From positions 80,402 to 144,401 of the forward strand of contig JAUIER010000003.1 in the NCBI GenBank assembly GCA_030429765.1: a stretch of DNA of 64,000 nucleotides, written 5' to 3'. This document shows, one piece after another, positions 1 to 64,000 of this stretch; within the stretch, counting starts at the first letter, position 1, and each line of letters starts with the position of its first letter. The notes below the pieces were generated by a model. The model made no database searches. It was not told the origin of the DNA and worked only from the letters and a program-made list of their open reading frames with translations. Origin of the DNA: a bacterium. Its GTDB lineage: Bacteria > Omnitrophota > Gorgyraeia > Zapsychrales > Zapsychraceae. Made by a program: the position numbers and the translations under genes.

Positions 1-474
1 CTGATCCGTCAGGTATCCGAAGCGGCCCAGGGACTGAATGCCGAAGTTTTTGTCACCACGTCGAGACGGACGCCACCGGCCATTGATCAATATCTCTTCC
101 GAAAGGTCAAGAAGGATCCAAGGTTTCCGTTGCTGATTCTGCCGAACCGTGAAGATGTACCCGAGGCCGTCGGCGGCATATTAGGACTGTGTGATATCCT
201 TATCGTGTCGGGCGACAGCATTTCGATGGTCTCGGAAGCGGCGAGTTCGGGAAAGAAGACTATCGTGTTTTTACCTAAGTTCCGTGATCCGTCCAGCCGA
301 AAATCATCCAAGCATTTCAAATTTGTAGAAGGACTGAACAAGCAAGGTTTTATCTTGTCCTCACGGACCAAGGACATCGGACAGGCCATCTTTGATATTG
401 CCAAGCAAAAGATCCACACACGTCCGCTCGATGAAAGTCCGCCCATTCTTGAATCCTTAAGAAAACTGATTTAA
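1..474 (+). CDS. ELM1/DUF1022-family protein, C-terminal part (5' end lies outside the window)
   Basis: Frame +1 is open from nt 1 (LIRQVSEAAQGLNAEVFVTTSRRTPP...) and runs into track ORF 130-474, whose listed start is a TTG. The motifs VTTSRRTP and GDSISMVSEA match my recollection of the DUF1022/ELM1 family that accompanies LPS core genes. Confidence 0.55.
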   Translation: MIRQVSEAAQGLNAEVFVTTSRRTPPAIDQYLFRKVKKDPRFPLLILPNREDVPEAVGGILGLCDILIVSGDSISMVSEAASSGKKTIVFLPKFRDPSSRKSSKHFKFVEGLNKQGFILSSRTKDIGQAIFDIAKQKIHTRPLDESPPILESLRKLI

Positions 475-489
475 TCAGGAGAGAAGTGC

Positions 490-2583
490 ATGCGCGTTCT
501 ACAGATTTTACCCGAGCTCAATGTCGGGGGTGTAGAAACCGGAACCGTGGATTTTGCCGCCTACCTGGTTAACCACGGACACAAATCAGTGGTGATCTCT
601 AACGGCGGATCGATGGTTGAACGCCTGGAGGCGGAAGGATCCCGGCACTATCAGCTGCCAGTTCATCGCAAATCTTTTTTTACGGTCAGAAAAATGATCC
701 GGGCGGTCCGTGAGATTATCCGTCAGGAAAAGATTCAGATCGTACATGCCCGTTCGCGTATTCCGGCCTGGATCGCGTATTTTGCCTGCCGCAGCACGCG
801 AGCTTCCTTTATCACGACATGTCATGGATTTTATAGCAAGCCGATCTACAGTCAGGTGATGGGATGGCCCAAGCTGATCATTGTCCCGAGTGAGGTGATT
901 GCCCGGCATATGATCGAGACGTATAAAGTGTCGGCGGATCGTATTCGATGCATTCCGCGCAGTGTTGATCTCGAACGTTTCAAGGCGCCGCGTCGCCCGG
1001 AACGAAAGGACGGCAGCTGCACGATTGCGATTGTGGGGAGGATCACGGCCTTAAAAGGCCACACGTATTTTCTGCAGGCCATGGCCAAGGTTGTGCGGCA
1101 TATTCCTTATGCAAAGATATGGATTATCGGGGATGCGCCGAAAAAGAAATTGGCGTATCGAGAAGAATTGGAAACGCTGGTGAAACGATTGGGGTTGAGC
1201 CAGAATGTCGAGTTTTTGGGAAATCAACAGGATGTGCCGGGTTGTTTGAAGAAGGTTGATGTCCTGTGTTTCTCATCAACAGAGCCGGAATCATTCGGAC
1301 GCGCGATTGTCGAGGCGCAGGCGATGCGTGTTCCCGTTGTGGCCACGAGTGTGGGAGGCGTGGTGGATATTATTGAAGACGGACGAACCGGTTTTTTGGT
1401 GTTGCCCAAGGACCCGGACGCCATGGCGGACCGTGTGCTGAAGCTGGTGAACGATAAGGCGTTGGTCAAAAAGATGACCTCGGCGGCGCTCAAGAAGGTT
1501 CGGGAAAAGTATACCGTTGAACAGATGTCGGAGAGCACCCTGGCCGTCTACAAGGAGCTGCGGCGTTCATTTAATATACTCGTCATCAAGATCAGTTCGA
1601 TAGGTGATGTTGTCCTGGTGACGGCCTCCTTGAAGGCGCTCCGTGCAAAATTTCCTAAGTCGCCCATCAGTGTGTTTGTCGGACGGGAGTCCCGACGGAT
1701 ACTGGCCCAATGCCCGTATGTCGATGAAATAATTCCGTTCGATCACAAAGGCAAGCAAAAAGGATATCTGGAGCTGTGGCGGATGGGAAAGAAACTGCGC
1801 CGCATGCATTTCGACAAGGTTGTCGATTTTCAGAACAATCGAAAAAGTCATTTGCTGAGTTTTCTGACCATGGCCCCAGAAGCCTATGGATTTGACAATA
1901 AGAAATGGTCCCGGCTGCTGACCAATCCATTGAAGGATTATCGCAACGATATCCCGGCCGTGGAACATCAGTTTCAAATACTCAAGCGGTTGGGAATTGA
2001 ATATGATGACGATGTCCGGCTTGAACTGTGGCCGACAAAGACAGACGATGAGCATGTGCAGAAATTATTGGACCAGGAGTGGCTGGGCAACGCCAAGCAA
2101 ATCGTGGGGATAAATGTGTCGGCTTCCGAAAAATGGCCGAGTAAAAACTGGCCGGTTGAACACATTGTTGAGCTGTGTGACCGATTGGGGGCAGAGAATA
2201 TCAGAGTGGTGCTAACAGGTATGAAAAAGGATCGCGAAGTGGCCAAGGCGGTAAACACCAAGGCCAAGTCACGCCCGGCGAATCTCGCCGGACAGACGGA
2301 TATGATGCAGCTCGCGGCCCTGGTCCGTCGCTGTAATGTCTTTGTCACGCCGGATTCCGCGCCGCTGCATGTCTCGGCGGCCGTGGAGACACCTGTTGTG
2401 GCCTTATTCGGTCCGACTGATTCTGCACGTCATGTGCCGCCGGCCGATCAAATCAAGGTGTTGGAGACGCGTCCGGAATGCGCGCCATGCTACAGCGGGC
2501 AATGCCGTGTGAAAACGCATGTCTGCATGAAAGAAATCACCGTCGACGATGTCTATCGTGAGATTAAAAAATTAATGGCCTGA
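490..2583 (+). CDS. Fusion protein: GT4 glycosyltransferase (N-terminal half) plus GT9 heptosyltransferase-like domain (C-terminal half)
   Basis: 697 aa, ATG start behind AGGAGA. The N-terminal ~355 aa are GT-B/GT4-like (LQILPELNVGGVETG, EPESFGRAIVEAQAMRVPVVAT, GRTGFLV). The C-terminal ~335 aa are GT9-like (ILVIKISSIGDVVLVT, VTPDSAPLHVSAA, ALFGPT). Confidence 0.8.
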   Translation: MRVLQILPELNVGGVETGTVDFAAYLVNHGHKSVVISNGGSMVERLEAEGSRHYQLPVHRKSFFTVRKMIRAVREIIRQEKIQIVHARSRIPAWIAYFACRSTRASFITTCHGFYSKPIYSQVMGWPKLIIVPSEVIARHMIETYKVSADRIRCIPRSVDLERFKAPRRPERKDGSCTIAIVGRITALKGHTYFLQAMAKVVRHIPYAKIWIIGDAPKKKLAYREELETLVKRLGLSQNVEFLGNQQDVPGCLKKVDVLCFSSTEPESFGRAIVEAQAMRVPVVATSVGGVVDIIEDGRTGFLVLPKDPDAMADRVLKLVNDKALVKKMTSAALKKVREKYTVEQMSESTLAVYKELRRSFNILVIKISSIGDVVLVTASLKALRAKFPKSPISVFVGRESRRILAQCPYVDEIIPFDHKGKQKGYLELWRMGKKLRRMHFDKVVDFQNNRKSHLLSFLTMAPEAYGFDNKKWSRLLTNPLKDYRNDIPAVEHQFQILKRLGIEYDDDVRLELWPTKTDDEHVQKLLDQEWLGNAKQIVGINVSASEKWPSKNWPVEHIVELCDRLGAENIRVVLTGMKKDREVAKAVNTKAKSRPANLAGQTDMMQLAALVRRCNVFVTPDSAPLHVSAAVETPVVALFGPTDSARHVPPADQIKVLETRPECAPCYSGQCRVKTHVCMKEITVDDVYREIKKLMA

Positions 2584-2584
2584 T

Positions 2585-3679
2585 ATGAAGATATTGATAC
2601 TATCCACACACGTCAATACCGGCGGTATCACCAGTTATTTACTGACATTGTGCCAGGGCCTAATCAGGCAAGGGCATCAAATCTGGCTTGTGTCGAGCGG
2701 CGGCGATTGCGAGTCACGGTTTACGTCGATGGGGGTGACGATGATCCAGATGGATATTCGGACCAAGTCGGACTTGAGTCCAAAGATTTACGCGGCGGCT
2801 CCTAGGATTCGTCAATTGGTTGTCGATAACGGTATCGACATTCTCCACGCGCAGACGCGTGTCACCCAGGTGCTGGCGCGGCTGGTTCAGCGCTCAACGC
2901 AATGTGTGTATGTAGCCACCTGTCATGGATATTTCAAACGCCGCCTGAATCGACGCATCGCACCGTGCTGGGGTGATATGACCATCGCGATCAGCACCGC
3001 CGTGTATGAACATTTACTGGATGATTTTGAACTGGTCAGCGAACGTGTGTGCCTGATCGAGAATGGTATTGACACCGAGTATTATGCGCCGCTCTGTGAT
3101 GAACGCAAATCTCAGCAACGTCAGGCACTGGGACTTGATAACAGGAGGGTCGTCGGGACAATCGCGCGCCTCTCGGATGTCAAAGGGATCGATATTTTGA
3201 TCGAAGCCATGCCGCAGATTATGGATGCCGTTCCGGATGTGCATTGTGCCATCTTTGGACAAGGCAAAGAAGACGCCCCGCTTAAGGCGCTATGCCGTTC
3301 CCGGGGATTAGAGGACCGGATCACATTTTTTGACACGGTCAATGATACGGTGCAGTCTATGGGCGCGATCGATGTGTTTGTCATGCCCTCCCGACAGGAA
3401 GGATTAGGGTTGTCGGTGATGGAGGCACAATCCTGCGGTTGTCCGGTGGTGGCGACCAATGTCGGAGGTCTGCCGAGCCTTGTGATCGACGGACAAACAG
3501 GATTGCTTATTGAACCCGAGAGTCCGGAGGCGGTGGCGAATGCCGTGATCAAGCTGTTTAAAGATGACGATCTGTCCCAACGTCTCAGCGATAACGGACG
3601 GGATTTTATCCAAGCCAAATTTTCGGCCCGAGGGATGGTCGATAAAACGGCCGACTTGTATGCGAGGCTTTGCGCGTAA
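2585..3679 (+). CDS. GT4-family glycosyltransferase
   Basis: 364 aa. KILILSTHVNTGGITSY, EGLGLSVMEAQSCGCPVVATNVGG and GQTGLL form the GT-B/GT4 pattern. The start lies 1 nt after the upstream stop. Confidence 0.8.
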   Translation: MKILILSTHVNTGGITSYLLTLCQGLIRQGHQIWLVSSGGDCESRFTSMGVTMIQMDIRTKSDLSPKIYAAAPRIRQLVVDNGIDILHAQTRVTQVLARLVQRSTQCVYVATCHGYFKRRLNRRIAPCWGDMTIAISTAVYEHLLDDFELVSERVCLIENGIDTEYYAPLCDERKSQQRQALGLDNRRVVGTIARLSDVKGIDILIEAMPQIMDAVPDVHCAIFGQGKEDAPLKALCRSRGLEDRITFFDTVNDTVQSMGAIDVFVMPSRQEGLGLSVMEAQSCGCPVVATNVGGLPSLVIDGQTGLLIEPESPEAVANAVIKLFKDDDLSQRLSDNGRDFIQAKFSARGMVDKTADLYARLCA

Positions 3680-3680
3680 C

Positions 3681-4703
3681 ATGAAAAATCTACTGGTGGT
3701 GAATGTTAACTGGTTAGGGGATGTGATTTTTTCCTCGCCTGTCTTTCGAGCGTTAAGAAAGTCATACCCTGACGCGCGAATCAGTTGTCTGGCCGTGCCG
3801 CGTGTGCGTGAGATCCTCGAATCCATTCAGGAGATTGATGACATCATCATCTATGACGAGGATGGACGTGACCGCAATCTGCTGTCCAAGTTTAGAATGG
3901 TGGGACGGCTGCGTCGGGAAAATTTTGATGCTGTCTTTTTACTATCGAAATCACGTTCACGCGCGTCGATGATGAAGTTGGCCGGCATTCCGGTCCGCGT
4001 GGGGTATGAAAATAAGAATCGAGGTCGCCTGTTGTCACATATTGCCGCGGGAGATGTGAACAGCATGCATCGAAGTGATTATTATCTAGGCGTTATTGAA
4101 GCGTTTGGTGTGGCTGTGGAAGATCGGAGCACCATCCTTGAAGCACGGGAGGAAGATTGTCACACAGTTCAACAAATGCTTAGCGATCAAGGACGTGATC
4201 CGTCGAAAAAATTGATTGCTCTCAACCCGGGGGGGAATTGGGATCTGAAGCGATGGCCGGCCGAAAATTTTGCGCGGCTCGCGGAACGTTTGAGTACCGA
4301 CAAGGAATTACAATTGGTCTTTACCGGCGCGGATAAAGATCGACCGCTGGTGGAGGATATTTTTCGGACAGCTAGTTTCGAAAGTAAGCCGATCAAACTA
4401 ACCGGACAGATGACTTTAAAGCAGCTGACGGCCTTGATGACATGTCTGGATGTCTTTGTCACCGCAGACTCAGGGCCGCTTCACATGGCCACAAGCGTTG
4501 GGTGCCCGACCGTGAGCGTCTTTGGGCCGACACGTCCGGAAATCACTGGTCCTCGCGGCACGGGACAAAATGTCACACTTCAGAAGGATGTCGGGTGCAA
4601 TCGCCGGGCCTGTTATCACTTGGAATGCCGAAACAATATCTGCATGCAGGCCGTAACCGTTGAGAACGTATATGAAGCCATTAAATCCATCCAGGATTCG
4701 TAG
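3681..4703 (+). CDS. GT9-family glycosyltransferase (ADP-heptose:LPS heptosyltransferase-like)
   Basis: Track ORF 3564-4703 was trimmed to ATG 3681, just after the upstream stop. GT9 hallmarks are LLVVNVNWLGDVIFSSP, VTADSGPLHMA and SVFGPT. Confidence 0.75.
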   Translation: MKNLLVVNVNWLGDVIFSSPVFRALRKSYPDARISCLAVPRVREILESIQEIDDIIIYDEDGRDRNLLSKFRMVGRLRRENFDAVFLLSKSRSRASMMKLAGIPVRVGYENKNRGRLLSHIAAGDVNSMHRSDYYLGVIEAFGVAVEDRSTILEAREEDCHTVQQMLSDQGRDPSKKLIALNPGGNWDLKRWPAENFARLAERLSTDKELQLVFTGADKDRPLVEDIFRTASFESKPIKLTGQMTLKQLTALMTCLDVFVTADSGPLHMATSVGCPTVSVFGPTRPEITGPRGTGQNVTLQKDVGCNRRACYHLECRNNICMQAVTVENVYEAIKSIQDS

Positions 4704-5664
4704 AATTCTGATTATTTCATTGTCGAATATCGGTGATGTGATCTTGACGCTGCCGGTTGCTGATATATTACGCCGTGATTTCCCGGACGCGAAAATCTCG
4801 ATTGTCGTCGGGCCCAAGGTGAAGTCGTTGTTTAAGAATACGCAGGCCTTTGAACATGTGATCCCCTACAATAAACATCAATCTGTCGGCGAGAAGTTTA
4901 AGTGGATCATGAAACTGCGCAAATACCGATTTGATCTGGTGGTGGACTTGAGAAACTCGGCGATTCCATTTTTACTGTCACCCAAATATCGAACGCCTGT
5001 GGATATTTCATCCAAAAAATCCATACATATGCGGCTCAAGCATCTGAAGCGATTACGAACAGTTCATCCATTTACCGATGATCGTGCGCAGCCCCAAAGT
5101 CTTTACGTCTCAGACGACGACCGGCAGTTTGTGGATGAGACGTTGGAAAAATATGTGGGAGCGTCCAAACCTTTCGTGGTGATGTCGCCTGGATCAGCCG
5201 ATCAGGCCAAGCGCTGGTCCAAGAAGGGATTCGCCGAGGTTGCTGAATTCCTGACGCAGGAACACGGATTAAAAACCGTCTTCGTCGGTGATCGGGAGGA
5301 TCGGCAGGTTGTGCAGGCGATACGCAAACTTATGGACAGCGAACCGGTGGATTTATGCGGCCGCACGACGCTGATTCAAACAGCCGAGATTGTCCGTCGC
5401 AGCCGGATGGCTTTGGTCAACGATAGCGCTGTGCAACATTTGGCCAGTTATCTGGATGTGCCGGTGTTGGCCATTTTTGGCTATACCGATCCGCTCAAGT
5501 ATGGACCGTGGGGAACCCGCGGCGGATATCTGCAACCCCATGGCGTGGCCGGCAAAACTGAAGGGACGACCGAGGAGCGCGTGGCCTTAATCGAGAGTGT
5601 TCGGCCGGCGGATGTGATCCGCTGCATACAAATGCGCGAATCGGGTGTCAGGTTTTTGTTATGA
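4672..5664 (+). CDS. GT9-family glycosyltransferase (heptosyltransferase-like)
   Basis: The track start 4660 is a TTG and the first ATG is at 4672. Motifs: ILIISLSNIGDVILTLP, LVNDSAVQHLA, AIFGYT. Confidence 0.7.
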   Translation: MKPLNPSRIRRILIISLSNIGDVILTLPVADILRRDFPDAKISIVVGPKVKSLFKNTQAFEHVIPYNKHQSVGEKFKWIMKLRKYRFDLVVDLRNSAIPFLLSPKYRTPVDISSKKSIHMRLKHLKRLRTVHPFTDDRAQPQSLYVSDDDRQFVDETLEKYVGASKPFVVMSPGSADQAKRWSKKGFAEVAEFLTQEHGLKTVFVGDREDRQVVQAIRKLMDSEPVDLCGRTTLIQTAEIVRRSRMALVNDSAVQHLASYLDVPVLAIFGYTDPLKYGPWGTRGGYLQPHGVAGKTEGTTEERVALIESVRPADVIRCIQMRESGVRFLL

Positions 5665-6707
5665 CGCAGACGTTCAAGAATATTTTAATCATCCGGACGG
5701 ATCGTATCGGAGATGTGGTCCTGACAACACCATCGATCAAGGCGGTGCGAAAGGCCTATCCCGACGCTCGACTGTGTGTTCTGCTGGCACCTTTAACCTA
5801 TGATCTGCTAAACGGGATTGGTTTTGTCGACCGGCTATTCGTCGATGATCGACGGGGAGAGCACGCGGGAAATCTAGGTTTTTTCAAATTGGTCCGAAAA
5901 ATTCGACGGGAACGATTTGACCTGGTGATTAATTATCACACCAAGAAGCGTACAAATTTGATGGCGTTTCTGGCGGGCGTTCCGTACCGGTTGGGTTATC
6001 GCAACAACAAATGGGGCTTTTTATTGAATCATCCCGTCGAAGATTATCGTCATGAAGGTTTAAAGCACGAGGCCGCCTACTGTTTAGACCTGCTTAATGA
6101 GATCGGCATCAGCGATGCTGAATTAACTCCCGAAATCGCCTTGCTCGACGAATCCGTGGCCTGGGTCGATGATTTTCTGGGGCTTAACCAGATTGACGCG
6201 GGGGACAAGCTGATCGTGATTCATCCGTCGGCCAGCGATCCGGCCAAACAGTGGCCCGCCGAAAATTTTGTTGAACTGATCAACACCCTGGGAACGCGCA
6301 ACGCCGAACTCAAATTTGCCGTGATTGGAACGGCGGCCAATAGATCGCTGGCTGCTTCGATCGTCAAAGGCACCCGGCCGAAGGTGCTCGACACCACGGG
6401 TCTGCTGTCACTTAGCCAGATGGTCGCGCTCCTCAAGCGGGCCGATCTGCTGATATCCAATGATTCAGGGCCGGTTCATGTGGCCGCCGCCCTTCAAACA
6501 CCGGTGATATCCATCTTTACCCGGAATCAACCCGGGATCAATCCCACACGTTGGCAACCGCTTGGAGAGAGGTCGGCGTACGTAAGTGTTGATGCCGATC
6601 ACTCCAAATCCTTCAAAAAAGCCCAGAATTACGACCCAAAATCCATGCAACCGATTGCCGTTCAGACGGTTTTGCAAGCAGTTGACGCCCTTTGTAAACT
6701 ATGCTAG
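5661..6707 (+). CDS. GT9-family glycosyltransferase (heptosyltransferase-like)
   Basis: 348 aa with an ATGA overlap on the upstream stop. Motifs: ILIIRTDRIGDVVLTTP, ISNDSGPVHVAAA, SIFT. Confidence 0.75.
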   Translation: MTQTFKNILIIRTDRIGDVVLTTPSIKAVRKAYPDARLCVLLAPLTYDLLNGIGFVDRLFVDDRRGEHAGNLGFFKLVRKIRRERFDLVINYHTKKRTNLMAFLAGVPYRLGYRNNKWGFLLNHPVEDYRHEGLKHEAAYCLDLLNEIGISDAELTPEIALLDESVAWVDDFLGLNQIDAGDKLIVIHPSASDPAKQWPAENFVELINTLGTRNAELKFAVIGTAANRSLAASIVKGTRPKVLDTTGLLSLSQMVALLKRADLLISNDSGPVHVAAALQTPVISIFTRNQPGINPTRWQPLGERSAYVSVDADHSKSFKKAQNYDPKSMQPIAVQTVLQAVDALCKLC

Positions 6708-6769
6708 AATCGTTAGTTTCTTCATATCTAAATACCTAATTTTATTATAAATACTAGTAGCGCAAGCAG

Positions 6770-7798
6770 ATGAGCACCTTCAGGACAATTCTATCCAAGT
6801 TTAATCAGCAATCAATTCTCGTCGTTGGAGATTTAATCCTCGATCAGTACCTCCAGGGGTCGGTCAGCCGGATTTCGCCTGAGGCGCCGGTGCCGGTGGT
6901 TCTGCAGAAGAAGGCCTTCAACACTCCCGGCGGGGCGGCCAATGTGGCCAATAACCTGGCCGGACTCAAGGCCAAGGTCTCTATGCTCGGGATCGTGGGG
7001 GACGATGCCGAGGGGAAGTTGCTGGTCCAGTCCCTGAAGAAGAAAAAAATCCGTGTCCAGGCGATCTATACTGATTCCAATCGTCCAACCATCACCAAGA
7101 CGCGCGTGTTGGCTCAGAATCAGCAAATCGTGCGAATCGACAAAGAAGATATCGACAAGCCGATCCACAAAAACATCACCAAGAAATTGTTTGATTATCT
7201 GACTCGAAACATCGAGAAATTTGATGCGGTGATCCTGTCTGACTACGGCAAGGGACTGCTAACACCGGAATTGTCGCAGCATGCGGTCTCACTCGCGCTT
7301 AAGCATAAAAAAATTGTGACGGTTGATCCCAAGGTTGAGCATTTTGGTTACTATCGTCATGCGACGGCAATTACGCCGAACCTGGCCGAGACAGAGAATG
7401 CCATTCGCAGCATTAAAGTCACATCACCTCAACTATCCGCCAAGCTGGGCGTCGATTCGGATAAACTCAAAACTGATGAACAGATTGACCTGGCCGGCAA
7501 AGAGCTATTGAAATGTCTGGATCTTGATTCACTATTGGTTACATTGAGCGAACGCGGGATGCGGTTATTTGAACGCGGTAAAAAGCCGGTCTCCATCAAG
7601 ACCAAGGCCAAGGCCGTCTATGACGTGACCGGGGCGGGCGATGCGGTTATTTCAGTTTTTACATTGGCCATGGCCGCCGGGGCCACAAAACATCAGGCCG
7701 CCGATTTGTCGAATTTCGGCGCGGGTATCGTTGTTGGCAAGTTAGGGGCCGTCGCCCTCGAGAAGAAAGAACTGGCAGAGGCCGTTAAGGGACATTAG
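6770..7798 (+). CDS. hldA: D-glycero-beta-D-manno-heptose-7-phosphate kinase (RfaE domain I / HldA-type, PfkB fold)
   Basis: 342 aa. ILVVGDLILDQYLQGSVSRISPEAPVPVV and the C-terminal DVTGAGDAV motif are typical of the kinase half of HldE. No adenylyltransferase half is attached. Confidence 0.75.
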   Translation: MSTFRTILSKFNQQSILVVGDLILDQYLQGSVSRISPEAPVPVVLQKKAFNTPGGAANVANNLAGLKAKVSMLGIVGDDAEGKLLVQSLKKKKIRVQAIYTDSNRPTITKTRVLAQNQQIVRIDKEDIDKPIHKNITKKLFDYLTRNIEKFDAVILSDYGKGLLTPELSQHAVSLALKHKKIVTVDPKVEHFGYYRHATAITPNLAETENAIRSIKVTSPQLSAKLGVDSDKLKTDEQIDLAGKELLKCLDLDSLLVTLSERGMRLFERGKKPVSIKTKAKAVYDVTGAGDAVISVFTLAMAAGATKHQAADLSNFGAGIVVGKLGAVALEKKELAEAVKGH

Positions 7799-8530
7799 AT
7801 GCGCACGATTGCGGTAATACCGGCACGGTATCATTCCACCCGTTTTGAAGCCAAGGTTTTGGCGATCATCGACGGGAAACCGATGATTCAGCATGTGTAC
7901 GAACGGACGCGGCAATCCCAGCGCGTCGATGATGTGATCATTGCGTGTGATCATCCGGACGTTCAGCAAGCGGCCGAAGCGTTCGGCGCGCGAGCGGTGA
8001 TGACCGATCCCAACCATGCGTCGGGATCCGATCGAATTGCTGAAGCCGTGAAAAACATTTCGTGTGACGTGGTCGTCAATGTTCAGGGAGACGAACCGCT
8101 GATCCAGCCGCAAGTGATCGATGCATTGGTCGACGCGATGTCCGGCAAGGACAATCACGTGATGGCCACGGTGGTGACCGCGATCCGTGACGATGCCGAG
8201 ATTGATGATCCGAATGTGGTCAAAGCTGTTATCAATGCAAAAGGCGAGGCGCTCTATTTTTCGCGATCCCGTATTCCGTATCAACGGAATGCCGTGGGCC
8301 AGATATACTACAAACATTTAGGCATTTATGCCTACACCAGGGAATTTCTTTTAACGTACACACAAATGCCCAAGTCTAAACTGGAGCTCACCGAATCGCT
8401 CGAGCAGCTGCGGGTCTTGGATGCCGGATACCGAATCAAAACCATCGAGACGGACCAATCATCAATCGGCGTTGATTGTCCCGAAGATTTAGTCAAAGTT
8501 GAAGCCGCCATCAGGAAGCAGGAGTCATGA
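7799..8530 (+). CDS. kdsB: 3-deoxy-manno-octulosonate cytidylyltransferase (CMP-Kdo synthetase)
   Basis: 243 aa. Motifs: AVIPARYHSTRF, KPMIQHVYE, NVQGDEPL. The ATG directly follows the upstream TAG. Confidence 0.9.
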   Translation: MRTIAVIPARYHSTRFEAKVLAIIDGKPMIQHVYERTRQSQRVDDVIIACDHPDVQQAAEAFGARAVMTDPNHASGSDRIAEAVKNISCDVVVNVQGDEPLIQPQVIDALVDAMSGKDNHVMATVVTAIRDDAEIDDPNVVKAVINAKGEALYFSRSRIPYQRNAVGQIYYKHLGIYAYTREFLLTYTQMPKSKLELTESLEQLRVLDAGYRIKTIETDQSSIGVDCPEDLVKVEAAIRKQES

Positions 8531-9348
8531 CCAAACAGATCCAAATCCATAACGTCAAAATCGGACGTCGCAATCCATTTGTTTTAATCGCCGGACCATG
8601 TGTTATCGAGGGCCGGCAAATCACCATGAAGATCGCCGGTCGTCTGAAGAAGATCACCAGCAAACTGGGAATTCCGCTGGTCTTCAAGGCCAGTTATGAC
8701 AAAGCCAATCGTACATCGATCAATTCGCATCGCGGTCCCGGGATCAGTGAGGGGTTGGACATCCTAGCCGAGATCAAGGCTAAGTATGATGTCCCGATCG
8801 TGAGTGATGTGCATAACATCGGGGAGATCGATCAGGCCGCGAAGGTGCTGGATATCCTGCAGATTCCGGCCTTTCTGTGCCGGCAGACCGATCTGCTTGT
8901 ATGCGCGGGCAGCACCGGACGTGTCGTGAATATCAAAAAAGGACAGTTTGTGGCCCCGGAAAATATGAACCAGGCCGTGTCCAAAGTCGAGAGCACCGGC
9001 AACAAAAAGATAATGCTCACCGAACGCGGTGTGAGTTTCGGGTACAATGCGCTGGTCACCGATTTTCGGTCGATACCGATCATGCAGGAATTCGGCTATC
9101 CGGTGATCCTGGACGCGTCCCACAGTGTTCAGCAGCCCGGCGGATTGGGCAATGCGTCCGGCGGACGAAGTGAGTTCATTCCGATGTTTGCCCGATGCGG
9201 GGTCGCCGCGGGATGTGACGGGATATTTATGGAAGTGCACTCAGATCCATCCCAAGCCTTGTCGGATGGTCCCAATATGCTTCCACTTAACAAACTCGAA
9301 AAATTACTGGTCCAGCTCAAGGCGCTGGATCAAATCGTGAAAAAGTAA
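8527..9348 (+). CDS. kdsA: 2-dehydro-3-deoxyphosphooctonate aldolase (Kdo-8-P synthase)
   Basis: 273 aa. Motifs: LIAGPCVIE, FKASYDKANRTS, DASHSVQQPGG. ATGA overlap with kdsB. Confidence 0.9.
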   Translation: MTKQIQIHNVKIGRRNPFVLIAGPCVIEGRQITMKIAGRLKKITSKLGIPLVFKASYDKANRTSINSHRGPGISEGLDILAEIKAKYDVPIVSDVHNIGEIDQAAKVLDILQIPAFLCRQTDLLVCAGSTGRVVNIKKGQFVAPENMNQAVSKVESTGNKKIMLTERGVSFGYNALVTDFRSIPIMQEFGYPVILDASHSVQQPGGLGNASGGRSEFIPMFARCGVAAGCDGIFMEVHSDPSQALSDGPNMLPLNKLEKLLVQLKALDQIVKK

Positions 9349-9352
9349 ACAG

Positions 9353-10309
9353 ATGCTGGATAAAGCCAAAGAAGTGATCAAGATCGAAGCGCAGGCCCTC
9401 ACGCAATTCGCCAGGCGTCTGGATGATAACTTCATTCAGGCGGTGGACCTGATTGCCCGGTGCCGCGGGCGTGTGATCATTTCTGGAATGGGCAAAGCCG
9501 GTCTGGTGGGGAATAAAATTGCGGCCACGTTATCCTCAACGGGAACGCCGAGTATCTCGATGCATAGCGCCGACGCGGTGCATGGTGATTTGGGGCAGGT
9601 CACCCGGAAAGACATTCTGATACTGATCTCCAATAGCGGTGAAACGGACGAGACCAAGCGTTTGATCCCGCTCATCAAAAAGATTGGGTCCAAGATCATC
9701 GCCATGACGGGAAATCCCCAATCCAACCTGGCCAAGCACAGCGACATGGTCCTCAATGTCTCGGTCAAGAAAGAGGGATGTCCGCTTGGATTGGCGCCGA
9801 TGGCCTCGACCACGACGATGCTGGCCTGCGGTGATGCACTGGCCGCCTGCTTAATCGAACGCAAAGGCTTTCAGCAAAAAGATTTCGCCTTTTATCATCC
9901 GGCCGGTTCGCTGGGACGCAAGCTTCATATGCGGGTGGAGGATATTATGCGAAAGGACGATGATTTTCCCCGGGTGACAGCCGACACAACCGTCAAGAAT
10001 GTCCTGTTGGCGATTACCCGCAGCCGATGCGGATCGGCCTGTGTGCTTGATAGCCGCGGACGGTTTATCGGGATTTTTACCGATGGAGATCTGCGCCGTC
10101 ACATCGAAAGCGATCCGGATTTGTTGAATCGCGAGGTCAAGAAAGTCATGACCCGCAAGCCGATTACGATCAATAAAGATAAACTGGCCGTTGAGGCTCT
10201 CGAATTGCTCAACAGGCGTCAGATCGATGAAATTCCGGTGGTCAACGGCCAAAATCAGCTGGTCGGATTGCTGGACATTCAGGATCTGCTTAAGGTGGGT
10301 TTACTATGA
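9353..10309 (+). CDS. kdsD: Arabinose-5-phosphate isomerase (SIS + tandem CBS)
   Basis: 318 aa. A SIS domain (GRVIISGMGKAGLVG, SNSGET) is followed by two CBS-like repeats, which is the KdsD/KpsF architecture. Confidence 0.85.
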   Translation: MLDKAKEVIKIEAQALTQFARRLDDNFIQAVDLIARCRGRVIISGMGKAGLVGNKIAATLSSTGTPSISMHSADAVHGDLGQVTRKDILILISNSGETDETKRLIPLIKKIGSKIIAMTGNPQSNLAKHSDMVLNVSVKKEGCPLGLAPMASTTTMLACGDALAACLIERKGFQQKDFAFYHPAGSLGRKLHMRVEDIMRKDDDFPRVTADTTVKNVLLAITRSRCGSACVLDSRGRFIGIFTDGDLRRHIESDPDLLNREVKKVMTRKPITINKDKLAVEALELLNRRQIDEIPVVNGQNQLVGLLDIQDLLKVGLL

Positions 10310-10833
10310 ATAAATCGTTGAAAGATAAGGCCAAAAAGGTTAAACTGCTAGTTCTCGATGTGGATGGTATCCTTTCGGACGGGAAAATTATCGTCTCCGA
10401 CCAGGGGCATGAGATCAAGCATTTCAATGTCTACGACGGTTTCGGAATTGTCCTGTTCCAGCGACAGGGATTTAAAGTGGCCATCATTTCCGCAAGAGAA
10501 TCGGAAGCGGTGAAAGCTCGCGCCAAGGATCTGAAAATCAGCAGGGTCTATCTCAACGCACGTAACAAACTCAAGGTCTACCAGCGACTTGTCAAAAGCC
10601 TAAAGCTCAGCGACGAGGAAGTATGTTTTATGGGGGACGATTTGCCGGATCTCTCTGTCTTTCAGACAGTGGGCCTGGCGGTGACCGTCCCAAATGCCCG
10701 AGAGGAAATCCGGACGATTGCTCATCATGTTACCAAGACGGCCGGTGGCCAGGGAGCGGTTCGCGAGGTGGTAGAGATGATCCTCAAACACAAAGGGATG
10801 TGGGATTCCGTGGTGAAGGAGTATTCCGTATGA
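10306..10833 (+). CDS. kdsC: Kdo-8-phosphate phosphatase (HAD family)
   Basis: 175 aa. HAD motifs LLVLDVDGILSDG and GDDLPD. Its size and its position after kdsD fit KdsC. Confidence 0.85.
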   Translation: MNKSLKDKAKKVKLLVLDVDGILSDGKIIVSDQGHEIKHFNVYDGFGIVLFQRQGFKVAIISARESEAVKARAKDLKISRVYLNARNKLKVYQRLVKSLKLSDEEVCFMGDDLPDLSVFQTVGLAVTVPNAREEIRTIAHHVTKTAGGQGAVREVVEMILKHKGMWDSVVKEYSV

Positions 10834-11657
10834 ATGCACATAGATTTCTGATCGGTTTGATCGCGGTTTTGTTGTCGGCCGGACCAGTTCTGGCGGAGGA
10901 CAATGTGGAACAGCAGTTCCAGGGATTCAATCTTCAGGGGTATACCGACGAGGGCGACAAGGCCTGGGATGTCGAGGGTGATACGGCGGACATCAACGGT
11001 ACAGAAATTACCCTGACCAATGTTGTGGCCAACAGCTATGGCGACCGTCAGATGAACGTGACGGCCGAGATGGGCAAGGTTGATCAGGTCAATGGCCACA
11101 TGCAGCTCGAGAAAGATGTTGTGATCACCAGCGACGACGGGTCCAAACTGATGTCGGACTTTATTGAATGGGACAAAGAGAGCGATACCGTAAGTTCCAG
11201 CGAGGAAGTCTACATCAGGAGCGACGCGTTCAGCGCCACGGGAACAGGCATGAAGGCCCGGCCCGGACTCAAAAGCGCGCAGATCGATAAAGATGTGACC
11301 GTGCGAGTGGAAACCGAAGAGGATACGGAACGGACCAAACAACTGACGGTGAGTAGTGACGGACCGATGATCCTGGACCAGTTGCTGCTCAAGGCCCGGT
11401 TCGAGGTCAACGTTATCGCCGAACAGGACGGTCAAATCCTCAAAGCGGATGTGATCGAGATCTACTTCAAAGAAGGCATGAAGGAAGTTGAGGAAATGAT
11501 CTGTGTGGGCAATGTCGAGATCATTCAGGGCGAGAACAAGACGTATGCCGACAAGGCGACCTATGATGCCGAGGAGCAAAAGCTGGTATTGTCAGGCCGC
11601 CCCAAACTGATTCTGGAAACCGGAGGAGATAGTGGCATTACATCTCTTGGAAACTAA
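10830..11657 (+). CDS. Periplasmic LPS-transport protein with two OstA-like modules (LptC-like then LptA-like)
   Basis: Track ORF 10623-11657 was trimmed to ATG 10830 (ATGA overlap with kdsC). The N-terminus MNAHRFLIGLIAVLLSAGPVLA is a signal or anchor sequence. The first half resembles LptC (ITSDDGSKLMSDFIEWDKESD). The second half resembles LptA/OstA_N (VGNVEIIQGENKTYADKATYDAEEQKLVLSG). It lies directly upstream of lptB. Confidence 0.6.
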   Translation: MNAHRFLIGLIAVLLSAGPVLAEDNVEQQFQGFNLQGYTDEGDKAWDVEGDTADINGTEITLTNVVANSYGDRQMNVTAEMGKVDQVNGHMQLEKDVVITSDDGSKLMSDFIEWDKESDTVSSSEEVYIRSDAFSATGTGMKARPGLKSAQIDKDVTVRVETEEDTERTKQLTVSSDGPMILDQLLLKARFEVNVIAEQDGQILKADVIEIYFKEGMKEVEEMICVGNVEIIQGENKTYADKATYDAEEQKLVLSGRPKLILETGGDSGITSLGN

Positions 11658-12360
11658 GGGATTAGTCAAGTCCTATGGCGGTCGACGGGTCGTCGACGGC
11701 TTGAGTATATCGGTGGGGCGATCTGAGATCGTGGGTCTACTTGGACCCAACGGGGCCGGTAAAACAACCACCTTTTACATGGCGGTGGGCATTGTTCAGC
11801 CCAGTGAAGGTCAGATTCTATTTGATAACGAAGATATCACCAAGAAATCGATTCATCAGCGTTGCCGCCTGGGAATGGGATATCTAGCCCAGGAAGCGTC
11901 GATCTTCAGAAAAATGACCGTTGCGGAAAATATCATGGCGATTCTGGAAACGCTGAATATCAGCCCGCGCGAACGCAAAAAACGGCTGGAATCGTTATTG
12001 GAAGAATTGAACATCGCGCATCTGGCTAAAAGCAAGGCGTATACGTTGTCCGGTGGAGAACGGCGTCGCTTGGAGATCACACGGGCGTTGGTGACGAATC
12101 CATCCTTTTTGTTGTTGGACGAGCCGTTTTCCGGTATTGATCCGATTGTTGTGTCGGAAGCCCAAGAAATTATCAAGGAACTGCGAAATCGGGGGCTTGG
12201 TATTTTGCTAACGGATCACAATGTTCGCGAAACTTTATCGATTACGGACCGTGCGTATCTCGTCGCCGACGGCAACATTCTCAAAGCCGGAACGGCCGAT
12301 GATCTGATCAACGATCCTGAAGCCCGGAAGATCTATCTAGGTGAAAAATTTAAAATGTAA
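11632..12360 (+). CDS. lptB: LPS export ABC transporter ATP-binding protein
   Basis: GTG start at 11632 behind GGAGGAG. Walker A GPNGAGKTT, signature LSGGERRRLEI, Walker B LLLDEPF. Confidence 0.9.
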   Translation: MALHLLETKGLVKSYGGRRVVDGLSISVGRSEIVGLLGPNGAGKTTTFYMAVGIVQPSEGQILFDNEDITKKSIHQRCRLGMGYLAQEASIFRKMTVAENIMAILETLNISPRERKKRLESLLEELNIAHLAKSKAYTLSGGERRRLEITRALVTNPSFLLLDEPFSGIDPIVVSEAQEIIKELRNRGLGILLTDHNVRETLSITDRAYLVADGNILKAGTADDLINDPEARKIYLGEKFKM

Positions 12361-12403
12361 ATGAAACAGTAGTGTGCATCGTTAAGAGAGGAACTAAACC
12401 AAA

Positions 12404-13291
12404 ATGAAACTTGATGTAAAGAAAGTCAGCAGTGTCGCACGGGAATTAAAATTCGAAATCCCCAAAGAAACCGTTACACCGAAATTTGATGAAGTCTACA
12501 AGGATATGTCCAAGACCGTGAAGGTCAAGGGATTCCGTCCGGGAAAGGTCCCACGCAATGTTTTGGAAAACCATCACCGCAAAGAAGCCGAGCAGGAAGT
12601 GATTCGCAAGGTTATTTCGGAAGCCTATGACGAAGCGTTGAAAAAGGAAAATCTCACGCCGATTGACATGCCGGAAATCCATGATGTTGAACTCAAAGAT
12701 GGAATCGTCAAATTCACGGCCAAGCTTGAGATCAAGCCGGAGTTTGAAGTCAAGAAATACAAGGGAATCAAGGTCAAGCGAAAAGCATCTGAAGTTACTG
12801 ACGCCGAGATCAAAAAGACCATGGAGATGTTCAAGCAGGGTCAAGGTAAAGACGACAAGACCAAGATCGACGACGCGTTCGCCAAAGGATTGGGATATCC
12901 GTCACTGGATGAGTTTAAAAAATCTTTAGCTCGTCAGATGGAAATCGAAAAGGACCGTCAGAATAAAACGGATGTTGAGAATCAGATTGTGGAAGATTTG
13001 CTCAAAAAGACAAAATTTGATGTACCTGAATCATTGGTGGAGAAACAATTGCACCGTCGACTTCACGATTACGGTCAACAGCTGGAAAAACAGGGGTTGG
13101 CCAAAGAAGAAGTCAACAAGAAGATCGAGGAGTCCCGGGATGAGCTCAAAGAAGCCGTCCGCAAAGACATTCAGGTTTATCTGATCTTAGACAAGATTGC
13201 GGAAGTCGAAAAGATTGAGATCGGACAAGGGGAAAACCTTCCGGCAAAGGTTATCGAATTTTTGCTGAAGGAAGCCGATTGGCAATCTTAA
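12404..13291 (+). CDS. tig: Trigger factor lacking the PPIase (FKBP) domain
   Basis: 295 aa. The N-terminal ribosome-binding signature GFRPGKVP is present. The C-terminal arm region (DVPESLVEKQL...) follows straight after the linker, so the expected ~100-aa FKBP module is missing. The gene sits upstream of clpP, as tig usually does. Confidence 0.7.
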   Translation: MKLDVKKVSSVARELKFEIPKETVTPKFDEVYKDMSKTVKVKGFRPGKVPRNVLENHHRKEAEQEVIRKVISEAYDEALKKENLTPIDMPEIHDVELKDGIVKFTAKLEIKPEFEVKKYKGIKVKRKASEVTDAEIKKTMEMFKQGQGKDDKTKIDDAFAKGLGYPSLDEFKKSLARQMEIEKDRQNKTDVENQIVEDLLKKTKFDVPESLVEKQLHRRLHDYGQQLEKQGLAKEEVNKKIEESRDELKEAVRKDIQVYLILDKIAEVEKIEIGQGENLPAKVIEFLLKEADWQS

Positions 13292-13328
13292 ATCAGTTTA
13301 ATCCCAAATCAGAAAGGGGATCAGTTCC

Positions 13329-13934
13329 ATGGACGCACAAAATTCCATCTTAGTACCAATGGTTATTGAAAAAACCGGACAAGGTGAACGCTCATACGAT
13401 ATCTACTCCCGTCTGCTCAAAGAACGAATCATCTTTATCGGTACCGCGATTGATGATAACGTCGCCAATCTGATCATTGCTCAGCTGCTGTTTTTGCAGA
13501 GTGAAGATCCGAAAAAAGATATCCATGTGTACGTGAACTCGCCGGGTGGATCAGTAACCGCCGGTCTTGGAATTTACGACACAATGCAGTTTGTCAAACC
13601 CGATGTCTGCACCTATTGTATGGGGCAGGCCGCCAGTATGGGATCTTTGCTGCTGACCGCCGGGGCAAAAGGCAAACGGTACGCGTTGCCGTATTCACGG
13701 ATTATGATCCATCAACCGTGGGGAGGCGCCCAGGGAACGGCCAGTGATATTCATATCCAGGCCAAAGAAATCTTGAGGATGAAGGAGGAGCTGACCAAAT
13801 TGTTGGCGGACCATTCCGGTCAGTCGTTTGAAAAGGTCGAACAGGATTGTGACCGCGACTATTTCATGAGCGCCCAGGAAGCCAAGGATTACGGGTTGGT
13901 TGACGAGGTGCTGACGGCAGCTCCAAAAACTTAA
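13329..13934 (+). CDS. clpP: ATP-dependent Clp protease proteolytic subunit
   Basis: 201 aa. Motifs: [16 protein letters not shown], catalytic Ser context GQAASMGS, His context MIHQP. Confidence 0.95.
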
Positions 13935-13990
13935 TCTCAATTTATATACGGAAGTTTAAACTTCTGGAAAGGTTTTTAAAGGTAAGAAAG

Positions 13991-15127
13991 ATGGACACCA
14001 TTTTGTTAACTCCGGGACCCACCATGATTCTTGATGAAGCCAGAGAGGCGCTGGGACGGCCGATCATTCATCACCGTACACCGCAGTTTCAGGCCAATAT
14101 CAAGGAAGTCATTGAAGGGTTACAGTACGTCTACCAAACCAAAAATGATATCTACCTGATGACATGCTCGGGAACAGGCGCGATGGAAGCGACGGTCTGT
14201 AATTTGCTGTCGCCGGGTGATGAGGCTATCACGGTGAATGGAGGTAAGTTCGGTGAGCGTTGGGCGGAACTCTGTGAAGCGTATGACGCCAAACCAACCG
14301 TCATTGACGTGGAATGGGGACAGGCTGTCGATCCGGAAAAAATCCGCGAGCATCTTAAGGCGAATCCAAAGATCAAGGCTGTATTTGTCACGTTAAACGA
14401 AACATCTACCGGCGTAGTGTCTGACATTGAGGCGATTGGTAAGGTGGTTGCCGAGACAGACGCGGTGATGATCGTGGACGCCGTCAGTGGCTTGGGTGTG
14501 GTTGATTGTCAAACCGATAAATGGAAGGCCGATATGGTTGTCTCGGGTTCGCATAAAGGATTTATGCTGCCGCCGGGACTGGCCTTTATTTCGGCGTCCG
14601 AAAAAGCCATCAAGTTGATTAACAGTTCGACCAATCGTCGATTTTATTTTGATCTTCGTAAGTCTAAAAAGGCCTTTGAAGCGACGGATACTCCGTTCAC
14701 ACCGGCGATTGGAATCGTTATCGGAATGGTGGAGAGTCTCCGCTGGATGCGTGAGAAAGGAATTGAAAATCTTTTCGCCCACTATGAGCGGCTGGCGAAG
14801 GGATGTCGCGCGGCGGCCAAGGCCTTGGACCTTAAATTGTTGGCCGATGAGTCATGCATTTCGAATGTCCTGACAGCGATCCATATTCCCGAAGGCGTCG
14901 ACGGCGGAAAATTGGTCAAGACCATGCGAGACACGCATGGTGTCACCTGCGCCGGCGGTCAAGGGCACCTAAAGGGTAAGATTATCCGTATCGCCCATAT
15001 GGGGATCGTAAATGAAGATCACATCATTCGATGTCTGGAAACGTTCGAGCTGGTATTGAAAGAAATGGGATATTCGTTTACAGACCAGGCCGGTGTCAAT
15101 GCGGCCAAAGCTGTCTTTAATTCATAA
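13991..15127 (+). CDS. Class V pyridoxal-phosphate aminotransferase (serine-glyoxylate / phosphoserine aminotransferase type)
   Basis: 378 aa. LLTPGPT at the N-terminus and the PLP-lysine context SGSHKGFMLPPG. It lies immediately upstream of serA, which suggests a role in serine synthesis. Confidence 0.7.
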   Translation: MDTILLTPGPTMILDEAREALGRPIIHHRTPQFQANIKEVIEGLQYVYQTKNDIYLMTCSGTGAMEATVCNLLSPGDEAITVNGGKFGERWAELCEAYDAKPTVIDVEWGQAVDPEKIREHLKANPKIKAVFVTLNETSTGVVSDIEAIGKVVAETDAVMIVDAVSGLGVVDCQTDKWKADMVVSGSHKGFMLPPGLAFISASEKAIKLINSSTNRRFYFDLRKSKKAFEATDTPFTPAIGIVIGMVESLRWMREKGIENLFAHYERLAKGCRAAAKALDLKLLADESCISNVLTAIHIPEGVDGGKLVKTMRDTHGVTCAGGQGHLKGKIIRIAHMGIVNEDHIIRCLETFELVLKEMGYSFTDQAGVNAAKAVFNS

Positions 15128-15147
15128 ACAACGATGAGGATGGACCG

Positions 15148-16731
15148 ATGAAAATTCTAATTAGTGATAAACTCGCCGAAGAAGGCGTTAATATACTGAA
15201 GGCCGAGAAGGATTTCGAAGTTGATGTCAAGACAGGGATGAGTCCTGACGAATTGAAATCTGTGATTGGAGACTACCACGCGATTATCATCCGCTCGGCA
15301 ACCACATTGACAGGTGATGTCATCGAGGCGGCGGACAATCTCAAGGTGATCGGAAGGGCAGGGGTCGGGCTGGACAACGTGGATCTCAAAGCAGCCACCA
15401 AAAAAGGGGTGGTGGCCATGAACACGCCGGCCGGTAATACGACGTCGACGGCCGAACACACGATGAGTATGATCCTGGCTGTTTCAAGAAATATTCCCCA
15501 GGCGTATTCAGCGATGAAGGCCGGACGCTGGGATCGATCCAAGTTCGGCGGCGTTGAACTTTACGGCAAGACACTTGGTGTTATCGGACTAGGCCGGATT
15601 GGCGCTACCGTGGCCAAGTTCGCCAAGGCCTTCGGAATGGACATCATCGCGTATGATCCATACCTGTCCAACGAGGCCATGGCTCAGAAAAATATCGAGT
15701 CGGTCACACTCGAGGATCTGTACAAACGATCCGACTACATCACGATTCATATTCCCAAGACAAACGAAACCAAGAATTTAATCTCCACCAAGGAGATCGA
15801 GATGATGAAGCCGTCCGTGCTGCTGATCAATTGCGCGCGCGGCGGTATTATCGATGAAGCGGCATTGGCCGAAGCCCTAGAAAACAAGAAGATCAAGGGA
15901 TGCGCGCTGGATGTGTACGATTCTGAACCGCTTGATCCATCATCACCGTTACTCAAATACGATAATTGTGTGGTCACGCCGCATTTGGGCGCTTCGACAT
16001 CGGAAGCGCAGATCAATGTGGCCATCGAGATTGCCGAGACAGTTCGGGATGCCTTGTTGGGACGAGGTATCGTGAATGCCGCCAACTTCCCATCGGTCGA
16101 CGCGGAAAGTTACAAGACGCTTGAGCCGTATGTCAATCTTGGACAAAGCATGGGGCAATTTGCCGGCCAACTGATTCATGGTCGTATCAGTGAGGTCAAG
16201 ATCACTTACAGCGGAATCCTGACGCAGCATAAAACAGCGCCGGTGACATTGTCGATCATCAACGGTCTGCTGACGCCGATTCTGGGTGAAGGTGTGAACT
16301 ACATCAATGCGCTGGATATCGCCAAGGATCGGGCGATCGATGTTCAAGATGTCAAGTCAACCAAGGTGGATGAATTTGTCAACTGCATCAAACTGGATGT
16401 TAAGACCGACAAAGATCCGTTTTCAATGTTGGGAACACTTTCAAGCAATTTGCAGCCGCGTATTGTCAAGATCGGCAGCATTTATATGGAAGCCGTTCCC
16501 AAAGGTCACATGTTGTTTATTCAGAACAACGACAAGCCCGGATTGGTTGGCGCGGTGGGTACGATCCTGGCGCAGGACAATATCAACATCGCCGGTATTA
16601 CGTTGGGCCGGGAAGCTGAACGCAAGACGGCGATCAGTGTGGTCAACGTAGATAATGAGGTGACTGATAAGACGATTCAGAAGCTCAAGGATACGGCGGA
16701 CGTTTTGTATGTCAAATCACTAAAGGTGTAA
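15148..16731 (+). CDS. serA: D-3-phosphoglycerate dehydrogenase (long form with ASB and ACT domains)
   Basis: 527 aa. NAD site GVIGLGRIG. The 2-hydroxyacid dehydrogenase core is followed by a ~200-aa regulatory C-terminus. Confidence 0.9.
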   Translation: MKILISDKLAEEGVNILKAEKDFEVDVKTGMSPDELKSVIGDYHAIIIRSATTLTGDVIEAADNLKVIGRAGVGLDNVDLKAATKKGVVAMNTPAGNTTSTAEHTMSMILAVSRNIPQAYSAMKAGRWDRSKFGGVELYGKTLGVIGLGRIGATVAKFAKAFGMDIIAYDPYLSNEAMAQKNIESVTLEDLYKRSDYITIHIPKTNETKNLISTKEIEMMKPSVLLINCARGGIIDEAALAEALENKKIKGCALDVYDSEPLDPSSPLLKYDNCVVTPHLGASTSEAQINVAIEIAETVRDALLGRGIVNAANFPSVDAESYKTLEPYVNLGQSMGQFAGQLIHGRISEVKITYSGILTQHKTAPVTLSIINGLLTPILGEGVNYINALDIAKDRAIDVQDVKSTKVDEFVNCIKLDVKTDKDPFSMLGTLSSNLQPRIVKIGSIYMEAVPKGHMLFIQNNDKPGLVGAVGTILAQDNINIAGITLGREAERKTAISVVNVDNEVTDKTIQKLKDTADVLYVKSLKV

Positions 16732-16736
16732 AACAC

Positions 16737-18814
<2,078 letters not shown>

Positions 18815-18855
18815 TGTTGTATCTTGTTGTGCCATAGGGGTTTGTTATAATTTTC

Positions 18856-18884
18856 TTGACTTTAAATTACACTCATGATAATGT
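18856..18884 (+). promoter_or_regulatory. Sigma70-like promoter candidate upstream of the OmpA/MotB-like gene
   Basis: TTGACT (18856-18861), a 17-nt spacer, then TAATGT (18879-18884). An alternative -10, GATAAT, lies 2 nt upstream. A strong RBS (AAGGAGGAAGG) follows. Confidence 0.35.
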
Positions 18885-18908
18885 GGGTTACAGTCAAAGG
18901 AGGAAGGT

Positions 18909-19544
18909 ATGTGGAAGCCGTTAAAACGAAGTTTTTTGATCATAACTCTGTTAACGAGTGTCGTTTCCTTAAGCGGTTGCACACTTATTTTCCAAAAAGG
19001 ACGTCGCGTTGATGTCGATAAAATTTCTACGCTGAAGAATGATCTTGCCGCGCTCGAGCGTGAAAAGTCAAACCTCGAAAAGGCCCAGGAACAGCTGCAG
19101 GGCCGTCTGAAAAACGAAATCAAAGATAGTGAAGTCAAGGTTGAAATGCTGGAACGTGGTCTGGTGATCACATTCGTGGCTGAAGTTCTATTTGACTCGG
19201 GTAAAGCCGAACTCAGACAGGGCACTCGGGAAAAACTCGATAAAGTCGCCCGTGTTTTGAACACCACCGTTAAAGATTTGAATGTCGGGATCGAAGGTCA
19301 CACCGACAATGTGCCCATCAAGCATTCCGGATGGAAATCCAACTGGGAACTTTCTACCGCGCGGGCGTTAAGTGTACTGCATAAAATGGTTAATGAACAT
19401 GGGGTGGATCCAACCCGGCTGTCGGCCACAGGATTTGGTGAATACAAACCGGTTGCCGGCAACGATACAGATGCCGGTCGGCAAAAGAACCGTCGGGTTG
19501 AAATTGTGATTCTGCCGGAAACCACCAAAGAAGGTCGGAAGTAA
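18909..19544 (+). CDS. OmpA/MotB-family peptidoglycan-binding lipoprotein with a coiled-coil linker
   Basis: 211 aa. Lipobox VSLSGC. The C-terminus EGHTDNVPI...SNWELSTARALSV...NRRVEIVI is OmpA_C/MotB-like. Confidence 0.75.
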   Translation: MWKPLKRSFLIITLLTSVVSLSGCTLIFQKGRRVDVDKISTLKNDLAALEREKSNLEKAQEQLQGRLKNEIKDSEVKVEMLERGLVITFVAEVLFDSGKAELRQGTREKLDKVARVLNTTVKDLNVGIEGHTDNVPIKHSGWKSNWELSTARALSVLHKMVNEHGVDPTRLSATGFGEYKPVAGNDTDAGRQKNRRVEIVILPETTKEGRK

Positions 19545-19550
19545 GCAGCA

Positions 19551-19895
19551 ATGCGAATTTTCATTATGGTATTGGCCATCGTCCTCGCCGCGGCGGGCGG
19601 CGGATTGGCGTACCGTTACTACCAACAAGCTGCCGTGTCGGTGGGTGAGTTAGAAGAAGAGCGTTACAAACGCATGGTCGCTGAGGAAGACTACGAAAAA
19701 CAGCGCCAGAAGGCCAAAAGCCTGGAAAGCAAGCTCAAGAAATCAGAACAGCGCGTCACAAATCTGGAAAACAAAGTCGAAAAGATTTCAGCCATCAATG
19801 ATGACATGAAATTACGTCTTGAGAAGTCAGCCCAGATTCAGAAGCAGCTTGAGCAAAAAATCATTGAGTTCGAGGCATCATCTCCACAAATCTAG
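19551..19895 (+). CDS. Small membrane-anchored coiled-coil protein
   Basis: 114 aa. An N-terminal transmembrane segment (IFIMVLAIVLAAAGGGLA) is followed by a heptad-like charged region. Function unknown. Confidence 0.45.
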   Translation: MRIFIMVLAIVLAAAGGGLAYRYYQQAAVSVGELEEERYKRMVAEEDYEKQRQKAKSLESKLKKSEQRVTNLENKVEKISAINDDMKLRLEKSAQIQKQLEQKIIEFEASSPQI

Positions 19896-19935
19896 GGGAT
19901 GATCAATAGGGACAACAGTCGAACTTTTATATGAT

Positions 19936-19963
19936 GGGGGATGAAAATCCCCCATTTTATTTG
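19936..19963 (+). terminator. Rho-independent terminator
   Basis: GGGGGAT-GAAA-ATCCCCC (7-bp stem, GNRA loop) followed by ATTTTATTTG, 40 nt after the stop at 19895. It lies inside the over-extended track ORF 19931-20713. Confidence 0.7.
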
Positions 19964-19972
19964 TCAGATACC

Positions 19973-20713
19973 ATGAACAAAGATATTGATAAAGGTAAAA
20001 TTCCACAGCATGTCGCCATCATCATGGACGGCAACGGCCGCTGGGCGCAGCAACAGAATCTCTCGCGGACACAGGGGCATATCGCCGGGGTCAAGCGGGT
20101 CGAAGACATTATTGACTATGCGCAGGAGATCGGTATCAAAGTTTTGACACTCTATACGTTCTCATCGGAAAATTGGAACCGCCCGACCAATGAAGTGTCA
20201 ACGATCATGAATATCGTCACGGCCGTGCTTAACAGAAAGACCAAAAAGCTCAAAGGCGATAATATGCGCTTTGGTATGATCGGACGCGAAGACGGGCTGC
20301 CTGAATCGGCCTTGAACGCCATCAAGATGGTCATCAATGAGACCAGCAAGAATACCGGGTTGCTGATCAATCTGGCCTTTAACTACGGGGCCCGGCAGGA
20401 GATCCTCGACGCCATAAAGTCAATTTCCCAATCAGTTAAGGATGGTAAGCTCACGACGGATGATATTACCGAAGAGTTGTTCAGCCGGTCGCTATACACC
20501 AAGGACTTACCGGATCCTGATTTGCTGATTCGGACGTCCGGTGAAAAGCGGATCAGTAATTTTCTTTTGTGGCAATTATCGTATGCGGAGTTCTATTTTA
20601 CAGAGAAATTTTGGCCGGACTTTGATATTGCTGAATTCGAGAACGCACTGATGGATTATCAAAACCGGCAGCGAAGATTTGGTAACTTAATCTCTCAATC
20701 CCTGAATGAATAA
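19973..20713 (+). CDS. uppS: Undecaprenyl-diphosphate synthase
   Basis: The track start 19931 would place a terminator inside the gene, so ATG 19973 (MNKDIDKG...) is used. Motifs: HVAIIMDGNGRWA, ENWNRP, and the ERRFG-like RQRRFG at the C-terminus. Confidence 0.9.
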   Translation: MNKDIDKGKIPQHVAIIMDGNGRWAQQQNLSRTQGHIAGVKRVEDIIDYAQEIGIKVLTLYTFSSENWNRPTNEVSTIMNIVTAVLNRKTKKLKGDNMRFGMIGREDGLPESALNAIKMVINETSKNTGLLINLAFNYGARQEILDAIKSISQSVKDGKLTTDDITEELFSRSLYTKDLPDPDLLIRTSGEKRISNFLLWQLSYAEFYFTEKFWPDFDIAEFENALMDYQNRQRRFGNLISQSLNE

Positions 20714-21524
20714 AGATCGTTGGTTTAGTTCAACCGTAATGATATCGCTGTCCATTGGCGCGCTCCTGTTTGACTGGGTGTTCCTGCTGGTATTGCTGGC
20801 GTTGACGATCGGCGGGTTGTATGAATTTTTTTATCTGATCAAGAAAAAAGGCATTCCAATTTATAGTTACACCGGAATTGCCATCGGCACGGTGATACCG
20901 TTGCTGGCCTTTTTTCAGATCGAGCCCACGAAAAAGTGGGATCTGTTCTTTATAGCCATGGCCCTGCTGACCATTTTCGGGCTGCAGTTGATGCGTAACG
21001 ACAATCGTAACGCGATCGTCGGTATTTCAACCACATTATTCGGTATTTTATATGTTTCATGGTTTTTCAGCTTTTTAGTTGAGATCAAGAATTTGCTGCC
21101 GGAGACACCATGGGCGGGTGAGAAGCTAGTCGGCTTTTTGCTGTTGGTTACCAAGTGTGGGGATATGGGGGCGCTGCTCATTGGGAAAAAATATGGCAAG
21201 AAGTTACTCGTTCCCAAGATCAGTCCCAAGAAGACGGTTGCCGGCGCATTTGGCAGTACCGCTTTCAGTGTGATTGCGGCTTTGCTGGCCTACAAACTGA
21301 TCCCGGCCCAATTGAATCTGCCGCTGTGGCATGTGGCTTTGATGGGTGCGATCTTCGGTGGTTTAGGGCAGCTAGGGGATATGTCAGAATCCATGATCAA
21401 ACGGGATTGCGGTGTGAAGGACTCCGGCAAGATGCTACCGGCCTTGGGCGGCGCATTGGATGCCATTGACAGCTTGCTGTTCTCGGCGCCGGTTTTCTAC
21501 TTTTATATTATTTCGTTATTGTAA
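20706..21524 (+). CDS. cdsA: Phosphatidate cytidylyltransferase
   Basis: 272 aa, polytopic. The C-terminal signature region SMIKRDCGVKDSGKMLPALGGALDAIDS is CdsA-like. It belongs to the uppS-cdsA-dxr-rseP syntenic block. Confidence 0.85.
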   Translation: MNKDRWFSSTVMISLSIGALLFDWVFLLVLLALTIGGLYEFFYLIKKKGIPIYSYTGIAIGTVIPLLAFFQIEPTKKWDLFFIAMALLTIFGLQLMRNDNRNAIVGISTTLFGILYVSWFFSFLVEIKNLLPETPWAGEKLVGFLLLVTKCGDMGALLIGKKYGKKLLVPKISPKKTVAGAFGSTAFSVIAALLAYKLIPAQLNLPLWHVALMGAIFGGLGQLGDMSESMIKRDCGVKDSGKMLPALGGALDAIDSLLFSAPVFYFYIISLL

Positions 21525-21534
21525 CAGGATAGTT

Positions 21535-22689
21535 ATGGCGAGAAAGAATGTAGTCGTTTTGGGGTCGACCGGTTCGATCGGTATCAACACCCTGAAGGTC
21601 GTAGAGCGGTATCCTAAAGAATTTAATGTCGTCGGATTAAGCGCGTACAATAACGTCAAGCTCCTTGAGAAACAGATACAGCAGTTCCGTCCCAAATTTG
21701 TAGCGGTCAATTCAAAGGGGCGGGAGTATTTTCGAGATCGATTGAAGGCGCCGACAAAAATGTTGTCCGTTGATCAAGACCTCGAAGAGTTGGTCGCGCG
21801 GACAGACGTTCATGCCGTTGTCATCGGTATGCGGGGGGCGGCCGCCTTAAAGCCTTTTATCAGCGCGGTTCGAAATGGAAAGATCGTGGCGCCGGCGAAT
21901 AAGGAAGCGCTGGTGATTGCCGGAGAGATCATTATGAATTCGGCCCGGAGAAACAAGGCCACGGTGATCCCGGTTGACAGTGAACAAAGCGCTATCTTTC
22001 AATGTTTGCAAGGACAGAACCGACGGGAGCTCAAACGTGTGTTGCTGACTGCATCAGGCGGGACCCTGTTGAACGTTCCGGTCAGCCAATTTAATGAGTT
22101 GACGGTAGAGGAAATCCTCAAGCATCCGCGCTGGAAGATGGGACAAAAGATTACGGTCGATTCCGCCACGCTGATGAATAAGGGGTTTGAGTTTATCGAA
22201 GCGCTGCGTTTGTTTGACCTAGACATCGATCAGATTGAGGTTGTTATTCATCCGGAGGCGATCATTCATTCGATGGTGGAATACATGGATGGATCGATCA
22301 TCGCGCAGCTAGGTGTCACCGACATGCGCATTCCGATTCAATATGCACTGACCTATCCCAAGCGGTTGGATGTCGGCTTAAAGCCGATGGATTTTGCCAA
22401 GTTGGGATCATTGAATTTTCAGCGGCCGGATTACAAAAAGTTTCCGTCGTTGTCGTTATGTATTGACGTGGCCCGACAGGGAGGCACTTCTCCCAGTGTG
22501 TTGAATGCCGCGGATGAAGAGGCCGTGGAGGCCTTCTTAAAGCATGACATCCGGTTTTCGGATATTTATCCCGCCGTCGAAAAGATTGTTCGCCGGCATA
22601 AGGTTCAGCCGAAGCCAAACCTTAACCAAATTCTCGCGGCCGATCAGTGGGCCCGTGAGGAGACAAGAAAGGTAATATATAAGTTATGA
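21535..22689 (+). CDS. dxr: 1-deoxy-D-xylulose-5-phosphate reductoisomerase
   Basis: Track ORF 21460 was trimmed to ATG 21535. Motifs: VVLGSTGSIGINTL, PVDSEQSAIFQC, HPRWKMG. Confidence 0.95.
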   Translation: MARKNVVVLGSTGSIGINTLKVVERYPKEFNVVGLSAYNNVKLLEKQIQQFRPKFVAVNSKGREYFRDRLKAPTKMLSVDQDLEELVARTDVHAVVIGMRGAAALKPFISAVRNGKIVAPANKEALVIAGEIIMNSARRNKATVIPVDSEQSAIFQCLQGQNRRELKRVLLTASGGTLLNVPVSQFNELTVEEILKHPRWKMGQKITVDSATLMNKGFEFIEALRLFDLDIDQIEVVIHPEAIIHSMVEYMDGSIIAQLGVTDMRIPIQYALTYPKRLDVGLKPMDFAKLGSLNFQRPDYKKFPSLSLCIDVARQGGTSPSVLNAADEEAVEAFLKHDIRFSDIYPAVEKIVRRHKVQPKPNLNQILAADQWAREETRKVIYKL

Positions 22690-24077
22690 TCGCTTTAGAC
22701 AGTATCCTGGGTGGATTTCAGAGCACGGCCGTGTTTATCGCCGTCCTGAGTATCCTGATCGTCGTGCATGAGTGGGGACATTTTATCACCGCCAAGTTGC
22801 AGGGCATCAAAGTCCATGAGTTTGCATTGGGATTTGGTCCGACGCTGTGGGCCAAGGAATACAATGAAACCAACTACATGCTGAAGCTTTTTCCGTTAGG
22901 CGGGTATGTTCGTATGGCGGGAGATGAGCGTGACAAATGCACCGGTGCTCCCTACGAGTTTTACAGTAAGTCGCCGGGGCAGCGGGCCGCGGTTGTTTTT
23001 AACGGACCATTGGTGAATTTTGTCCTGGCCTACTTTAGTTTTGTCCTGGTGTTTATGCTGGGCTATCCGGGAATGTCGACACAGATCACCGAGATCGTCA
23101 GTGATGGACCGGCAGTCGCGACATCCCTGCAGGCCAAGGATGAGGTGGTCGCGATCAACGGCAAGAAAATCTATGGATGGATGCATCTCGAACGCCTGTT
23201 GGAAGGGGAAAGCGTGGAGCCGATTGAGGTCACGGTGAACCGCGATGGTCAACAAATTTCCGCAACGGTCAATCCGACGATTGAGGAAAGGCCTAACCTG
23301 TTAGGTGTACCGACGATGTACCGGAATATCGGGATCGGATTCCTGCCGAACAAAGTCGGCGGTGTGGTCGAGGGGTATCCTGCCGATAAGGCCGGATTGA
23401 AGATGGAGGACGTCATCACCGAGATCGATGGTCAGAAGATTACCAATTGGATCTCGCTGCAGGAGGCCATCAGCAATTCCAAGGGCGCGACGATCAATAT
23501 CAAAGGCATCAGTGATGGTCAGCCATTTGAAAAAAATATTGAGCCGGTTATCGATATCAAGGAAGACGCGGACGGCAACAAGGTCGAAACGCGCAAGATC
23601 GGGCTGGGTCCCATGCAGGACTTTGGCAGCTTTAAATTTTCATTTGTGGAATCGCTTTACTACAGCTGGGATGAGCTGGCCTACATTACCCGTCTTACCT
23701 ACAAGTCGCTTTATCTGATGGTGCGTGGGACGGTCAAAGCCAAGGATTCAGTCACCGGACCGGTCGGAATCTTTTACATTGTGAAGGGCGCGGCCGAGGC
23801 CGGAATGGCGCATTTGTTATTCATTCTAGGTGTCATTAGTGCTAGTTTGGCGATCTTCAATCTGCTGCCGATGCTGCCGCTGGACGGCGGACATCTGACG
23901 CTGTTGGCCATTGAGAAGATACGGGGTAAACCGCTGCCGGCGAAGGTTGATGATTTTGTGGCGCGCATCGGTTTTTCATTTATTATTCTGCTCGCGCTTT
24001 TCGTGTTTTACAACGATTTTGCCAATTTCGGCATCTTTGATGGAATCAAGAATCTTTTTTCTAAAATAACGGGATAA
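22686..24077 (+). CDS. rseP: RIP metalloprotease RseP (site-2 protease)
   Basis: 463 aa. Zinc motif HEWGHF, a PDZ region, and the C-terminal NLLPMLPLDGGH motif. Confidence 0.9.
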   Translation: MIALDSILGGFQSTAVFIAVLSILIVVHEWGHFITAKLQGIKVHEFALGFGPTLWAKEYNETNYMLKLFPLGGYVRMAGDERDKCTGAPYEFYSKSPGQRAAVVFNGPLVNFVLAYFSFVLVFMLGYPGMSTQITEIVSDGPAVATSLQAKDEVVAINGKKIYGWMHLERLLEGESVEPIEVTVNRDGQQISATVNPTIEERPNLLGVPTMYRNIGIGFLPNKVGGVVEGYPADKAGLKMEDVITEIDGQKITNWISLQEAISNSKGATINIKGISDGQPFEKNIEPVIDIKEDADGNKVETRKIGLGPMQDFGSFKFSFVESLYYSWDELAYITRLTYKSLYLMVRGTVKAKDSVTGPVGIFYIVKGAAEAGMAHLLFILGVISASLAIFNLLPMLPLDGGHLTLLAIEKIRGKPLPAKVDDFVARIGFSFIILLALFVFYNDFANFGIFDGIKNLFSKITG

Positions 24078-24101
24078 CTTCTTTAAACAAGAGGGACAAA
24101 C

Positions 24102-25370
24102 ATGGCATCCGAAGATTTAAGAGAAAAAGTAAACAGGTATATGATCAACAACACGGAGTTCTTGAAGGTCAAGGACACCATGAACGAGGATCAACTGAGG
24201 ATGTTCGTCAATCGGGCCATCGAGGATATGATGGACGAGAAAAATATCGAAATCCCCTTTGAACAGCGGGCGGAGCTGATCAAGTCGCTGGTCAGCGCGG
24301 TGATGAGCTTAGGGCCATTGCGTCCACTGATGGAAGACGAGACGATCACCGAGGTCATGATCAATGGATGCGATACCATTTACATCCAGCGTTACGGAAA
24401 GATTGAGAAGGTTGATATCAAGTTTGACAGCAACCAGCACTTAGCCCACACGGTGCAGAAAATTCTTGCCGGTTCGCAGAGTAATAAGCGTGTTGATGAG
24501 TCATCGCCGTATGTTGATTTCTCTTTGCCTGACGGATCACGGGTCAACGTTATTCTTCCGCCATGTTCGACGATGGGGCCGGTCGTTACGATCCGAAAAT
24601 TTAAGGATGATATCGGAACTGTTGAGCATTTGCTGGATGTTAAGGAGCTCAACGAGGAGATGGCCACGTTGCTAATTGCCGCGATGAAGGCCAAATTCAA
24701 TGTTATATTTTGCGGGGCGACGGGTTCGGGTAAGACAACCTGTATGAATGTGTTTTCGACACATATTCCAGAAGAAGAACGGATTATCACGATTGAGGAT
24801 ACCCCGGAGTTAAATCTCCGTCAGGATCATGTTGTGTCGCTGCAAACCAAGCCGGCTAACATCGAAGGCAAGGGTGAGATTACCATGGCTGAGTTGTTTA
24901 CCAATTCGCTTCGTATGCGTCCGGACCGGATCATCATTGGTGAGATTCGTGGCGAGGAAATGCTGGATTTAATCCAGTCGATCAGTTCCGGTCACAGTGG
25001 GTCGCTCGCTATCGTTCACGCGGAGTCACCGCTGGATTGTTTTGACCGGATGGTGACCATGATGCTGCTCACGGGAATTCGATTGAGCACCCAGGAGATC
25101 CGCCGTCAGGTGGCCCGAGCGGTGGATATTATTGTGCACATCGAGCTTTTCAATGACGGGGTTCGCCGCATCCAGAACATCACTGATATTGTCTGGAATG
25201 ACGAGAAGAAGGAAGTGGAGTTGGTCGATATATTCCGGTTTGATCAAACTGGACGGATTGTCGACGGGATCGTTGAGGGTGACTGGACCAAGAATCGAAA
25301 GCCGCCGTCATTTATGTCTAAATTTGCCAAGCACAGGGTGGAACTCCCGGAAGGATATTTCGATAAGTAA
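24102..25370 (+). CDS. CpaF/TadA-family secretion ATPase (VirB11-like)
   Basis: 422 aa. Motifs: ITEVMINGCDTIYIQRYGK, LPDGSRVNVILPP, Walker A GATGSGKTT, IITIEDTPEL, LRMRPDRIIIGEIRGEE, GHSGSLAIVHA. Confidence 0.8.
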   Translation: MASEDLREKVNRYMINNTEFLKVKDTMNEDQLRMFVNRAIEDMMDEKNIEIPFEQRAELIKSLVSAVMSLGPLRPLMEDETITEVMINGCDTIYIQRYGKIEKVDIKFDSNQHLAHTVQKILAGSQSNKRVDESSPYVDFSLPDGSRVNVILPPCSTMGPVVTIRKFKDDIGTVEHLLDVKELNEEMATLLIAAMKAKFNVIFCGATGSGKTTCMNVFSTHIPEEERIITIEDTPELNLRQDHVVSLQTKPANIEGKGEITMAELFTNSLRMRPDRIIIGEIRGEEMLDLIQSISSGHSGSLAIVHAESPLDCFDRMVTMMLLTGIRLSTQEIRRQVARAVDIIVHIELFNDGVRRIQNITDIVWNDEKKEVELVDIFRFDQTGRIVDGIVEGDWTKNRKPPSFMSKFAKHRVELPEGYFDK

Positions 25371-25372
25371 TC

Positions 25373-26566
25373 ATGTATTGGTCTAAATATTTTATACCCA
25401 CACTCAAGGAAACGCCCGGCGGAACCGAGGCCATCAGTCATCAACTGCTGTTGCGGGCCGGTCTGGTGCAGATGCTCACGTCCGGGGTCTATTCGTATCT
25501 TCCGCTCGGATTACGCGTACTGTCGAATATCGAAAATATCATTCGTGAGGAGATGAACGCAGCGGGCGCAAATGAATTGTTATTGCCCAGTCTGCATCCG
25601 CTGGATATATGGAAGCAGACGGGACGGGATGAAACGCTCAAGGACGTGATGATTTCGTTTAAAGACGGCAAGGGACGCGATATGTGTCTGGGGCCTACGC
25701 ATGAAGAAATTATTACGGATGTTGTTCGGAATCACGTGCAGTCTTATCGACAGCTGCCGGTGACGCTGTATCAGATTCAGACCAAGTTCCGCGATGAACT
25801 GCGGCCGCGGTTCGGCATTGTGCGGGCGTGTGAGTTTATCATGAAGGACGCTTACAGCTTTGATCGTGATGTCGAAAGCATGCAAAAAAATTATCAGATC
25901 ATGTACGAGGCGTATCAGAAAATTTTCAAGCGGCTCGAGCTGGATGTGGTGATTGTTGAGGCCGATTCCGGCGCGATGGGCGGAGATATTTCCCACGAGT
26001 TTATGGTCCCCGCGGCGATTGGTGAGGATGAGGTCGAGGTCAACGGTCAAAAGCAGGTGGCGATGGAGCTGGGTCATATTTTTCAATTAGGGACCAAATA
26101 CAGCCAATCGCTCGGCGCTAATTTTCTGGATGAAAACGGCAAGAGTCAGCCGATTATTATGGGATGTTATGGTATCGGCGTCAGCCGGGTAATCGCCGCG
26201 ATTATCGAGGTGATGCACGACGAGAACGGTATTATTTGGCCGTCACAGGTCGCGCCGTTTCAGGTCGAACTCCTGCCGATTTATAAATCGGAATCCGATG
26301 AGGCCATGCAGCTGGCGCGGCAGTGTTATGACGAGTTAACGGCTGCCGGAGTTGATGTTTTATGCGACGATCGCGATGAGACCGCTGGTAAAAAGTTTAA
26401 AGACGCTGATTTGATCGGTATTCCGTTGAGGGCAACGTTCGGCAAGCGAAATTTGGCGGAGGGTAATGTCGAGCTGAAGTTTCGTAAGTCAGGTGAGACG
26501 GTGATGATTGACAAATCATCGGCAGCTGCGAAGATCCTGGATGTTCTCAAGCAAGGCCATGCATAA
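25373..26566 (+). CDS. proS: Prolyl-tRNA synthetase, bacterial type without the INS editing domain
   Basis: 397 aa. Class II motifs FRDELRPRFGIVRACEFIMKDAYSF, GHIFQLGTKYS and MGCYGIGVSRV, followed by an anticodon-binding C-terminus. Only about 10 residues link motif 2 to motif 3. Confidence 0.9.
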   Translation: MYWSKYFIPTLKETPGGTEAISHQLLLRAGLVQMLTSGVYSYLPLGLRVLSNIENIIREEMNAAGANELLLPSLHPLDIWKQTGRDETLKDVMISFKDGKGRDMCLGPTHEEIITDVVRNHVQSYRQLPVTLYQIQTKFRDELRPRFGIVRACEFIMKDAYSFDRDVESMQKNYQIMYEAYQKIFKRLELDVVIVEADSGAMGGDISHEFMVPAAIGEDEVEVNGQKQVAMELGHIFQLGTKYSQSLGANFLDENGKSQPIIMGCYGIGVSRVIAAIIEVMHDENGIIWPSQVAPFQVELLPIYKSESDEAMQLARQCYDELTAAGVDVLCDDRDETAGKKFKDADLIGIPLRATFGKRNLAEGNVELKFRKSGETVMIDKSSAAAKILDVLKQGHA

Positions 26567-27014
26567 AGAGCTTCTCGTTCATATTCGGCCGCTGGTGGAA
26601 CACGCGTTAACCGAACATCTGGTGGATCTAGTGGACATGACGATTAAATCGGATGGCCGGGGATACAACATTGAGATCCTGGCGGATAAACCTGAAGGCG
26701 GCATTACGATTGACGTGTGCGCGGAGTTAAACCGGGTCATCGGAGATCAGCTTGAACAGGATGTGCTCCTGGACCGGGCGTTTACGGTGAATGTCAGTTC
26801 CCCCGGTGTGGATCGTCCTTTGCGAATCGCCAAGGATTTTCGACGGGTAATCGGACGGGCGGTGCGCGTTCATTTGAATGACAAAATTGAGGACAAGATT
26901 GAACATATGGGTACTGTAAAGACAGTAACGGACGATATGGTAACGTTGGAAGCCAAGGCTGGATTGATTGACATACCCTTTATAAAAATTAACAAGGCCA
27001 TTCAGGTCATCTAG
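26559..27014 (+). CDS. rimP: Ribosome maturation factor RimP
   Basis: The track ORF was trimmed to ATG 26559, which overlaps the end of proS. The VNVSSPGVDRPL motif and the position directly upstream of nusA-infB fit RimP. Confidence 0.8.
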   Translation: MHKELLVHIRPLVEHALTEHLVDLVDMTIKSDGRGYNIEILADKPEGGITIDVCAELNRVIGDQLEQDVLLDRAFTVNVSSPGVDRPLRIAKDFRRVIGRAVRVHLNDKIEDKIEHMGTVKTVTDDMVTLEAKAGLIDIPFIKINKAIQVI

Positions 27015-27038
27015 ACAGAACAAGAGAGAGGTAAGAAG

Positions 27039-28271
27039 ATGGAAAGTAGTGAATTGCTAACTATTTTGGAACAACTGGAGCGCGACAAGGGAATCGACAA
27101 GGATGTTCTGATTGAAGCGGTAGAAGCCGCCGTGGCTTCGGCCGCCAAAAAATTGTGGACCGTCGACAAGGAGCAGGATGTCACGGTCAAGCTTGATAAA
27201 ATGACCGGTAAACTCACCGCCTACGCCGGTGACGAAGAGATCCGCTCCGGTGAGTTCGGCCGTATCGCCGCGCAAACGGCCAAGCAAGTGGTCATCCAAA
27301 AGATTCGTGAGGCGGAAAAAGACGTTGTTTACGAAGAGTATCAAAAGCGGATTGGTGAGATCATCAGCGGAAGCGTTTATCGTTTTGAACGCGGTAACAT
27401 CATTATTGATTTAATCAAGTCAGAAGCGATTGTTCCTCGACGTGAACAGTCATCCAAGGAAGAGTTTAAACAAGGTGACCGGATCCGGGCCTATGTGTTG
27501 GACGTAAAGCGTGAAAACCGCGGTCCGCAAATTATTCTTTCCCGCGCGCATCCGCAGTTTGTGAAACGCCTGTTTGAGCTGGAAGTTCCCGAAATTCTGG
27601 AAGGGATCGTTGAGATCAAGTCGATTACGCGGGACGTAAGTGAGCGGACCAAGATCGCTGTACATTCCAAAGACGAGAAGGTGGATTCGGTTGGCGCGTG
27701 CGTTGGTATGCGTGGAAGCCGGGTGAAAAATATCGTCAATGAGCTGCAGGGCGAGAAGATCGACATCGTACGGTATTCACCGGATATCAAGGAATACATC
27801 CAGGCGGCGTTATCTCCCGCGGAAATTTCTCAGATTCAGCTGAACTTCGATGAGAAGAAGGCCAATATCATTGTGGCCGATGATCAGTTGTCGTTGGCCA
27901 TCGGTAAGCATGGTCAAAATGTCCGTTTGGCCAGTCAGCTGGTGGGTTGGGAGCTGGATTTGTTCTCGTTTGATCAGTGGAAGGAATATCAGGACAAACT
28001 CGACGGTGAAGAAGCACCCGCCGAGACTGACGCCGAGGCAACGGAGGAGTACGAAGAAGAGGAAGTCATTGAAGAGGTCACCATCGCGGACCTTTCCGGT
28101 GTGGGTGAAAAGATGATCGCCGAGCTTGAGGAGAAAGGGCTTGGAACGCTGGATGTGATTGCCGAAGCAAGTGTTGATGATTTGACACAGATCAAAGGAT
28201 TAGGTAAAATCAAGGCCCAAAAAATGATTGACGAGGCGAAACAAATACTCGAGGAATGTGAAGAAGAATAG
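27039..28271 (+). CDS. nusA: Transcription termination/antitermination factor NusA
   Basis: 410 aa. S1 and KH regions (GACVGMRGSRVKNIVNELQGEKIDIV) and an acidic C-terminal HhH region. Confidence 0.95.
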   Translation: MESSELLTILEQLERDKGIDKDVLIEAVEAAVASAAKKLWTVDKEQDVTVKLDKMTGKLTAYAGDEEIRSGEFGRIAAQTAKQVVIQKIREAEKDVVYEEYQKRIGEIISGSVYRFERGNIIIDLIKSEAIVPRREQSSKEEFKQGDRIRAYVLDVKRENRGPQIILSRAHPQFVKRLFELEVPEILEGIVEIKSITRDVSERTKIAVHSKDEKVDSVGACVGMRGSRVKNIVNELQGEKIDIVRYSPDIKEYIQAALSPAEISQIQLNFDEKKANIIVADDQLSLAIGKHGQNVRLASQLVGWELDLFSFDQWKEYQDKLDGEEAPAETDAEATEEYEEEEVIEEVTIADLSGVGEKMIAELEEKGLGTLDVIAEASVDDLTQIKGLGKIKAQKMIDEAKQILEECEEE

Positions 28272-28298
28272 CGAGTAGTTAATAGAGAAAAGAGATAT

Positions 28299-30725
28299 AT
28301 GAAAGTATCCGAACTGGCCAAAGAGCTAAAAACAAATGATGAAACCATCCTGGCTACGCTCAAGAATTTGAAGCTGAAGGCGAAGGATAGTGATCAAGAT
28401 CTGAATGTCGCGGTTGTATCCGTTCTGAAAAGCGCGTTCAAAAAGGGGAATATCGTCAAGGTTGAAACCCCTAAGGCGCCGAAGAAGCGGGCGACCAAGA
28501 AAGCCGTCGCGGACAAAGAACCCGAGTCAACGACCAAAAAGAAGGCCGTGAAGAAGAAAGCGGCCGTTAAGAAAAAAGTGGTCAAGAAGAAGGCGGCATC
28601 CACGACCAAGTCAGAGGACACGGAAAAGGAAGCTGACAAGCCTCGCAAGCGCGTTGTCAAACGCAAGGTCAAGAAGGTGGTCCGAAAGGCCGTCAAAAAG
28701 GCGGATGACACGGACAAGGCCGCAACAACCAAGAAGACGGCGGCCAAGAAAACTGACGCCAAACCAGCGAAGGTCGAGGTCCCGGCCAAGCCCAAGAAGA
28801 AGGCTCAGGAGCCGGTTATCACGCTCAAACCACTTTCCCGCAAGCGTCGAAAGTCCTATAAAGACGACCGCAGGGATCAGCCGAGCGGCAATGACATGCT
28901 AAATGTCGAACCGGCCGCGGCGGATGCGTCGACGGCAACAGCGGCCGAACCGGTTTTTAATGAGAATCTCCCCGAGATCGAAGTCAAGGTGCCGATCACG
29001 GTCAAGGAATTTGCCACGACGATTCAGCAGAAGCCGAGCGTTGTTTTAACGCGCCTCATGAAGATGGGGATGCTGGCTCACATCAATCAGAGCCTCGGTG
29101 AGGAATTAGTCCGTAAATTGACGTTGGAGTTTGGATATAATCTGGCCAAGATTCGGACACAGGAAGAAGTTGTCATTGACGATCACAAGGTTGAGGAGGA
29201 CGACGCGGCTGAACTAAAATCACGAGCGCCGGTGATTACATTTATGGGACACGTTGATCACGGAAAAACGTCCTTGCTTGACCGAATCCGTTCATCGAAG
29301 ATCACCGACCGTGAGCACGGCGGGATCACACAGCACATCGGGGCCTATTCCGTGTCGATGCCCAAAGGGCGGATCACATTGCTCGACACGCCTGGTCACG
29401 AGGCGTTTACGGCGATGCGCGCGCGTGGCGCGCACATTACAGATATTGTTGTTCTGGTTGTAGCCGCGGACGAAGGGATTATGCCGCAGACCGAAGAAGC
29501 AATCGATCACGCCCGGGCCGCGGGTGTCCCGATTGTCGTTGCCTTAAATAAGATGGACCGTCCCGGTGCCAATCCGGACAAAGTCAAGCAGCAGCTGGCC
29601 GAGCATGATCTGGCCTCTGAAGACTGGGGTGGCAAGACAGTTGTGGTCGGTGTGTCGGCGATGACCGGAGAAGGAATTGATGAGCTTTTAGAATTGATCC
29701 TGCTGGAATCCGAATTGCTTGAACTCAGGGCTAATCCGAACAAACGGGCGACAGGGCTAGTTGTCGAAGCGCATCTCAGTCAAGGCAAAGGAACAGTTAC
29801 GACATTGATCGTGCAGAGTGGAACATTAAAGGAAGGCGACTTCCTGATCATGGGACCGTATTACGGCAAGGTCAAGGCCATGTTTGATGATCACGGACGT
29901 GCGATCAAGGAAGCCGGTCCGTCCATGCCCGTCGAGATCCTGGGGATTTCCAATGTCCCTGGAGCCGGTGAGATCTTTTATGTCGTCGAAGATGAACGAC
30001 AGGCCAAAGAGATATCCACTGCGCGTCTGGAGAAGATCAAGAACAAAAAGATGCAGGCATCGTCGGCCATCTCGCTTGATGATTTGTATTCGCAAATTCA
30101 AGAGGGTGCGATTAAGGAGCTGAATGTCGTGTTAAAAGCGGATGTGCAGGGATCGCTCGAGGCGCTGAAGGATTCCTTGGAGAAAATCCCAAGCGACAAG
30201 GTTAAGATCAAGTTCATTCACAGCGGCGTCGGTGAGGTCAACACATCGGATGTGCTTTTGGCTGTGGCGTCGAAGGCGATTATCATCGCGTTTCATGTGG
30301 GGATCAATCCCAAGGCCAAGAAGGCGCTGGAGCAGGATCCCGTCGAGGTTCGCGAGTATCGGATTATCTACGACGCTGTCAACGACATGCGTCAGGCGCT
30401 GGAAGGTCTACTGGAAGCCAAGAAGAAAAAGAACTACTTTGCCAAGGTGGAGATCCGTCAGGTCTTCAAATTATCCAAACAGGGGATTGTCGCCGGGTGT
30501 TATGTGACCAAAGGCCGGGTCAAGCGAAAGGCCGAAGTGGATTTGGTCCGTGACGGCGAGGTGATTCATTCCGGCAAGATTGGTTCTTTAAAACGTTTCA
30601 AGGAAGACGTGAAGGAAGTCACCGAAGGTATGGAATGCGGGGTCGTCCTGGAAGGTTTTGACAAATATGAAGTCGGCGACATGCTGGAAGTCTATGACGT
30701 TGAAATCATTTCGCAGAAACTCTAA
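28299..30725 (+). CDS. infB: Translation initiation factor IF-2
   Basis: 808 aa. A Lys/Ala-rich N-terminal region, then a G domain with [20 protein letters not shown] and NKMD. Confidence 0.95.
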
Positions 30726-30770
30726 GGGCGAAAACGTAAAAGTCTAAAGTAATCTTTTCCAAACATTCTC

Positions 30771-31751
30771 ATGAAAAAAACCGTTTTTAGCGCAATGCGT
30801 CCGACCGGTAAACTGCACTTGGGCCACCTGGTTGGTGCGTTGCATAACTGGACGGAACTTCAAAAATCTCACCAATGTATTTTTTCGATTGTGGACTGGC
30901 ACGCCTTGATGGGCGAGTACGAACAAAGCGCGGCCATTCGCGGTAATGTACTGGACATGGCGCTTGATTGGCTGGCCTGCGGCATCGATCCCAAGCAGTC
31001 GGTTATTTTTGTTCAGTCGGACGTACCCGAACATCTTGAACTTCAGATGATCTTTTCCTGCATCACCCCGCTGGGCTGGCTTGAGCGTAATCCCACATAT
31101 AAAGAGCAATTACGCGAGATTGAAAAGCGTGATCTTCAAACCTACGGCTTTCTGGGATATCCGGTGCTGCAGGCGGCGGACATTCTATTGTATAAAGCCA
31201 ATGCCGTGCCGATCGGCGAGGATCAATTGCCGCATCTGGAGCTGACCAGGGAGATCTCCCGCCGTTTTAATCACATTTTTAAGACCGAATTCTTCGAGGA
31301 TTGTGAGGCGATCCTGACACAGACACCGCGATTGCTAGGACTGGACGGCCGAAAAATGAGCAAAAGCTACAACAATGCCATCAACCTTAGTGATACGCCC
31401 GAGGAGATCCAGAAAAAGGTCAAGACCATGTTTACGGATCCCAAGCGTCTGCGGCTCAAGGACCCCGGTCATCCCGAGGACTGTAACGTATACAGTTATT
31501 ATAAAGTTTTTGCCCCGCAGCAGTGTGAGGCGGTATATAATTGGTGTACGGCCGCCGAGAAGGGATGCACGGACTGTAAGAAGATATTTGCTGATCATCT
31601 GATCGACCATCTCAGTGAAATAAGTGCAAAACGTGAAAGTCTCAGTAAGGATCGTGATACAATAAAGGATATTCTTCAGGAAGGCCGAAAAAAGGCGCAG
31701 GCGATTGCCCGCCAAACCATCGAAGAGGTCAAAGAGGTTATATTTGCATGA
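30771..31751 (+). CDS. trpS: Tryptophanyl-tRNA synthetase
   Basis: 326 aa. HIGH-type motif GKLHLGHLVG and KMSKS. Confidence 0.95.
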   Translation: MKKTVFSAMRPTGKLHLGHLVGALHNWTELQKSHQCIFSIVDWHALMGEYEQSAAIRGNVLDMALDWLACGIDPKQSVIFVQSDVPEHLELQMIFSCITPLGWLERNPTYKEQLREIEKRDLQTYGFLGYPVLQAADILLYKANAVPIGEDQLPHLELTREISRRFNHIFKTEFFEDCEAILTQTPRLLGLDGRKMSKSYNNAINLSDTPEEIQKKVKTMFTDPKRLRLKDPGHPEDCNVYSYYKVFAPQQCEAVYNWCTAAEKGCTDCKKIFADHLIDHLSEISAKRESLSKDRDTIKDILQEGRKKAQAIARQTIEEVKEVIFA

Positions 31752-32557
31752 GCTATAAACTAAGACTTGAGGTATTCGAAGGTCCGCTTGATCTTTTGCT
31801 TTATTTGATCAAGAAGAATGATATCGATATCAAGGACATCCCGATTGTGGAGGTCACCGAACAGTATATGGAGTATATCGATATGATGAAGATGCTGGAC
31901 CTGGATATCGTCGGCGATTTTCTGGTCATGGCAGCGACCTTGATCCAGATCAAGTCAAAGATGCTGTTACCGCCTGAGGTCTCCGAAGAGGATGAGGAAG
32001 AAATCGATCCGCGCGATGAGCTGGCCCGTCGACTACTGGAGTACAAAAGATTCAAGGAGATCGCCAATACGCTTGAAGAGCACGAGATTCATCGAAAAGA
32101 TTACTTTCCGCGCATTCTCGACGAGGAATCCCTGGATCAGATCAAGAAAGACTCGAAGGAGGTTATCTTTGAGGCCAATTTGTTTGATTTGATCAATGCC
32201 TTTTCCGAGGCTCTCAAACGTACGCCTGAAGAGATTATTCATGAGATTGTCCAGGAAGAGTTTACTGTCGAGGACAAGATACATTATATCCTGCACGAGC
32301 TGATCAATACGGAAGAGCTTTGCGTGAATCGTTTATTTGAGAAGTGCCGTTCCAAGCCGGAAATAATTGTTTCCTTTATCGCCGTACTTGAATTGATCCG
32401 GCTTAAGGAAATCAAGGTTTCCCAGAAGGATATTTTCGGTGACATCAATATCACCCGCAACAAAGAACCAATTGATCGGGATGCCGTGGCTCCCGAGCCT
32501 GAGCCCCAACCTGAAGCGTCAGTTGAGGGCGATCTCGAAGTCGAAGAGCAACTTTAA
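31748..32557 (+). CDS. scpA: Segregation and condensation protein A
   Basis: 269 aa. LEVFEGPLDLLLYLIKKNDIDIKDIPI is the typical ScpA N-terminus. Confidence 0.85.
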   Translation: MSYKLRLEVFEGPLDLLLYLIKKNDIDIKDIPIVEVTEQYMEYIDMMKMLDLDIVGDFLVMAATLIQIKSKMLLPPEVSEEDEEEIDPRDELARRLLEYKRFKEIANTLEEHEIHRKDYFPRILDEESLDQIKKDSKEVIFEANLFDLINAFSEALKRTPEEIIHEIVQEEFTVEDKIHYILHELINTEELCVNRLFEKCRSKPEIIVSFIAVLELIRLKEIKVSQKDIFGDINITRNKEPIDRDAVAPEPEPQPEASVEGDLEVEEQL

Positions 32558-32565
32558 AATATGTT

Positions 32566-33597
32566 ATGGACGAACATCGTAAAATCATTTTCAGCCAGGA
32601 AACCGAAGACGATGAAGTCTACAGTTTGTCACTGCGTCCCGCCTTACTTGATGACTTTGTAGGTCAGCAAGATCTCGTCGAGAATCTTAAAATATCTATA
32701 CAGGCCGCTAAACTGCGCGGCGAACCGCTGGAGCATTTATTGTTTTCCGGACCGCCGGGGCTGGGGAAGACCAGTCTGGCGAATATCGTCGCGAATGAAA
32801 TGGGATCGCGTATCACCGTTACATCGGGACCGGCGATTGACCGGGCGGGAGATTTGATCGGGATTCTGACGGGTTTGGAAAAGGGGGATATCTTATTTAT
32901 TGACGAGATCCATCGATTATCCAAGGTGGTGGAGGAATTTTTATACCCGGCGATGGAAAATTTCAAGATCGATTTTATTGTCGATAAAGGTCCGTACGCC
33001 AAGACCATAAATTTTAACCTCAAGCCGTTCACATTGATCGGGGCGACGACCCGTAGCGGATTGTTGGCCTCACCGCTAAGAGACCGCTTCGGGATCTTTC
33101 ATCACCTGGAGTTCTATAACACTGAAGAGTTGGGACGCATCGTGTCGCGTTCCGCCGAGAAACTGGGGATGGAGTTGACCGACGATGCATCGATTGAATT
33201 GGCGCAGCGCTCGCGCGGGACACCACGAATCGCTAATCGATTGCTGCGGCGGGTGCGGGATTATGCGCAGGTCAAAAGCAACAGCAGCTGTGCGACGCGT
33301 GAAACGGTTCATGAGTCCATGCGCACCCTGGGGATTGATCCCCGAGGACTGGATGACGCCGACCGCCGGCTGCTCAAGGTCATCAAAGAACATTACAAGG
33401 GCGGCCCCGTCGGTATTGAAACGTTGGCCGCGACCTTAAACGAAGAGGTGGATACGCTTGTCGATGTCATCGAGCCGTATCTGCTGAAGATTGGTTTTCT
33501 AAACCGAACTCCGCGTGGGCGAGAGCTCACCAGTTCTTCCCGCCAGCATATCGAGCAATCGAACCGTCCGGAACAATCTTTCAACGACATAGATTAG
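32566..33597 (+). CDS. ruvB: Holliday junction branch migration helicase RuvB
   Basis: 343 aa. Motifs: LRPALLDDFVGQ, Walker A GPPGLGKTSLA, DEIHRL, RGTPRIANRLLRR. Confidence 0.95.
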   Translation: MDEHRKIIFSQETEDDEVYSLSLRPALLDDFVGQQDLVENLKISIQAAKLRGEPLEHLLFSGPPGLGKTSLANIVANEMGSRITVTSGPAIDRAGDLIGILTGLEKGDILFIDEIHRLSKVVEEFLYPAMENFKIDFIVDKGPYAKTINFNLKPFTLIGATTRSGLLASPLRDRFGIFHHLEFYNTEELGRIVSRSAEKLGMELTDDASIELAQRSRGTPRIANRLLRRVRDYAQVKSNSSCATRETVHESMRTLGIDPRGLDDADRRLLKVIKEHYKGGPVGIETLAATLNEEVDTLVDVIEPYLLKIGFLNRTPRGRELTSSSRQHIEQSNRPEQSFNDID

Positions 33598-33609
33598 GAG
33601 AACGGGCTG

Positions 33610-33816
33610 ATGGCGCGAACATTGATCATCATCGGAATCGTGTTTATTGCTTTGGGGATTGTTGTGTCGATGCTGGGCCGTTTACCGGGACTCCCCAGGC
33701 TGCCGGGTGATATTTACATCAAGAAAGAGAACACGACCATTTATGTGCCGATCGTCAGCTGTCTGGTTTTGAGCTTAATCATTAATTTTATTCTGTATCT
33801 GATAAATTCAAAATGA
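33610..33816 (+). CDS. DUF2905-like small membrane protein
   Basis: 68 aa with two hydrophobic helices flanking LGRLPGLPRLPGDIYI, the motif I associate with DUF2905. Confidence 0.55.
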   Translation: MARTLIIIGIVFIALGIVVSMLGRLPGLPRLPGDIYIKKENTTIYVPIVSCLVLSLIINFILYLINSK

Positions 33817-34952
33817 AAAAAATATTGCTGATCATCCTAAGTTTATTATTGATTCCCTCGACGGGCATGGCGCGGGATGCGTTGATCCGGGTGGCCGTGC
33901 TTAAGGACGCGGAAACATTCGTTATATCAGTCCGAGGGGCGTATGAAATTATCGATTTAAATGACGGAGAGATTATTCAGACGGGACGACGGCTCAAACG
34001 TTCACAAGTTAAAAGGCATACCTCCGGATTGACGATTGGTAAGCAATTATTCATGACCGGGAAGTTGCGCATCATCACTCAGAAGGATATCACGATCTAT
34101 TCTAAACGAAAGCGCAAACAGTATCGCGGCGCGTTGGACATCCGGGTCCAGCCCGACGGTAAGCTGCTGGCGATCAATCGGCTGGATGTGGAATCATACG
34201 TCCGCGGTGTTTTGTATCATGAAATTTCGGATCGTTGGCCGATGGAGGCCACCAAGGCGCAGGCGGTGGCTACCCGAACATATGCCTTATACAAGATGGA
34301 AGAGAGCCGTGGTAAATTATTTGATGTCACGAGCGATATCTATTCTCAGGTGTATGGCGGAAAAAGTGCTGAACGTTTTCGCACGGACATCGCCGCCAAT
34401 TACACGGAAGGTGAGGTGATGATCTATCAAGGCAAGATCATTCCGGCGTTTTTTCATTCGAACAGCGGAGGTCATACCGAGGACGCGAATCAGGTGTGGG
34501 GGATCAATTCGCCGCCGCTGCGGGGGGTGGAGTCTCCCTTCAGCCGAGGGATGCCGCATTATACCTGGACGCGCAACTATCAATCTCGCGAGATCCAACA
34601 AAAGCTCAATGATGGCGGGATCAGCGTCGGGATGATTAAAGACATTAAAGTCGCCGAACGCACAGCCAGCGGTCGGGTCCGCGACCTGATCATCGAAGCC
34701 CGTGACGGTAAAAAAACGCGTATATCCGGTAAAAAGTTCAGAGATGTCGTCGGTCCGAACCTGATTAAGAGTAATATGTATGAAGTGCGGATGAAGGGGT
34801 ATTATTTTGACCTGGTCGGCCGCGGATGGGGCCACGGTGTCGGAATGTGTCAGTGGGGCGCACACAGCATGGCCCGCAAAAGGTACAATTATGAAGAGAT
34901 TCTCAATTATTATTATCCCGGCATGGAGATTGTCCGGGCGGATACTCGATAG
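33813..34952 (+). CDS. SpoIID/LytB-domain protein (lytic transglycosylase-like)
   Basis: 379 aa with a signal peptide. Motifs: AVATRTYALYK, FFHSNSGGHTEDANQVWG, GHGVGMCQWGA. Confidence 0.8.
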   Translation: MKKILLIILSLLLIPSTGMARDALIRVAVLKDAETFVISVRGAYEIIDLNDGEIIQTGRRLKRSQVKRHTSGLTIGKQLFMTGKLRIITQKDITIYSKRKRKQYRGALDIRVQPDGKLLAINRLDVESYVRGVLYHEISDRWPMEATKAQAVATRTYALYKMEESRGKLFDVTSDIYSQVYGGKSAERFRTDIAANYTEGEVMIYQGKIIPAFFHSNSGGHTEDANQVWGINSPPLRGVESPFSRGMPHYTWTRNYQSREIQQKLNDGGISVGMIKDIKVAERTASGRVRDLIIEARDGKKTRISGKKFRDVVGPNLIKSNMYEVRMKGYYFDLVGRGWGHGVGMCQWGAHSMARKRYNYEEILNYYYPGMEIVRADTR

Positions 34953-34957
34953 GTGAT

Positions 34958-35971
34958 ATGCGATTAAGTGATTTTCAATATGATTTGCCGGACGATTTGA
35001 TCGCGCAGTATCCACTGGAGCGACGGGAAGACGCGCGGCTGATGGTGTTGGACCGTGAACGTCAGACGATCACGCATGATGTCTTCCAGAATTTTGCGCA
35101 GCACATTCCCAAAGACGCTATGCTGGTCATGAATAACAGCCGGGTTGTCCACGCACGACTGAAAGGGCAACGGGCCGGCAGCGGCGGACAGATTGAAGTT
35201 TTTTTACTCAAGCGTGTGATTGACGATTATCATTACGAAGTATTGATGAAACCGATGAAGCGTTTAAAGAACGGTGACCGTATCGAATTTGCCGGCGATG
35301 CCAAGATTTTCGCTGAGATCATCGACCGTGAAGAGCGAATTGTGCGGTTTAACCGGAAGAACCTGGACCGATTTCTCAAGGATCACGGTCATATTCCGCT
35401 GCCGCCGTATATCAAACGTGCGGACGAAGCGATTGACCGCACCCATTATCAAACCGTTTACGCCAAACAGGCTGGTTCTGTCGCGGCGCCGACGGCGGGA
35501 TTGCATTTTAGTAAAGCGGGATTGGAGCTTTTAAAAAAGAAGGGGCACGAGCTTAAGGAAGTGACGCTGCACATTAATTACGGAACATTCAAACCCGTTG
35601 AGGTCAATGACATCCGCCAGCATCAGATGCACACGGAAAGTTATTGCATTGAGCCGAATGTGTATGAAGATATTGTCGAGCAGCGTCAGGGAAACGGGCG
35701 GATCCTCGCCGTGGGGACGACAAGCGCCCGGGTCCTGGAGTCCGTGGCGCGCAGTGAAACGCTGCAAGGCGACACGGATATCTTTATGTATCCCGGATTT
35801 GACTTCAAGCTGGTCGACACATTACTCACAAATTTTCATCTACCCGGCAGTACATTGCTGATGCTGGTCAGCGCGTTCGGCGGGATGGACCTGATCCGTG
35901 ACGCCTATCGAGAGGCGGTGAAGGAACGGTATCGATTTTTCAGTTACGGCGACGCTATGTTAATCAAATAG
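34958..35971 (+). CDS. queA: S-adenosylmethionine:tRNA ribosyltransferase-isomerase
   Basis: 337 aa. Motifs: LSDFQYDLPDDLIAQYPLERRE, GSVAAPTAGLHF, FFSYGDAMLI. Confidence 0.95.
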   Translation: MRLSDFQYDLPDDLIAQYPLERREDARLMVLDRERQTITHDVFQNFAQHIPKDAMLVMNNSRVVHARLKGQRAGSGGQIEVFLLKRVIDDYHYEVLMKPMKRLKNGDRIEFAGDAKIFAEIIDREERIVRFNRKNLDRFLKDHGHIPLPPYIKRADEAIDRTHYQTVYAKQAGSVAAPTAGLHFSKAGLELLKKKGHELKEVTLHINYGTFKPVEVNDIRQHQMHTESYCIEPNVYEDIVEQRQGNGRILAVGTTSARVLESVARSETLQGDTDIFMYPGFDFKLVDTLLTNFHLPGSTLLMLVSAFGGMDLIRDAYREAVKERYRFFSYGDAMLIK

Positions 35972-35983
35972 GATTCAAAATTT

Positions 35984-37114
35984 ATGTACAAATTGATCAA
36001 GACCGACAAACACAGTAAAGCGCGTTTGGGAACGATTCAGACGGCGCACGGAGAGATTCAGACACCGTTCTTTATGCCCGTCGGGACCAACGGGACGGTC
36101 AAGTCATTGACATTCAGTGATCTGAATTCGATAGGGGCTCAGTTGATGTTGTCTAACACCTATCATCTTAATCTTCGCCCGGGAATGAAGATTCTCGAGA
36201 AGGCCGGAGGGCTGCACAATTTTTCAGGTTGGCACAAACCGATCCTCACCGATAGCGGCGGATATCAGGTGTTCAGCCTGGCCAAGCTGCGCAAGATGAG
36301 TGACGACGGCGTGGAGTTCCGTTCGCATCTCGACGGATCCAAACATTATCTGACACCCGAAAGTGTGATGGAAATCGAAAAGACGATTGGTTCAGACATG
36401 GTGATGCCGCTCGATGAATGCGCGCCGTATCCGTGTTCGTATGAGGATGCCGAAAAGTCGGTGGAGCGGACCACGGCCTGGGCCCGTCGAAGTAAAGATC
36501 ATTTTTATGACACTAAAATGACTGAGAATCAAAAGCTCTTCGGGATTATTCAAGGGTCAATTTACGAAGATCTGCGCGAACGATCCGCGAAGGAGTTATT
36601 GGAGATCGGTTTTGACGGATATGCGATAGGCGGGGTCAGCGTGGGGGAGACGGTGAAGGAAATGTTTGATGCGTTACGATGGGTGGAACCATTGCTGCCG
36701 TCGGACAAACCGCGTTATTTTATGGGTATCGGTTATCCCGATCAGATTGTGAAAGCCGTGGGTGAAGGTATCGATATGTTTGATTGCGTGTTGCCGACGC
36801 GTTTCGGCCGGCATGCCACGGCGTTCACTCGGCGGGGACGAGTTGTCGTCAAGAATGCTCAATACGCGGAAGATTTTTCACCTTTGGATCCCGATCGGGA
36901 TATCCCGTTTTGTCAGGAATATTCCAAGGCGTATCTCCGGCATTTGGCGATGCAGGGCGAGATTACGGCGCTGCACGTGATATCGTATGCGAATGTTCAT
37001 TTTTATGTTAATCTAATGCATCAGATGCGCGAGGCGATTAAAGAGGATCGTTTTGTGGAGTTTGAACGGGAGTTCCTGGAAGAATTTAATTCGGAGTTAA
37101 GGCATGCGATTTGA
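35984..37114 (+). CDS. tgt: Queuine tRNA-ribosyltransferase
   Basis: 376 aa. Motifs: TPFFMPVGT, ILTDSGGYQVFSL, GYAIGG. Confidence 0.95.
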   Translation: MYKLIKTDKHSKARLGTIQTAHGEIQTPFFMPVGTNGTVKSLTFSDLNSIGAQLMLSNTYHLNLRPGMKILEKAGGLHNFSGWHKPILTDSGGYQVFSLAKLRKMSDDGVEFRSHLDGSKHYLTPESVMEIEKTIGSDMVMPLDECAPYPCSYEDAEKSVERTTAWARRSKDHFYDTKMTENQKLFGIIQGSIYEDLRERSAKELLEIGFDGYAIGGVSVGETVKEMFDALRWVEPLLPSDKPRYFMGIGYPDQIVKAVGEGIDMFDCVLPTRFGRHATAFTRRGRVVVKNAQYAEDFSPLDPDRDIPFCQEYSKAYLRHLAMQGEITALHVISYANVHFYVNLMHQMREAIKEDRFVEFEREFLEEFNSELRHAI

Positions 37115-37784
37115 TGTGATAACGATTTTTCCCAATGTGATTGAACCGATGGTCAACGAGTCTATTCTCAAACGGGCCCAGGACAAAAAGTTGGTCAAGA
37201 TTCAGGCGCACGACCTGCGGGATTACACGGAGGACAAGCATCGCAAGGTGGATGACCGTCCGTTCGGGGGAGGGCCGGGCATGGTGATGTGCTGTCAGCC
37301 GATTTTCGACGCGGTCAAGAAGATCCGGGGGCGTCGCAAGGCCCATGTGGTCATGACCTGTCCGCGCGGCAAGACTTTGACGCAAAAGCGGGCAAAGCGG
37401 TTGACAAAGCATAAAAATATTATTATTATATGCGGTCATTACGAGGGAATCGATGAGCGGATCTATGACGAGCTGGTCGATGAGAGCGTTTCCATTGGTG
37501 ACTATGTCCTGACCGGAGGCGAGATTCCGGCTTTGGTCATTATGGATGCCGTAACTCGTTTAATACCAGGCGTTTTGGGGAAGGAAGAGTCCCTGGATTC
37601 AGAGTCGTTTGACCAGAATCGGCTCGATTTTCCACAATATACCCGCCCGGCAGATTTTCGTGGTAAAAAAGTACCGGATGTGCTATTATCTGGGCATCAT
37701 AAAGAGGTTGAACAGTGGCGAAAAGCTCAGGCATTGGCCCTAACGAAGAAGCATCGTCCTGATTTATTGAAAGATTCAAAATAG
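37104..37784 (+). CDS. trmD: tRNA (guanine37-N1)-methyltransferase
   Basis: 226 aa. Motifs: FDVITIFP, DDRPFGGGPGMVM, CGHYEGIDERI, SIGDYVLTGGE. Confidence 0.95.
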   Translation: MRFDVITIFPNVIEPMVNESILKRAQDKKLVKIQAHDLRDYTEDKHRKVDDRPFGGGPGMVMCCQPIFDAVKKIRGRRKAHVVMTCPRGKTLTQKRAKRLTKHKNIIIICGHYEGIDERIYDELVDESVSIGDYVLTGGEIPALVIMDAVTRLIPGVLGKEESLDSESFDQNRLDFPQYTRPADFRGKKVPDVLLSGHHKEVEQWRKAQALALTKKHRPDLLKDSK

Positions 37785-37805
37785 AATGGTATTGGAGGAA
37801 GGCAA

Positions 37806-38168
37806 ATGGCCACTAACATTGGAGCAACATTAAGCAATATCGAAGCAAAATATCTCAAGCAGGATATGCCTGACTTTGATGTTGGTGATACGGTAAAAAT
37901 GCGTATCAAAGTACAAGAGGCGGACAAGGTTCGCGTCCACCCGTTTGAAGGAACGATTATCCGGAAAACCGGTCGCGGATTGAACGGAACATTTACGGTC
38001 CGTAAAATTTCTTATGGTGAAGGCGTTGAAAAGATGTTTCCACTGCATTCACCGGTGATTGAAAATCTTTCGGTCACGAGTAAAGGGATCGTCAAGCGGG
38101 CGAAACTTTACTATCTTCGAGATCGCGTTGGTAAAAAAGCGCGTGTTAAGCGGCAACAAACTCAGTAA
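37806..38168 (+). CDS. rplS: 50S ribosomal protein L19
   Basis: 120 aa. Motifs: PDFDVGDTVKM, FEGTIIRK, FTVRKISYGEGVE. It follows trmD as usual. Confidence 0.95.
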   Translation: MATNIGATLSNIEAKYLKQDMPDFDVGDTVKMRIKVQEADKVRVHPFEGTIIRKTGRGLNGTFTVRKISYGEGVEKMFPLHSPVIENLSVTSKGIVKRAKLYYLRDRVGKKARVKRQQTQ

Positions 38169-38201
38169 GTCGCTGATTTTCTCACACTGATCATATTTCA
38201 G

Positions 38202-38235
38202 CATCAAGGGTTTCCCGTCCGGGAGATCCTTGATG
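38202..38235 (+). terminator. Stem-loop after rplS (terminator-like, no U-tract)
   Basis: CATCAAGG ... CCTTGATG forms an 8-bp outer stem with an inner TCCCG/CGGGA pairing. The following sequence is CGACCATCC, with no T-run, so its function is uncertain. Confidence 0.35.
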
Positions 38236-38278
38236 CGACCATCCAAATCAGCATTTCAATTGACAATTTAATGTCTTC

Positions 38279-38902
38279 ATGATCAATTTCGAACAATCTA
38301 TTTTGAACGAAGGATACCGGTTTATCGTCGGCGTGGACGAAGCCGGCCGAGGTCCTTTAGCCGGGCCCGTCGTGGCGGCGGCTGTTGCGGTCAAAGACTA
38401 TGACTTTTCGTCGAGGATTGCTGATTCAAAAAAGATGACACCCCGTCAGCGTCAGCTGGCCTTCGTTGAGATTTATGACAAGGCGTACGTCGGTGTCGGG
38501 ATCATCAATGAAGTGGTGATCGATCGGGACAATATCCTCGAGGCGACATACATGGCGATGACCAATGCCATTCATCAGGTCGTGGCGTCGTTGCCGGAAG
38601 CCATGAATTCGCAGGCGGTCTTGCAGTCGCAGATGTGTTTGCTGATCGACGGCAACCGTTTCAAGAGCGATCTGCCATACCCGTATCGGACGGTGATCAA
38701 AGGCGACAGCAAAGCCTTCAGTATCGCCTGCGCCTCGATTGTGGCCAAGGTGATTCGCGACCGCATCTTATTGACATATGACAAGATTTTTCCCGAATAC
38801 GGGTTTAAACAGCATAAAGGATATCCGACGGCCAAACACAAAGAGGCGATCCGGAACCATGGTCCTTCGCTGATCCATCGACAAACTTTCATTCATTTAT
38901 GA
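38279..38902 (+). CDS. rnhB: Ribonuclease HII
   Basis: 207 aa. Motifs: GVDEAGRGPLAGPVV, DSKKM, GYPT. Confidence 0.9.
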   Translation: MINFEQSILNEGYRFIVGVDEAGRGPLAGPVVAAAVAVKDYDFSSRIADSKKMTPRQRQLAFVEIYDKAYVGVGIINEVVIDRDNILEATYMAMTNAIHQVVASLPEAMNSQAVLQSQMCLLIDGNRFKSDLPYPYRTVIKGDSKAFSIACASIVAKVIRDRILLTYDKIFPEYGFKQHKGYPTAKHKEAIRNHGPSLIHRQTFIHL

Positions 38903-39273
38903 CACAGGACATTGATCAATCTAATCTAGGCGCGGTGGGCGAGCAGCTGGCGGTTGAGCATCTCGAGCGCGAAGGATATCAGATTATCAAGCGCAATTAC
39001 CGACATCCGATCGGTGAGATCGATATCATCGCTTTGCAGGACGGGGTGATCTGTTTTGTCGAGGTAAAGATGCGGGCCAATACCGATCAGGGCCACCCGA
39101 TTGAATCAATCACACCTTTAAAGCAACGGAAGATCAGCCGGACGGCGCTGGCCTATCTGCAGGAGCAAGAGGCGACGGAGCGGCCATGCCGTTTCGACGT
39201 GGTTTCTATCCTGTATGAATGGGGTGATTACCAGATCGAACTATGCACGAATGCCTTTGAAAGCGTCTATTAG
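38899..39273 (+). CDS. yraN: YraN-family endonuclease (UPF0102)
   Basis: 124 aa. GEIDIIA...VCFVEVKMR and the C-terminal RFDVVSI pattern. ATGA overlap with rnhB. Confidence 0.8.
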   Translation: MTQDIDQSNLGAVGEQLAVEHLEREGYQIIKRNYRHPIGEIDIIALQDGVICFVEVKMRANTDQGHPIESITPLKQRKISRTALAYLQEQEATERPCRFDVVSILYEWGDYQIELCTNAFESVY

Positions 39274-39300
39274 CGTGGATCCAAATATTGGATGAAAGGA

Positions 39301-39329
39301 TTGAAAACAAAATTTCTTTGGGGTATCAT
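39301..39329 (+). promoter_or_regulatory. Sigma70-like promoter candidate
   Basis: TTGAAA (39301-39306), a 17-nt spacer, then TATCAT (39324-39329), located in the 133-nt gap upstream of the ORF starting at 39407. Confidence 0.4.
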
Positions 39330-39406
39330 AAACTATACTTTCGGGCGGAAAATCATTTCATAAAACATCATTTCCCAGCTTCATTGTCGAATCATTTTCA
39401 ACAGTC

Positions 39407-39892
39407 ATGGCGAAGCGTTTAAAAAATCACACGTTAGACCAGTATCTTGATGTCTTATCGCAGAAACGGCCAACGCCCGGAGGCGGTTCCGCGGCGGCAT
39501 TGACCGGGGCCTGCGGCGCGGCTCTGCTCTCGATGGTGGCAAATTATTCGTTGGGTAAGTCTGATTCCCAGGCCGTTGAACGGCGGCTGCAGTCGAACCT
39601 GAAAAAATCAGAGGAGATCCGGCAGCGTTTAACTGAATTGGTTGATCTGGACGCCGATGCGTATATGAAGGTGGTCAAGGCTCGTAAGGGCACCAAGGCC
39701 GAACAGCGCGCCGCTCAGCGGGCGGCCGAAAAAGTGCCGCTTGAGGTCGGGCGACTGTGCTACAAAGCGGTGCAGTTAGCACCTTATCTTGTTGAAAAAG
39801 GTAACAAATATCTCATCGCTGACGTTGAAATCGCGGTCGAAATGCTGGCCAGTGCGTACAAGTCAGCCTTAATCCTACAGGACCAATCATAA
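39407..39892 (+). CDS. Cyclodeaminase/cyclohydrolase-family protein (FTCD C-terminal domain-like, FchA-like)
   Basis: 161 aa, predicted all-helical. The PTPGGGSAAALTGA motif is typical of this family. It lies directly upstream of folD. Confidence 0.65.
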   Translation: MAKRLKNHTLDQYLDVLSQKRPTPGGGSAAALTGACGAALLSMVANYSLGKSDSQAVERRLQSNLKKSEEIRQRLTELVDLDADAYMKVVKARKGTKAEQRAAQRAAEKVPLEVGRLCYKAVQLAPYLVEKGNKYLIADVEIAVEMLASAYKSALILQDQS

Positions 39893-39894
39893 AG

Positions 39895-40761
39895 ATGAAA
39901 ACTATGGCAAAACTTCTGGATGGAAAACAACTGGCGCAGGCGATCAAAGATGATCTAACGCAGCAAGTGGCCGAGATGAAATCCCGGCTCAACAAGGTGC
40001 CGCGGCTGGTCAATGTGATGATCGGTCATGACAGCGGCTCATGCGCGTATGCCAACTCTCAAAAACGCGTCGCCGAGCAGATCGGCATTGAGTACGAACT
40101 AAAGAATTTTCCTGAGACCATTTCGCAGCAGGATTTCCGCCAGGCAATTATTGATCTCAACAAAGATCCCGACGTCAACGGCATTATGTTACACAAGCCG
40201 GTGCCAAAGCATATTGACTATCATACAGTCGCAAATTTGGTGGGCATCGAAAAGGATCTGGAAGGGATTAATGTCGCCAACATTGGAAAGATGCTGCTAG
40301 GTGAGACCAATATTATTCCATGCACGCCGCAGGCCGTCATGGAACACATCCGTTCGACAGGAGTGTCGATCCGCGGGAAAGAGGCCGTGATTGTCGGCGC
40401 CAGCGGTATCGTCGGCAAGCCGTTGAGTATTCTGCTTGTGGAACAGCTGGCCACCGTGACTGTATGTCATATTGCCACCAGCGAGGCCGGCCGTTTGCAG
40501 GAACATGTCGGACGTGCGGATATTTTGATTGTGGCGGTAGGCAAGGCGCGATTGATTCCGGGCAGCTGGATCAAACCCGGCGCGATTGTCATCGATGTCG
40601 GTATCAACCGGGTGGACGGAAAGATCGTTGGGGATGTGGATTTTGACAGTGCCCAGGAACAGGCGTCGTTTATCACACCGGTTCCCGGTGGAGTCGGGCC
40701 GGTGACCGTTGTCATGCTGATGAAAAATGGGGTTGAGGCGTTCAAGTTACAAAACTCATAG
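39895..40761 (+). CDS. folD: Bifunctional methylenetetrahydrofolate dehydrogenase/methenyl-THF cyclohydrolase
   Basis: 288 aa. Motifs: LDGKQLAQ, IIPCTPQAV, VIVGASGIVGKPL, TPVPGGVGPVT. Confidence 0.95.
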   Translation: MKTMAKLLDGKQLAQAIKDDLTQQVAEMKSRLNKVPRLVNVMIGHDSGSCAYANSQKRVAEQIGIEYELKNFPETISQQDFRQAIIDLNKDPDVNGIMLHKPVPKHIDYHTVANLVGIEKDLEGINVANIGKMLLGETNIIPCTPQAVMEHIRSTGVSIRGKEAVIVGASGIVGKPLSILLVEQLATVTVCHIATSEAGRLQEHVGRADILIVAVGKARLIPGSWIKPGAIVIDVGINRVDGKIVGDVDFDSAQEQASFITPVPGGVGPVTVVMLMKNGVEAFKLQNS

Positions 40762-40783
40762 ATGATCAGGGGATATAAGCTTC

Positions 40784-42061
40784 ATGAAGAAATTATTTGT
40801 GTTGGGTAACTCTATTGCAGCCGTCAAGGCGGTGGAATTGATACAATCAAACAGCAATGACTACGCGGTCACGTTGTTGCCGGTCGACGATCATCTGCCT
40901 TTAGACCGCCAATTATTTCCGGACCAGATTGCCAATCAGACGCGCGTGACAGATTTGCTCTATCGTCCTGCCGCGTACTATAAAGAAAAAAATATCAAGA
41001 TCCTCGCCGACAAGAAAGTCACACGGGTGAACGTCACCCGTAATCGTGTCCACTTTGAAGACCGCTCGCAAACAGATTTTGACGCGCTGATCATTGCCGA
41101 TACACCTGAACATCGGTCGAGTGACATAAAGGGCGCGCAGAAGACCGGGGTCTTCGGGTTTAAAAAGATTAAGGACATCGAACAGATCTCGACCCTGGCG
41201 GCAATCAGTGAGACTGTGATTATCCAGTCCGATCAGTGGTGGGGGCTGGGTCTGGCGTTGCGCTTGGCGCGTAAAGGCAAAGAGATTATTCTATGCATGT
41301 CGTCGAGAACAGCCTTGCTTCACGGCTGGGATGAGGACGCCTCCGGTGCCGTGGTGAAGTTGCTGGAAGAGCAAGGAGTCAAACTGTTGATCGATAATCC
41401 CGTCACCGAGTTTCTGGGTGACGCTGAGCTCAAGGCTGTCCGCGTGTCGACGGGAAAAGTTTACGCCACCGGCATGGCGATTGTGGATGATACACGGCTT
41501 GATACGCGGGTCTTTAATGACGCGCTGGAGATCCTGGAAGATCAGTGTATCGTGAATGAGTTTTTTCAAAGCAACATCGAGCATGTGTTTGTCGTGGATC
41601 ATGCCGCGCAGCGCAGTTACGAAAATTGGGAGAGTTACGGGCCGTCGGCGGCGACGCTGGAGCGGCAAGGTGAAATCGTTGCGTCCCGGATCCTGGGTCA
41701 GGACATTGAGCCGACTCATGTCACGCCGCGTTATACGATCGAACAAGATCAGTTTAAGTTTATGAGTGCCGGTCAAACCCGGGAGAGCCGGGGGGTCGAG
41801 GTTATCAAGAAATTCGATGTACCGACCGGTATGATGGTTAAGTTGTATGAAAAGCAGGGGCGTGTCATTGGTCTGAGCGTGTTGAATTTTGATGTCGCGC
41901 TGTCCGAGGCCATTGGATGGATCGAGCAATCAGCCGAAATAGGCGCCGTGGCCGGGCAAGTGCTGGCCGCCTTTGATGAGCAGCGCGACCATCGTTTGCG
42001 GATGATCGAGACGGCCGAAACCGAAGCCGCCGAAACCGCTGTCAGCGACGCACAGACTTAG
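40784..42061 (+). CDS. Pyridine-nucleotide-disulfide-oxidoreductase-like protein with degenerate dinucleotide-binding motifs
   Basis: 425 aa. The overall layout resembles two-dinucleotide-binding-domain flavoproteins. The first site reads LGNSIAA instead of GxGxxG/A, and the second reads IIQSDQWWGLGLA. Confidence 0.5.
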   Translation: MKKLFVLGNSIAAVKAVELIQSNSNDYAVTLLPVDDHLPLDRQLFPDQIANQTRVTDLLYRPAAYYKEKNIKILADKKVTRVNVTRNRVHFEDRSQTDFDALIIADTPEHRSSDIKGAQKTGVFGFKKIKDIEQISTLAAISETVIIQSDQWWGLGLALRLARKGKEIILCMSSRTALLHGWDEDASGAVVKLLEEQGVKLLIDNPVTEFLGDAELKAVRVSTGKVYATGMAIVDDTRLDTRVFNDALEILEDQCIVNEFFQSNIEHVFVVDHAAQRSYENWESYGPSAATLERQGEIVASRILGQDIEPTHVTPRYTIEQDQFKFMSAGQTRESRGVEVIKKFDVPTGMMVKLYEKQGRVIGLSVLNFDVALSEAIGWIEQSAEIGAVAGQVLAAFDEQRDHRLRMIETAETEAAETAVSDAQT

Positions 42062-42118
42062 GATGTCCGACGACTTGAGAAACCCTATTTTTACTTGTCA
42101 AACCGGATTTTATAAGTT

Positions 42119-42964
42119 ATGCTTAAGACTAAGAACAACGTAAATAACGCCGCAATTAAATTATTTACTCTTCTGTTTGTCATTTCCATTATTACCTTTC
42201 ATTCGGATTCATTAGCCGGTTCCAAAAAGAAATTGTACCAGGAGTACCGTAATGCCGGCTATGCAGAGCAGAAAAAAGGTAATTACATAGATGCTTTAAC
42301 GTATTTTTCCAAAGCTGTTTCGCTGTATGAGGATGACCCGAAAGTGCTCAATGACATGGGCGTCATTTATGAGCAGATCGGGATGCTGAGCAAGGCCGAA
42401 CTTCACTATTCCAAGGCCATCAACAAGGATCCCAATTATCTGCCGTCTTACAGCAACCTGGCTTTGATGTATCTGAACAATGGATATCCGGACAAGGCAT
42501 TTCCATACTTTAAAAAACGATTTCTTCTAGCCAAGCCCGGCGACGCATGGGGTGAAAAGGCCAAAGAAGAATTGCTGAAAATCAGGCCCGAGTTTCATTC
42601 CTGGGTTGTACAGCTTGAAGCGGAACGTTTGAACGAACTGATAGTTAAGCGAAATCGGGACAAATTTATTGAGACGGTAAAGCGCGCGAATGAACATTAC
42701 GAAAAGGGAGTCAAGCACGCCCGGCGTCAGAAGCTCCGCATTGCTTTGAATGAATTCGATCAGGCATTGAAGTTAACTCCGGACAATCCGAAGATAGTCA
42801 ATGCCCGTAAGGAAATCATCAAGCAAATGACTAATGAACAGATCAAACAGCGGACAGACACGGCCATCAGACAGCTCAACGCGGGGGATACGCGGGCGGC
42901 CAGGCGTGAACTTCAAAAAATGCTTTCCAATTTTCCTGACGATTCGTTACTGAATTCAAAGTAA
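42119..42964 (+). CDS. TPR-repeat protein with an N-terminal signal/anchor
   Basis: 281 aa. A hydrophobic N-terminus (LFTLLFVISIITF) is followed by several TPR-like units (YIDALTYFSKAVSLYEDDPKVLNDMGVIYEQIG, AELHYSKAINKDPNY...). Confidence 0.7.
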   Translation: MLKTKNNVNNAAIKLFTLLFVISIITFHSDSLAGSKKKLYQEYRNAGYAEQKKGNYIDALTYFSKAVSLYEDDPKVLNDMGVIYEQIGMLSKAELHYSKAINKDPNYLPSYSNLALMYLNNGYPDKAFPYFKKRFLLAKPGDAWGEKAKEELLKIRPEFHSWVVQLEAERLNELIVKRNRDKFIETVKRANEHYEKGVKHARRQKLRIALNEFDQALKLTPDNPKIVNARKEIIKQMTNEQIKQRTDTAIRQLNAGDTRAARRELQKMLSNFPDDSLLNSK

Positions 42965-43036
42965 AAAAGTCTTATGAGATTTCCGTCATAGCGGCGCAGG
43001 AATTCATCAATTCAAAAAATTTATCAAAGCAGATTA

Positions 43037-45592
43037 ATGGACAAATTGTTTCTCATCGACGGGCATGCATTGTGTTATCGGTCCTTCTACGCGATCCGTG
43101 AGCTCATTGCCAGTAACGGACAGGCCACAAACGCCGTATTCGGATTTGTGAACACCATGCGAAAGATATTTCGCGAATTTGATCCCAAATATATGGCCGT
43201 CTGTTTTGATTCCAAGGAAAAGACATTCCGCGCCGAGAAGTTTGCTGATTACAAGATCCAGCGTCCGAAAATGCCCGAACAGTTGATCAGTCAGATCCCG
43301 ATCATCAAAGAAGTTATTCAGGCGTACAACATACCGATTTTTGAAGTGCCCGGATATGAGGCTGACGATATTATCGCGACGCTCAATCGAAAGGCCAATG
43401 ATCAGAAGATTGATGTCACGATCGTGACCGAAGACAAGGATATGTTTCAATTAAGCGGCGCCAAGACGAGCTTTTTCAGCGCGCGTAAAGACGCCGTGCT
43501 GGAATATAAGGATGTCGAAACGAAATTGGGATTTGAACCGATACGGATTATTGATTTTATCGCGTTGGCCGGAGACAAGGCTGACAACATTCCCGGTGTC
43601 GCCGGTGTCGGCGAAGTGACGGCCAGAAAACTGATCGACGCCTATGGCGATCTCGAGGGAATTTATGCGAATGTCGAACAGATTGACAAGGTTAAGGTAA
43701 AGGAAAAATTAATGGCGCAAAAGGATATCGCGTTTTTGAGCAAGGAACTGGCTATTCTGGATATGGATGTTCCGGTGGAGCTTGACCTGGAGTCGCTGAA
43801 GGTCAGCGATCCCGACGGAGATAAGCTTTATGATCTGTTCAAGGAACTCGAGTTTAAACGCTTTGCTGAAGAGTATGCCGATGGTCAGGCCGAGGAGCAT
43901 GTCATCACGCTCAAAACGGTTACTGACCGCAAAGGACTGAAAGATGTGACCCAGGCGATCCGAAAAGCCGGACGATTGGCCTATCTCGTGAGCCGGTCGG
44001 AGGACACCTTGTTCGAGGAATTCTATGTGGCCACGGGCGAGGCAACGGTATGGACGATGCCGGTGGACATGATCGATGGTCTCAAAGAACTCTTCGCCGA
44101 CCCGTCATTGGTCAAGATCACCCACAACTGTAAAGAGATGTTCAAATTTCTCGACCGTCACGCGATCACGACGGAGGGAGAGACATTTGATGTGTTGCTT
44201 GCCGGTTATCTGCTCACGCCTAACACCAACTCATACGATCCCAAGGAACTGGCCTGGAATTTTTTCAAGATCTCGTTAAACGATGAGAATTTACGCGCCA
44301 AAGAAACGGATATCGTTTTCAAACTATACGACAAACTTCAACGACAGCTCGAAGAAAAAAAGCTCAAGGATTTGTATGAAAAGATCGAACGTCCGCTGTC
44401 GTACGTGCTTTACAAAATGGAAACACAGGGCGTATGTTTGGATGAGGCCTTCCTGAAACAGATGAGCCGCGATTGTCAGGCCAAAATCGAAGAAATATCC
44501 AAACGTCTGTACGAGATGGCCGGTGAGGAGTTTAATCTGAATTCACCCAAACAATTAGGCAAGATCTTATTTGAGCGGCTGGAATTACCGGTGCAGAAGA
44601 AGACCAAGACCGGTTACTCAACGGATGAAGGCGTGCTGACCAAGTTGAGCGAAATGCATGAATTTCCGTCGATGATTCTCGAATACCGTCAGCTGGCCAA
44701 GCTTAAGTCAACATACATTGACGCGCTGCCCAAACTTGTCGATCCCAAAACGCACCGGATTCACGCGGAGTTCAATCAAATCGGCGCGGAGACCGGCCGG
44801 TTGAGCTCCCGTCATCCCAATCTTCAGAATATCCCGATTCGTACCGAGTTGGGGCGTCAGGTACGTAAGGCCATCATTCCATCAGCCAATATGACTATGC
44901 TCGCCGCTGACTATTCACAGATTGAGCTGCGTATTCTCGCGCATCTATCCAAAGATAAAGCCTTAACCGAGGCATTTAACAATGACGAGGACATTCACAA
45001 TTATACCGCGTCGCTGATATTTGATGTCGAACAGAAAGACGTGGATTATCACATGCGGGATACCGCGAAACGTGTGAATTTCGGGATTGTCTACGGCATG
45101 AGCGGATTTGGCCTGGCCAAAGATCTGGGGATTTCCCAGAAAGAGGCACAGGCCTTCATCGATCGTTATTTCGAGCGCTATCCGGGAGTGAAGACTTTTA
45201 TGGATGAGCAGATTGATTTTTGTCAGACCAATGGCTACGTCCTGACGCTGTTTGACCGACGACGTTACATTCCGGAGATCAACAGTAAGAACAACGGCAT
45301 CCGTCAGTTTGCCCAGCGCCAGGCGATCAACACGCCGGTGCAGGGTTCAGCGGCCGATCTGATGAAGATGGCCATGATCGATGTACAGTCGGAACTGGAA
45401 GCCAAGAAATACAAGTCACGTATGCTCATCACGGTTCACGATGAGCTGGTTTTTGAAGTCGATGCCAAGGAGAAATCAAAACTGCCGACGAGAGTCAAAC
45501 AGATTATGGAACAGACGGTTGATCTGAGTATTCCGATCAAAGTCGATGTCAAGGTGGGCAATAATTGGCTTGAAATGGAGCGCCTTAAATGA
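43037..45592 (+). CDS. polA: DNA polymerase I
   Basis: 851 aa. The N-terminus is a 5'-nuclease domain (LFLIDGHALCYRSFYA). Family A polymerase motifs are DYSQIELR, AKRVNFGIVYG and TVHDELVFE. The central 3'-5' exonuclease-like region lacks the acidic Exo I-III residues. Confidence 0.95.
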   Translation: MDKLFLIDGHALCYRSFYAIRELIASNGQATNAVFGFVNTMRKIFREFDPKYMAVCFDSKEKTFRAEKFADYKIQRPKMPEQLISQIPIIKEVIQAYNIPIFEVPGYEADDIIATLNRKANDQKIDVTIVTEDKDMFQLSGAKTSFFSARKDAVLEYKDVETKLGFEPIRIIDFIALAGDKADNIPGVAGVGEVTARKLIDAYGDLEGIYANVEQIDKVKVKEKLMAQKDIAFLSKELAILDMDVPVELDLESLKVSDPDGDKLYDLFKELEFKRFAEEYADGQAEEHVITLKTVTDRKGLKDVTQAIRKAGRLAYLVSRSEDTLFEEFYVATGEATVWTMPVDMIDGLKELFADPSLVKITHNCKEMFKFLDRHAITTEGETFDVLLAGYLLTPNTNSYDPKELAWNFFKISLNDENLRAKETDIVFKLYDKLQRQLEEKKLKDLYEKIERPLSYVLYKMETQGVCLDEAFLKQMSRDCQAKIEEISKRLYEMAGEEFNLNSPKQLGKILFERLELPVQKKTKTGYSTDEGVLTKLSEMHEFPSMILEYRQLAKLKSTYIDALPKLVDPKTHRIHAEFNQIGAETGRLSSRHPNLQNIPIRTELGRQVRKAIIPSANMTMLAADYSQIELRILAHLSKDKALTEAFNNDEDIHNYTASLIFDVEQKDVDYHMRDTAKRVNFGIVYGMSGFGLAKDLGISQKEAQAFIDRYFERYPGVKTFMDEQIDFCQTNGYVLTLFDRRRYIPEINSKNNGIRQFAQRQAINTPVQGSAADLMKMAMIDVQSELEAKKYKSRMLITVHDELVFEVDAKEKSKLPTRVKQIMEQTVDLSIPIKVDVKVGNNWLEMERLK

Positions 45593-46998
45593 TGAAGGTG
45601 TTGTTTTGTGCGTCAGAGGTTTTTCCATTTGCCAAGACGGGCGGACTGGCCGACGTTAGCGGATCCTTGCCGCCTGAGCTGGCCAAGCAGGATGTACAGA
45701 TCAAGGTGGTGATGCCGCGATATCGCACGGTTAGCGACGAGGAGTTTGAGATCGAGGAAATCAACAATCAGTTCTCCCGTGCGAAGTTGTCGGATAACGT
45801 CACGATCTACTTTGTTGAGCAGCCGGAGTATTTTGACCGGGACGGATTGTACGGCGACGAACAGGGCGATTACACGGATAATCTCGCCCGTTATCGATTT
45901 TTTTGTCAGCGCGTCTTCAAGTTGATGAAGACATTGGATTGGCAGGCCGATATCATCCATTGCCATGACTGGCATACGGCGCTGATCCCGGTCCTGCTGA
46001 AAAACAAGTATCATGACGATCCGTTTTTTCAGGGTGTGCGGACGGTATTGACCGTCCATAACCTGGCGTTTCAGGGATTGTTTGCGCTGGAAGAATATCC
46101 GCAGCTGGATCTGCCGGATACGTTGTTGTCGGACGAGGGATTTTTGTTTTATGAAAAGGTCAACCTGTTGAAGGCGGGGATTTTGTCGGCGGATGCCATC
46201 ACAACGGTATCACCGCAGTATGCCCGAGAGATTCAAACCCCGCAACACGGATGCGGTCTGGAGAAAGAGCTGGAGCGACGAGGTGTGACAGGCATTCTCA
46301 ACGGATTAGATTACACTTACTGGAATCCCGAGGCGGATCCGTATCTGATCAAGTCATACAACACTCAAACGCGGTTGGAAGGAAAGCTTGAAAACAAGAT
46401 CGGATTGATGAAGAGTGTCGGGCTGAAGATGGATATCGATCGGCCGCTATACGGTTTCGTCGGTCGTATCTCGCATCAGAAAGGGATGGAGTTGATTATC
46501 GAGGCGATCAAAACGTTGAAGAGCGATGATCTGGCTATGGTGATACAAGGGCAGGGAGATCCGGACTACCAGGAACAGCTTCAGATTTTGTCGGACGATG
46601 CCAATCAGAATCTGTCGGTGATCTTCGACTACGATGAGCGGCTGGCCCATATGATTTACGCGGGAAGTGATTGGTTTATGATGCCGTCGCAATTTGAACC
46701 ATGCGGGCTGACGCAGATGATCAGCATGCGTTACGGCACGCCGCCGATTGTGTTTCGAACCGGCGGGCTCGCCGATACCGTGGAGCCGTTTAGTGCAGAC
46801 ACCCATCGCGGCAACGGGTTGATGTACGCGGAGAATTCGGCTGAGGCATTGGTGGAAGAGATCCGCCGGGCGGCCAAGATTTTCGGGAACAAAAAAGATT
46901 ATTATCAAGTCGCGGCCAACGCGATGGAAACACGGTTTCCATGGACCGAGTCGGCCGCGCAGTACAAACAGCTTTACGAATGCTTATTATCGGATTAA
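45589..46998 (+). CDS. glgA: Glycogen synthase (ADP-glucose type)
   Basis: 469 aa. Motifs: FPFAKTGGLADV, HCHDWHTAL, PSQFEPCGLTQM. Confidence 0.9.
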   Translation: MMKVLFCASEVFPFAKTGGLADVSGSLPPELAKQDVQIKVVMPRYRTVSDEEFEIEEINNQFSRAKLSDNVTIYFVEQPEYFDRDGLYGDEQGDYTDNLARYRFFCQRVFKLMKTLDWQADIIHCHDWHTALIPVLLKNKYHDDPFFQGVRTVLTVHNLAFQGLFALEEYPQLDLPDTLLSDEGFLFYEKVNLLKAGILSADAITTVSPQYAREIQTPQHGCGLEKELERRGVTGILNGLDYTYWNPEADPYLIKSYNTQTRLEGKLENKIGLMKSVGLKMDIDRPLYGFVGRISHQKGMELIIEAIKTLKSDDLAMVIQGQGDPDYQEQLQILSDDANQNLSVIFDYDERLAHMIYAGSDWFMMPSQFEPCGLTQMISMRYGTPPIVFRTGGLADTVEPFSADTHRGNGLMYAENSAEALVEEIRRAAKIFGNKKDYYQVAANAMETRFPWTESAAQYKQLYECLLSD

Positions 46999-47588
46999 CC
47001 GGCGGCCTCAAGACGGGTAAGACCACCGTGGCCAAAATGTTTCGTCGGCTCGGCGCTCATGTGATTGACGCCGACGCGATCGTGCATGAAAGTTTATCCG
47101 TGAACGGGGCATGCGTCAAAGCCGTCAAAGCTCAATTCGGGGAACGGGTCTTAACGAGGGGAGGCTCAGTTAACCGCAAGGCCCTGGCCGAGATCGTCTT
47201 TCAGGATGACTCACGCCTGCGCGACCTTGAAAAAATTATCCATCCTCATGTGCGTCGCGTGATGCGCGCGCAAATATCCGAATACAAACGGACGGATCCC
47301 GACGGGGTGATTGTTTTAGATGTTCCGCTCTTGTTTGAGTCGGGGCTCGACAAACTGGCTGACATCACCGTCACCGTTAAGGCCACAAGGGCCCTGCAGG
47401 TCGAACGGGCCATGCGGGACTTGGGGATCAGTCAGGCACAAGCATTAAAACGAATCCGGCAGCAGATGCCGATGACAGAAAAAGTCAGACGATCTGACGT
47501 CGTGATTGACAATAGATCTAGTAAATCAGAAACTCAAAAAAAGGTAAAACAAATATGGCAAAAACACCTACCAAATCCAAAGCAGTAA
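46980..47588 (+). CDS. coaE: Dephospho-CoA kinase
   Basis: Track ORF 46941 was trimmed to ATG 46980. P-loop [13 protein letters not shown] and the motif DADAIVHE. Confidence 0.9.
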
Positions 47589-48949
47589 AATCCAAGTCAA
47601 AAGAGACATCGAAAACCACCGCGGCCAAAAGCAAAAGCTCGGCGGAGAAAAAGGCGGATAAGCCCAAAGAGGCCAACGGCGCCAACGGGACGGATTCGAT
47701 TGATATCACCAGTTTGAAAGAAATGAAGATGACCGAGCTGAACAATTACGCCAAAGATCTGGGGATCACCGGAGTCAGCGGTCTTAAGAAGCAGGACTTG
47801 ATCTTCAAGGTCCTGCAGGCGCAGGCGGAACGTGAAGGTCAGATGTTCGGCGGCGGCACGCTTGAAATTCTATCAGAAGGATTTGGTTTTCTACGCAGTT
47901 CCAATTACAACTACTTACCGTGTCCGGATGACATTTATATCTCTCCGTCGCAGATCCGTCGTTTTGATCTGAAAACCGGCGACAGTGTCAGCGGACACAT
48001 CCGGCCGCCCAAAGAGGGTGAGAAGTATTTCGCGTTGCTTAAAGTGGAAGCCGTGAACTTTGAAAACCCGGAAAAATGCAAAGACAAAATATTTTTTGAC
48101 AACTTAACGCCGCTATATCCGAAAGATCGCATCCTGCTTGAAACCGAGCAGAAAGAATTGTCGACGAGGATTATGGACATGCTGACACCGTTGGGTAAAG
48201 GTCAGCGGGCGCTGATCGTGGCTCCGCCTTTCAGTGGTAAGACGGTTCTCCTGCAGAAAGTGGCCAACTCCATCATGCAGAATCAGCCGGATGTCATCCT
48301 GATGGTGCTGTTAATCGATGAGCGTCCCGAAGAGGTGACGGATATGCAGCGTAACGTCAAGGGCGAGGTCATCGCTTCAACATTTGATGAGCCGGCCGAA
48401 CGTCACGTACAGGTGGCGGAGATGGTCCTGGAAAAAGCCAAGCGTTTGGTGGAGCATCAACGTGATGTCATTATTCTCTTGGACAGTATCACCCGATTAG
48501 CGCGCGCCTATAATACGGTTGTGCCACATAGTGGAAAGATTCTCTCCGGTGGGGTTGACTCCAACGCGCTTCACAAGCCAAAGCGATTCTTTGGGGCCGC
48601 CCGGGCGGTTGAAGAAGGCGGCAGTCTGACCGTTATCGCGACGGCCCTGGTTGAAACAGGCAGCCGTATGGATGAAGTCATCTTCGAGGAATTCAAGGGG
48701 ACGGGTAACATGGAGCTGCAGCTTGACCGGAATCTGTTCCAGCGCCGTATCTATCCGGCGATCGATATCAAGCGTTCCAACACGCGTCATGAAGAGTATC
48801 TGATCCCGGATGACGATCTGCAGCGCATCTGGCTGCTGCGCAAGGCCATCAATGATCTCAATTCAGCCGAGGCGATGGAGCTGTTGATCGACCGTATCGG
48901 AAAGTACAAATCAAACAGGGAATTTCTGGATAATCTGAATAATATGTAG
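47555..48949 (+). CDS. rho: Transcription termination factor Rho with a Lys-rich N-terminal extension
   Basis: 464 aa. Motifs: [14 protein letters not shown], Walker [31 protein letters not shown]. The first ~45 aa are rich in K, S, T and A. Confidence 0.95.
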
Positions 48950-49010
48950 TCGAGATTCATAAGGCATTCGATACCAGTCATTTACGCTTTAAATTGCTGT
49001 TTGTAATAAA

Positions 49011-49038
49011 TTGTACTATTTGAGATTTGTGCTATAAT
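49011..49038 (+). promoter_or_regulatory. Sigma70-like promoter candidate upstream of rpmE
   Basis: TTGTAC (49011-49016), a 16-nt spacer, then the consensus TATAAT (49033-49038). Confidence 0.35.
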
Positions 49039-49096
49039 TGACAGTCTTAACGACAGGAGTTTAACTAAGGTGTATTCATAACCGAGGAGTAATTTG

Positions 49097-49297
49097 ATGA
49101 AAGCTGACATTCATCCTGAATATGTTGAAACGACGATTAATTGTGTTTGCGGGGCCTCGATTAAAACACGTTCCACGGTACAAAATATCCGTGTAGAGAT
49201 TTGTTCGAAGTGTCATCCATTTTTCACTGGTGAGAAGAAATTCGTTGATACCACCGGTCGAATCGAACGCTTTAAGAATCGTTACAAGAAAAATTAA
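49097..49297 (+). CDS. rpmE: 50S ribosomal protein L31
   Basis: The track start 49094 is a TTG. ATG 49097 lies 6 nt after GAGGAG. Motifs: MKADIHPEY, Cys pairs CVCG and [10 protein letters not shown]. Confidence 0.9.
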
Positions 49298-49309
49298 GAA
49301 TTTCCTTAT

Positions 49310-49329
49310 GGGCCGCATTATTGCGGCCC
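49310..49329 (+). terminator. Stem-loop after rpmE (terminator-like)
   Basis: GGGCCGCA-TTAT-TGCGGCCC is a perfect 8-bp GC-rich stem 13 nt after the stop. No clear U-tract follows (AAAGTGTG). Confidence 0.4.
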
Positions 49330-49345
49330 AAAGTGTGTATAGACC

Positions 49346-50410
49346 ATGAAGCTAGAGAAATACGAGAAACTACAGGAGCGTTTTAAAGAGCTTGAGGGTC
49401 TGCTTGCCGATCAGAATATCATCTCCGATCAAAGTCAATATCAAAAGCTAGCCAAAGAATATTCCGACATCACGCCGGTGGTCAACCTGTTCGGCGAGTA
49501 TCAGGATGTCGTGCATCAAATTGATGATTTGAAGAAGCTGCTGTCTGAAAAGCCCGACAAGGAATTTGTCGAGTTGGCCGAGGCCGAGCTGTCTGAGCTT
49601 AACGAGAAGGTCGGTCAGCTGGAAGAGGAGCTGGACGATCTCACCAATCCCAAAAAGCAGGGGCAGAATCGCAATCTGATCTTCGAGATCCGGGCGGGGA
49701 CCGGCGGTGAGGAGGCAAGCCTGTTTGCCTCGGATCTGTTCCGGATGTACTCCAAATATTGCGACAAGAAAGGCTGGGTCCTCGAACCGATCAACTCCAA
49801 TCCGTCTGAAACCGGCGGGTTCAAGGAAATTATTTTCAGTATCAGTGGCGACGGCGCGGAAAAACATTTAAAATGGGAAAGTGGCGCGCACCGGGTTCAG
49901 CGTGTTCCCGCCACCGAGGCGTCCGGGCGGATCCACACTTCTGCCGCGACGGTCGCGGTGCTGTTTGAGGCCGAAGACGTTGAGCTTGAGATCGATCCCA
50001 ATGATTTGAAAATAGATATCTTTCGTTCGTCGGGCCCGGGCGGTCAGAGTGTGAATACCACTGATTCGGCGGTTCGCATCACTCATTTACCGACGAATAC
50101 GGTTGTCATCTGTCAGGACGAACGCTCACAGCTAAAAAACAAATATAAGGCGATGCGGGTTTTGAAGGCGCGGATCCTCGACAAGATGAAACGGGACAGC
50201 ATGGAGCAGGAATCGGCCGACCGCAAGCTCAAGGTCGGCAGCGGCGACCGCAGCGAGAAGATCCGCACATATAATTTTCCGGACCGGCGCGTCACCGATC
50301 ATCGCATCGGGTTTACGTCCCACAAACTGCAGTATATCCTGGACGGTGATATGGACGAATTAACCGAGGCCCTGATTCAGGCCGAGCATGAGGACAATCT
50401 CAATGAATGA
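49346..50410 (+). CDS. prfA: Peptide chain release factor 1
   Basis: 354 aa. GGQ loop SGPGGQSVN and the RF1-type PAT tripeptide (QRVPATE). Confidence 0.95.
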   Translation: MKLEKYEKLQERFKELEGLLADQNIISDQSQYQKLAKEYSDITPVVNLFGEYQDVVHQIDDLKKLLSEKPDKEFVELAEAELSELNEKVGQLEEELDDLTNPKKQGQNRNLIFEIRAGTGGEEASLFASDLFRMYSKYCDKKGWVLEPINSNPSETGGFKEIIFSISGDGAEKHLKWESGAHRVQRVPATEASGRIHTSAATVAVLFEAEDVELEIDPNDLKIDIFRSSGPGGQSVNTTDSAVRITHLPTNTVVICQDERSQLKNKYKAMRVLKARILDKMKRDSMEQESADRKLKVGSGDRSEKIRTYNFPDRRVTDHRIGFTSHKLQYILDGDMDELTEALIQAEHEDNLNE

Positions 50411-51221
50411 ACGTGAACAAATGCTGACCTCCGTACTGAATTGCCGGCGCGTTGATCTGTATGTGGATCGCAAGGAATTGAACCCGGTCCAGCAGAAACA
50501 ATATCGTCAGATGCTCGACCGCCGCGCTCAAGGCGAACCGCTGCAGTACATCATCGGTCATTGTGAATTTCTGAACACCAAATTATTTGTCAACAAACAT
50601 GTGTTGATCCCGCGGCCGGAAACAGAATTACTCGTCGAGATGGCGGTTGAAAAGGCGCGGATGATGCCGAACCGACCGGTACGGATCCTGGATCTGGGGA
50701 CCGGGTCCGGTAATATCGCGATCGCGTTGGCCAAACGGGTGCATGATTGTCATGTTGTCTCAGTCGATATTTCCCGCGAGGCGATCATGGTGGCCACGGA
50801 GAATGCCCGCAAAAATTTTGTGGCGGACAAGACCACCTTTGTATGGTGCGATATGTTCCGCTTTTTATCTATCGACGAGGAATTGGGCCGCAAATTTGAT
50901 ATGATTATTTCCAACCCGCCGTACATCAAGGCGGGGGATATTGACAATCTGCCGAATGACGTTCAGCGTGAACCGCACATCGCGCTCAACGGCGGACAGG
51001 ACGGATTGATGTTTTACCGCGAGATTCTAAAACGCGCGCATCATTTTTTACGCGAGGAAGGGTGTATTTTATTTGAGATTGGTGAGGATCAGGCGCAGGA
51101 TATTACGCAAATATTTGAGCAGTACCCGTATTTCCGGAACACCTTTGTGTTCAGGGATTACGCGGACCGCGACCGCTTTATGTGTTCCCAGCTCTCGGCA
51201 TTGAGCGCTGTCGTCAACTAA
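50403..51221 (+). CDS. prmC: Release factor glutamine methyltransferase
   Basis: ATG 50403 (ATGAATGA overlap with the prfA stop) is preferred over the track start 50388. SAM motif LDLGTGSGNIAIAL and catalytic motif ISNPPYI. Confidence 0.85.
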   Translation: MNEREQMLTSVLNCRRVDLYVDRKELNPVQQKQYRQMLDRRAQGEPLQYIIGHCEFLNTKLFVNKHVLIPRPETELLVEMAVEKARMMPNRPVRILDLGTGSGNIAIALAKRVHDCHVVSVDISREAIMVATENARKNFVADKTTFVWCDMFRFLSIDEELGRKFDMIISNPPYIKAGDIDNLPNDVQREPHIALNGGQDGLMFYREILKRAHHFLREEGCILFEIGEDQAQDITQIFEQYPYFRNTFVFRDYADRDRFMCSQLSALSAVVN

Positions 51222-51243
51222 CCGTTACGATCACACATCATTC

Positions 51244-52506
51244 ATGGAAAAACTCGTTATTGAAGGCGGACTCCCGCTTTCCGGTGAAGTCAAAATCAGT
51301 GGATCAAAGAACGCCGCGCTGCCGATTCTCGCAGCCAGTCTTTTGACCGACGAACCCGTCATCCTCCGTAATGTCCCGATTCTGCGCGATACGACGACGA
51401 TGATCAAGCTGCTCAAGTCATTGGGTAAGATCGTTGAGATCGACGGAGACCGCGTCAAGATCACCAGCAACGGCAAGACACGTCACGTGGCGGAATACAA
51501 ACTGGTTTCGACGATGCGCGGTTCGTTTTGTGTACTCGGACCGTTGTTGGCCAAGCTCGGCAAGGCCAAGGTGTCATTGCCCGGCGGGTGTGTGATTGGA
51601 ATCCGTCCGGTCGATCTTCACCTTAAAGGAATAAAGGCGTTGGGCGCCAAGATTCAGATCGACGGCGGATATGTGATTTCCCGCGCCAAGAAGCTCAAGG
51701 GAACGCATATCTATCTCGGCGGAGTGTTTGGATCGTCCGTACTCGCGACGGCGAATGTGCTGATGGCGGCGGTGCTGGCGGAAGGCGAGACCGTGATCGA
51801 GTCGGCGGCGTGTGAACCCGAGATTGAAGATTTGAGCAATATGCTCAGGGCCATGGGCGCGCGTATTCGCGGCGTGGGCTCGCCGCGCTTGACGATTACC
51901 GGCGTAAAACGTTTACGCGGTGTTTCTTATCGCGTCATTCCTGATCGTATTGAAGCGGGAACTTATATTTTGATTGGAGCCGCAACGCGCAGCGATATCA
52001 AACTGCGCGGCGCAGATATCACCCATTTAATGGCGCTGACGGACAAGCTCAAGGAAGTCGGGGTCAAGGTCACGGCCAAGCGCGATGTCGTGAAGGTCAA
52101 ATGTAAAAAGAATTACAACCCGGTGAGTATCACGACGTATCCGTATCCGGGATTTCCGACGGATCTGCAGGCGCAGTTTATGGCGTTGATGACGATTGTC
52201 GAAGGCGTGAGCGTGATCACGGATAAAGTTTATCCGGACCGCTTTATTCACATCGCGGAATTGAATCGCATGGGCGCTAACATCCGCCGCGAAGGGATCA
52301 ACGCGATTGTGCAGGGAGTCAAAAAACTCAAAGGCGCGCAGGTGATGGCGTCGGATCTGCGGGCCTCGGCGGCGCTGGTAATCGCGGGCTTAGCGGCCAA
52401 AGGCCGGACCGAGATTCATCGGATTTACCATTTGGAACGGGGTTACGAATTATTGGATAAGAAATTGACGGCGTTGGGCGCGAAGGTTTGGCGGGAACGG
52501 GAATAG
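51244..52506 (+). CDS. murA: UDP-N-acetylglucosamine 1-carboxyvinyltransferase
   Basis: 420 aa. SGSKNAALPILAASLL and the catalytic Cys loop LPGGCVIGIRPVDLH. Confidence 0.95.
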   Translation: MEKLVIEGGLPLSGEVKISGSKNAALPILAASLLTDEPVILRNVPILRDTTTMIKLLKSLGKIVEIDGDRVKITSNGKTRHVAEYKLVSTMRGSFCVLGPLLAKLGKAKVSLPGGCVIGIRPVDLHLKGIKALGAKIQIDGGYVISRAKKLKGTHIYLGGVFGSSVLATANVLMAAVLAEGETVIESAACEPEIEDLSNMLRAMGARIRGVGSPRLTITGVKRLRGVSYRVIPDRIEAGTYILIGAATRSDIKLRGADITHLMALTDKLKEVGVKVTAKRDVVKVKCKKNYNPVSITTYPYPGFPTDLQAQFMALMTIVEGVSVITDKVYPDRFIHIAELNRMGANIRREGINAIVQGVKKLKGAQVMASDLRASAALVIAGLAAKGRTEIHRIYHLERGYELLDKKLTALGAKVWRERE

Positions 52507-52527
52507 CGACGAGATAGTGGAGCGCAT

Positions 52528-53091
52528 ATGATCTTAATGATAGACAACTACGATTCATTCACCTACAACCTGGTGCAGTATTTCGGTGAGCTGGGCGCGA
52601 ATCTCAAGGTGTACCGTAATGATATGATTTCGATTGAGGACATCCGCCGGATGCGGCCCAAAAAGATTGTGGTGTCGCCCGGGCCGAGTAATCCGGACCA
52701 TGCCGGGATTTCATTGGACGTCATCGACACGTTTAAAGGCAAGATTCCGATCCTCGGGGTATGTCTCGGACATCAATGTATGGGGCAGGCCTTCGGCGGC
52801 AAGATCATCCGGGCCAAAAAATTGATGCACGGTAAAACTTCAAAAATTAAACACGACGGCCAAGATTTATTCAAAGGCCTGGACAATCCGTTTGAAGCCA
52901 CGCGGTACCATTCGCTGGTGATCGAGCGCAAAAGCTGTCCCAAGTGTTTTGAGATTACGGCCTCGAGTGAAGACGGTGAGATTATGGGGATCCGTCATAA
53001 AGACTATCCGATGTGGGGCGTACAGTTTCATCCCGAGTCGATTTTGACCAAGGCGGGCAAACCGCTCTTGGGTAATTTTCTCAAACTATAG
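52528..53091 (+). CDS. trpG: Anthranilate synthase component II / aminodeoxychorismate synthase glutamine amidotransferase
   Basis: 187 aa. Motifs: MIDNYDSFTYNL, catalytic GVCLGHQ, QFHPES. It lies directly upstream of trpD. Confidence 0.85.
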   Translation: MILMIDNYDSFTYNLVQYFGELGANLKVYRNDMISIEDIRRMRPKKIVVSPGPSNPDHAGISLDVIDTFKGKIPILGVCLGHQCMGQAFGGKIIRAKKLMHGKTSKIKHDGQDLFKGLDNPFEATRYHSLVIERKSCPKCFEITASSEDGEIMGIRHKDYPMWGVQFHPESILTKAGKPLLGNFLKL

Positions 53092-53103
53092 GATGGGATC
53101 CAA

Positions 53104-54129
53104 ATGAGCCATACGATTCGTTCATACGTGGACAAGATCCACAATCATGAGAATTTGACGCAGGACGAGATCGAAGTTGTCATGCAGGACATCATGTCCG
53201 GCGAGTCCAACCGCGAAGATATTGCCAGTTTTTTGTTGGCGCTGCGCGAGAAAGGCCCGACGATCGATGAGATTACCGGGGCGGCCCGGATTATGCGCCG
53301 GCATCTGGTCGGCGTGAATACCGTACACAAAGATATTCTTGATACGTGCGGGACCGGCGGTGACAAGACCAATACGTTCAATATCTCGACGGTGACGGCC
53401 CTGGTGGTGGCCGGAGCGGGGGCGGTCGTGGCCAAGCACGGAAATCGGTCGGTGTCGAGTAAGTGCGGTTCGGCCGATATTCTCGAAGCGCTCGATGTCA
53501 ATCTGGATATGGATACCTCCCGTCTGAACGCGTGTCTGGACGAAGTCGGCATCGCTTTTCTGTTTGCGCAAAAACTGCATCCGGCGATGAAGAATGTCGC
53601 GCCTGTGCGTAAGGAATTGGGTGTCGAGACGATCTTTAATCTGCTTGGGCCGTTGACGAATCCGGCCAATGCCACGCATCAGATGATCGGTGTGTACGCG
53701 CGTAAATATGTCAAGCCGATGGTGCAGGTGTTGAAGAACCTGGGATCCAAACGGGCATTGGTTGTGCATGGCGCGGACGGACTGGATGAGATCACAACGA
53801 CCGACAAGACATTTATCTGTGAGTACAACGGCGAGGAGATTTTTTCGTACGATATCGATCCCGACGAATTAGGCATACCGTTCGCCAAGCCTGAAGATCT
53901 CAAAGGCGGTCATCTGGAAGACAATGTCAGAATTGTCCGCGAGATCCTCGACGGAGCGCCCGGACCGAAAAGGGATATCGTTCTGTTGAATTCGGCGTAC
54001 GCGTTGTATATCAGCGAGAAGGCGGCGAATATTGAAGATGGTTTACAGATGGCGCGTGATTCGATCGACAGTGGAAAGGCCAAGGCCAAGCTGGCACAAC
54101 TAAGGGATTTTACCCATGAGCGGACATGA
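53104..54129 (+). CDS. trpD: Anthranilate phosphoribosyltransferase
   Basis: 341 aa. Motifs: [38 protein letters not shown]-like region, LGPLTNPA. Confidence 0.95.
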   Translation: [341 protein letters not shown]

Positions 54130-54907
54130 TTTTCTGCAGGAGATCGTCGAGTACAAAAAAGAATGCAACCGCTTAAAGGCGGAGTACTACACGGCGATTC
54201 GCAACAAGATTGATCTCTCCGAATACTGCCGTTACGGGGTCTTTGCCAAGTCGGTGGGACGCGAAGGGCAGGTTAATCTGATCGCTGAGATCAAGAAGGC
54301 CTCGCCGTCCAAAGGGGTGATCCGTGAGCCGTTTGATGTGCTCGAGATCGCCAAGACATACACCGAACACAAGGCGGCGGCCATCTCTGTTCTCACCGAA
54401 GACAAATATTTTTTAGGACGACCGGATTACGTCAAGAAGGTCAGCGAACAGTTTACGGTGCCGGTCCTGATGAAGGACTTTTTCATTCATGAAAACCAGA
54501 TCTACGAGGCGCTGGTCAAGGGGGCCAGTGCGATCCTGCTGATTTGCGCGATACTCTCCGATGAGCAGTTAAAGCAATTATTGTCGGTGGCGAACGCTTT
54601 GGACCTGGACTGTCTGGTCGAGACGCATGATGAGACCGAGGTCAAGCGGGCGATTGACGTCGGCGCCGAGATCATCGGGGTGAACAATCGCGATCTACAT
54701 ACATTTGAGGTGTCGATGCAGACGAGTCTGGATTTGATCCCCAAGATTCCCCGGGATCGAATCGCGGTCGCCGAGAGCGGGATCCGGACCAACGCGGACA
54801 TTCGGCAGCTCAAAGAGGTGGGGGCCAAGGCGGTTTTAATTGGAGAAACATTTATGCGCGCAGAGGACATCGGCGCCAAGGTTGACGAGATTATGTCAGG
54901 CGGCTAA
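54116..54907 (+). CDS. trpC: Indole-3-glycerol-phosphate synthase
   Basis: 263 aa. Motifs: IAEIKKASPSKG, ISVLTEDKYF, IIGVNNRDL. Confidence 0.9.
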   Translation: MSGHDFLQEIVEYKKECNRLKAEYYTAIRNKIDLSEYCRYGVFAKSVGREGQVNLIAEIKKASPSKGVIREPFDVLEIAKTYTEHKAAAISVLTEDKYFLGRPDYVKKVSEQFTVPVLMKDFFIHENQIYEALVKGASAILLICAILSDEQLKQLLSVANALDLDCLVETHDETEVKRAIDVGAEIIGVNNRDLHTFEVSMQTSLDLIPKIPRDRIAVAESGIRTNADIRQLKEVGAKAVLIGETFMRAEDIGAKVDEIMSGG

Positions 54908-54922
54908 CACGGAGGAAGAGGA

Positions 54923-55537
54923 ATGACGATGAAAGTTAAGATGTGTGGGATTACCAATCATGAAGACGCGCAGAAGGCGGTTTATTACGGGGCCTATGCC
55001 GTCGGATTTATTTTTCATAAAAAAAGTCCGCGCTACGTATCACCGAGTAAAGCGCGAAAATTAATCGAAGGATTGCCGCCGTTTATCGTGCCGGTCGGTG
55101 TCTTCGTTGATCTCAAGGAAAAGGCGGTGCGGGATATCTGCAAGTTCACCCGGATCAAGACGGTCCAGTTTCACGGTGATGAAAAGCCGATCTACTGCAA
55201 GCGCTTTTCCGATTACAAGATCATCAAGGCCTTTCGGGTCAATGACATGTTTGATTTTGTCGGCGTCAAGAAGTACAAGGTCGACGCCTATCTGTTTGAT
55301 ACCTACCAGGAAAATGTCCTTGGGGGGACGGGAAAGACGTTCAACTGGGACCTGCTCAAAGGGCATAAGTTTGATAAACCCGTCATTCTCTCCGGCGGAT
55401 TGACCTCATCCAATGTGGCCGAAGGGATCGCCGCGGTGGATCCGTACGCCGTGGATGTCTCCAGCGGCATCGAGAAGTCGCCGGGGATCAAGGATCCCCG
55501 CAAAATCCGGGCGTTCATGAAGGCCCTGGACGTCTAA
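54923..55537 (+). CDS. trpF: Phosphoribosylanthranilate isomerase
   Basis: 204 aa. Motifs: VKMCGIT, QFHGDE, ILSGGL. An alternative start is ATG 54929. Confidence 0.9.
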   Translation: MTMKVKMCGITNHEDAQKAVYYGAYAVGFIFHKKSPRYVSPSKARKLIEGLPPFIVPVGVFVDLKEKAVRDICKFTRIKTVQFHGDEKPIYCKRFSDYKIIKAFRVNDMFDFVGVKKYKVDAYLFDTYQENVLGGTGKTFNWDLLKGHKFDKPVILSGGLTSSNVAEGIAAVDPYAVDVSSGIEKSPGIKDPRKIRAFMKALDV

Positions 55538-55659
55538 ATCCCCGCACACTATCTGTTTTGTATTGATCCGATGGATCGGTCCGTCGAGGTATCCCGGACT
55601 GTCCCGGACACATTTTTGAAGCATAGTTGAAAGCTACTCATTTGTAATGACTTACAGGC

Positions 55660-55688
55660 TTGTCCCCTGTGGATAACTATGTTATATT
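55660..55688 (+). promoter_or_regulatory. Sigma70-like promoter candidate driving the structured RNA
   Basis: TTGTCC (55660-55665), a 17-nt spacer, then TATATT (55683-55688). The 5' arm of the RNA closing helix starts 6-7 nt downstream. Confidence 0.45.
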
Positions 55689-55693
55689 TGAAT

Positions 55694-55928
55694 TAAGCCG
55701 ATAAAGGTAAACCCGGGGAAACCCGGGGACTTTCGAGTCTTACCGACTTGGAACTGCGCGGTTATGAGGCGCGCGGACAAAACCAACAGACCTAAATTGT
55801 TAACGACTACGAGGCCCGTTCGGGCGTTCAGCGCCGGGGCACACAATCCAAGCAGAAGAGTCTAGGACAAGATGGTGGCTGGGTTGCCGAAGTGCGGTGA
55901 GGGAGACATCCTCATCTTTATCGGCTTA
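55694..55928 (+). ncRNA. Unassigned structured RNA candidate (~235 nt core)
   Basis: The ends pair over 12-15 bp (55694-55708 TAAGCCGATAAAGGT with 55914-55928 ATCTTTATCGGCTTA). Internal hairpins are: CCCGGG-GAAA-CCCGGG (55712-55727, built from the tandem 10-mer AAACCCGGGG x2); CGAGTC/GACTTG (55734-55750); CTGCGCG/CGCGCGG (55754-55776); GCCC...GGCG-TTCAG-CGCC...GGGC (55814-55840); and GGTGAGG/CCTCATC (55896-55916). No credible ORF is present. A promoter lies upstream and a terminator downstream. Confidence 0.45.
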
Positions 55929-55947
55929 TTTTTCTCTCTTACCCATA

Positions 55948-55978
55948 CCGTAAAAACACCCGTTTTTGCGGTTTTTTT
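55948..55978 (+). terminator. Rho-independent terminator
   Basis: CCGTAAAAAC-ACCC-GTTTTTGCGG forms a 10-bp stem with one G-U pair, followed by TTTTTTT (55972-55978). Confidence 0.75.
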
Positions 55979-56006
55979 GTGTCTACGGTGTTGGTTCTGG
56001 TAGAAT
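55977..56006 (+). promoter_or_regulatory. Extended -10 promoter candidate for the two-gene cassette
   Basis: TGgTAGAAT (TG at 55998-55999, hexamer at 56001-56006) with a weak -35 TTGTGT (55977-55982) and an 18-nt spacer. Confidence 0.3.
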
Positions 56007-56105
56007 AGTAGGAATTAACTGCGCGGGGCTTCACGAACTTCCAATCCTGCAGCAGTTTTTCCAGTGTGATTAAGCAAGCAAAATTAAGAAATATTTCGAT
56101 TGTAA

Positions 56106-56492
56106 ATGACTAACAATTCAATATTTTCATTTCCTCCTGATTTTGAAGTGGAGTATAAATTTTTGACAGTGGACGAGGCCGGTAGAAAAACTGGAACTCC
56201 CTTTCAGGGTTACCGGAGCAATTGGCTATATGAAGGGGATGACCCAATTGCCGACGGCATTTATATGATTCATCCTGAATTTCTGGATGAAGACGGAAAA
56301 AGTTTTCAAAAGAATAGGAAGGTTCCTGCAAAAGGCCTGGCCAGAATGGTAGTAGTCAATCCAGCTAAGAGACCTTATCATCAAAAGAAAATAAAAGTTG
56401 GAACAAGAGGTTTTTTTGTCGAGGGAAATCGGAAAGTGGCAATGGCAACCGTAACGAAGGTGCTTGGTTTGCATACCAATAAAACAACTTAG
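56106..56492 (+). CDS. Free-standing EF-Tu domain III-like protein
   Basis: 128 aa. [28 protein letters not shown] and the C-terminal [23 protein letters not shown] align by eye with EF-Tu domain III, as I recall the E. coli sequence. There is no G domain and no domain II. Codon usage looks A+T-rich. Confidence 0.5.
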   Translation: [128 protein letters not shown]

Positions 56493-56542
56493 TAGAAAAT
56501 TCTCATTCCATAACAGGGATAGGATTTTTCAAAGATAATTGA

Positions 56543-57247
56543 ATGACGTATATTAGAATTTTTGCCTTGGTGCTTAGCGTTATTTTAACGGCCGGGTGTG
56601 CTACCGTTGTTCGGGATCAATTACCGGCAGTCCAAAAATTTTCGACATCTGAGGAAGCTTTCAGCGTATACGTGCTGAATCATGGATGGCATACAGGACT
56701 GGTGATCAGGCGTTCTGATATCCCTGACCATCTTTGTCCCGAAAGTGAAGATTTTGCTAAGTATGAGTATCTCGAAATTGGATGGGGCGATCAAGGTTTT
56801 TACCAGGCTCAGAAAATCACTTTGGGTATTACTATCCGGGCGATCTTTTGGCCGTCCAAAAGCGTACTACATGTGGTGGGATTTAATGGGTCAGTTGAGG
56901 CATATTTTGAAACCAGTGATATTGTACGAGTTGATCTTTCGGAACAGGGATTTAACAAAATATGCATGTTTATTCATGAAACGTTCAAGAGGGAGCAGGT
57001 TGATCTACGAGCTTCGTCTATCGGACCGGGTTTGTACGGGGATAGTAAATTCTACAGAGCTCGCGGGAGATACTACTTTCCTAAAACGTGTAATGTTTGG
57101 ACCGCAAGGGCCCTACGTAAAGGTGGTTGTCCGATAACACCTATTTACGCTGTGACATCCGGCAATACGCTGAATCAGACCAAGAAGTTTGGAGTAATTG
57201 TTAGGGAGTTCCTAGAGTCGTATAAAGCTTCAGGTAGAAAAAAATAA
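56543..57247 (+). CDS. DUF2459/TIGR02117-like lipoprotein
   Basis: 234 aa. Lipobox LTAGC. The motifs NHGWHTGLVI, LEIGWGDQGFY and YYFPKTCNVWTARALRKGGCP match my memory of the DUF2459 family. Confidence 0.55.
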   Translation: MTYIRIFALVLSVILTAGCATVVRDQLPAVQKFSTSEEAFSVYVLNHGWHTGLVIRRSDIPDHLCPESEDFAKYEYLEIGWGDQGFYQAQKITLGITIRAIFWPSKSVLHVVGFNGSVEAYFETSDIVRVDLSEQGFNKICMFIHETFKREQVDLRASSIGPGLYGDSKFYRARGRYYFPKTCNVWTARALRKGGCPITPIYAVTSGNTLNQTKKFGVIVREFLESYKASGRKK

Positions 57248-57354
57248 GTGGATGGTCGAAGTCTCTCCAATCTTGAAAGAATTGGTATCAGAAATCCCTA
57301 AAGTAAAGCAGGGCATAAGTTTAGGTCGTAATTCATTATATTAGCGAAGAGGCC

Positions 57355-57399
57355 TGTCCCTTTTCGGGGACTGTCCCCTTTGGGGGAGCCGTTCGGGCT
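57355..57399 (+). other. Cluster of three short GC-rich hairpins between the cassette and the giant ORF
   Basis: GTCCC-TTTTCG-GGGAC (57356-57371), TCCCC-TTT-GGGGG (57374-57386) and AGCC-GTTCG-GGCT (57387-57399). No U-tract follows. They may terminate or insulate the cassette transcript. Confidence 0.3.
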
Positions 57400-57427
57400 T
57401 GCCTATAATACTAATATATCGTATAAT
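57399..57427 (+). promoter_or_regulatory. Sigma70-like promoter candidate for the giant ORF
   Basis: TTGCCT (57399-57404), a 17-nt spacer, then the consensus TATAAT (57422-57427). A second TATAAT lies at 57404-57409. Confidence 0.35.
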
Positions 57428-57477
57428 TAGTGTATTACTGGTTCCCCACCGTAAGCTTTAGTTTCCACCCATAGTCT

Positions 57478-60400
57478 ATGTTGATTTCAATCAAACGGCA
57501 TTTCCGTCATCCGTTGTTTTGCGCGTTGGTGTCGATGCTGACATGTCAGTTATCATTTGCTGTCCCTGGCGTTGCGTCTACGCAAGCCTCGCAGGGAGTG
57601 GCTCTGCCTGAACCCGGCACGCTGGTGATGCCGAGCGCCGATTTTTATGCCCCGGTCCTCAAAGGGGTTCAAATCCATCCCGACCAGCCGTTTCATTTTG
57701 AATTTATTGTCGATCAGGGCGATCAGTCGATTTCCTTAAGCCAACTGGAGGCCGAGTCGTATCGCTTGATCAAATATTTTATGGCCGCCCTGGCCGTGCC
57801 TGAGCAGGACATGTGGGTGAACTTATCGCCCAATGATCATGATCGGGCGATCCCCGACAAATTCGCCCTGACCGCTATGGGACGTGATCTGCTCGCGCAG
57901 GATTATCTGCTCAAACAATTATCGGCGTCGATGATGTATCCCGAACATCGGCTTGGTGAAGATTTCTGGCAACGCGTGCGGCACTTGGCCCATCAACGCT
58001 TGGGCGTGACCGACATTCCCGTCAACACATTCAATAAAGTCTGGATCGTACCCGAACGGGCCGTGGTGTATCAAGACGGATATACCGCGTATGTGTCCGA
58101 AGGCCGGCTCAAGGTCATGCTGCAGTCGGACTATCAAGCCAGCGCATCCAGCCCGATGGGCGCGGGCAATCCCGACGATTCCACCGACCGGTTAGCCCAG
58201 GACATTTATCGTGAAGTGATTATTCCGGAACTGGAGCGAGAGGTGAATACCGGTCGACAGTTTGCCCGTTTGCGCCAGATCTATCATTCGTTGATTCTCG
58301 CGACGTGGTATCGCGAAGTCCTTGAGGACAGTTTGATCAATCAAGTGTATGCCGGACAGAATAAGATCCATGGCATTGAGATCGACGATCCCCGGGCCAA
58401 AGACGCGATCTATCAGCAATACATGGACGCGTTTCGCAAGGGCGTCTACAACTACATCCGCGAAGACTATGATCAATTGAAGGATCAGGTGATCCCGCGG
58501 CAGTACATGTCGGGCGGGATGCAGATCGTGCCGCGGATAGAGATTACCGACGACGCGCGCTCCGTCCGCACGCGCGGAGATCTGGCGATGGTCTCCACGC
58601 AACTGAATCTGCGCGGTGCCAACCGCACGATTGAGATCGCGGCGGATCTCGACGACAGTATCTTTGCCGGGATGCGAAAGAACGGCCGGCCCAAGGTTCA
58701 GTTAACGCATGCGGATCACGCCGAGCTCAAGGGATACCGTCCGGATGGAGAGACGGTCACACTTTTTACCTCACTACGTCAGCGGGTATACGGCCTGGAA
58801 ATTTCCGATGAGGGCGAACTCACGCACGTTTATCCTAACAATAAAAAAGACAAACCGGTGGCTTGGGCCTGGATTCGTGACGACGCCGGCCGGCGGACCG
58901 GAATTGTCGTCGGAGACAAGCGGACGCACGCGTCGCTGGGATACGGAACAAGTGCGGTCAAGATTAACGGGTGGATCGACACGCCGATTATAGCAAGTCA
59001 GCAGCGGCAGGACGCGGCCTTGATCCGCATCGGTCCACAGGCCCTGGGTAAACGACAACTCTTTGCGGTGTTGCCGCCGGATGCGGCCGGCGAAACATTG
59101 GCGGTGCGCTATGAAGACGGTTTTCCGACGGCAGTTCGTCTGAGAGACGGGACCGTTGTTCCTGTTGGTCTGATCCGGAATCAGTATAATCAGGTGATCA
59201 AAGCCACGAACGGTTCGGCCGGTTTTGTTAAGCCGGATCGTGAGACAGCCACCAGCTACGAAAATATCCGAACGGATGCAGAGGGCATAGCGCGTTTGGG
59301 ATTCCGTCTCGAGCGAGTGGCCGACGGGGCCGGCTGGGCCAGTCTCCTGGTTGACCAATCAGTGGTGATCGCTCATGATATTTTTGATCAGCCGCGTCAC
59401 CAAACCTACGGACACGTGATCCGCAATCACCATGATGTCATCATTGCCGCCGCGTGGCGGGAACCCGACCAAGACCAACGGGAGGTAAACCCCAAGCCGT
59501 TGATGATCGTTCGCGATCTCCAAACACACCGGCCGAAGTACTCGGCGGCACCAACCAAATTCAAAGACACCGGCGACGCGATCGTGACCGGACGTCGTTT
59601 ATCGAAACACGGCAAGATTTATATCGGCGGACATTCGCTGAGTTTGGGGGCGACGTATGCCGATGCGCCGGTGGAATTGCTATGGCTGCCCAGCCAGGGT
59701 TATCTGCTGGTCGATGTCTTAAGTGAACGTGATCGTGAGGCGTTTGTGTTTGACTTGAATCGTGACGAAACCGTCACCGCCGAACAGCTAACTCTCGTCG
59801 ACAAATACCTGTCTGAGCTTGGGCTGGAATGGTATCTGGATCCGGCAGAGAAGGCGTATCGTTATGATCTCATCAATGAGTTGATGTCGGATCCGTTGTT
59901 CGCACAGCTGAATTTAAGATTATTTTCAACGCATCCGGCGGATTTACAGACCATTCAGTCTCAGTTGACTGTGCGCCGTCACATGCCGGTCAGGATTTGG
60001 GATCAGGCCCTGGATATCGCCGCCCGACGGATCGATCAATATAAACGCGATTATCCCGATCAGGTCGTCAACGGCAAGATTCCGATGCGGATCAAGCAGT
60101 CGATCATTCGCGATGTGTCGGACGAGGCCTGGTTGATGATCAATGCCGAACGTCCGCTGACGGAGAGCCCATCGGCTCAAATCTTTGAATCGTCGTCAAA
60201 CGAAACCGATGCGGCCATGACCAGCGATGGACCCACGCGGGCTGATATCGAACGGCTGTTCAAGGCGATTCTGGAAATTTACCGGTCCTACGCCGACGGT
60301 GAATTGGAGGACTATCCCACGGCGATGCGCCGGCTGGAGGCATTGGCCGAGCAGACCGCGTCGAATCCGGTCCTGCAGAGTTTTGTCCATGACCGGAAGA

Positions 60401-63400
60401 ATCCCATCCACGTGATTGAGTTCGGACTGGATGGTCAGTTGGTGGCGCGCGATAAGCTCGCGCAGTCCCTTCAGGATGACATCCGCGATATGGAGCTGGC
60501 CCTGGCCGGACTTCGATCGCTCGACGACACCGACCCCGCCCCGGTGACGGATGCGTATCCGGCCGAGATCAAATATTTTGAGTTAATCAATAAAGGACGC
60601 GGTTCGACGGATTCAGATGCCGCGATGGCGGGTATCGATACTTTTGTGGCTGAGCGGATCACACAATTGCAGGACGCGGTGACGGAACGTGAACAGGTGA
60701 CACCCAACACGGTTCGGCATGTCGCGGGGCTTTGGCTAAAAGCCCTCATCCAGGAGTGGGATTACGGCCGGAACATCGTTCACACACGGGCCGAGGCCGT
60801 CGAGATAGGGGAACGCCTGAACCGGGCGTGGAAGGCCGCCGGGTTCGACAAGGTTCGTTCATGGCCGGCGCAGGTGATGCTCATGGGCTCTCTGCAGGTT
60901 TCGGAAGACAAGTACTTTCAATTTGAAGATATGCAGGAGGCCTTGATCGAACATGCCACGCGGGAGGAAAAGATCTTGGCTTACTGGACCAAGGCGGTGC
61001 GCTCTGTCAGTCATCTCAGATATTACGGCAATCATCCGGAAGATGAATTTGAGGATCCGCTCGTCGATCAAACCGTCATTCAGGATACGGCGCGCAAATA
61101 CATCACCTTGCTGCTGGAAGACGCGCCCGAGAAGGCCACTCAAGATCAGCTGTGGGGATTGATCGTTTTGCTCGATCCGTTCATCTATCATCCTGACTTT
61201 TTAATTGATCAGTGGGCCAAGCATGCCTATAAGCAACCCAACGATCATGTCATGACCGCCAAGGTCCTCGACATTCTGAAGGATCTCAACGCGGAACAGC
61301 GGCAGCGATTCCAACAACTCGCCCGACGGGCGTTTGCGATATCGGATGACGAATGGGCGGCGGCTGGATTCCGGTCGCCGTACACAGACTTTATCATCCA
61401 TACCTTTAATGAACGACTGGACCACATGATGACTCAGATGTCGATCAAGTCCTCGAGTGAGTTCAGCGGGGATCACGTGCAGCTGATGGCCCGGTCCGAA
61501 GAATTTTTCGACGCCCATGTGGGATGGTATGCCTTAACGCGCGATCCCAGGGCGGTGCGCGAGATGATGTTCTCCAATAAACGGCATGCCCGTTATCCGG
61601 AGGCCGGTTTTCTGGGGCTGCGTCAGGCCATCGTCAAACGGCGATTGTTCAAGGCGATGGAACAAGATCCGCGGCATTACTATCGACGGGTCTTCGCGCA
61701 TCCATTGCTGGCGGATTCACCTAACTGGGGATTTTTAAGTGAGTTGTTGAGCGACGAGGCGATGATGGCCGATCCCGATGATATGACCGAACAGTTCCGT
61801 CGACGAATTGATCTAGCCATTGCTCAGGTGGGTTATCCTGGAATATCTGTATCCGAACAGGCTGCTCAAGATTTGCTTGCTGACTATGAACAGGGTTTTG
61901 ACGTGACGGAACGGATTGCCATTCCACGGATCAGCGTCTGGCTGATGCGTCACCAGATTCCTGTGTTTCAGTCTTATGAAATGCTAGCGGCCATCCACGT
62001 CGCCGCCGACAAGTGGCGAGCCAATTTCAATCAGACAGTGGAGCTTGAGGTTGGTGCCTTGATGAGCTTTACGAATGTGGTGGGGCTACCGATGTTTGGA
62101 TTTGAAGGATCGTGGACAGATGCGGAAGTGCAGACCGTTCGACGGATTATGGGGTGGTTGGATGGGGAAAAAGTCTCTACATTGAAAGGGTTGCAAGCTC
62201 GATTGTTGACATCTTCGGTAACATTTAAAAAGCGCGGCAGGGGATTCAGAGGCATTGCGGAGATCATACAAGGGATCATGCCGGCCGGTCCCCGTATACC
62301 TGGCGATAGACGCACAAACGCGATTCAGCTCGTCGACATTGATACAAGCTGGTTTACAGGGAATATCACATTCCCGATGATTCAGATTCTCAAGGAATTA
62401 TTGCTGGATCGGACGCAGGACAAGGATGTCATTGATGAAGACTACTTTGACTCACGAATTGCGGTGTTGGCCAAGATACAAGAGTTGTTAGAGCGGCTTG
62501 TCCTTCGGGAGCAGTCATTAATTGAAAACTTTGCGACAGCCTATCGCGCGCAATTGCAGGAAGAGCGTAGAACGTTGTTGTATACATGGCTGACCATGAT
62601 GCGCGGTGACGAAGAAATTTTAGATCTGGAACCTGATGATTTGTCGCACAGATTTACACTTTCAACGGATGATGTTTTGAAGGTATTAAGAGATTACTCT
62701 GAAGAGATCGATGACCGAGATCACGCGATGAAAGCCGGTGAGGCGTTTGAGAACAATCCGTATCATGAACCGCATTTTGATCTGATTGACAATCTGGAAC
62801 TGGCCGAGCGGTCGAATATCGTGATGATCGGGGCGGCGGAAAATCCGCAGGCCGGTTTGGCCTTCGCGATGCGCGGACATCATGTCAGGTCCATCACCAA
62901 GGATATCAAGGGGCCGACCGTGGAGGCGGCGCTGCAGGAGTCACTTGAGGCCGATATTTCCGGTCGGGGCGGACGGTATGTCACCAATCGGGAGACCGAC
63001 TATCTGGATGTCGACATCGACGCCGAATCGGTGGATGTGTATGTGGTGCCGGCGGTGCTCGACGATCCGCGCACCGTGCAGCAGGATTTGATGCTGGATA
63101 AAATGCTGCGCGAATTGCGGCCGGGCGGTCATCTGGTGCTGTCGTTTATCATCAATGCGTCGGGATGGGAGCGCTATGTCGAGCGGTTCGCGGCGTCACG
63201 CGGGTTTGAACTGGAGAAGACGTATGATTATACCGTGTCGGACGCGGCGGTGATCTATCGCGTTGTGCCGGATGCGGCCAGACAGCTGGCCGCCATGGCG
63301 TCGGAGATCGGCGCGGCCAATGATGAGGCCATGCTGGCGTTCAGTGAGTTTGACAACAAGATCGGGATCGATCCATTTTCCGGTCGTTTATCGGTGCTGT

Positions 63401-64000
63401 CCGATGAGCCGGTGTTTGTGCCGGCGTTTGAGTTATGGGCGGTGCGTCACGGTGAGACCGCCGGTAATGTTCAGCGCATCTTTCAAGGGGCGACGGACAC
63501 GTCGATCAATCAGTTGAATCAACGCGGACGCGAGCAGGCCGCAGAAGCGGCGCGCCTGATGTTTGAACAGCTCGAGGCCAAACTCAGGGCCGGTGATCAC
63601 GTTGTTATATTGACCAGTGAGTTCGCGCGGGCGAAAGAGACGGCGCAGGCCTTTGTGGATTTTGTTGAGGCTCAATTGGGGGATGCATCGAACTTAACCA
63701 TCGTCGAAGATGCCGGGGTCAATGAGATTGATTTCGGCGAACTCAACAATCTGTCCGAACAGGATGAGTTAACGGATCGTCAGCGCACGTTTATCGATCA
63801 GTATCGGTATCAGAAAAACGCGCGCGCGAAACCGGCCGGCGGCGAAAGCTATCTGGAATTGACCCAGCGGGTCCACCGATGGCTCAAAGAATTGAATCAG
63901 CGCTACGCGGACCAAACCGTGGTGATGTTTGGTCACGGTACATTTTTATCGGCCGTTCGGATGTTGACGGGGGATACGTCGATGAACGACGCCAGCGGTC
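57478..64000 (+). CDS. Giant secreted multidomain protein, N-terminal >=2,174 aa (3' end outside the window)
   Basis: Hand translation of frame +1 gives TAG at 57472-57474, ATG at 57478, and no stop up to nt 64000. The track lists no frame-1 ORF here because it requires a stop. The N-terminus MLISIKRHFRHPLFCALVSMLTCQLSFAVPGVASTQA is signal-peptide-like. No Shine-Dalgarno sequence is obvious, so the exact start is uncertain. Confidence 0.8.
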   Translation, partial: MLISIKRHFRHPLFCALVSMLTCQLSFAVPGVASTQASQGVALPEPGTLVMPSADFYAPVLKGVQIHPDQPFHFEFIVDQGDQSISLSQLEAESYRLIKYFMAALAVPEQDMWVNLSPNDHDRAIPDKFALTAMGRDLLAQDYLLKQLSASMMYPEHRLGEDFWQRVRHLAHQRLGVTDIPVNTFNKVWIVPERAVVYQDGYTAYVSEGRLKVMLQSDYQASASSPMGAGNPDDSTDRLAQDIYREVIIPELEREVNTGRQFARLRQIYHSLILATWYREVLEDSLINQVYAGQNKIHGIEIDDPRAKDAIYQQYMDAFRKGVYNYIREDYDQLKDQVIPRQYMSGGMQIVPRIEITDDARSVRTRGDLAMVSTQLNLRGANRTIEIAADLDDSIFAGMRKNGRPKVQLTHADHAELKGYRPDGETVTLFTSLRQRVYGLEISDEGELTHVYPNNKKDKPVAWAWIRDDAGRRTGIVVGDKRTHASLGYGTSAVKINGWIDTPIIASQQRQDAALIRIGPQALGKRQLFAVLPPDAAGETLAVRYEDGFPTAVRLRDGTVVPVGLIRNQYNQVIKATNGSAGFVKPDRETATSYENIRTDAEGIARLGFRLERVADGAGWASLLVDQSVVIAHDIFDQPRHQTYGHVIRNHHDVIIAAAWREPDQDQREVNPKPLMIVRDLQTHRPKYSAAPTKFKDTGDAIVTGRRLSKHGKIYIGGHSLSLGATYADAPVELLWLPSQGYLLVDVLSERDREAFVFDLNRDETVTAEQLTLVDKYLSELGLEWYLDPAEKAYRYDLINELMSDPLFAQLNLRLFSTHPADLQTIQSQLTVRRHMPVRIWDQALDIAARRIDQYKRDYPDQVVNGKIPMRIKQSIIRDVSDEAWLMINAERPLTESPSAQIFESSSNETDAAMTSDGPTRADIERLFKAILEIYRSYADGELEDYPTAMRRLEALAEQTASNPVLQSFVHDRKNPIHVIEFGLDGQLVARDKLAQSLQDDIRDMELALAGLRSLDDTDPAPVTDAYPAEIKYFELINKGRGSTDSDAAMAGIDTFVAERITQLQDAVTEREQVTPNTVRHVAGLWLKALIQEWDYGRNIVHTRAEAVEIGERLNRAWKAAGFDKVRSWPAQVMLMGSLQVSEDKYFQFEDMQEALIEHATREEKILAYWTKAVRSVSHLRYYGNHPEDEFEDPLVDQTVIQDTARKYITLLLEDAPEKATQDQLWGLIVLLDPFIYHPDFLIDQWAKHAYKQPNDHVMTAKVLDILKDLNAEQRQRFQQLARRAFAISDDEWAAAGFRSPYTDFIIHTFNERLDHMMTQMSIKSSSEFSGDHVQLMARSEEFFDAHVGWYALTRDPRAVREMMFSNKRHARYPEAGFLGLRQAIVKRRLFKAMEQDPRHYYRRVFAHPLLADSPNWGFLSELLSDEAMMADPDDMTEQFRRRIDLAIAQVGYPGISVSEQAAQDLLADYEQGFDVTERIAIPRISVWLMRHQIPVFQSYEMLAAIHVAADKWRANFNQTVELEVGALMSFTNVVGLPMFGFEGSWTDAEVQTVRRIMGWLDGEKVSTLKGLQARLLTSSVTFKKRGRGFRGIAEIIQGIMPAGPRIPGDRRTNAIQLVDIDTSWFTGNITFPMIQILKELLLDRTQDKDVIDEDYFDSRIAVLAKIQELLERLVLREQSLIENFATAYRAQLQEERRTLLYTWLTMMRGDEEILDLEPDDLSHRFTLSTDDVLKVLRDYSEEIDDRDHAMKAGEAFENNPYHEPHFDLIDNLELAERSNIVMIGAAENPQAGLAFAMRGHHVRSITKDIKGPTVEAALQESLEADISGRGGRYVTNRETDYLDVDIDAESVDVYVVPAVLDDPRTVQQDLMLDKMLRELRPGGHLVLSFIINASGWERYVERFAASRGFELEKTYDYTVSDAAVIYRVVPDAARQLAAMASEIGAANDEAMLAFSEFDNKIGIDPFSGRLSVLSDEPVFVPAFELWAVRHGETAGNVQRIFQGATDTSINQLNQRGREQAAEAARLMFEQLEAKLRAGDHVVILTSEFARAKETAQAFVDFVEAQLGDASNLTIVEDAGVNEIDFGELNNLSEQDELTDRQRTFIDQYRYQKNARAKPAGGESYLELTQRVHRWLKELNQRYADQTVVMFGHGTFLSAVRMLTGDTSMNDASG
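62815..63270 (+). other. Methyltransferase-like Rossmann module inside the giant ORF
   Basis: NIVMIGAAENPQAGLAFAMRGHHVRSI ... VDVYVVPAVLDD ... MLDKMLRELRPGGHLVLSF follows the class I SAM-methyltransferase motif order, but the glycine-rich motif I is atypical. Confidence 0.4.
63412..64000 (+). other. Histidine-phosphatase (phosphoglycerate-mutase-like) module inside the giant ORF
   Basis: ELWAVRHGETAGNVQRIFQGATDTSINQLNQRGREQA, ILTSEFARAKETA, NEIDFGELN, GGESYLELTQRV and VVMFGHGTFL appear in this order. The RHG codons are at 63445-63453. Confidence 0.7.

Follow-up and report, generated by a model that had tools for sequence, protein, structure and literature searches.

The GEMM-I class of riboswitches (Rfam RF01051), to which Vc2 of Vibrio cholerae belongs, contacts c-di-GMP through G20, A47, and C92 in Vc2 numbering (PMC11218506). 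In Bacillus thuringiensis, the Bc1 riboswitch, part of an mcp 5′ UTR, carries a ligand-sensitive terminator, T1, and a second one, T2, that stays folded and masks the response (PMC11218506). As a 3′ riboswitch, Vc2 was described to stabilise upstream sRNAs (bioRxiv 10.1101/617340). Finally, merRNA of Bdellovibrio bacteriovorus is an orphan c-di-GMP riboswitch RNA of 445 nt that is massively expressed and has been proposed to buffer or store c-di-GMP (PMC3627812). Here, we analyzed a window of 64,000 nt from a member of the Omnitrophota, in which the original prediction had placed an unassigned structured RNA with its own promoter and terminator downstream of trpF. The locus is composed of the following features.

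ends at 55537: trpF, upstream of the RNA
55660-55688, + strand: putative promoter by consensus match, −35 TTGTCC, 17-nt spacer, TG-extended −10 TATATT
55694-55708, + strand: 5′ strand of the closing helix (clamp, P0), 15 of 15 pairs with 55914-55928
55707-55778, + strand: four-way junction, closed by the 2-bp stem G55707-C55778/U55708-A55777
55712-55727, + strand: GAAA-tetraloop hairpin with a 6-bp CCCGGG/CCCGGG stem, inside the junction, with an AAA internal loop
55728-55730, + strand: GAC, between the tetraloop hairpin and Pa
55731-55753, + strand: inserted hairpin Pa
55754-55776, + strand: inserted hairpin Pb (CUGCGCG/CGCGCGG)
55779-55781, + strand: AAA linker as in GEMM-I, A55779 being the A47 equivalent
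55781-55792 (5′ strand) and 55874-55885 (3′ strand), + strand: receptor-bearing hairpin, by alignment to RF01051
55791-55796 (CCUAAA) with 55871-55875 (GAUGG), + strand: tetraloop receptor, in the CUAAg/uAuG columns of RF01051
55797-55871, + strand: distal extension of the receptor hairpin, about 75 nt
55886-55891, + strand: aptamer 3′ tail GCCGAA, C55887 being the C92 equivalent
55896-55916, + strand: P4 hairpin, GGUGAGGG-AGACA-UCCUCAUC
55914-55928, + strand: 3′ strand of the clamp, AUCUUUAUCGGCUUA
55929-55933, + strand: U-run directly 3′ of the clamp, possibly a weak first terminator (T1)
55947-55979, + strand: intrinsic terminator T2, stem 55947-55972 (11 pairs), 4-nt loop, U7
56106-57247: two-gene cassette ORF128/DUF2459, downstream of the RNA
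57478 to beyond 64000: giant gene, after the cassette, with a promoter-like sequence of its own

The existence of a structured noncoding RNA with its own predicted promoter and terminator was borne out. The TTGTCC and TATATT hexamers and their 17-nt spacer were present as described, with a TG ahead of the −10, and the closing helix, previously given as 12 to 15 bp, pairs at every one of its 15 positions. The GAAA-capped CCCGGG hairpin was found, as were the further hairpins including the CTGCGCG/CGCGCGG helix, and the terminator, earlier placed at 55948-55978 with a 10-bp stem and T7, turned out to have an 11-pair stem followed by T7. The gap indeed holds no credible open reading frame: only short ones (31 to 54 amino acids) overlap the RNA, and the substitutions between relatives are helix compensatory. 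The exclusion of tmRNA, RNase P RNA, SRP RNA, 6S RNA, and T-box elements was likewise supported by the Rfam search and by ARAGORN, which found no tRNA or tmRNA.

The label "unassigned", on the other hand, was wrong, GEMM-I having not been considered. Judged from its sequence, the RNA is an enlarged c-di-GMP-I (GEMM-I) riboswitch-type aptamer of the RF01051 class. The original prediction had made novelty depend on Rfam; the whole window gave no match at gathering score, yet by that standard the RNA is of a known class. Its 5′ half matches RF03167, a model of the c-di-GMP-I clan, with 25.2 bits, and its 3′ half matches RF01051 with 21.6 bits, exactly in register (model positions 32 to 87). The gathering threshold of RF01051 is 35 bits; the window RNA itself stays below it and the orthologue L002 scores 34.3 bits. 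Full-length homologues scored 42.6 (L028) and 68.4 bits (L043), both above threshold, and 25.8 bits (L018), while L041 (69.3 bits) and L046 (65.0 bits), both with A at position 47, exceeded the threshold of RF03167. All four homologues above threshold share the same closing helix. The identity of the RNA was exposed by a scan of viral contigs with the 5′ pattern, whose one match was a canonical GEMM-I (75.5 bits); except at the insertions, the two are alike nearly base for base. The same contigs scanned with the 3′ block yielded nothing.

A new class of sRNA unrelated to known families, as originally proposed, would agree with the missing gathering-score match, but it is contradicted by the homologues above curated thresholds, by the agreement of the core at the nucleotide level, and by covariation, and we regard it as hardly tenable. 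The core itself matches the class, and we attribute the Rfam miss to large insertions, namely the inserted hairpins, the extension of the receptor hairpin, and a 3′ extension. Covariance-model annotation can thus miss true members of a well-known riboswitch class that carry inserted peripheral domains, which then look like novel noncoding RNAs.

The architecture agrees with this assignment. Like GEMM-I aptamers such as Vc2, the RNA combines a J1/2 (...AUAAAGG) with a hairpin that has a GAAA tetraloop and whose 2-bp and 6-bp stems flank an AAA internal loop, here a GU/AC stem, AAA loop, and GAAA-capped stem at 55707-55730 plus 55777-55778. These are followed by the AAA linker, the receptor-bearing hairpin, and the GCCGAA tail, which is found in 8 of 8 clamp lineages and within which C55888 and G55889 pair with G55700 and C55699 as a short canonical P1. 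The receptor of the second hairpin is similar, though not identical, to the classical 11-nt receptor. At the ligand-contacting positions, assigned through alignment to the Rfam model, the RNA is canonical, with G55706 for G20, A55779 for A47, and C55887 for C92, and all homologues are the same. Two variants were set aside on these grounds. The c-di-GMP-I-GGC variant (RF03167) has G instead of A at position 47, in agreement with its consensus GCGAAg, whereas the window has A55779; the GEMM-Ib (3′,3′-cGAMP) riboswitch has A at position 20, and the window has G55706.

Unlike GEMM-I, however, the RNA has two hairpins inserted 3′ of the internal loop, after GAC, which turns the hairpin into a four-way junction. 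It further differs by the P3 extension, by the additional P4 hairpin, by a clamp of 13 to 15 bp that joins the extreme 5′ end to the 3′ strand, and by its own predicted promoter and terminator combined with the lack of an evident regulated gene. In 17 of 18 loci, the insert was predicted to fold into exactly two hairpins that abut each other. A literature search found no description of a four-way-junction form of GEMM-I, which we observed in at least 17 metagenomic loci. The insert lies between GAC and the 2-bp stem, only 2 nt from the A47 equivalent, and hairpins placed beside the binding junction could alter specificity, so that the aptamer might bind a ligand other than c-di-GMP. GEMM-I variants with altered pocket nucleotides do exist (Rfam RF03167 and RF03168), and there is a variant that binds cGAMP. 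We nevertheless consider a different ligand quite improbable: all three contacting nucleotides are canonical, and the insert looks like a peripheral addition, as three members of the clamp family, L041, L043, and L046, lack it at the same genomic locus at which L028 carries it.

Folding of the RNA yielded a minimum free energy of −108.8 kcal/mol, and none of 200 dinucleotide shuffles was as stable (z = −4.5). Comparison with relatives, proposed as a check, showed the RNA to be conserved, with compensatory base changes: two related MAGs share the core at 76% identity, conservation does not extend past the closing helix on either side, and compensatory substitutions are seen in the hairpins. Against this overall identity of 76%, blocks of 37 and 43 nt are invariant. 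Across 17 loci, 97.1% of the cells were paired compared with 72.6% in shuffles, and 21 of 28 pairs changed on both sides; none of 500 shuffles reached these values, and controls slid along the alignment remained at or below 52% paired. Compensatory changes were found in every helix, including the basal and distal helices of the receptor hairpin, and the pair of the 2-bp stem that spans the insert covaries without exception, reading C-G in 10 loci and U-A in the other 7. Pairs were counted in a gapless alignment of concatenated core segments; full-RNA MAFFT alignments, which misalign the variable hairpins, were left out of the counts. The covariation is partly circular for Pa, Pb, and P3, whose segments were chosen by pairing, and not so for P2 and the 2-bp stem.

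The closing helix deserves a different reading from the one it had been given. Its pairing was confirmed, but rather than a simple terminal stem it is better read as a clamp competing with the ligand pocket. The 5′ strand comprises the 5′ strand of P1 (C55699 and G55700), J1/2 (55701-55706, including G55706), and G55707 and U55708; since the clamp thus pairs pocket nucleotides, clamp and ligand pocket would be mutually exclusive. The clamp duplex amounts to about −20 kcal/mol in the window (z = −5.2) and to −18.8 to −22.9 kcal/mol in 8 Omnitrophota lineages, with z between −5 and −8 in the five tested against shuffles. It was absent from the other 24 GEMM-I loci of one metagenome pattern scan (duplexes of −13.8 kcal/mol at best, z of about 0). 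Variation within the clamp is limited to position 19 and the top pair, and most of its pairs are uninformative because the 5′ strand is constrained by the aptamer. A single compensatory change was seen, A19-U in 6 lineages and G19-C in 2 (L041 and L046). The last 3 nt of P4 (AUC, 55914-55916) are the innermost nucleotides of the 3′ strand of the clamp, and in 7 of 8 lineages a local hairpin occupies 3 to 11 nucleotides of the inner clamp. Predicted energies were −95.0 for the clamped fold versus −72.4 with the aptamer core enforced. In the literature searched, we found no description of a clamp with the transcript 5′ end in which pocket nucleotides are paired by a downstream strand.

Consensus matches of the kind found at the promoter arise here by chance at a rate of 3.1 per 2 kb; however, a promoter-like −35/−10 pair occupies the same place in 8 of 8 homologous lineages (L001, L012, L018, L028, L041, L043, and L046 among them), as read from the sequences, with the scan tool confirming L028 only. 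In all lineages the −10 ends 6 to 7 nt upstream of AGCC, and from this constant spacing we place the predicted start of transcription at the first nucleotides of the clamp (about 55694-55696). At the other end, a terminator in the position of T2 is found in 7 of 8 lineages, with differing sequences. T2 was kept in the predicted folds of the four lineages tested, whether the clamp was open or shut, and in these four we found no antiterminator for it; none of the predicted alternative pairings involves nucleotides of T2.

As for the surrounding genes, there is an open reading frame at 56106, as the original prediction had it for the next gene, but it belongs to an inserted cassette, and the giant gene also follows the RNA. 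The cassette is a low-GC insertion specific to this genome and is missing from L001 and L002, and on these grounds we rejected the RNA as a leader or riboswitch of ORF128/DUF2459. What lies 3′ of the RNA differs by lineage: ORF128/DUF2459 here, a giant secreted protein in L001 and L002, and a GH1 glycosidase in L028, L041, L043, and L046. The giant gene retains its adjoining promoter-like sequence (TTGCCT-17-TATAAT) despite the inserted 1.4-kb cassette, and this conserved sequence weakens the case for the RNA as its leader. Similarly, the downstream gene in L012 has a promoter-like TTGACA-17-TAAAAT of its own, and a TATAAT is located 6 to 9 nt upstream of the ATG of the GH1 gene.

A classical cis-acting c-di-GMP riboswitch has to be weighed against this background. 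The clamp with its U-run would then be a ligand-sensitive T1 and T2 a leaky terminator, and ligand, by blocking the clamp, would increase read-through into the downstream gene. Bc1 offers a precedent with its ligand-sensitive T1, constitutive T2 (PMC11218506), and, as here, long expression platform with two terminator-like elements; its T1 is, however, an ordinary local hairpin, whereas the upstream element described here is a long-range helix around the whole aptamer, and Bc1 is located in an mcp 5′ UTR. GEMM-I elements are 5′ regulatory in 297 of 309 cases, with terminators that compete with the aptamer (PMC1950547). Moreover, the downstream gene lies on the same strand as the RNA in every lineage in which it is readable, the clamp is followed by a U-rich stretch in several lineages, and L012 combines a U6 run at this place with the lack of T2. 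Opposed to this are the strength of T2 and its independence of the alternative pairings, as well as the U content of the 8 nt following the clamp, which varies from 3 to 6 across lineages and is only 3 to 4 in L018, L043, and L046, a finding that also weakened the idea of clamp and U-run as a first terminator in all lineages. Between lineages, the genes downstream are unrelated in function, and they have promoter-like sequences of their own; the GH1 start codon lacks a visible Shine-Dalgarno sequence in 3 of 4 lineages; and in L046 a second terminator-like hairpin with a U-run, read from the sequence, separates the RNA from the GH1 gene. We hold cis regulation to be the leading alternative, though a rather unlikely one.

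The predicted ligand-independent terminator and the downstream promoter-like sequences favor a stand-alone RNA, and of the two options originally left open, sRNA or leader, the former has more support than a leader of the downstream cassette. On balance, the enlarged GEMM-I aptamer probably makes up a separate small RNA with two conformers, its predicted ends giving about 235 to 285 nt and its predicted ligand being c-di-GMP. The transcript would run from the first clamp nucleotide to the strong terminator, irrespective of ligand. The clamp would hide the 5′ strand of P1, J1/2, G20, and the 2-bp stem; its second strand would be made last, about 25 nt after completion of the aptamer, and nearest-neighbor energies favor the clamped fold over the aptamer fold by about 23 kcal/mol. 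Given the late strand and the stabler clamped fold, capture of c-di-GMP would take place mainly on the nascent RNA. Once c-di-GMP had been captured, the local P4 hairpin could take up the inner clamp strand, and without capture the clamp would zip shut. Candidate outputs are second-messenger buffering or timing, RNA stability, and action in trans. Should most of the mature RNA be clamped at equilibrium, it would make a poor sponge for c-di-GMP.

The stand-alone reading brings the RNA close to merRNA, with which it shares a c-di-GMP-I aptamer on a noncoding RNA and the lack of a conserved downstream ORF. The sequence relationship is limited to the aptamer, no clamp has been described for merRNA, and merRNA is defined by massive expression. 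With Vc2 as a 3′ riboswitch it has in common a c-di-GMP-I aptamer within a small noncoding transcript; there, ligand alters the fate of the RNA and not only downstream transcription. In that case, however, the sRNA carries its aptamer at the 3′ end, without a terminator being involved, while here the aptamer starts at the 5′ end and is followed by a terminator. If the stand-alone reading is true, this would be the second case, after Bdellovibrio merRNA, of a c-di-GMP aptamer as an RNA in its own right, and a handle on second-messenger signaling in the uncultivated phylum Omnitrophota. Omnitrophota have been reported to include predatory or host-dependent members, and the host of merRNA is a predatory bacterium. 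More tentatively, and with considerable doubt, these orphan RNAs of Omnitrophota could act as c-di-GMP "latches" that capture ligand before the clamp forms and become locked in one of two long-lived conformers, clamped-empty or open-loaded, serving as a store, timer, or trans-regulator rather than a gene-proximal switch, a merRNA-like strategy that would have arisen independently in a second group of bacteria.

The position of the RNA beside a recent insertion and its varying downstream context could also be taken as signs of a decaying riboswitch relic without current function. This is very improbable in view of the invariant 37- and 43-nt blocks, the compensatory changes in every helix, and the preservation of promoter and clamp in 8 lineages and of the terminator in 7 of 8.

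An exact-sequence look-up of the trpF and ORF128 proteins returned no record, and a GGDEF/EAL sequence-motif scan of the ORFs in the 64-kb window, in itself uninformative, revealed no c-di-GMP enzymes. The N-terminal domain of the giant protein belongs to a huge paralogous family (more than 1300 matches at about 50% identity), and synteny through this domain was dropped owing to the excess of paralogues. Because the RNA adjoins trp genes, a match to the trpB motif (RF04312) was tempting; it was rejected as scoring 28.5 bits (E = 0.079), below the gathering score, as mostly driven by the terminator, and as coming from the wrong phyla, the motif being a hairpin plus terminator of Firmicutes and Fusobacteria with a gathering score of 59 bits (PMC11109978).

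The gap 3′ of trpF had originally been predicted to hold an unassigned structured RNA with its own promoter and terminator, and every sequence feature listed for it was confirmed. A predicted sigma-70-like promoter at 55660-55688 (TTGTCC-17-TATATT, TG upstream of the −10) precedes the RNA, which is followed by a predicted intrinsic terminator with an 11-bp stem (55947-55972) and then T7. The proposed closing helix (55694-55708 with 55914-55928) pairs at 15/15 positions, and the minimum-free-energy fold contains the GAAA-tetraloop hairpin (55712-55727) as well as those at 55731-55753 and 55754-55776. The minimum free energy of the RNA is −108.8 kcal/mol (z = −4.5), and 0/200 shuffles folded as well. 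The region contains only short ORFs of 31-54 aa. The reading as an unassigned RNA was not supported, since model matches and homologues place the RNA in the c-di-GMP-I class.

An Rfam search of the window at the gathering score gave no match. At relaxed Rfam thresholds, its 5′ part (55697-55748) matched a c-di-GMP-I clan model at 25.2 bits, and a scan of viral contigs with a pattern of this part yielded one canonical GEMM-I riboswitch (75.5 bits), whose sequence is almost the same as that of the window RNA outside two insertions. Searched alone, 55775-55897 matched positions 32-87 of RF01051 at 21.6 bits, with the register precisely as predicted. Mapping to the model gave the following features, with equivalents named after ligand-contacting positions of the Vc2 riboswitch:

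G55706, + strand, G20 equivalent
G55707-C55778 and U55708-A55777, + strand, 2-bp stem
55712-55727, + strand, 6-bp GAAA hairpin
A55779, + strand, A47 equivalent
55781-55792, + strand, receptor hairpin, 5′ strand
55874-55885, + strand, receptor hairpin, 3′ strand
CCUAAA / GAUGG, receptor
C55887, + strand, C92 equivalent in the tail GCCGAA

The window RNA has all the features that define GEMM (Weinberg et al. 2007, PMC1950547): its first hairpin joins a 2-bp and a 6-bp stem through a 3-nt internal loop and ends in a GNRA loop, an AAA linker follows, and the second hairpin bears a receptor. The ligand-contacting triad of the window RNA (as in PMC11218506) is canonical. The assignment was confirmed because homologous loci match the class models at full length: RF01051 scored 42.6 bits in L028, 34.3 in L002 (threshold 35), 25.8 in L018 and 68.4 in L043, and RF03167 scored 69.3 bits in L041 and 65.0 in L046. 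The window RNA is thus very probably a c-di-GMP-I member that peripheral insertions made unrecognisable at the curated Rfam threshold.

Upstream of the RNA lie prfA, an ORF, aroA, trpG, trpD, trpC and trpF. The window trpF is 86-87% identical to that of two Candidatus Omnitrophota MAGs, L001 and L002, in both of which the RNA core is 76% identical; conservation starts and stops at the closing helix, and the core includes two invariant blocks (37 and 43 nt) as well as variable hairpins with compensatory changes. In these MAGs the RNA and terminator are followed, about 90 nt further on, by a giant secreted-protein gene, which in the window starts at 57478 and runs past the window end at 64000 (>2174 aa, signal-peptide-like start). 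The first ~350 aa of the protein represent a domain of a very large family (>1300 matches at 43-55% identity, the named ones from Omnitrophota), which in other members is fused to varied C-terminal domains, including ankyrin, HAD, glycosyltransferase and kinase; in the window copy, aa 1986-2161 form a His_Phos_1 domain. The gene is adjoined by a promoter-like TTGCCT-17-TATAAT (57395-57423), with TTGCCA-17-TATACT as its counterpart in L002. Between the RNA terminator and this promoter-like sequence, the window carries an insertion missing from L001 and L002:

55980-57390, 1.4-kb two-gene cassette (ORF128, no Pfam match; DUF2459 protein), GC 0.39-0.45

The exact 10-mer AACTGCGCGG occurs both within the RNA at the Pa/Pb boundary (55752-55761) and just 3′ of the terminator at the cassette edge (56017-56026), which may be chance. 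The trp operon of the window (52528-55537) has diverged unevenly from L001/L002, with identities of 86-87% for TrpF, 58% for TrpC, 69% for TrpD, 79% for TrpG and 75% for AroA, a pattern that recombination close to the RNA locus might explain. An additional 527-aa gene on the opposite strand separates trpF from the RNA in L001 (4796-6379, − strand) and is missing in L002 and the window.

The inserted hairpins, Pa and Pb, follow GAC and precede the 3′ half of the 2-bp stem. One metagenome scan returned 30 loci, and in at least 17 of these the insert folds as exactly two hairpins that adjoin directly, giving a four-way junction. Across the insert, the pair that closes the junction is always either C-G (10 loci) or U-A (7 loci), a result with which a separate regex count agreed. 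When core segments from 17 loci were concatenated and aligned without gaps, 97.1% of cells were paired versus 72.6% in shuffles and at most 52% in slid controls, the segments for Pa, Pb and P3 having been chosen by pairing and those for P2 and the 2-bp stem not. Changes on both sides occurred in 21/28 pairs, and the observed values were reached by 0/500 shuffles. This subclass includes L013, L020, L021, L023-L027, L031-L033, L035, L036, L038, L040 and others; several members exceed the Rfam threshold and would therefore be annotated as ordinary c-di-GMP-I, and we found no description of the four-way-junction architecture in the literature searched. A distal extension of ~75 nt enlarges the receptor hairpin, and the aptamer tail is followed by another hairpin, P4; both additions show compensatory changes among lineages.

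The 5′ strand of the closing helix, hereafter the clamp, comprises the 5′ strand of P1, J1/2, G20 and the 2-bp stem. In solved GEMM-I structures the pocket is built from these nucleotides, which are free of Watson-Crick pairing there, so that clamp and ligand pocket should be mutually exclusive. The clamp duplex has an energy of −19.6 to −21.9 kcal/mol (z −5 to −8) in five lineages (window, L001/2, L012/16, L018 and L028), cleanly split from the 24 other loci of the same scan (−13.8 kcal/mol or weaker, z near 0). Synteny followed from L028, where the gene order is hydrogenase cluster, PG-binding protein, RNA, GH1 glycosidase and cNMP/patatin protein (all Omnitrophota), led to three further lineages in which the clamp is kept and the two inserted hairpins are missing. 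In Omnitrophota, these compact RNAs of ~140-195 nt lie between the PG-binding protein and GH1 genes, 3′ of an Mbh/Mrp-type hydrogenase cluster:

L041, 18700-18900, compact clamp RNA
L043, 19880-20110, compact clamp RNA
L046/L047, 18640-18850, compact clamp RNA

In L041 and L046, J1/2 is AAGGG, not AAAGG, which is compensated by a C for U at the matching position of the clamp strand; variation is also seen in the top clamp pair (U-A, U-G or C-G). The class itself is already known, and what is new is the variant, with its four-way-junction insert, enlarged receptor hairpin and, above all, 5′-end clamp on a self-contained Omnitrophota transcription unit, for which the literature searched held no description.

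Nearest-neighbour energies were −95.0 kcal/mol for the clamped fold and −72.4 kcal/mol with the aptamer core enforced, and given this difference the pocket would compete only through tertiary contacts and ligand, or kinetically. The clamp strand is transcribed last, ~25 nt past the aptamer tail, and in 7/8 lineages its innermost 3-11 nt can pair locally with a purine-rich J1/2 mimic (GGU, AAGGU or GAUAAGG), extending P4. This arrangement looks like a strand-exchange switch, in which the aptamer would bind c-di-GMP while P4 takes up the inner clamp strand, and in the alternative state the clamp would zip up.

The −10 hexamer ends 6-7 nt upstream of AGCC in 8/8 lineages, which puts the predicted transcript start at the first clamp nucleotide. 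A strong predicted intrinsic terminator, T2, of lineage-specific sequence follows ~10-20 nt 3′ of the clamp in 7/8 lineages; all predicted folds of the four lineages tested retained it, and no antiterminator for it was found in these lineages. The stretch following the clamp is U-rich in some lineages, among them the window, L001 and L012, and not in L018, L043 and L046, and because of this variation the clamp would at best be an inconsistent first terminator. The genes 3′ of the RNA are unrelated among lineages (the inserted cassette, the giant protein, a GH1 glycosidase, or a small protein and then an M20 peptidase), and most lineages have promoter-like sequences of their own upstream of these genes. 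Collectively, the persistence of T2 without an antiterminator, the unrelated downstream genes with their promoter-like sequences and the predicted start at the clamp led us to favour a stand-alone c-di-GMP-sensing RNA, for which the merRNA of Bdellovibrio (PMC3627812) and Vc2-containing sRNAs (10.1101/617340) are precedents. The main rival is leaky cis control of the downstream gene, which is co-oriented with the RNA in each lineage where one could be read; such control would also fit general GEMM-I behaviour (PMC1950547) and the dual terminator of the Bc1 riboswitch (PMC11218506). Taken as a whole, the stand-alone RNA with a clamp switch is in our judgement somewhat better than an even bet.

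In L046, a second terminator-like hairpin and U-run can be read ahead of the GH1 gene, 3′ of the RNA. Just upstream of GH1 in L028 (7523-7552, − strand), L041, L043 and L046, a TATAAT box stands 6-9 nt from the start codon ATG, and a Shine-Dalgarno sequence is missing in 3/4, a pattern suggesting that the GH1 mRNAs are leaderless. In L012, a U6 run precedes a long extended hairpin that lacks a U-tract and takes the place of the usual second terminator; the clamp RNA of this locus (503-756, − strand) lies downstream of a cas1 gene.

Follow-up and report, generated by a model that had tools for sequence, protein, structure and literature searches.

The immunity proteins of Rhs, T6SS and CDI toxins, among them TriTu, the CdiI of Escherichia coli NC101 and SciX, are small cytoplasmic proteins encoded directly 3' of the toxin C-terminal domain. 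TriTu, which gives immunity to TreTu, consists of a five-stranded sheet and two helices (PMC9825190), and SciX resembles CdiI (bioRxiv 10.64898/2026.05.10.723254). A toxin C-terminus on varied scaffolds, a small gene 3' of it and orphan modules form the established signature of polymorphic toxin/immunity pairs; the 2012 survey of such toxins makes no mention of EF-Tu or of an elongation factor (PMC3482391).

A number of these toxins bind or modify EF-Tu. This is described for Tse6, the CdiA-CT of NC101 and of EC869, the Rhs2 proteins of Serratia and Salmonella, and TreTu (PMC5737660; PMC9825190; bioRxiv 10.1101/2025.10.28.685041; bioRxiv 10.64898/2026.05.10.723254). The NC101 toxin is reported to bind domain 2 of EF-Tu only. 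In TreTu, helix D has been proposed as the EF-Tu anchor and D21 of the P-loop as the modified residue (PMC9825190). Neither of the two involves EF-Tu domain III.

The protein considered here, ORF128, is encoded in a 64-kb stretch of bacterial DNA, the whole of which is referred to as the window. It is a free-standing relative of EF-Tu domain III ("D3-like") and differs in fold from the immunity proteins above. Its family resembles them in the position of some of its genes, directly 3' of a putative toxin C-terminal domain, and in the occurrence of orphan copies; ORF128 itself has no adjacent toxin. From the domain III of EF-Tu (PF03143) it differs in being free-standing, in having about 25 extra residues and in being conserved most strongly at family-specific positions. 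Domain III is universal, whereas the D3-like family is mobile, patchy and below Pfam detection. Since the folds of TriTu and SciX are unrelated to it and the 2012 survey is silent on EF-Tu, no immunity family with EF-Tu itself as its source appears to have been described.

The gene and its surroundings

The reading frame of ORF128 is intact and begins with ATG (Table 1). It is preceded by rho, prfA, prmC, murA, trpG, trpD, trpC and trpF, followed by 568 nt of non-coding DNA. On its 3' side, a gap of 50 bp separates it from a DUF2459/TIGR02117-like gene, behind which a very long, signal-peptide-like ORF begins. The first-pass annotation had judged by eye that the cassette is richer in A+T than its surroundings. 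The G+C content is indeed 0.39-0.46 between about 56000 and 57600, compared with 0.52-0.58 in both flanks, and that of third codon positions (GC3) is 0.35 in ORF128 and 0.40 in the DUF2459 gene, against 0.64-0.70 in the trp genes and the giant ORF. Because of this low G+C content and GC3, the two genes probably constitute a small island acquired horizontally, bordered by the trpGDCF cluster and an upstream RNA-like element on one side and by the giant secreted-protein ORF on the other.

Table 1. Positions of the features discussed. Entries preceded by an L number are in the coordinates of that locus; all others are in the coordinates of the window.
Feature	Position	Strand	Remarks
ORF128, free-standing EF-Tu domain III-like beta-barrel protein	56106..56492	+	128 aa, pI 9.6
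First D3 block, residues 12-46	56139..56243	+	EF-Tu 305-337: GGR(H)TP loop, GYRPQF strand
Family-specific part, residues 47-97	56244..56396	+	Family alignment, model secondary structure, alignment gaps
Last two D3 strands, residues 98-121	56397..56468	+	EF-Tu 371-394
A+T-rich, codon-atypical island (ORF128 and DUF2459 gene)	55990..57450	.	Composition, GC3; boundaries approximate
DUF2459/TIGR02117-like protein	56543..57247	+	234 aa; Pfam E 3.9e-40; NCBIfam below cutoff
trpG-trpD-trpC-trpF, contiguous	52528-55537
Giant ORF, running beyond the window end	57478-64000	+	> 2174 aa
Likely independent RNA gene or leader	55660-55985	+	About 290 nt
Promoter-like site of the RNA	55660-55688		TTGTCC-17-TATATT with TG
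Long-range closing stem of the RNA	55691-55706 with 55916-55931		16 bp
Intrinsic terminator of the RNA	55947-55972		Followed by T-run
c-di-GMP-I-GGC match, sub-threshold	55697-55748		25 bits
trpB motif match, sub-threshold	55896-55983		28.5 bits
Short G+C-rich motifs GGACTGTCCC, CCGTTCGGGC	55596-55605, 57351-57377, 55816-55825, 57389-57398		On both sides of the island
Uncatalogued Rhs C-terminal putative toxin domain	L047 3540-4100; L058 6310-6873; L064 6418-6984		About 120 aa
Further copies of the same domain	L070 2756-3277; L072 397-954; L079 ~1360-1690
IntI-type tyrosine recombinase	L003-L006 4144-5130
attC before and after D3-like gene	L003-L006 7930-7996, 8443-8515
attC copies around D3-like cassette	L016 5861-5960, ~6346-6462		Pseudoalteromonas array
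D3-like genes closely behind housekeeping genes	L001 8001-8387; L091 2768-3136; L075 2597-2986; L145 ~3470-3840

The trpG, trpD, trpC and trpF genes are contiguous, and trpB and trpA do not come next. The terminator immediately 5' of the A+T-rich island coincides in part with a weak match to the trpB leader motif. Possibly the island entered the distal trp operon or took the place of part of it. The giant ORF has a signal-peptide-like N-terminus and almost no recognisable domain except a histidine-phosphatase domain (His_Phos_1) at residues 1986-2161 (E 1e-28).

The non-coding DNA upstream of ORF128 probably harbours a separate RNA gene or a leader, with a promoter-like site and an intrinsic terminator. 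The RNA would be highly structured, with a long-range closing stem (minimum free energy -109 kcal/mol, z -3.7). No Rfam family matches it at the gathering score, and two matches lie below the threshold (Table 1). An extended -10-like sequence, TGgTAGAAT, is present near 56000.

The DUF2459 gene seems to have arrived with ORF128; its product has a lipoprotein-like N-terminus (..LTAGC), as read by eye. The two genes lie close together, point the same way and have a similarly atypical composition, and the promoter-like site, structured RNA and terminator lie just 5' of ORF128. A role specific to this locus, in which ORF128 works with the DUF2459 lipoprotein-like protein or is controlled by or acts on the upstream RNA, might account for this arrangement. 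However, DUF2459 is absent from the other D3-like loci searched, the RNA finds no match among 80 other such loci, and no neighbouring gene family is conserved. The link to DUF2459 and the RNA that had been suggested earlier does not recur at the loci searched, and a locus-specific role is very unlikely.

Fold of ORF128

Residues 13-121 of ORF128 align by BLASTP with residues 305-394 of E. coli EF-Tu, which is all of domain III, with an identity of 30% and a pairwise E value of 2e-5. The same two blocks are recovered with EF-Tu chains from the PDB, so the match does not depend on one particular EF-Tu sequence; both of the blocks originally quoted as matching domain III are among the BLASTP results. 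K110 presumably occupies the position of EF-Tu T383 (numbered from Met1), which we take to be T382 of the mature numbering, the residue phosphorylated by Doc.

At the scale of whole databases the sequence evidence for this identity is weak. A profile of the family finds EF-Tu, at the same position, in 27 of its 28 PDB matches, but with E values of only 0.1-4 (HMMER). The Pfam model GTP_EFTU_D3 (PF03143) does not match ORF128 even at E <= 10, and a precomputed Pfam domain is found in none of 44 close homologs. The only match in the Pfam, NCBIfam, PADLOC and PHROG scans of ORF128 and its homologs, to DUF2973 (E 0.06), was regarded as noise. Aligned by hhalign with the EF-Tu sequence, the family profile gives a probability of 88% (P 3.3e-6).

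The structural evidence, taken from a predicted model, is decisive. The AlphaFold2 model of ORF128, built from a 44-homolog alignment, has a mean pLDDT of 91.9 and superposes as a beta-barrel on EF-Tu residues ~300-393, the C-terminal barrel of the EF-Tu/eEF1A/eIF2-gamma superfamily. The best 46 Foldseek matches to the model are all EF-Tu, which places the domain nearest to bacterial EF-Tu in particular. The fold check proposed in the first-pass annotation therefore leads to EF-Tu by model, by structure search and by hhalign, and the fold and the descent of ORF128 from the domain III of bacterial EF-Tu are established.

The middle of the protein (residues 47-97) contains a strand IYMIHPEF, a lengthened loop, a strand GLARMVVV and a helix, residues 86-95, that carries H92. 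The mid-protein insertion of about 25 residues that had been noticed by eye is split in the model between the loop after IYMIHPEF and this helix. The GTPase domain and domain II are absent from the 128-residue polypeptide, as had also been claimed, and the DNA upstream is non-coding and RNA-like.

A family of free-standing barrels

A search of 5.8 billion proteins yielded 44 homologs of 98-163 aa, with E values from 1e-11 to 1e-41 and, where a name is given, all named as hypothetical. An exhaustive profile search extended the family to 490 representatives of 50%-identity clusters at E <= 1e-3, 327 of them below 1e-10; most of the 150 listed among these ~490 are about 125-135 aa long. No Pfam, NCBIfam, PADLOC or PHROG model matches ORF128 or its homologs. 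The family is thus previously unannotated: it has no model in any of these collections, and RefSeq names its members hypothetical.

The members are typically stand-alone proteins of 125-160 aa with their own start codons and with conserved family-specific insertions. The possibility that the homologs are simply pieces of degraded tuf genes, raised beforehand as an objection, is not borne out by these ~490 clusters. Similarity to EF-Tu, and nothing more, would favour ORF128 being a decayed tuf remnant, or a chance ORF without function. This is refuted by hundreds of homologs of similar length across phyla that keep the same insertions and their own starts, as well as by the confident model and the lack of GTPase or domain II remnants upstream, and it can for practical purposes be dismissed.

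The family is found in Verrucomicrobia, Planctomycetes, Cyanobacteria, Beta- and Gammaproteobacteria, Firmicutes (Paenibacillus, Brevibacillus, Cohnella, Clostridia), Bacteroidota, Hydrogenedentota, Armatimonadota and Spirochaetes (Leptospira interrogans plasmids). About 13% of 187 aligned members form a derived clade with an N-terminal extension of ~34 aa, in which the EGGR loop is changed to DPEL..IKP and EGxR to VGSK. By sequence the family is compact, ORF128 being 47-52% identical to the members of this extended, toxin-linked clade.

The main clade, to which ORF128 belongs, keeps two loops that align with GGRHTP and REGGRTV of EF-Tu, loops that we take to contact the tRNA T-stem in ternary-complex structures. 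Because of these loops, a role in translation is a serious rival to a role in toxin immunity, if in our view an unlikely one. The main-clade proteins would then be accessory factors that retain the biochemical function domain III has in EF-Tu. They would attach to the T-arm of tRNA or aminoacyl-tRNA, to EF-Tu, to EF-Ts or to the ribosome and so tune or safeguard translation under stress, and the Rhs-linked copies described below would be a secondary recruitment. The charge of the family argues against this: it is neutral to acidic, with a median pI of 5.9 and a net charge of -2, the pI of ORF128 itself being 9.6. So does its conservation, since the best-conserved positions are family-specific or belong to the core and are not in the tRNA loops. 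Q34, R37, P57, G77 and M81 are invariant, I55 and E58 nearly so, and the best-conserved segment, DGIYMIWPEF, includes family-specific residues.

Some members are longer (185-274 aa), and most of their extensions have no recognisable domain. One, P0151, carries an N-terminal fusion to DUF433 (E 4e-23), which we take to be an antitoxin-type domain. The C-terminal tail of P0149 resembles the C-terminal domain of ribosomal protein L7/L12, with an E value (0.008) that is below the cutoff, as do those of P0166 and P0055 by eye. A fusion of one long member to UDP-glucose dehydrogenase is likely a mis-joined sequence and was set aside.

Linkage to Rhs toxins

The genes of the extended clade follow, at a distance of 6-125 bp and in the same orientation, genes for Rhs/YD-repeat or giant cadherin-repeat proteins (L046/47, L058-63, L064, L070/71, L072-74, L129 and L160; L130 is the same contig as L072 and is not counted as a separate locus). 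In Candidatus Thiodiazotropha endolucinida the D3-like gene is found 3' of that of a cadherin-repeat giant, of which 4251 aa are present before it runs off the locus. The upstream proteins end in an Rhs DPSG motif, a Gly-rich hydrophobic linker and one common C-terminal domain of ~120 aa, 54-63% identical among them, with the motif (T/I)DLxRAVxxxEL...P..KQFFH(T/S)..EA..FG...EPGIGPIVTVP...LPAFN..GG.

This putative toxin domain is also encoded by short ORFs, either stand-alone or remnant (P0195, P0199-P0203, L067). At L067-69 only a 55-aa remnant of it precedes the D3-like gene, which is a typical orphan module. The domain has no relatives in Pfam, and profiles of 4 and of 12 sequences gave only chance matches in the PDB, for instance to uS7 and the NMDA receptor. 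It resembles the EF-Tu-dependent toxins in its delivery, these being Rhs- or CDI-delivered, and shows no detectable similarity to them. Its single-sequence AlphaFold2 model (pLDDT 41) was unusable. An identity as a TreTu-like ADP-ribosyltransferase was considered because of an R...E...S spacing seen by eye; no tool agreed, and it is not claimed.

The closest relative of ORF128, P0002 (55% identity), is a main-clade protein that keeps EEGGR and VEGPKK. Its gene (L079) lies 15 bp downstream of that of a different Rhs protein, the C-terminal domain of which is 20-28% identical to the extended-clade toxin domain. The two domains have the motif R-x-V-x3-E-L...P...KQF...E...F in common, and the N-terminal half of the L079 domain matches the toxin profile with an E value of 5e-6 in a single test, amounting to 12.5 bits over 52 residues. 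By this score of 12.5 bits the L079 domain is classed as a divergent relative of the same putative toxin domain. The position of P0002, which retains both loops, in an Rhs immunity arrangement argues against the main clade being a translation factor.

At least seven independent loci, that of P0002 among them, therefore have a homolog of ORF128 in the immunity position. The extended clade is paired with the toxin subtype of 54-63% identity and P0002, the single main-clade pair known, with the divergent subtype. Two clades of the family are thus linked, in the position of immunity genes, to two subtypes of one putative toxin domain. All loci were reached by way of the D3-like gene, and the sample is accordingly biased toward finding this gene beside the toxin. 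In the main clade, toxin linkage is seen at one of ~100 loci, that of P0002.

Homolog searches with the toxin domain returned six proteins in total, suggesting that it is rare. Given this apparent rarity and the infrequent linkage of the main clade, orphans far outnumber the known toxins. No toxin gene, toxin remnant or Rhs gene was found in the window. The first-pass annotation had speculated that the protein could be a decoy, an adaptor or an immunity protein. The last of these gains from the homologs found 3' of Rhs toxins at at least seven loci; the copy in the window, however, stands without an adjacent toxin.

Integrons, plasmids and housekeeping operons

In two unrelated integron arrays the D3-like gene is a promoter-less single-gene cassette. 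In L003-L006 (P0025) it is part of an array of small same-strand ORFs adjoining an IntI-type tyrosine recombinase and has an attC directly before and directly after it, and in the Pseudoalteromonas array of L016 the cassette is likewise enclosed between attC copies (Table 1). These sites were identified as RYYYAAC...GTTRRRY imperfect palindromes in a gapped scan that gave 8 matches in 767 kb of shuffled sequence. The copy in the window differs from these cassettes: the gapped scan, together with a search for repeats at 55400-57600, revealed no attC-like site in the window, and no recombinase gene was seen in its part from ~40 to 64 kb. The short G+C-rich motifs on both sides of the island (Table 1) were considered as attachment sites or mobile-element repeats and rejected as being of insufficient length.

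Elsewhere the gene is inserted within operons of housekeeping genes. It lies 11-36 bp behind such genes between pntA and pntB (L001/2, L090, L091, L120), between moxR and DUF58 (L075-78) and 3' of cyanophycin synthetase (L144/145/147); in the window it follows trpF. At the pntA/pntB site the inserts are 51% identical and the flanking genes 78-80%, which suggests either a replacement hotspot or fast evolution; judging from these identities, the D3-like gene can change faster than its neighbours. In L076/77 a ParE toxin-antitoxin pair is inserted right beside it. A homolog with 47.5% identity, annotated as hypothetical, is present on six L. interrogans plasmids of 65-85 kb; on pLIMHP1 (L065, NZ_CP011936.1, 48677-49093) it is situated in an accessory region directly 3' of an RHH-PIN toxin-antitoxin pair.

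The family is thus mobile, occurring as integron cassettes, on plasmids and in codon-atypical islands. Such a patchy, mobile and codon-atypical distribution would be unusual for a translation factor.

The neighbours, taken from crude gene calls at 48 non-redundant loci, were clustered, and 140 flanking ORFs were compared with Pfam. They represent 103 different Pfam families. Even the commonest, GNAT acetyltransferase, was encountered only three times; at these loci the D3-like gene thus has neither a conserved partner nor an enriched neighbour family. Orphan immunity genes typically occur singly and without enriched neighbours, and those in acquired interbacterial-defence islands resemble the widely spread D3-like genes in this.

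The mobile contexts also bear on a connection with phages. In the L003-L006 array a cassette with a TIR_2 domain adjoins the D3-like cassette, toxin-antitoxin pairs (RHH-PIN on the Leptospira plasmid, ParE at L076) are found beside other copies, and the gene is mobile and in places turns over rapidly. All this would suit a decoy or sensor, the barrel binding a phage protein that exploits or attacks EF-Tu and serving as a one-gene defence or counter-defence on integrons and plasmids. Yet PADLOC and PHROG models do not match the family, 50,697 phage records contain no homolog, and the neighbours show no defence-island enrichment. Foldseek against viral structures gave giant-virus translation GTPases and a weak match to a 91-aa uncharacterized phage protein (E 0.012). 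A phage-related function is accordingly improbable.

Proposed role

The toxin C-terminus on varied scaffolds, the small gene on its 3' side and the orphan modules reproduce the layout of polymorphic toxin/immunity pairs, and the family is therefore read as one of immunity-type binders. The D3-like proteins would act alone and stoichiometrically, each capturing and neutralising, presumably by direct binding, the C-terminal toxin domain of an Rhs-type polymorphic toxin. The outcome would be protection from toxins delivered by neighbouring bacteria. ORF128, if it shares the activity of the toxin-linked copies, would be a horizontally acquired orphan immunity-type binding protein of this family, an assignment that we favour tentatively and with a little less than even confidence. 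As the orphans outnumber the toxins, immunity could be a role recruited from some other, primary function of the main clade.

The origin of the barrel invites the further idea that immunity is achieved by imitation. Since several Rhs and CDI toxins are known to act through EF-Tu, an immunity protein that stems from EF-Tu could conceivably be connected with the cellular partner of the toxin. On this view domain III was copied because it offers the face of EF-Tu that the toxins must dock on or modify. A free barrel of high affinity would then draw the toxin away from EF-Tu itself as a decoy, and orphan copies carried by integrons, plasmids and small islands would shield the translation apparatus in portable form. 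We consider this reading doubtful. The extended clade, which has lost both EF-Tu-like loops, still pairs with its toxin, and hence the loops would not be needed for toxin binding there. Alternatively, a stable barrel may simply have been reused to plug the active site of the toxin.

Significance

EF-Tu is among the best-studied proteins, yet a family of ~500 clusters consisting of its free-standing domain III is absent from Pfam, NCBIfam, PADLOC and PHROGs. A recurrent orphan cassette can now be given a label in the annotation of integrons, plasmids and metagenomes. The two clades, together with two subtypes of an uncharacterised Rhs toxin domain, form a new candidate toxin-immunity pair. On this analysis the finding would comprise an immunity-type family of unusual origin and an Rhs toxin domain, both new. 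It raises the question of whether an immunity protein can evolve by copying part of the cellular partner of the toxin, a question that is timely because several T6SS and CDI toxins need EF-Tu. If the imitation reading were true, no earlier immunity family would be known to stem from a domain of the target or cofactor of its toxin.

What the first reader, a model, noticed from the sequence alone, without database searches (positions are those of the whole stretch)
57478..64000. Giant open-ended ORF (>=2,174 codons) that the supplied ORF track does not list
I translated frame +1 by hand from the TAG at 57472-57474. The first ATG is at 57478, and no stop codon follows up to nt 64000. The track supports this indirectly. 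It lists only frame-2, frame-3 and minus-strand ORFs here (for example 58774-59358 on the minus strand), and a frame-1 stop would have produced a listed ORF. Because the track requires a stop codon, the largest gene in the window is invisible in it.

The N-terminus (basic KRHFRH, a hydrophobic core, then AST-QA) looks like a Sec signal peptide. Residues ~50-420 (WVNLSPNDHDRAIPDKFALTAMGRDLLAQDYLLKQLSASMMYPE ... NTFNKVWIVPERAVVYQDG ...) resemble a module I believe recurs in hypothetical proteins, but I cannot name it. In residues ~420-1770 I see no motif I recognise: no HExxH, no P-loop, no Cys cluster and no obvious tandem repeat.

A protein of this size, apparently secreted and largely unassignable, with enzymatic modules at its visible end, is the best candidate in the window for undescribed biology.
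Basis: seen in the sequence. Interest (0 to 1): 0.75.

Follow-up and report, generated by a model that had tools for sequence, protein, structure and literature searches.

The report
Cysteine-free modular exported protein, Omnitrophota
The open reading frame is a real 2,263-residue gene from a very large, unnamed protein family of Omnitrophota bacteria, in which a constant head and tail bracket swappable enzyme modules separated by a short genome-specific motif; this gives candidate cut or docking points for these puzzling long proteins.

Summary
Frame +1 is open from 57478 to the window end, with 0 stops in 2,174 codons (chance about 1e-41). Public assemblies show the gene ends 267 nt past the window, giving 2,263 aa.

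It belongs to a large family (7,913 clusters at 50% identity), almost all from Omnitrophota. Pfam and NCBIfam have no model for the family's shared parts, and no solved structure matches them.

Every member has:
- a Sec-type signal peptide;
- a highly conserved N-terminal module (aa 44-347 here);
- variable cargo modules;
- usually a roughly 60-aa C-terminal tail (GGIDL…PVIINIxP).

The cargo here is four unassignable modules, a weak methyltransferase-like module and a histidine phosphatase with its catalytic residues intact.

Modules are separated by D-x-A-M, seven times here against 0.6 expected. Other genomes use SSP[VI], NPAML or D-x-A-V-L instead.

The family almost lacks cysteine (0.07% against 1.15% in neighbouring genes). 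The query's only two cysteines are in its signal peptide.

My best reading is exported, translocation-competent carriers whose cargo is sorted further and probably processed at the separators. That mechanism is inferred, not shown. The wider phenomenon of long multi-enzyme Omnitrophota proteins is published; I did not find this family anatomy described.

The parts
57399..57427 (+). Sigma-70-like promoter candidate (TTGCCT-17-TATAAT, 10 of 12), 50 nt upstream of the ATG
   Evidence: Promoter-like matches in this region are not more frequent than in shuffles (5 found against 3.3), so this is weak evidence. There is no Shine-Dalgarno-like sequence before the ATG.
57478..64000 (+). Coding sequence, codons 1-2174 of 2,263; the gene continues 267 nt past the window to its stop
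57478..57597 (+). Signal-peptide-like N-terminus (aa 1-40): basic KRHFRH, a hydrophobic core at aa 11-33 that holds the protein's only two Cys, then AST-QA
   Evidence: the helix at aa 12-26 is in the model.
57607..58518 (+). Conserved N-terminal module (aa 44-347, ending ..PRQYMSGG). About 40 columns are invariant across the family (WVNLSP, GRDLLAQDYxLKQ, NKVWIVP, EVN..FA.LRQ, ILAxWY). There is no invariant His or Cys.
58579..58590 (+). Separator 1, DLAM (aa 368-371), directly after the N-module
58750..59964 (+). Cargo 'module A' (aa 425-829), function unknown. It recurs at other positions in P0009 and P0010 at 29% identity.
   Evidence: No Pfam, NCBIfam or PDB match.
60208..60219 (+). Separator 2, DAAM (aa 911-914)
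60220..60615 (+). Short acidic cargo segment (aa 915-1046), unassigned
60616..60627 (+). Separator 3, DAAM (aa 1047-1050)
60628..61752 (+). Cargo 'module B' (aa 1051-1425), function unknown, with conserved HLRYYGNHPE, LWGL..LDP and AGFRSPY. It is present twice each in P0002, P0004 and P0005.
   Evidence: The profile finds nothing in PDB.
61753..61764 (+). Separator 4, DEAM (aa 1426-1429)
61765..62718 (+). Cargo segment (aa 1430-1747), an orphan. Its only match is a sub-threshold DUF488-N3a hit.
62719..62730 (+). Separator 5, DHAM (aa 1748-1751)
62731..63321 (+). Methyltransferase-like Rossmann module (aa 1752-1948). It is below Pfam's threshold, and I see no GxGxG motif I by eye.
   Evidence: Methyltransf_11 E = 0.018, 16.1 bits against a cutoff of 21.2; Anamorsin_N 0.009. 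It is 37-40% identical to the modules of P0002-P0005.
63322..63333 (+). Separator 6, DEAM (aa 1949-1952). Separator 7 (DTAM, aa 2194) and the C-terminal tail (GGIDF…VPVILDIRP, aa 2205-2263) lie beyond the window.
63433..63960 (+). Histidine phosphatase domain (branch 1, aa 1986-2161) with RHG, Arg, Glu and His aligned to PhoE

Best explanation
The ORF is an intact gene for a 2,263-aa member of a very large, unnamed paralogous family that is nearly confined to Omnitrophota. I call it the 'bookended' family.

Shown:
- Every member starts with a Sec-type signal peptide and a highly conserved module of about 300 aa.
- Most complete members end with a conserved tail of about 60 aa (GGIDL…GFxPVIINIxP).
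- Between these lie interchangeable, domain-sized cargo modules, mostly homologues of cytoplasmic enzymes.
- Module boundaries carry a six-residue motif whose type is fixed within a genome but differs between genomes.
- Cysteine is purged from the whole mature protein, except where catalysis needs it.

Inferred:
- The protein is threaded unfolded through Sec.
- The near absence of cysteine keeps it free of disulfides, so it can cross or insert into a second barrier (the outer membrane or a partner cell's envelope). The constant head and tail would provide that sorting.
- The separators are sites read by a genome-encoded factor, most likely a processing protease that frees the modules.
- The two main motif classes fit one P4-P1 frame: polar (D/N/S), x, small (A/P/S), hydrophobic (M/V/I).

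For this gene the delivered cargo would be an apparently active histidine phosphatase, a methyltransferase-like module and four modules of unknown function. Because this cargo is of cytoplasmic type, the most economical destination is another cell's cytoplasm.
For: - Real gene.
- Family size and fixed N-terminal position of the module: 7,913 clusters at E<=1e-3 and 6,023 at <=1e-30; at least 587 loci in species-representative genomes, all labelled Omnitrophota or mislabelled 'Planctomycetales' MAGs; several paralogues per genome and tandem arrays.
- Bookends: all 119 relatives align to aa 26-350, and about half also align to aa 2195-2263 by BLAST. The tail is visible in nearly all complete C-termini.
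- Signal peptide statistics.
- Separators in the query and family: 7 D.AM in the query against 0.6 in shuffles; 311 against 25.7 in 120 relatives.
- An unbiased k-mer scan of the variable regions returns only D.AM (430 against 34.8), SSP[VI] (13-19x) and words from the C-terminal tail.
- D.AM is not enriched in neighbouring genes (16 against 23.4) or in other window genes (2 against 2.3).
- Separators sit just after the N-module and 4-40 aa before GGIDL, with a median spacing of 269 aa.
- All Pfam domains checked in five relatives and the query (8 of 8 by my count) lie wholly between consecutive separators.
- The motif type is specific to the genome: D.AM, SSP[VI], NPAML, D.AVL or ASS.I.
- Selection acts on the peptide: codon usage at D and A matches the background.
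- Cargo is shuffled between positions and proteins.
- Cysteine exclusion: the query has 2 Cys, both in the signal peptide. The family has 0.067% Cys over 363,797 aa, against 1.15% in neighbours and 1.12% in other window genes. 110 of 223 members have no Cys after residue 45.
- Only Cys deviates strongly in composition, and radical-SAM members keep their cluster-binding cysteine triad.
- Catalytic residues of the phosphatase are intact.
Against: - No experiment or proteome was examined, so cleavage, export and delivery are all inferred.
- No protease, transporter or other partner gene is conserved next to family genes.
- The N-module has no invariant His or Cys, so it is not a classical Ser-His or Cys-His protease. 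None of its columns track the separator type.
- In the query's own model the first D.AM lies in a confidently predicted strand region (pLDDT 83-88). Many tails contain an internal DPAML that is modelled as the start of a helix. Both fit a structural or docking role as well as a cleavage role.
- Stand-alone tail-only proteins of 73-105 aa without a signal peptide exist, which is awkward if the tail only works outside the cytoplasm.
- Cargo such as radical SAM, kinases and glycolytic enzymes has no obvious use outside a cytoplasm. The host-delivery step is invoked to explain that and is not observed.
- The signal peptide call rests on a hand-made heuristic.
Confidence: 0.5

Rival explanations
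1. Envelope-anchored display without cleavage. The N-module anchors the exported protein in the periplasm, cell wall or outer layer, as SLH domains do for S-layer-associated enzymes. The cargo stays attached, and the separators are structural linker or docking elements (helix caps or added strands), not cut sites.
For: - Signal peptide, acidic composition and near absence of Cys are also typical of S-layer and surface proteins (the comparison is from general knowledge).
- The first D.AM of the query is in a confident strand region of the model.
- The tail's DPAML is modelled as a helix start.
- Separators often occur in close pairs 8-40 aa apart, which is common for binding motifs.
- Velamenicoccus is described as a 'coated' coccus.
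Against: - The cargo is overwhelmingly cytoplasm-type enzymes that need ATP, SAM, NAD or Fe-S clusters, not surface hydrolases or adhesins.
- A purely structural linker would not be expected to switch as a block between genomes (D.AM, SSP[VI], NPAML, D.AVL) across non-homologous modules.
- No known anchoring domain was detected.
Confidence: 0.22
2. Head-to-tail polymer. The proline-flanked hydrophobic strand of the tail (PVIINIxP) is donated to the N-module of another family member, as in donor-strand exchange in pili. This would build a heteropolymeric fibre or coat that carries varied cargo.
For: - The most conserved stretch of the tail is a short strand-like segment that AF2 cannot place in cis (pLDDT below 50 for aa 600-627 of P0159), while the first half of the tail is confident (72-91).
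- Head and tail are conserved together across thousands of paralogues with many copies per genome.
- Tail-only mini-proteins could act as caps.
Against: No multimer model, coordinates or contact information could be obtained. No usher- or sortase-like neighbour was found. This reading does not explain the separators.
Confidence: 0.1
3. Cytoplasmic-face, membrane-tethered multi-enzyme. The N-terminal hydrophobic segment is an uncleaved anchor and the enzymes work inside the producing cell. This is reading (iii) of Nielsen and Lui for TM-only long proteins.
For: The cargo is of cytoplasmic type and catalytic residues are retained. Tail-only proteins lack signal peptides.
Against: - Positive charges precede the single hydrophobic segment, and a conserved small-x-small/A-Q site follows it, which predicts N-in/C-out topology and cleavage.
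- A 17-fold cysteine depletion is not expected for cytoplasmic enzymes, and neighbouring genes in the same genomes have normal Cys content.
Confidence: 0.08
4. Fused operon read by internal initiation. The invariant Met of D-x-A-M would be an internal start codon, so modules lacking the signal peptide are also made separately.
For: Met is fixed in the motif in many genomes, and each module would then begin with Met followed by a hydrophobic residue and a small residue.
Against: - Genomes that use D-x-A-V-L encode the Val mostly as GTC or GTT, which are not start codons.
- SSP[VI] genomes have no Met.
- There is no Shine-Dalgarno-like sequence before 5 of 6 internal sites, against 24 of 47 real starts.
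- Nucleotides upstream of the motif are not conserved, and D and A codon usage matches the background.
Confidence: 0.03
5. Artefact: a chance open frame, a chimeric assembly or a pseudogene.
For: None found. The gene start lacks a Shine-Dalgarno sequence.
Against: P is about 1e-41 for no stop. Codon periodicity is uniform. Three independent sources are identical. The architecture is complete from signal peptide to tail.
Confidence: 0.01

Closest known systems
Long or giant multi-enzyme proteins of Omnitrophota (West-Roberts et al. 2023, bioRxiv 10.1101/2023.11.21.568195; Seymour et al. 2023, PMC10066038; Nielsen & Lui 2026, bioRxiv 10.64898/2026.06.07.730766)
   Same: - Same phylum.
- A signal peptide followed by strings of methyltransferase, HATPase, GNAT, NUDIX, radical SAM, phosphomutase and HEAT content ('multi-enzyme metabolic clusters').
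- Post-translational cleavage is suspected.
   Different: - Those studies treat proteins of at least 10,000-20,000 aa, many with dozens of TM helices. This protein has 2,263 aa and one N-terminal hydrophobic segment.
- In the passages and term searches I ran on these papers I found no mention of the conserved N-module, the C-terminal tail, a separator motif or cysteine exclusion.
- West-Roberts et al. state that cleavage points are unknown.
- Whether the proteins of 10,000 aa or more share these features was not tested. The largest member seen here has 5,358 aa and 16 D.AM.
MARTX toxins (multifunctional autoprocessing RTX toxins of Vibrio and relatives); comparison from general knowledge
   Same: Conserved N- and C-terminal regions bracket an array of interchangeable, cytoplasm-type effector domains. 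These are shuffled between strains and released at short linker sites after translocation.
   Different: There are no RTX or A/B/C repeats and no cysteine protease domain, and the protein has a Sec signal peptide rather than a type I secretion signal. No sequence or fold relation was detected. This is an analogy of design only.
Type IX secretion cargo and autotransporter passengers; comparison from general knowledge
   Same: An N-terminal Sec signal combined with a conserved C-terminal sorting domain shared by many otherwise unrelated cargo proteins (T9SS). Cysteines are scarce in polypeptides that must cross the outer membrane unfolded (autotransporters).
   Different: The tail matches no NCBIfam or Pfam model, including the T9SS C-terminal domain models. 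No beta-barrel domain is present. The extra constant N-module has no counterpart. T9SS is not known in this phylum.
Families with a constant N-terminal trafficking domain and a variable C-terminus: PE/PPE proteins, LXG, Rhs or CdiA polymorphic toxins, and phage or plasmid 'polyvalent proteins'; comparison from general knowledge
   Same: Many paralogues per genome, a conserved N-terminal module, variable enzymatic C-terminal parts, and module shuffling. One cargo Pfam seen in relatives (PF18760) is, from memory, the ADP-ribosyltransferase family typical of polyvalent proteins.
   Different: - Different secretion routes.
- The cargo here is mostly housekeeping-type enzymes and repeats rather than toxins.
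- No immunity-like neighbour genes.
- No PADLOC or PHROG hits.
- Only 3 loci in 2.9 million viral contigs.
Histidine phosphatase superfamily, branch 1 (PhoE, CobC, PspA-like)
   Same: The C-terminal cargo module matches PF00300 well above threshold and keeps the RHG, Arg, Glu and His catalytic residues.
   Different: Scores for every NCBIfam equivalog are far below their cutoffs, so the substrate is unknown. The domain is embedded in an exported, cysteine-free carrier rather than being a small soluble enzyme.

Membership tests
'Bookended' Omnitrophota family (defined here) | Conserved N-terminal module directly after a signal peptide | tested here: met
   aa 44-347. All 119 relatives align there. 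About 40 columns are invariant. phmmer finds 7,913 clusters with the module always N-terminal.
'Bookended' Omnitrophota family (defined here) | Conserved C-terminal tail GGIDL…GFxPVIINIxP | tested here: met
   P0001 aa 2205-2263, GGIDFTGDRLN…GLVPVILDIRP. This part lies beyond the window and is known from the identical public protein.
'Bookended' Omnitrophota family (defined here) | Genome-specific separator motif at module boundaries | tested here: met
   D.AM at aa 368, 911, 1047, 1426, 1748, 1949 and 2194: 7 observed against 0.6 expected.
'Bookended' Omnitrophota family (defined here) | Cysteine exclusion in the mature protein | tested here: met
   Two Cys in 2,263 aa, both in the signal peptide. 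Family 0.067% against 1.15% in neighbours.
Sec/SPase I-exported proteins | Tripartite signal peptide (basic n-region, hydrophobic h-region, small-x-small c-region) | tested here: inconclusive
   A hand-made heuristic gives a clear yes for the query and for 93-96% of 184 relatives. No trained predictor (SignalP, DeepTMHMM) was available.
Histidine phosphatase superfamily, branch 1 | Pfam PF00300 above the gathering score | tested here: met
   100.3 bits against a cutoff of 21.7, aa 1986-2161.
Histidine phosphatase superfamily, branch 1 | Catalytic RHG His, second His, and Arg and Glu partners | tested here: met
   Alignment to PhoE (1EBB): RHGET, ts..RA.ETA, nEIdfGe and fGHGtfl all align.
Class I SAM-dependent methyltransferases | Pfam methyltransferase model above threshold, and motif I (GxGxG) | tested here: not met
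   Methyltransf_11 scores 16.1 bits against a cutoff of 21.2, E = 0.018. By eye, the motif I position reads VMIGAAENPQAG, with no GxGxG. I call it 'methyltransferase-like' only.
Giant Omnitrophota proteins as catalogued in the literature | Length of at least 10,000 aa (Nielsen & Lui) or an ORF over 20 kb (Seymour et al.) | tested here: not met
   2,263 aa, 6.8 kb.
Giant Omnitrophota proteins as catalogued in the literature | Multi-enzyme Pfam content behind a signal peptide | tested here: met
   compare.
MARTX toxins | RTX-type repeats and an internal cysteine protease domain | tested here: not met
   No such Pfam or NCBIfam hits at E<=1. There is no Cys outside the signal peptide.
Type IX secretion cargo | C-terminal domain matching the T9SS sorting-domain models | tested here: not met
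   Two tails scanned against NCBIfam and Pfam at E<=1 gave no relevant hit.
Autotransporters (type V) | Beta-barrel translocator domain | tested here: not met
   No Pfam hit. The N-module model is mixed alpha/beta and dominated by long helices.

The most novel reading that the evidence does not exclude
Omnitrophota possess a phylum-specific cargo-delivery system built from thousands of 'bookended' polyproteins. Each is exported by Sec and kept cysteine-free so that it stays translocation-competent. The constant head and tail carry it onward. A lineage-specific protease then cuts it at genome-specific separators, releasing cytoplasm-type enzymes into a host or prey cell. That protease could be the N-module itself acting as a Ser-Lys-type hydrolase, since its near-invariant residues include Ser and Lys but no His or Cys. 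The design would be like MARTX but made of unrelated parts, and the same separators might mark the unknown cleavage points of the proteins of 10,000 to 147,000 aa.
Probability: 0.3. Interest if true: 0.9.

Novelty: new variant of a known kind. Interest (0 to 1): 0.72.

Why it matters
Omnitrophota are uncultured, mostly ultra-small, probably host-dependent bacteria. Their very long multi-enzyme proteins are an acknowledged puzzle. Published work asks whether these proteins are cleaved and says the cleavage points are unknown. It also leaves open why cytoplasm-type enzymes sit behind signal peptides.

This gene leads to concrete, testable handles:
- a constant head and tail that define one huge family and have no Pfam, NCBIfam or PDB counterpart;
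- a six-residue, genome-specific boundary motif that can be searched for in metaproteomes as candidate cut or docking sites;
- a 17-fold cysteine depletion that argues independently for an extracytoplasmic, unfolded passage.

If the delivery reading holds, this would be a new way for a bacterial symbiont or predator to move whole sets of enzymes into another cell. If it does not, the family is still a large gap in the domain databases (7,913 clusters at 50% identity) and worth a family definition.

Tried and rejected
- **DNA-level explanation of D.AM (recombination scar or Shine-Dalgarno):** rejected. D and A codon usage equals the background, and the flanking nucleotides and the x codon are unconserved.
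- **Internal start codons:** rejected.
- **Chance or shared-ancestry explanation of the motif:** rejected. It flanks non-homologous domains, only six residues are conserved, it is absent from neighbouring genes, and it switches type by genome.
- **Identifying the N-module:**
  - Pfam and NCBIfam: nothing.
  - PDB by sequence and by profile: nothing.
  - Foldseek against PDB on a full-length 627-aa member: nothing at E<=1e-3.
  - The afdb50 library was unavailable.
- **Identifying the middle modules:**
  - Pfam, NCBIfam, PADLOC and PHROGs: nothing.
  - PDB by sequence and by profile: nothing.
  - A 5.8-billion-protein search with aa 368-1747 returned only the protein itself.
- **Conserved neighbour genes** (protease, transporter, immunity): none. 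Only a two-component pair recurs, in 6-12 of 80 loci.
- **Natural gene fission at separators:** the candidates examined were a frameshift inside a cargo domain (L046), a single in-frame stop (L010) and an N-module-only ORF near a contig end (L070). None was informative.
- **N-module columns that co-vary with separator type:** none.
- **Viral origin:** only 3 loci in IMG/VR.
- **RNA genes in the window:** none.
- **Literature:** searches for the family or its motif strings found no description.
- **Head-tail contact in the models:** could not be tested, because no coordinates or PAE are returned.

Full report
**Observation**

Translating frame +1 from the TAG at 57472-57474 gives a first ATG at 57478 and no stop to the end of the window. 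Frame 1 has 0 stops in 2,174 codons, while frames 2 and 3 have 99 and 107. From base composition the chance of this is about 1e-41. GC by codon position (about 0.60/0.38/0.65) is even along the ORF and matches housekeeping genes in the window. The ORF is missing from the ORF list only because it runs off the end.

A protein 100% identical over the whole visible part, P0001, has 2,263 aa and is held by NCBI and by two independent Logan assemblies. Those contigs match the window at 6,522 of 6,522 nt and place the stop 267 nt past the window. The gene is long but nearly complete in the window.

**Setting**

All genes of 150 aa or more in the window lie on the + strand, with positive GC skew throughout. 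Upstream are rho, prfA, prmC, a murA/aroA-type gene, trpG, trpD, trpC, trpF and a DUF2459 gene. The same gene order, followed by a family member of 1,886 aa, occurs in an Omnitrophota MAG (L003). A sigma-70-like TTGCCT-17-TATAAT sits 50 nt before the ATG (weak evidence). The window contains no tRNA or Rfam match.

**A large family with a constant head and tail**

A search of 5.8 billion proteins gave more than 2,500 hits. They shared only about 15-18% of the query and carried very different Pfam domains. These included His_Phos, methyltransferases, NUDIX, radical SAM, HEAT, kinases, PP2C, pyruvate kinase, NDK, PGK, phosphomannomutase, transketolase, LpxC, GNAT, HTH and receiver domains.

Mapping the matches onto the query shows two conserved regions:
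- aa 26-350 in all 119 relatives;
- aa 2195-2263 in about half by BLAST. By eye this region is present in nearly all complete C-termini.

The head (aa 44-347) has about 40 invariant columns and ends in ..YFSGG. The tail reads GGIDL…G.G…(DPxxL)…GFxPVIINIxP…L..LG.

An exhaustive phmmer search with the head alone finds 7,913 clusters at 50% identity with E<=1e-3, and 6,023 with E<=1e-30. The head is always at the N-terminus, in proteins of about 460 to 5,358 aa. In species-representative genomes at least 587 loci were found, all in Omnitrophota MAGs or MAGs labelled 'uncultured Planctomycetales'. There are several copies per genome and frequent tandem arrays. Only three loci appear in 2.9 million viral contigs.

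**Signal peptide**

The query starts with KRHFRH, followed by a hydrophobic stretch at aa 11-33 and then AST-QA. This is the only TM-like segment in the protein. In 184 family N-termini there are on average 3.1 K/R and 0.2 D/E before the hydrophobic core. 96% have a strong core, 93% have a small-x-small site after it, and 76% have A-Q 4-9 residues before the conserved LPxPG. This is the pattern of Sec/signal peptidase I substrates, but it rests on a heuristic.

**Separators**

The query contains D-x-A-M at aa 368, 911, 1047, 1426, 1748, 1949 and 2194. That is 7 against 0.6 expected. In 120 relatives the count is 311 against 25.7.

- *Nothing else is enriched.* An unbiased scan of gapped k-mers in the variable regions returns only D.AM (430 against 34.8), SSPV and SSPI (19x and 13x), and words from the tail.
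- *The motif is family-specific.* It is not enriched in neighbouring genes (16 against 23.4) or in the other window genes (2 against 2.3).
- *Selection is on the peptide.* Only six residues are conserved: small, D, x, A, M, then a hydrophobic and a small residue. Codon usage at D and A matches the background and upstream nucleotides are unconserved.
- *Placement follows module boundaries.* Separators lie just after the head, 4-40 aa before GGIDL, and at a median spacing of 269 aa.
- *Domains are never interrupted.* In the query and five relatives, every Pfam domain checked (8 of 8 by my count) lies wholly between two consecutive separators. Three independent His_Phos modules are each bracketed in the same way.

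In the query the separators divide the protein as follows.

| Residues | Content |
|---|---|
| 1-367 | Head |
| 368-910 | Contains 'module A' |
| 911-1046 | Short acidic segment |
| 1047-1425 | 'Module B' |
| 1426-1747 | Orphan segment |
| 1748-1948 | Methyltransferase-like module |
| 1949-2193 | Histidine phosphatase |
| 2194-2263 | Tail |

**The separator type belongs to the genome**

Across proteins, D.AM and SSP[VI] are negatively correlated. Grouping family ORFs by MAG shows that all paralogues of a genome use one type, for example 29:1, 14:1 and 11:0 against 0:8, 0:7 and 1:9. Genomes with neither type have their own variant:
- NPAML, with 6-8 occurrences against 0.02-0.05 expected;
- D-x-A-V-L, with 5-7 against 0.06-0.18;
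- ASS.I.

In the D-x-A-V-L genomes the Val codons are mostly GTC or GTT. Internal D.AM sites also lack Shine-Dalgarno sequences (1 of 6, against 24 of 47 real starts). So the conserved Met is not an internal start codon.

All variants fit one frame: polar (D/N/S), x, small (A/P/S), hydrophobic (M/V/I). This is my inference. A short motif that flanks non-homologous modules and changes as a block between genomes is what one expects of a site read by a genome-encoded factor.

**Cargo is shuffled**

- Module B (32-36% identity) occurs twice each in P0002, P0004 and P0005.
- Module A (29%) occurs at other positions in P0009 and P0010.
- Module B has conserved HLRYYGNHPE, LWGL..LDP and AGFRSPY motifs, but no match in PDB, Pfam or NCBIfam.
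- The region aa 368-1747 finds only itself at E<=1e-3 in the 5.8-billion-protein search.
- The phosphatase module matches PF00300 (E = 1.4e-28) and keeps the RHG, Arg, Glu and His residues of PhoE. No NCBIfam equivalog comes near its cutoff, so the substrate is unknown.
- The methyltransferase-like module is below threshold.

**Cysteine exclusion**

The query has two cysteines in 2,263 residues, and both are in the signal peptide. Across the family, Cys makes up 0.067% of 363,797 residues. Neighbouring genes in the same loci have 1.15% and other window genes 1.12%. 110 of 223 members have no Cys after residue 45.

No other residue deviates by more than about 1.3-fold, although the family is slightly more acidic. 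Members with radical-SAM cargo keep their cluster-binding cysteine triad. From general knowledge, such purging is typical of polypeptides that pass through an oxidising compartment and must stay unfolded for a further translocation, such as autotransporter passengers, type I substrates and secreted proteins of Gram-positive bacteria. It is also typical of S-layer proteins. This is independent support for export.

**How it most likely works**

Shown:
- a real gene;
- a huge family with constant head and tail;
- a signal-peptide-like N-terminus;
- domain-sized shuffled cargo;
- genome-specific boundary motifs;
- cysteine exclusion;
- an intact phosphatase active site.

Inferred:
- export through Sec in unfolded form;
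- further sorting by the head and tail;
- recognition of the separators, most likely cleavage, to free the cargo;
- a destination where cytoplasm-type enzymes can work, which points to a partner cell. This fits the proposed host-dependent lifestyle of the phylum.

I put about 0.5 on this overall picture. Almost all the uncertainty is in the steps after export.

Evidence against the cleavage reading:
- No partner gene is conserved nearby.
- The head lacks invariant His or Cys, and none of its columns track the separator type.
- The first separator of the query sits in a confidently modelled strand region.
- Many tails contain a DPAML that is modelled as a helix start.
- Tail-only proteins of 73-105 aa without a signal peptide exist as separate genes.

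These points keep three rivals alive: a docking or linker role, a surface-display reading and a head-to-tail polymer reading.

**Comparison with known systems**

The broad class is published: long multi-enzyme Omnitrophota proteins with signal peptides and suspected cleavage. Those studies address proteins of 10,000 aa or more. In the passages and term searches I ran on them I found no mention of this head, tail, separator or cysteine pattern. West-Roberts et al. say that cleavage points are unknown. Motif strings from the family occur in no paper of the library in this context.

By design the nearest analogue is a MARTX toxin, with constant ends, shuffled effector array and linker processing. 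The defining repeats and the protease domain of MARTX toxins are absent here. T9SS cargo and autotransporters share the logic of a signal peptide with a C-terminal sorting domain, or of cysteine scarcity, but their defining domains are absent. The gene is therefore filed as a new variant of a known kind, not as a member of any named secretion family.

**Verdict**

The finding is real and more interesting than its title suggests. The interest does not lie in its size. It lies in a very large unnamed family with a distinct anatomy, which offers specific, testable candidates for the long-sought processing or docking sites of Omnitrophota's long proteins.

Noticed in passing
L083:8001-8240 (Ca. 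Aceula meridiana, between an era-like GTPase gene and a yjeF_N gene); L085:8001-8222; proteins P0308, P0229, P0298, P0276: Small stand-alone genes (73-105 aa) encode only the family's C-terminal tail module and have no signal peptide. One is conserved in two independent contigs. They could be caps, decoys, chaperone-like partners or gene remnants.
   Followed up: partly
L013, L027, L069 (three N-modules within about 20 kb each); 15 of 80 loci have 2-3 copies: Family genes often lie in head-to-tail tandem arrays, and several genomes contribute 4-8 copies among only the 80 best loci. This points to large lineage-specific expansions.
   Followed up: partly
L085:1909-7098 (1,729 aa): One family member carries 14 separators that alternate between D-x-A-M and N-S-A-M-T forms, so two variants can coexist in a single protein.
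   Followed up: no
window 1-64000: Every ORF of 150 aa or more that looks like a gene is on the + strand, and GC skew is positive in all 32 tiles of 2 kb. This is an unusually complete strand bias over 64 kb.
   Followed up: no
window 56001-58000 against 58001-64000: GC falls to 0.448 around the 230-nt intergenic region and the small genes before the ORF. The ORF itself is GC-richer (0.54-0.56) than the window average of about 0.50.
   Followed up: no
window 57354-57387: A 17-nt unit (CTGTCCCCTTTCGGGGA) is repeated twice in tandem. Each copy contains a CCCC-TTT-CGGGG hairpin. It lies between the DUF2459 gene and the promoter-like site and may be a terminator or a regulatory element.
   Followed up: no
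L001 and L002 (Logan contigs of 7,135 and 7,134 nt): Two independent assemblies both break 122 nt upstream of the ATG and about 220 nt after the stop. This suggests repeats or strain variation flanking the gene. A 9-bp-stem inverted repeat (GGAGTCGC…GCGACTCC) lies about 110 nt after the stop.
   Followed up: no
L010:1694-2905 and downstream: A family gene is interrupted by a single in-frame stop, after which the same frame continues into sequence homologous to an intact relative. It could be a pseudogene, a sequencing error or read-through.
   Followed up: no
window 56106-56492: A 128-aa ORF between trpF and the DUF2459 gene has no Pfam match.
   Followed up: no
L087-L089 (IMG/VR contigs): Three contigs classified as viral carry a family N-module. 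They could be misclassified cellular DNA or rare carriage by phages.
   Followed up: no
Family C-termini: After the tail, many members end in a short acidic stretch followed by a recurrent ..[EQ]-L-S-x-[LVI]-x ending (for example QLSSIQ, ELSRVP, LEVSRLN). The query lacks it.
   Followed up: no

Follow-up and report, generated by a model that had tools for sequence, protein, structure and literature searches.

Long proteins of Omnitrophota that carry methyltransferase, NUDIX, kinase and comparable domains, mostly with a signal peptide or transmembrane (TM) helices, have been described as 'Archaeovorins' (West-Roberts et al. 2023, bioRxiv 10.1101/2023.11.21.568195) and as 'multi-enzyme metabolic clusters' (Nielsen & Lui 2026, bioRxiv 10.64898/2026.06.07.730766). 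The proteins of those studies have at least 10,000 aa or are encoded by genes of more than 90 kb, and they contain many TM helices and C39, S8 and SecA domains. The protein analyzed here is encoded at the end of a 64,000-nucleotide stretch of contig JAUIER010000003.1 (the window). Its family shares with the described proteins the phylum, a signal peptide or membrane association, and the cargo kinds methyltransferase, NUDIX, HATPase_c, radical SAM, HEAT and phosphomannomutase, but the window protein is 2,263 aa long and has no internal TM segment and, by Pfam, no C39, S8 or SecA domain. No mention of the N-terminal domain (N-domain), C-terminal tail (C-tail) or D-x-A-M motif considered below was found in the portions of the two preprints that were consulted, and our search of the literature found no description of the family.

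Conserved ends that flank variable modules are also a feature of the MARTX toxins of Vibrio, in which conserved N- and C-terminal regions enclose effector domains that form an exchangeable mosaic and are separated from one another by defined processing sites. MARTX toxins are exported by type I secretion and have no N-terminal signal peptide. The likeness is an analogy only; the window protein has no sequence relationship to these toxins, and neither glycine-rich repeats nor a cysteine protease domain was detected in it by Pfam.

Anatomy of the open reading frame and its family

The modular open reading frame (ORF) begins with an ATG at nt 57478 on the + strand, immediately 3' of an in-frame stop, and the window (57478..64000) truncates it at aa 2174 of 2,263. 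A preliminary description of this DNA, made from the letters alone, had noted that the ORF runs past the window end; the 100% identical protein P0001 (2,263 aa) and two independent 7-kb assemblies (contigs L001 and L002) place its end 89 aa farther on, and the conserved C-tail lies within those 89 aa. The strings quoted in that description all occur in frame 1 where it had placed them, with NIVMIGAAENPQAGLAFAMRGHHV starting at aa 1780 (nt 62815), VDVYVVPAVLDD at aa 1852, LRPGGHLVLSF at aa 1880 (nt 63115-63147) and RHGET starting at aa 1990.

The N-terminus had been called signal-peptide-like, and this is borne out by a presequence (aa 1-39; 57478..57594, + strand) in which a hydropathy scan places the hydrophobic core at aa 12-30, between a basic n-region and a c-region of small residues. 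These Sec-type features are kept in 93 of 108 relatives, where a hydrophobic core follows a basic n-region and leads to an AxA-like site immediately ahead of the conserved LPxPG and the conserved domain; the signal-peptide call is a heuristic based on hydropathy and this three-feature pattern. With the exception of the tail, the hydropathy scan of P0001 revealed no additional TM-like segment. The presequence is followed by the family-defining N-domain (aa 40-371; 57595..58590, + strand), which closes with the first D-x-A-M (GDLAM). This domain of ~330 aa is found in 119/119 relatives and has no counterpart in Pfam or NCBIfam and no relative in the PDB. The C-tail spans ~60 aa with the pattern GGIDx...G.xPVIxxIxP...LLG and is present in 112/120 relatives; in an independent set of GTDB species representatives, 60 of the 65 ORFs that are complete and no shorter than 700 aa finish with it, at a median distance of 12.5 aa from the stop.

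More than 2,500 database proteins belong to the family, and a genome scan of species representatives yielded at least 585 loci with a confirmed relative. Among the 80 loci retained of these, titles were nearly all Omnitrophota/Omnitrophica, with several paralogs per genome; the other labels were 'uncultured Planctomycetales' (~20), Elulimicrobium (1) and a Bacteroidales bin (1). The Pfam content of the relatives is highly diverse and includes typical cytoplasmic enzymes such as radical SAM proteins, NDK, PGK, pyruvate kinase and acyl-CoA dehydrogenase. The window protein is thus a member of a highly paralogous family restricted almost entirely to one phylum, whose anatomy consists of a Sec-type signal, the N-domain, unrelated modules that are often bounded by D-x-A-M, and the C-tail.

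Between the ends of the window protein, all on the + strand, lie module 1 (aa 372-910; 58591..60207), shared among 119 relatives only with P0003, P0009 and P0010; module 2 (aa 915-1046; 60220..60615), without a match in the 119 relatives; module 3 (aa 1051-1425; 60628..61752), present in two copies inside P0002 and P0005; module 4 (aa 1430-1747; 61765..62718), with a sub-threshold Pfam match to DUF488-N3a at aa 1641-1709; and modules 5 and 6, which are treated below. A Pfam search assigned no family to modules 1-4, and these ~1,380 aa could be taken to indicate separate genes misjoined in one ORF by annotation or assembly, or a decaying pseudogene. Such an artefact is extremely improbable, as the frame is unbroken over 2,263 codons, the same sequence was recovered in the NCBI contig and in two independent read-set assemblies, and the N-domain and C-tail stand at opposite ends, matching 60/65 complete relatives.

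The D-x-A-M motif recurs at the module junctions. It is located on the + strand at aa 368 (58579..58590), at 60208-60219, 60616-60627, 61753-61764 and 62719-62730, between modules 5 and 6 at 63322-63333, and past the window at aa 2194. In 120 relatives 311 occurrences were observed where 26.8 were expected (12x), and in an independent genome set 79 against 10.9 (7x). The motif directly follows the N-domain in 85/182 proteins and directly precedes the tail in 53/172, compared with 3.3% by chance. It was never found inside a Pfam envelope in the five proteins checked, and in both AF2 models it falls within the ends, which are modeled with low confidence. D-x-A-M is frequent and not universal in the family, and the ends of internal homology blocks are enriched near it only 2-2.5x.

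Module 6 is a histidine phosphatase by sequence

Pfam and NCBIfam place module 6 (aa 1953-2174 visible, ending at aa 2193; 63334..63999, + strand) among the branch-1 histidine phosphatases. The motif order of this superfamily had been recognized in the preliminary description and is confirmed by the Pfam model His_Phos_1, which matches aa 1986-2161 (nt 63433-63960) with a score of 100.3 bits (E=1.4e-28), where 21.7 would suffice to pass the cut-off. The catalytic residues R1990/H1991 (nt 63445-63450), R2051 (nt 63628-63630), E2083 (nt 63724-63726) and H2153 (nt 63934-63936), all on the + strand, are intact and are conserved in homologs, as judged from 22 family modules. The nearest solved structures are PhoE (1ebb/1h2e) and CobC. 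Module 6 aligns end to end with phosphatases of this type (1ebb/1h2e, 6nru/6e4b CobC, 4ij5 PspA) and has their RHG motif, second Arg, Glu and second His, but differs in its family-specific N- and C-terminal extensions and in being one unit inside a 2,263-aa signal-peptide-bearing protein. It scores under every NCBIfam equivalog cut-off, the best being CobC with 68.6 vs 162.9 bits. The sequence evidence thus identifies module 6 as a branch-1 histidine phosphatase that is PhoE/CobC-like and lacks none of the catalytic residues.

Module 5 has a predicted methyltransferase fold with a rebuilt SAM loop

Module 5 (aa 1752-1948; 62731..63321, + strand) had been read as methyltransferase-like, a claim that is supported at the level of the fold but not significant at that of the sequence. 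The structure was predicted with AF2 (pLDDT 80.6, pTM 0.78), and the 50 best Foldseek matches of the model in the PDB were without exception class I SAM-methyltransferases (MTases), with a best E of 1e-7 and TM-scores of 0.5-0.58 and no higher. The Pfam model Methyltransf_11 gave E=0.018-0.037, and neither it nor any other MTase HMM in Pfam and NCBIfam reached its cut-off; weak profile matches to PfPMT and NodS were obtained, and hhalign of module 5 against the canonical MTases of the family returned a probability of only 3.4%. With Methyltransf_11-like class I enzymes (such as PfPMT 4r6w/3uj6, NodS 3ofk and Bud23 4qtu) module 5 shares the predicted seven-strand Rossmann-like fold and the motif IV/V region (VLDDP..., LRPGGHL), motif IV reading VDVYVVPAVLDDP (nt 63031-63069, + strand). 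It is unlike them in motif I (IGAAENPQAG; nt 62827-62856, + strand), correctly seen as atypical in the preliminary description, and in having no significant HMM match. Here G-A-A-E-N-P-Q-A-G replaces GxGxG, two residues being inserted in comparison with PfPMT, and Met stands where an acidic residue is expected ahead of the motif. A phmmer search of 1.84 billion representative proteins with module 5 gave 9 hits, with no canonical MTase among them; the clade comprises fewer than 10 representatives, each within long modular proteins.

The altered loop, the Met substitution, the HMM scores under cut-off and the scarcity of relatives would all suit a pseudo-enzyme that has kept the fold, lost SAM-dependent catalysis and taken on a binding or structural role, a serious possibility to which we give somewhat less than an even chance. 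However, the variant loop, D1809 (invariant, close to the end of strand 2) and NVLDDPxT are invariant or nearly so among relatives at 26-40% identity, which argues for selection on that pocket, and G-T-G is kept in more distant relatives. The model and clade alignment thus support a fold of the class I methyltransferase type, with a SAM loop that is rebuilt but kept within a small clade.

Cargo turnover and the independence of modules 5 and 6

Upstream of the ORF lies a housekeeping block, rho-prfA-prmC-murA-like-trpG-trpD-trpC-trpF (47555..55537, + strand; Pfam), which anchors the locus to other Omnitrophota MAGs. Four of these (L003, L005, L011 and L076) share the order rho-prfA-prmC-murA-trpGDCF-[family member] at 44-96% protein identity, and the family members at this place carry Pkinase, WD40, HATPase_c, or a histidine phosphatase (HP) with three MTases. 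The last of these, P0006 in L003 ('histidine phosphatase family protein [Candidatus Omnitrophica bacterium]'), occupies the same place downstream of trpF, has an N-domain ~52-55% identical and a His_Phos_1 module 40% identical to those of the window protein, and likewise has the C-tail, but its order is unknown-HP-MTase-MTase-MTase with canonical MTases, and it lacks modules 1-5.

The preliminary description had presented the two modules as a singular fusion. Both exist and in the order given, but neither singularity nor functional coupling is supported, since the window protein is one of thousands of paralogs with very different enzyme sets between N-domain and C-tail, and its positional counterparts hold unrelated cargo. 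If the fusion served coupling, the two modules would form a dedicated bifunctional enzyme acting serially on one substrate, for example by methylation and then dephosphorylation. The modules do adjoin, and an MTase and His_Phos_1 recur together in five other members (P0006/7/8, P0012 and P0013), including the syntenic counterpart. In those members, however, the order is reversed, other modules are interposed, and the MTases, all of them canonical, bear no relation to module 5; co-occurrence is no more frequent than chance once close relatives are collapsed (p=0.07 before, 0.30 after). The nearest relatives of module 5 (P0002-P0005) join it to NUDIX or to nothing, never to His_Phos_1, and a D-x-A-M junction parts modules 5 and 6. 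A coupled enzyme is accordingly very unlikely, and modules 5 and 6 are independent, interchangeable cargo units.

Proposed function and location

The best explanation, and in our estimate a reasonably probable one, is an exported modular family protein with swappable cargo, of which modules 5-6 (nt 62731-64000) are the last two. The Sec route would export the protein, the N-domain and C-tail would be shared handles by which it is targeted, anchored or secreted onward, and at the D-x-A-M junctions the chain may flex as at a hinge or be processed. If the N-terminal anchor were instead uncleaved, the enzymes could be strung on the cytoplasmic side of the producer's membrane as a fused 'metabolon'. 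In favor of such a tethered scaffold, cargo that depends on cytoplasmic cofactors dominates in the family (SAM MTases, kinases, NDK, PGK, pyruvate kinase, radical SAM, response regulators), and the neighbors of the locus are housekeeping rather than secretion genes. By the positive-inside rule the net-positive n-region and the AxA-like site past the hydrophobic core in 93/108 relatives put the bulk of the protein outside, and conservation of a tail at the extreme C-terminus is found more typically in proteins that are sorted or secreted; we consider the scaffold unlikely.

For an exported protein, cytoplasmic-type cargo fits Sec export of unfolded chains poorly, unless it is refolded in another cell. 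Also against export, genes for secretion machinery, a protease or immunity were not found linked to the locus. The enzyme modules would work outside the producer's cytoplasm, and the likely site of action would be the surface or the interior of another cell, be it partner, host or prey, because many cargoes depend on cofactors from the cytoplasm (SAM, ATP, Fe-S). There the phosphatase may strip phosphate from a small phospho-metabolite or a phosphoprotein, and the methyltransferase-fold module may methylate a substrate or merely bind a nucleotide-like ligand. If the substrate that is modified were extracellular or belonged to a host or prey, as the preliminary description had suggested, this would fit both the predicted signals for export and the cofactors that the cargo requires.

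Full-length sequence of the modular protein

The modular ORF lies in frame 1 on the plus strand, starts with an ATG at nt 57478, one codon past an in-frame stop, and stays open for 2,174 codons to the end of the window. A 2,263-aa database protein (P0001) is 100% identical to it, and the same gene, including its stop codon, is present in two independent read-set assemblies, with 221 nt of sequence past the stop. The ORF therefore extends only 89 aa beyond the window, in agreement with the preliminary description, which had it continue past the end and whose quoted sequence strings were all recovered at the residues it gave.

A protein family with conserved ends and variable cargo

A search with the whole protein resulted in more than 2,500 significant matches among 8,000 candidates scored. 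The best matches are 1,200–3,700 aa long, and all of the named ones are labelled Omnitrophota or Omnitrophica, save one labelled Desulfobulbaceae. The region common to the matches amounts to ~15–18% of the query and corresponds to its first ~370 residues, at 42–58% identity. The modules of P0001 were then compared by BLAST with the other 119 top matches, and a hidden Markov model (HMM) of the C-terminal tail was run on all 120 proteins. The N-terminal domain (N-domain) was matched in every one of the 119 relatives and the last 66 residues in 89 of them, or in 112 of the 120 proteins when the tail HMM was used. Matches to the intervening modules were much sparser: 21 of 119 relatives for the histidine phosphatase (HP) module, seven for module 3, four for the methyltransferase (MTase)-like module, three for module 1, and none for modules 2 and 4. 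Word-index searches with one module at a time recovered no protein for module 5, its own source included, and a single weak match for the HP module.

Like its relatives, P0001 begins with a signal-peptide-like presequence followed by a ~330-aa N-domain with the motifs WVNLSP..., LKQ, NKVWI, LRQ, and FSGG; S117, D142, K146, K187, E255, and R266 are invariant in a 27-sequence alignment of this domain. Searches of Pfam, NCBIfam, and the PDB gave no detectable relative of the N-domain; its fold was compared using a model of moderate confidence. At the other end, a ~60-aa tail stops a few residues short of the stop codon (aa 2198–2263 of P0001, beyond the window), and its HMM matched 60 of 65 complete ORFs from an independent set of GTDB species representatives. 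The P0001 tail matched nothing in Pfam or NCBIfam at E ≤ 10, neither did 25 family tails, and no relative of the tail was found in the PDB. A known sorting signal (T9SS CTD, PEP-CTERM, GlyGly-CTERM, LPXTG, or the like) was set aside as an identity for the tail, as no curated model matched.

Between these ends, the relatives carry very diverse cargo as judged by Pfam, including NUDIX, canonical methyltransferase, radical SAM, NDK, PGK, pyruvate kinase, UbiB kinase, GNAT, HATPase_c, response regulator, HEAT, WD40, phosphomannomutase, acyl-CoA dehydrogenase, and glutamate dehydrogenase domains. No known toxin domain, such as polymorphic toxins carry at their C-terminus, was found, the Ntox8 match having an E-value of only 0.13. 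Module 3 (aa 1051–1425 of P0001) occurs twice in two relatives, at aa 367–707 and 877–1254 of P0002 and at aa 372–726 and 883–1260 of P0005, so modules undergo duplication inside a protein in addition to exchange. Module 4, which has no family assignment, contains a sub-threshold match to DUF488-N3a (nt 62398–62604, aa 1641–1709; E = 1.9e-4, 22.1 bits against a cut-off of 27).

A short motif at the module junctions

Seven copies of a D-x-A-M motif, all between modules (aa 368, 911, 1047, 1426, 1748, 1949, and 2194), divide P0001 into the N-domain, four unassigned modules, the MTase-like module, the HP module, and the tail. The motif was observed 311 times in the 120 proteins versus 26.8 expected from shuffled sequences, and 79 times versus 10.9 expected in 68 complete ORFs drawn independently from the genomes of GTDB species representatives. 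It occurs no more than 80 aa past the N-domain core in 85 of 182 proteins and no more than 40 aa ahead of the tail in 53 of 172, compared with 3.3% by chance. None of the 20 copies in five proteins is located inside a Pfam envelope, and in both AlphaFold2 models the motif falls in the low-confidence ends of the prediction. It is frequent rather than universal, with substitutes that include D-x-A-[LIV] and [NS]-x-A-M, and the ends of homology blocks within proteins are only 2–2.5-fold enriched near it. In the DNA, conservation at these sites is limited to the four codons (GAY NNN GCS ATG) and thus gives no hint of a recombination signal in the nucleotide sequence. A hinge, a processing site, and a recombination scar are candidate roles for the motif.

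The histidine phosphatase module

Module 6 (aa 1953–2193) had been read as a histidine phosphatase, which the profile search bears out: Pfam His_Phos_1 (PF00300) matched aa 1986–2161 with 100.3 bits (cut-off 21.7; E = 1.4e-28). The catalytic set is present (R1990, H1991, R2051, E2083, and H2153) and aligns with that of PhoE, and when 22 HP modules of the family were aligned, each of these residues, including the RHG and HG histidines that the preliminary description had singled out for checking, proved invariant or conserved to at least 90%. The profile score and the conserved catalytic residues together indicate a real phosphatase that looks catalytically competent. The nearest solved structure is that of the broad-specificity phosphatase PhoE (1ebb/1h2e, E = 4e-8), followed by CobC and PspA. 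Among NCBIfam models, those of CobC, RNase H/acid phosphatase, PspA, GpmB, and dPGM align to the module below their cut-offs, and it scores far below all NCBIfam equivalog cut-offs for a named specificity (CobC, GpmB, PspA, SixA, or dPGM). By its sequence, module 6 certainly belongs to branch 1 of the histidine phosphatase superfamily.

The methyltransferase-like module

The proposal of a methyltransferase in module 5 (aa 1752–1948) held for the predicted fold; sequence profiles stayed below their cut-offs. Methyltransf_11 reached 15–16 bits against a cut-off of 21.2 (E = 0.018–0.037, not significant), NCBIfam ArsM and CpaM gave E > 0.01, and a phmmer search of the PDB gave E = 0.63 for NodS. 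Scanned in full with HMMER, 1.84 billion representative proteins yielded only nine matches, none of them a canonical methyltransferase: the window protein itself, the database relatives P0003, P0005, and P0122–P0126, and one leucine-rich-repeat protein (P0121). The last, a repetitive leucine-rich sequence with 10 short matching stretches, was judged a spurious hit driven by its repeats and set aside. Three of the more distant relatives, P0122 (7,094 aa), P0124 (3,397 aa), and P0125 (3,833 aa), are long signal-peptide-bearing proteins in which the N-domain, the C-terminal tail, and the D-x-A-M motif are all missing. This type of module is thus also found outside the N-domain/C-tail family, and the junction motif is specific to that family.

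A small alignment was made of the module from the window protein and four close relatives (P0002–P0005, 37–40% identity). Its profile matched phosphoethanolamine N-methyltransferases across the whole domain with E = 0.03. An AlphaFold2 model built on the same small alignment has alternating beta and alpha elements (pLDDT 80.6, pTM 0.78), and the best 50 matches in a Foldseek search of this model against the PDB were all class I SAM-dependent methyltransferases (E-values down to 1e-7 and TM-scores of 0.5–0.58, with 543 matches at E ≤ 0.001). The model and its structural matches support a class I methyltransferase fold for module 5, seven-stranded and Rossmann-like. Derivation from the canonical methyltransferase modules of a syntenic relative was ruled out by hhalign, which gave a probability of 3.4% and aligned only the strand 4–5 region.

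The SAM loop is atypical, as had been noticed from the sequence. It reads M-I-G-A-A-E-N-P-Q-A-G in the window protein and M-I-G-[AS]-A-E-[NT]-P-Q-x-G in the clade, is two residues longer than the motif I loop of PfPMT, and lacks both the motif I consensus E/D-x-G-x-G-x-G and an acidic residue ahead of the first Gly. The more distant relatives have V-G-T-G-T-D-P at this position. Invariant in the clade are the variant loop, an NVLDDPxT motif, and D1809, which is close to where strand 2 ends. D1809, a candidate for the acidic residue that binds the SAM ribose, aligns with the Asp of the PfPMT sequence GIDI in an alignment with an E-value of only 0.03. This pattern indicates that the putative SAM pocket is under selection rather than decaying.

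Genomic context and cargo turnover

The window is an ordinary chromosomal stretch that includes genes for IF-2, PolA, PurA, SerA, RseP, and glycogen synthase; Rfam and tRNA scans of it were empty. It also contains a type II/IV secretion ATPase (T2SSE) gene (24102–25370) and a single 697-aa ORF (490–2583) that joins a GT4/GT1 glycosyltransferase to a family 9 (heptosyltransferase) domain. Strand bias is unusually strict. Within positions 1–57247, 54 of the 64 ORFs of at least 150 aa, including every Pfam-assigned one, are on the plus strand, the 10 on the minus strand all overlap longer plus-strand ORFs, and all 2-kb bins of the window have a positive GC skew. The lowest GC content of the window is in positions 56001–58000 (0.448).

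Upstream of the modular gene are, in order, rho, prfA, prmC, a murA-like gene, trpG, trpD, trpC, trpF, an unassigned 128-aa ORF (56106–56492), and a DUF2459 gene (56543–57247). Four Omnitrophota loci (L003, L005, L011, and L076) have the same order from rho to trpF, with a member of the family next in line, and their proteins are 44–96% identical to their window counterparts (Rho, 96% in L003); this synteny with four Omnitrophota MAGs places the window in Omnitrophota. The 128-aa ORF and the DUF2459 gene have no counterpart in these four loci, and this low-GC stretch between trpF and the modular gene may be a local insertion.

At the syntenic position the N-domain is retained at ~53–55% identity and the cargo is unrelated. 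The protein at L005 (over 3,694 aa) carries a protein kinase domain, that at L011 (over 3,693 aa) WD40 propellers, and that at L076 (1,119 aa) HATPase_c; the L003 protein, which is of the P0006 type, has the arrangement unknown-HP-MTase-MTase-MTase. Scanning one genome per species confirmed 585 loci that encode the N-domain, and 80 loci were kept. Most of these are titled Omnitrophota or Omnitrophica, with ~20 from MAGs labelled 'uncultured Planctomycetales', one from Elulimicrobium, and one from a Bacteroidales bin. Several loci occur per genome (seven in assembly JABDGZ01, for example), and the 80 loci contain 94 N-domain matches, so that in some genomes (L082, L066, and other loci) two family members lie no more than ~10 kb apart. 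No conserved neighbour genes were found around the 80 loci apart from the rho–trp synteny of the four. An ORF of ~169 aa recurs on the opposite (minus) strand in the first ~10 kb of 17 loci (L026 and 16 others) and is assumed to be an antisense shadow of the N-domain coding region rather than a gene.

Among the 80 loci, the window's MTase-like module was found at none and its HP module only at L003. Co-occurrence of MTase and HP modules among family members was not significant in a sample skewed towards HP carriers because the query itself contained an HP module. Given this result and the unrelated cargo at a fixed locus, module 5 and the HP module are independent, exchangeable cargo. Both parts of the fusion to which the preliminary description had drawn attention are thus real, but their specific combination is ordinary within its family. 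The interpretation offered there is supported in part.

Putative export and possible mechanism

At the N-terminus of P0001, a run of basic residues is followed by a hydrophobic core of 18 residues and a region of small residues, and the conserved domain begins at about aa 40. As scored with a heuristic for this feature pattern rather than SignalP, all three features are present in 93 of 108 relatives with a complete N-terminus, with an AxA-like site no more than 14 aa from a conserved LPxPG. Except for the mildly hydrophobic tail, P0001 has no other TM-like segment, and an internal hydrophobic segment is absent altogether in 73 of 120 relatives. The presequence pattern is consistent and conserved across the family, and by the positive-inside rule most of the protein would lie outside the cytoplasm.

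The proteins would then be exported via Sec, with the N-domain and tail as putative handles shared by the family, used in targeting, in anchoring, or for secretion further on. Many of the cargoes need SAM, ATP, or Fe–S clusters, which are not expected in the periplasm or medium, suggesting that the cargo may act on or in another cell. Such a site of action would fit the host-dependent or predatory lifestyle proposed for Omnitrophota (PMC10066038). The main rival explanation, a membrane-tethered cytoplasmic scaffold, accounts more simply for cofactor-dependent cargo but is at odds with how charge is distributed and with the AxA-like sites. Starting from export, a more elaborate reading can be assembled, which we consider improbable in its entirety: the family would be a phylum-specific effector-delivery system in which the N-domain and C-terminal tail form a dedicated export, translocation, or self-processing apparatus, the D-x-A-M motifs are cleavage sites, each polyprotein supplies a host or prey cell with its own set of cytoplasm-type enzymes, the set released here is a phosphatase and an atypical methyltransferase-fold protein, and cargo cassettes are swapped between paralogs, even at fixed chromosomal loci.

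Relation to known systems and implications

Domain inventories similar to the family cargo are given for the 'Archaeovorins', Omnitrophota giant proteins of more than 30,000 aa (bioRxiv 10.1101/2023.11.21.568195), and for catalogued proteins of at least 10,000 aa, among them 'multi-enzyme metabolic clusters' (bioRxiv 10.64898/2026.06.07.730766); giant ORFs of more than 20 kb are likewise reported in PMC10066038. Archaeovorins differ from the 2,263-aa window protein in size (genes of more than 90 kb), in having numerous TM helices, where the window protein is hydrophobic only at its presequence and tail, and in carrying C39 or S8 peptidase or SecA-like domains, for which the window protein has no Pfam matches. 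MARTX toxins have glycine-rich terminal repeats and a cysteine protease domain, whereas the window protein has neither by Pfam and has a predicted N-terminal signal peptide. A published family of 1–4 kaa with the N-domain, the C-terminal tail, and D-x-A-M was not found in the sections and by the terms searched in these sources, nor by full-text searches aimed at one, and other sources or newer domain databases may describe one. As an architecture, the family is apparently a variant, so far undescribed, of the long multi-enzyme proteins known from Omnitrophota.

Omnitrophota are widespread and almost uncultured, and a dependence on other cells, or predation on them, is presumed. Attention has so far been on their giants of 10,000–150,000 aa, which are too large and poorly conserved for study. 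The present family is more tractable, with members of 1–4 kaa, more than 2,500 database proteins, several paralogs per genome, conserved ends that can be used as search handles, and cargo modules that can be expressed singly. Current annotations, 'histidine phosphatase family protein' among them, cover one bead of such a protein and miss the architecture. Proteins that stay inside the cell would represent an unusual fusion, on a large scale, of enzymes of the housekeeping type. Should the conserved ends instead serve in export or processing, the catalogue of cargo would list directly what Omnitrophota deliver to the outside, with the module 6 phosphatase as a ready test case, and the family is tractable enough for testing how Omnitrophota deploy enzymes outside the cell.
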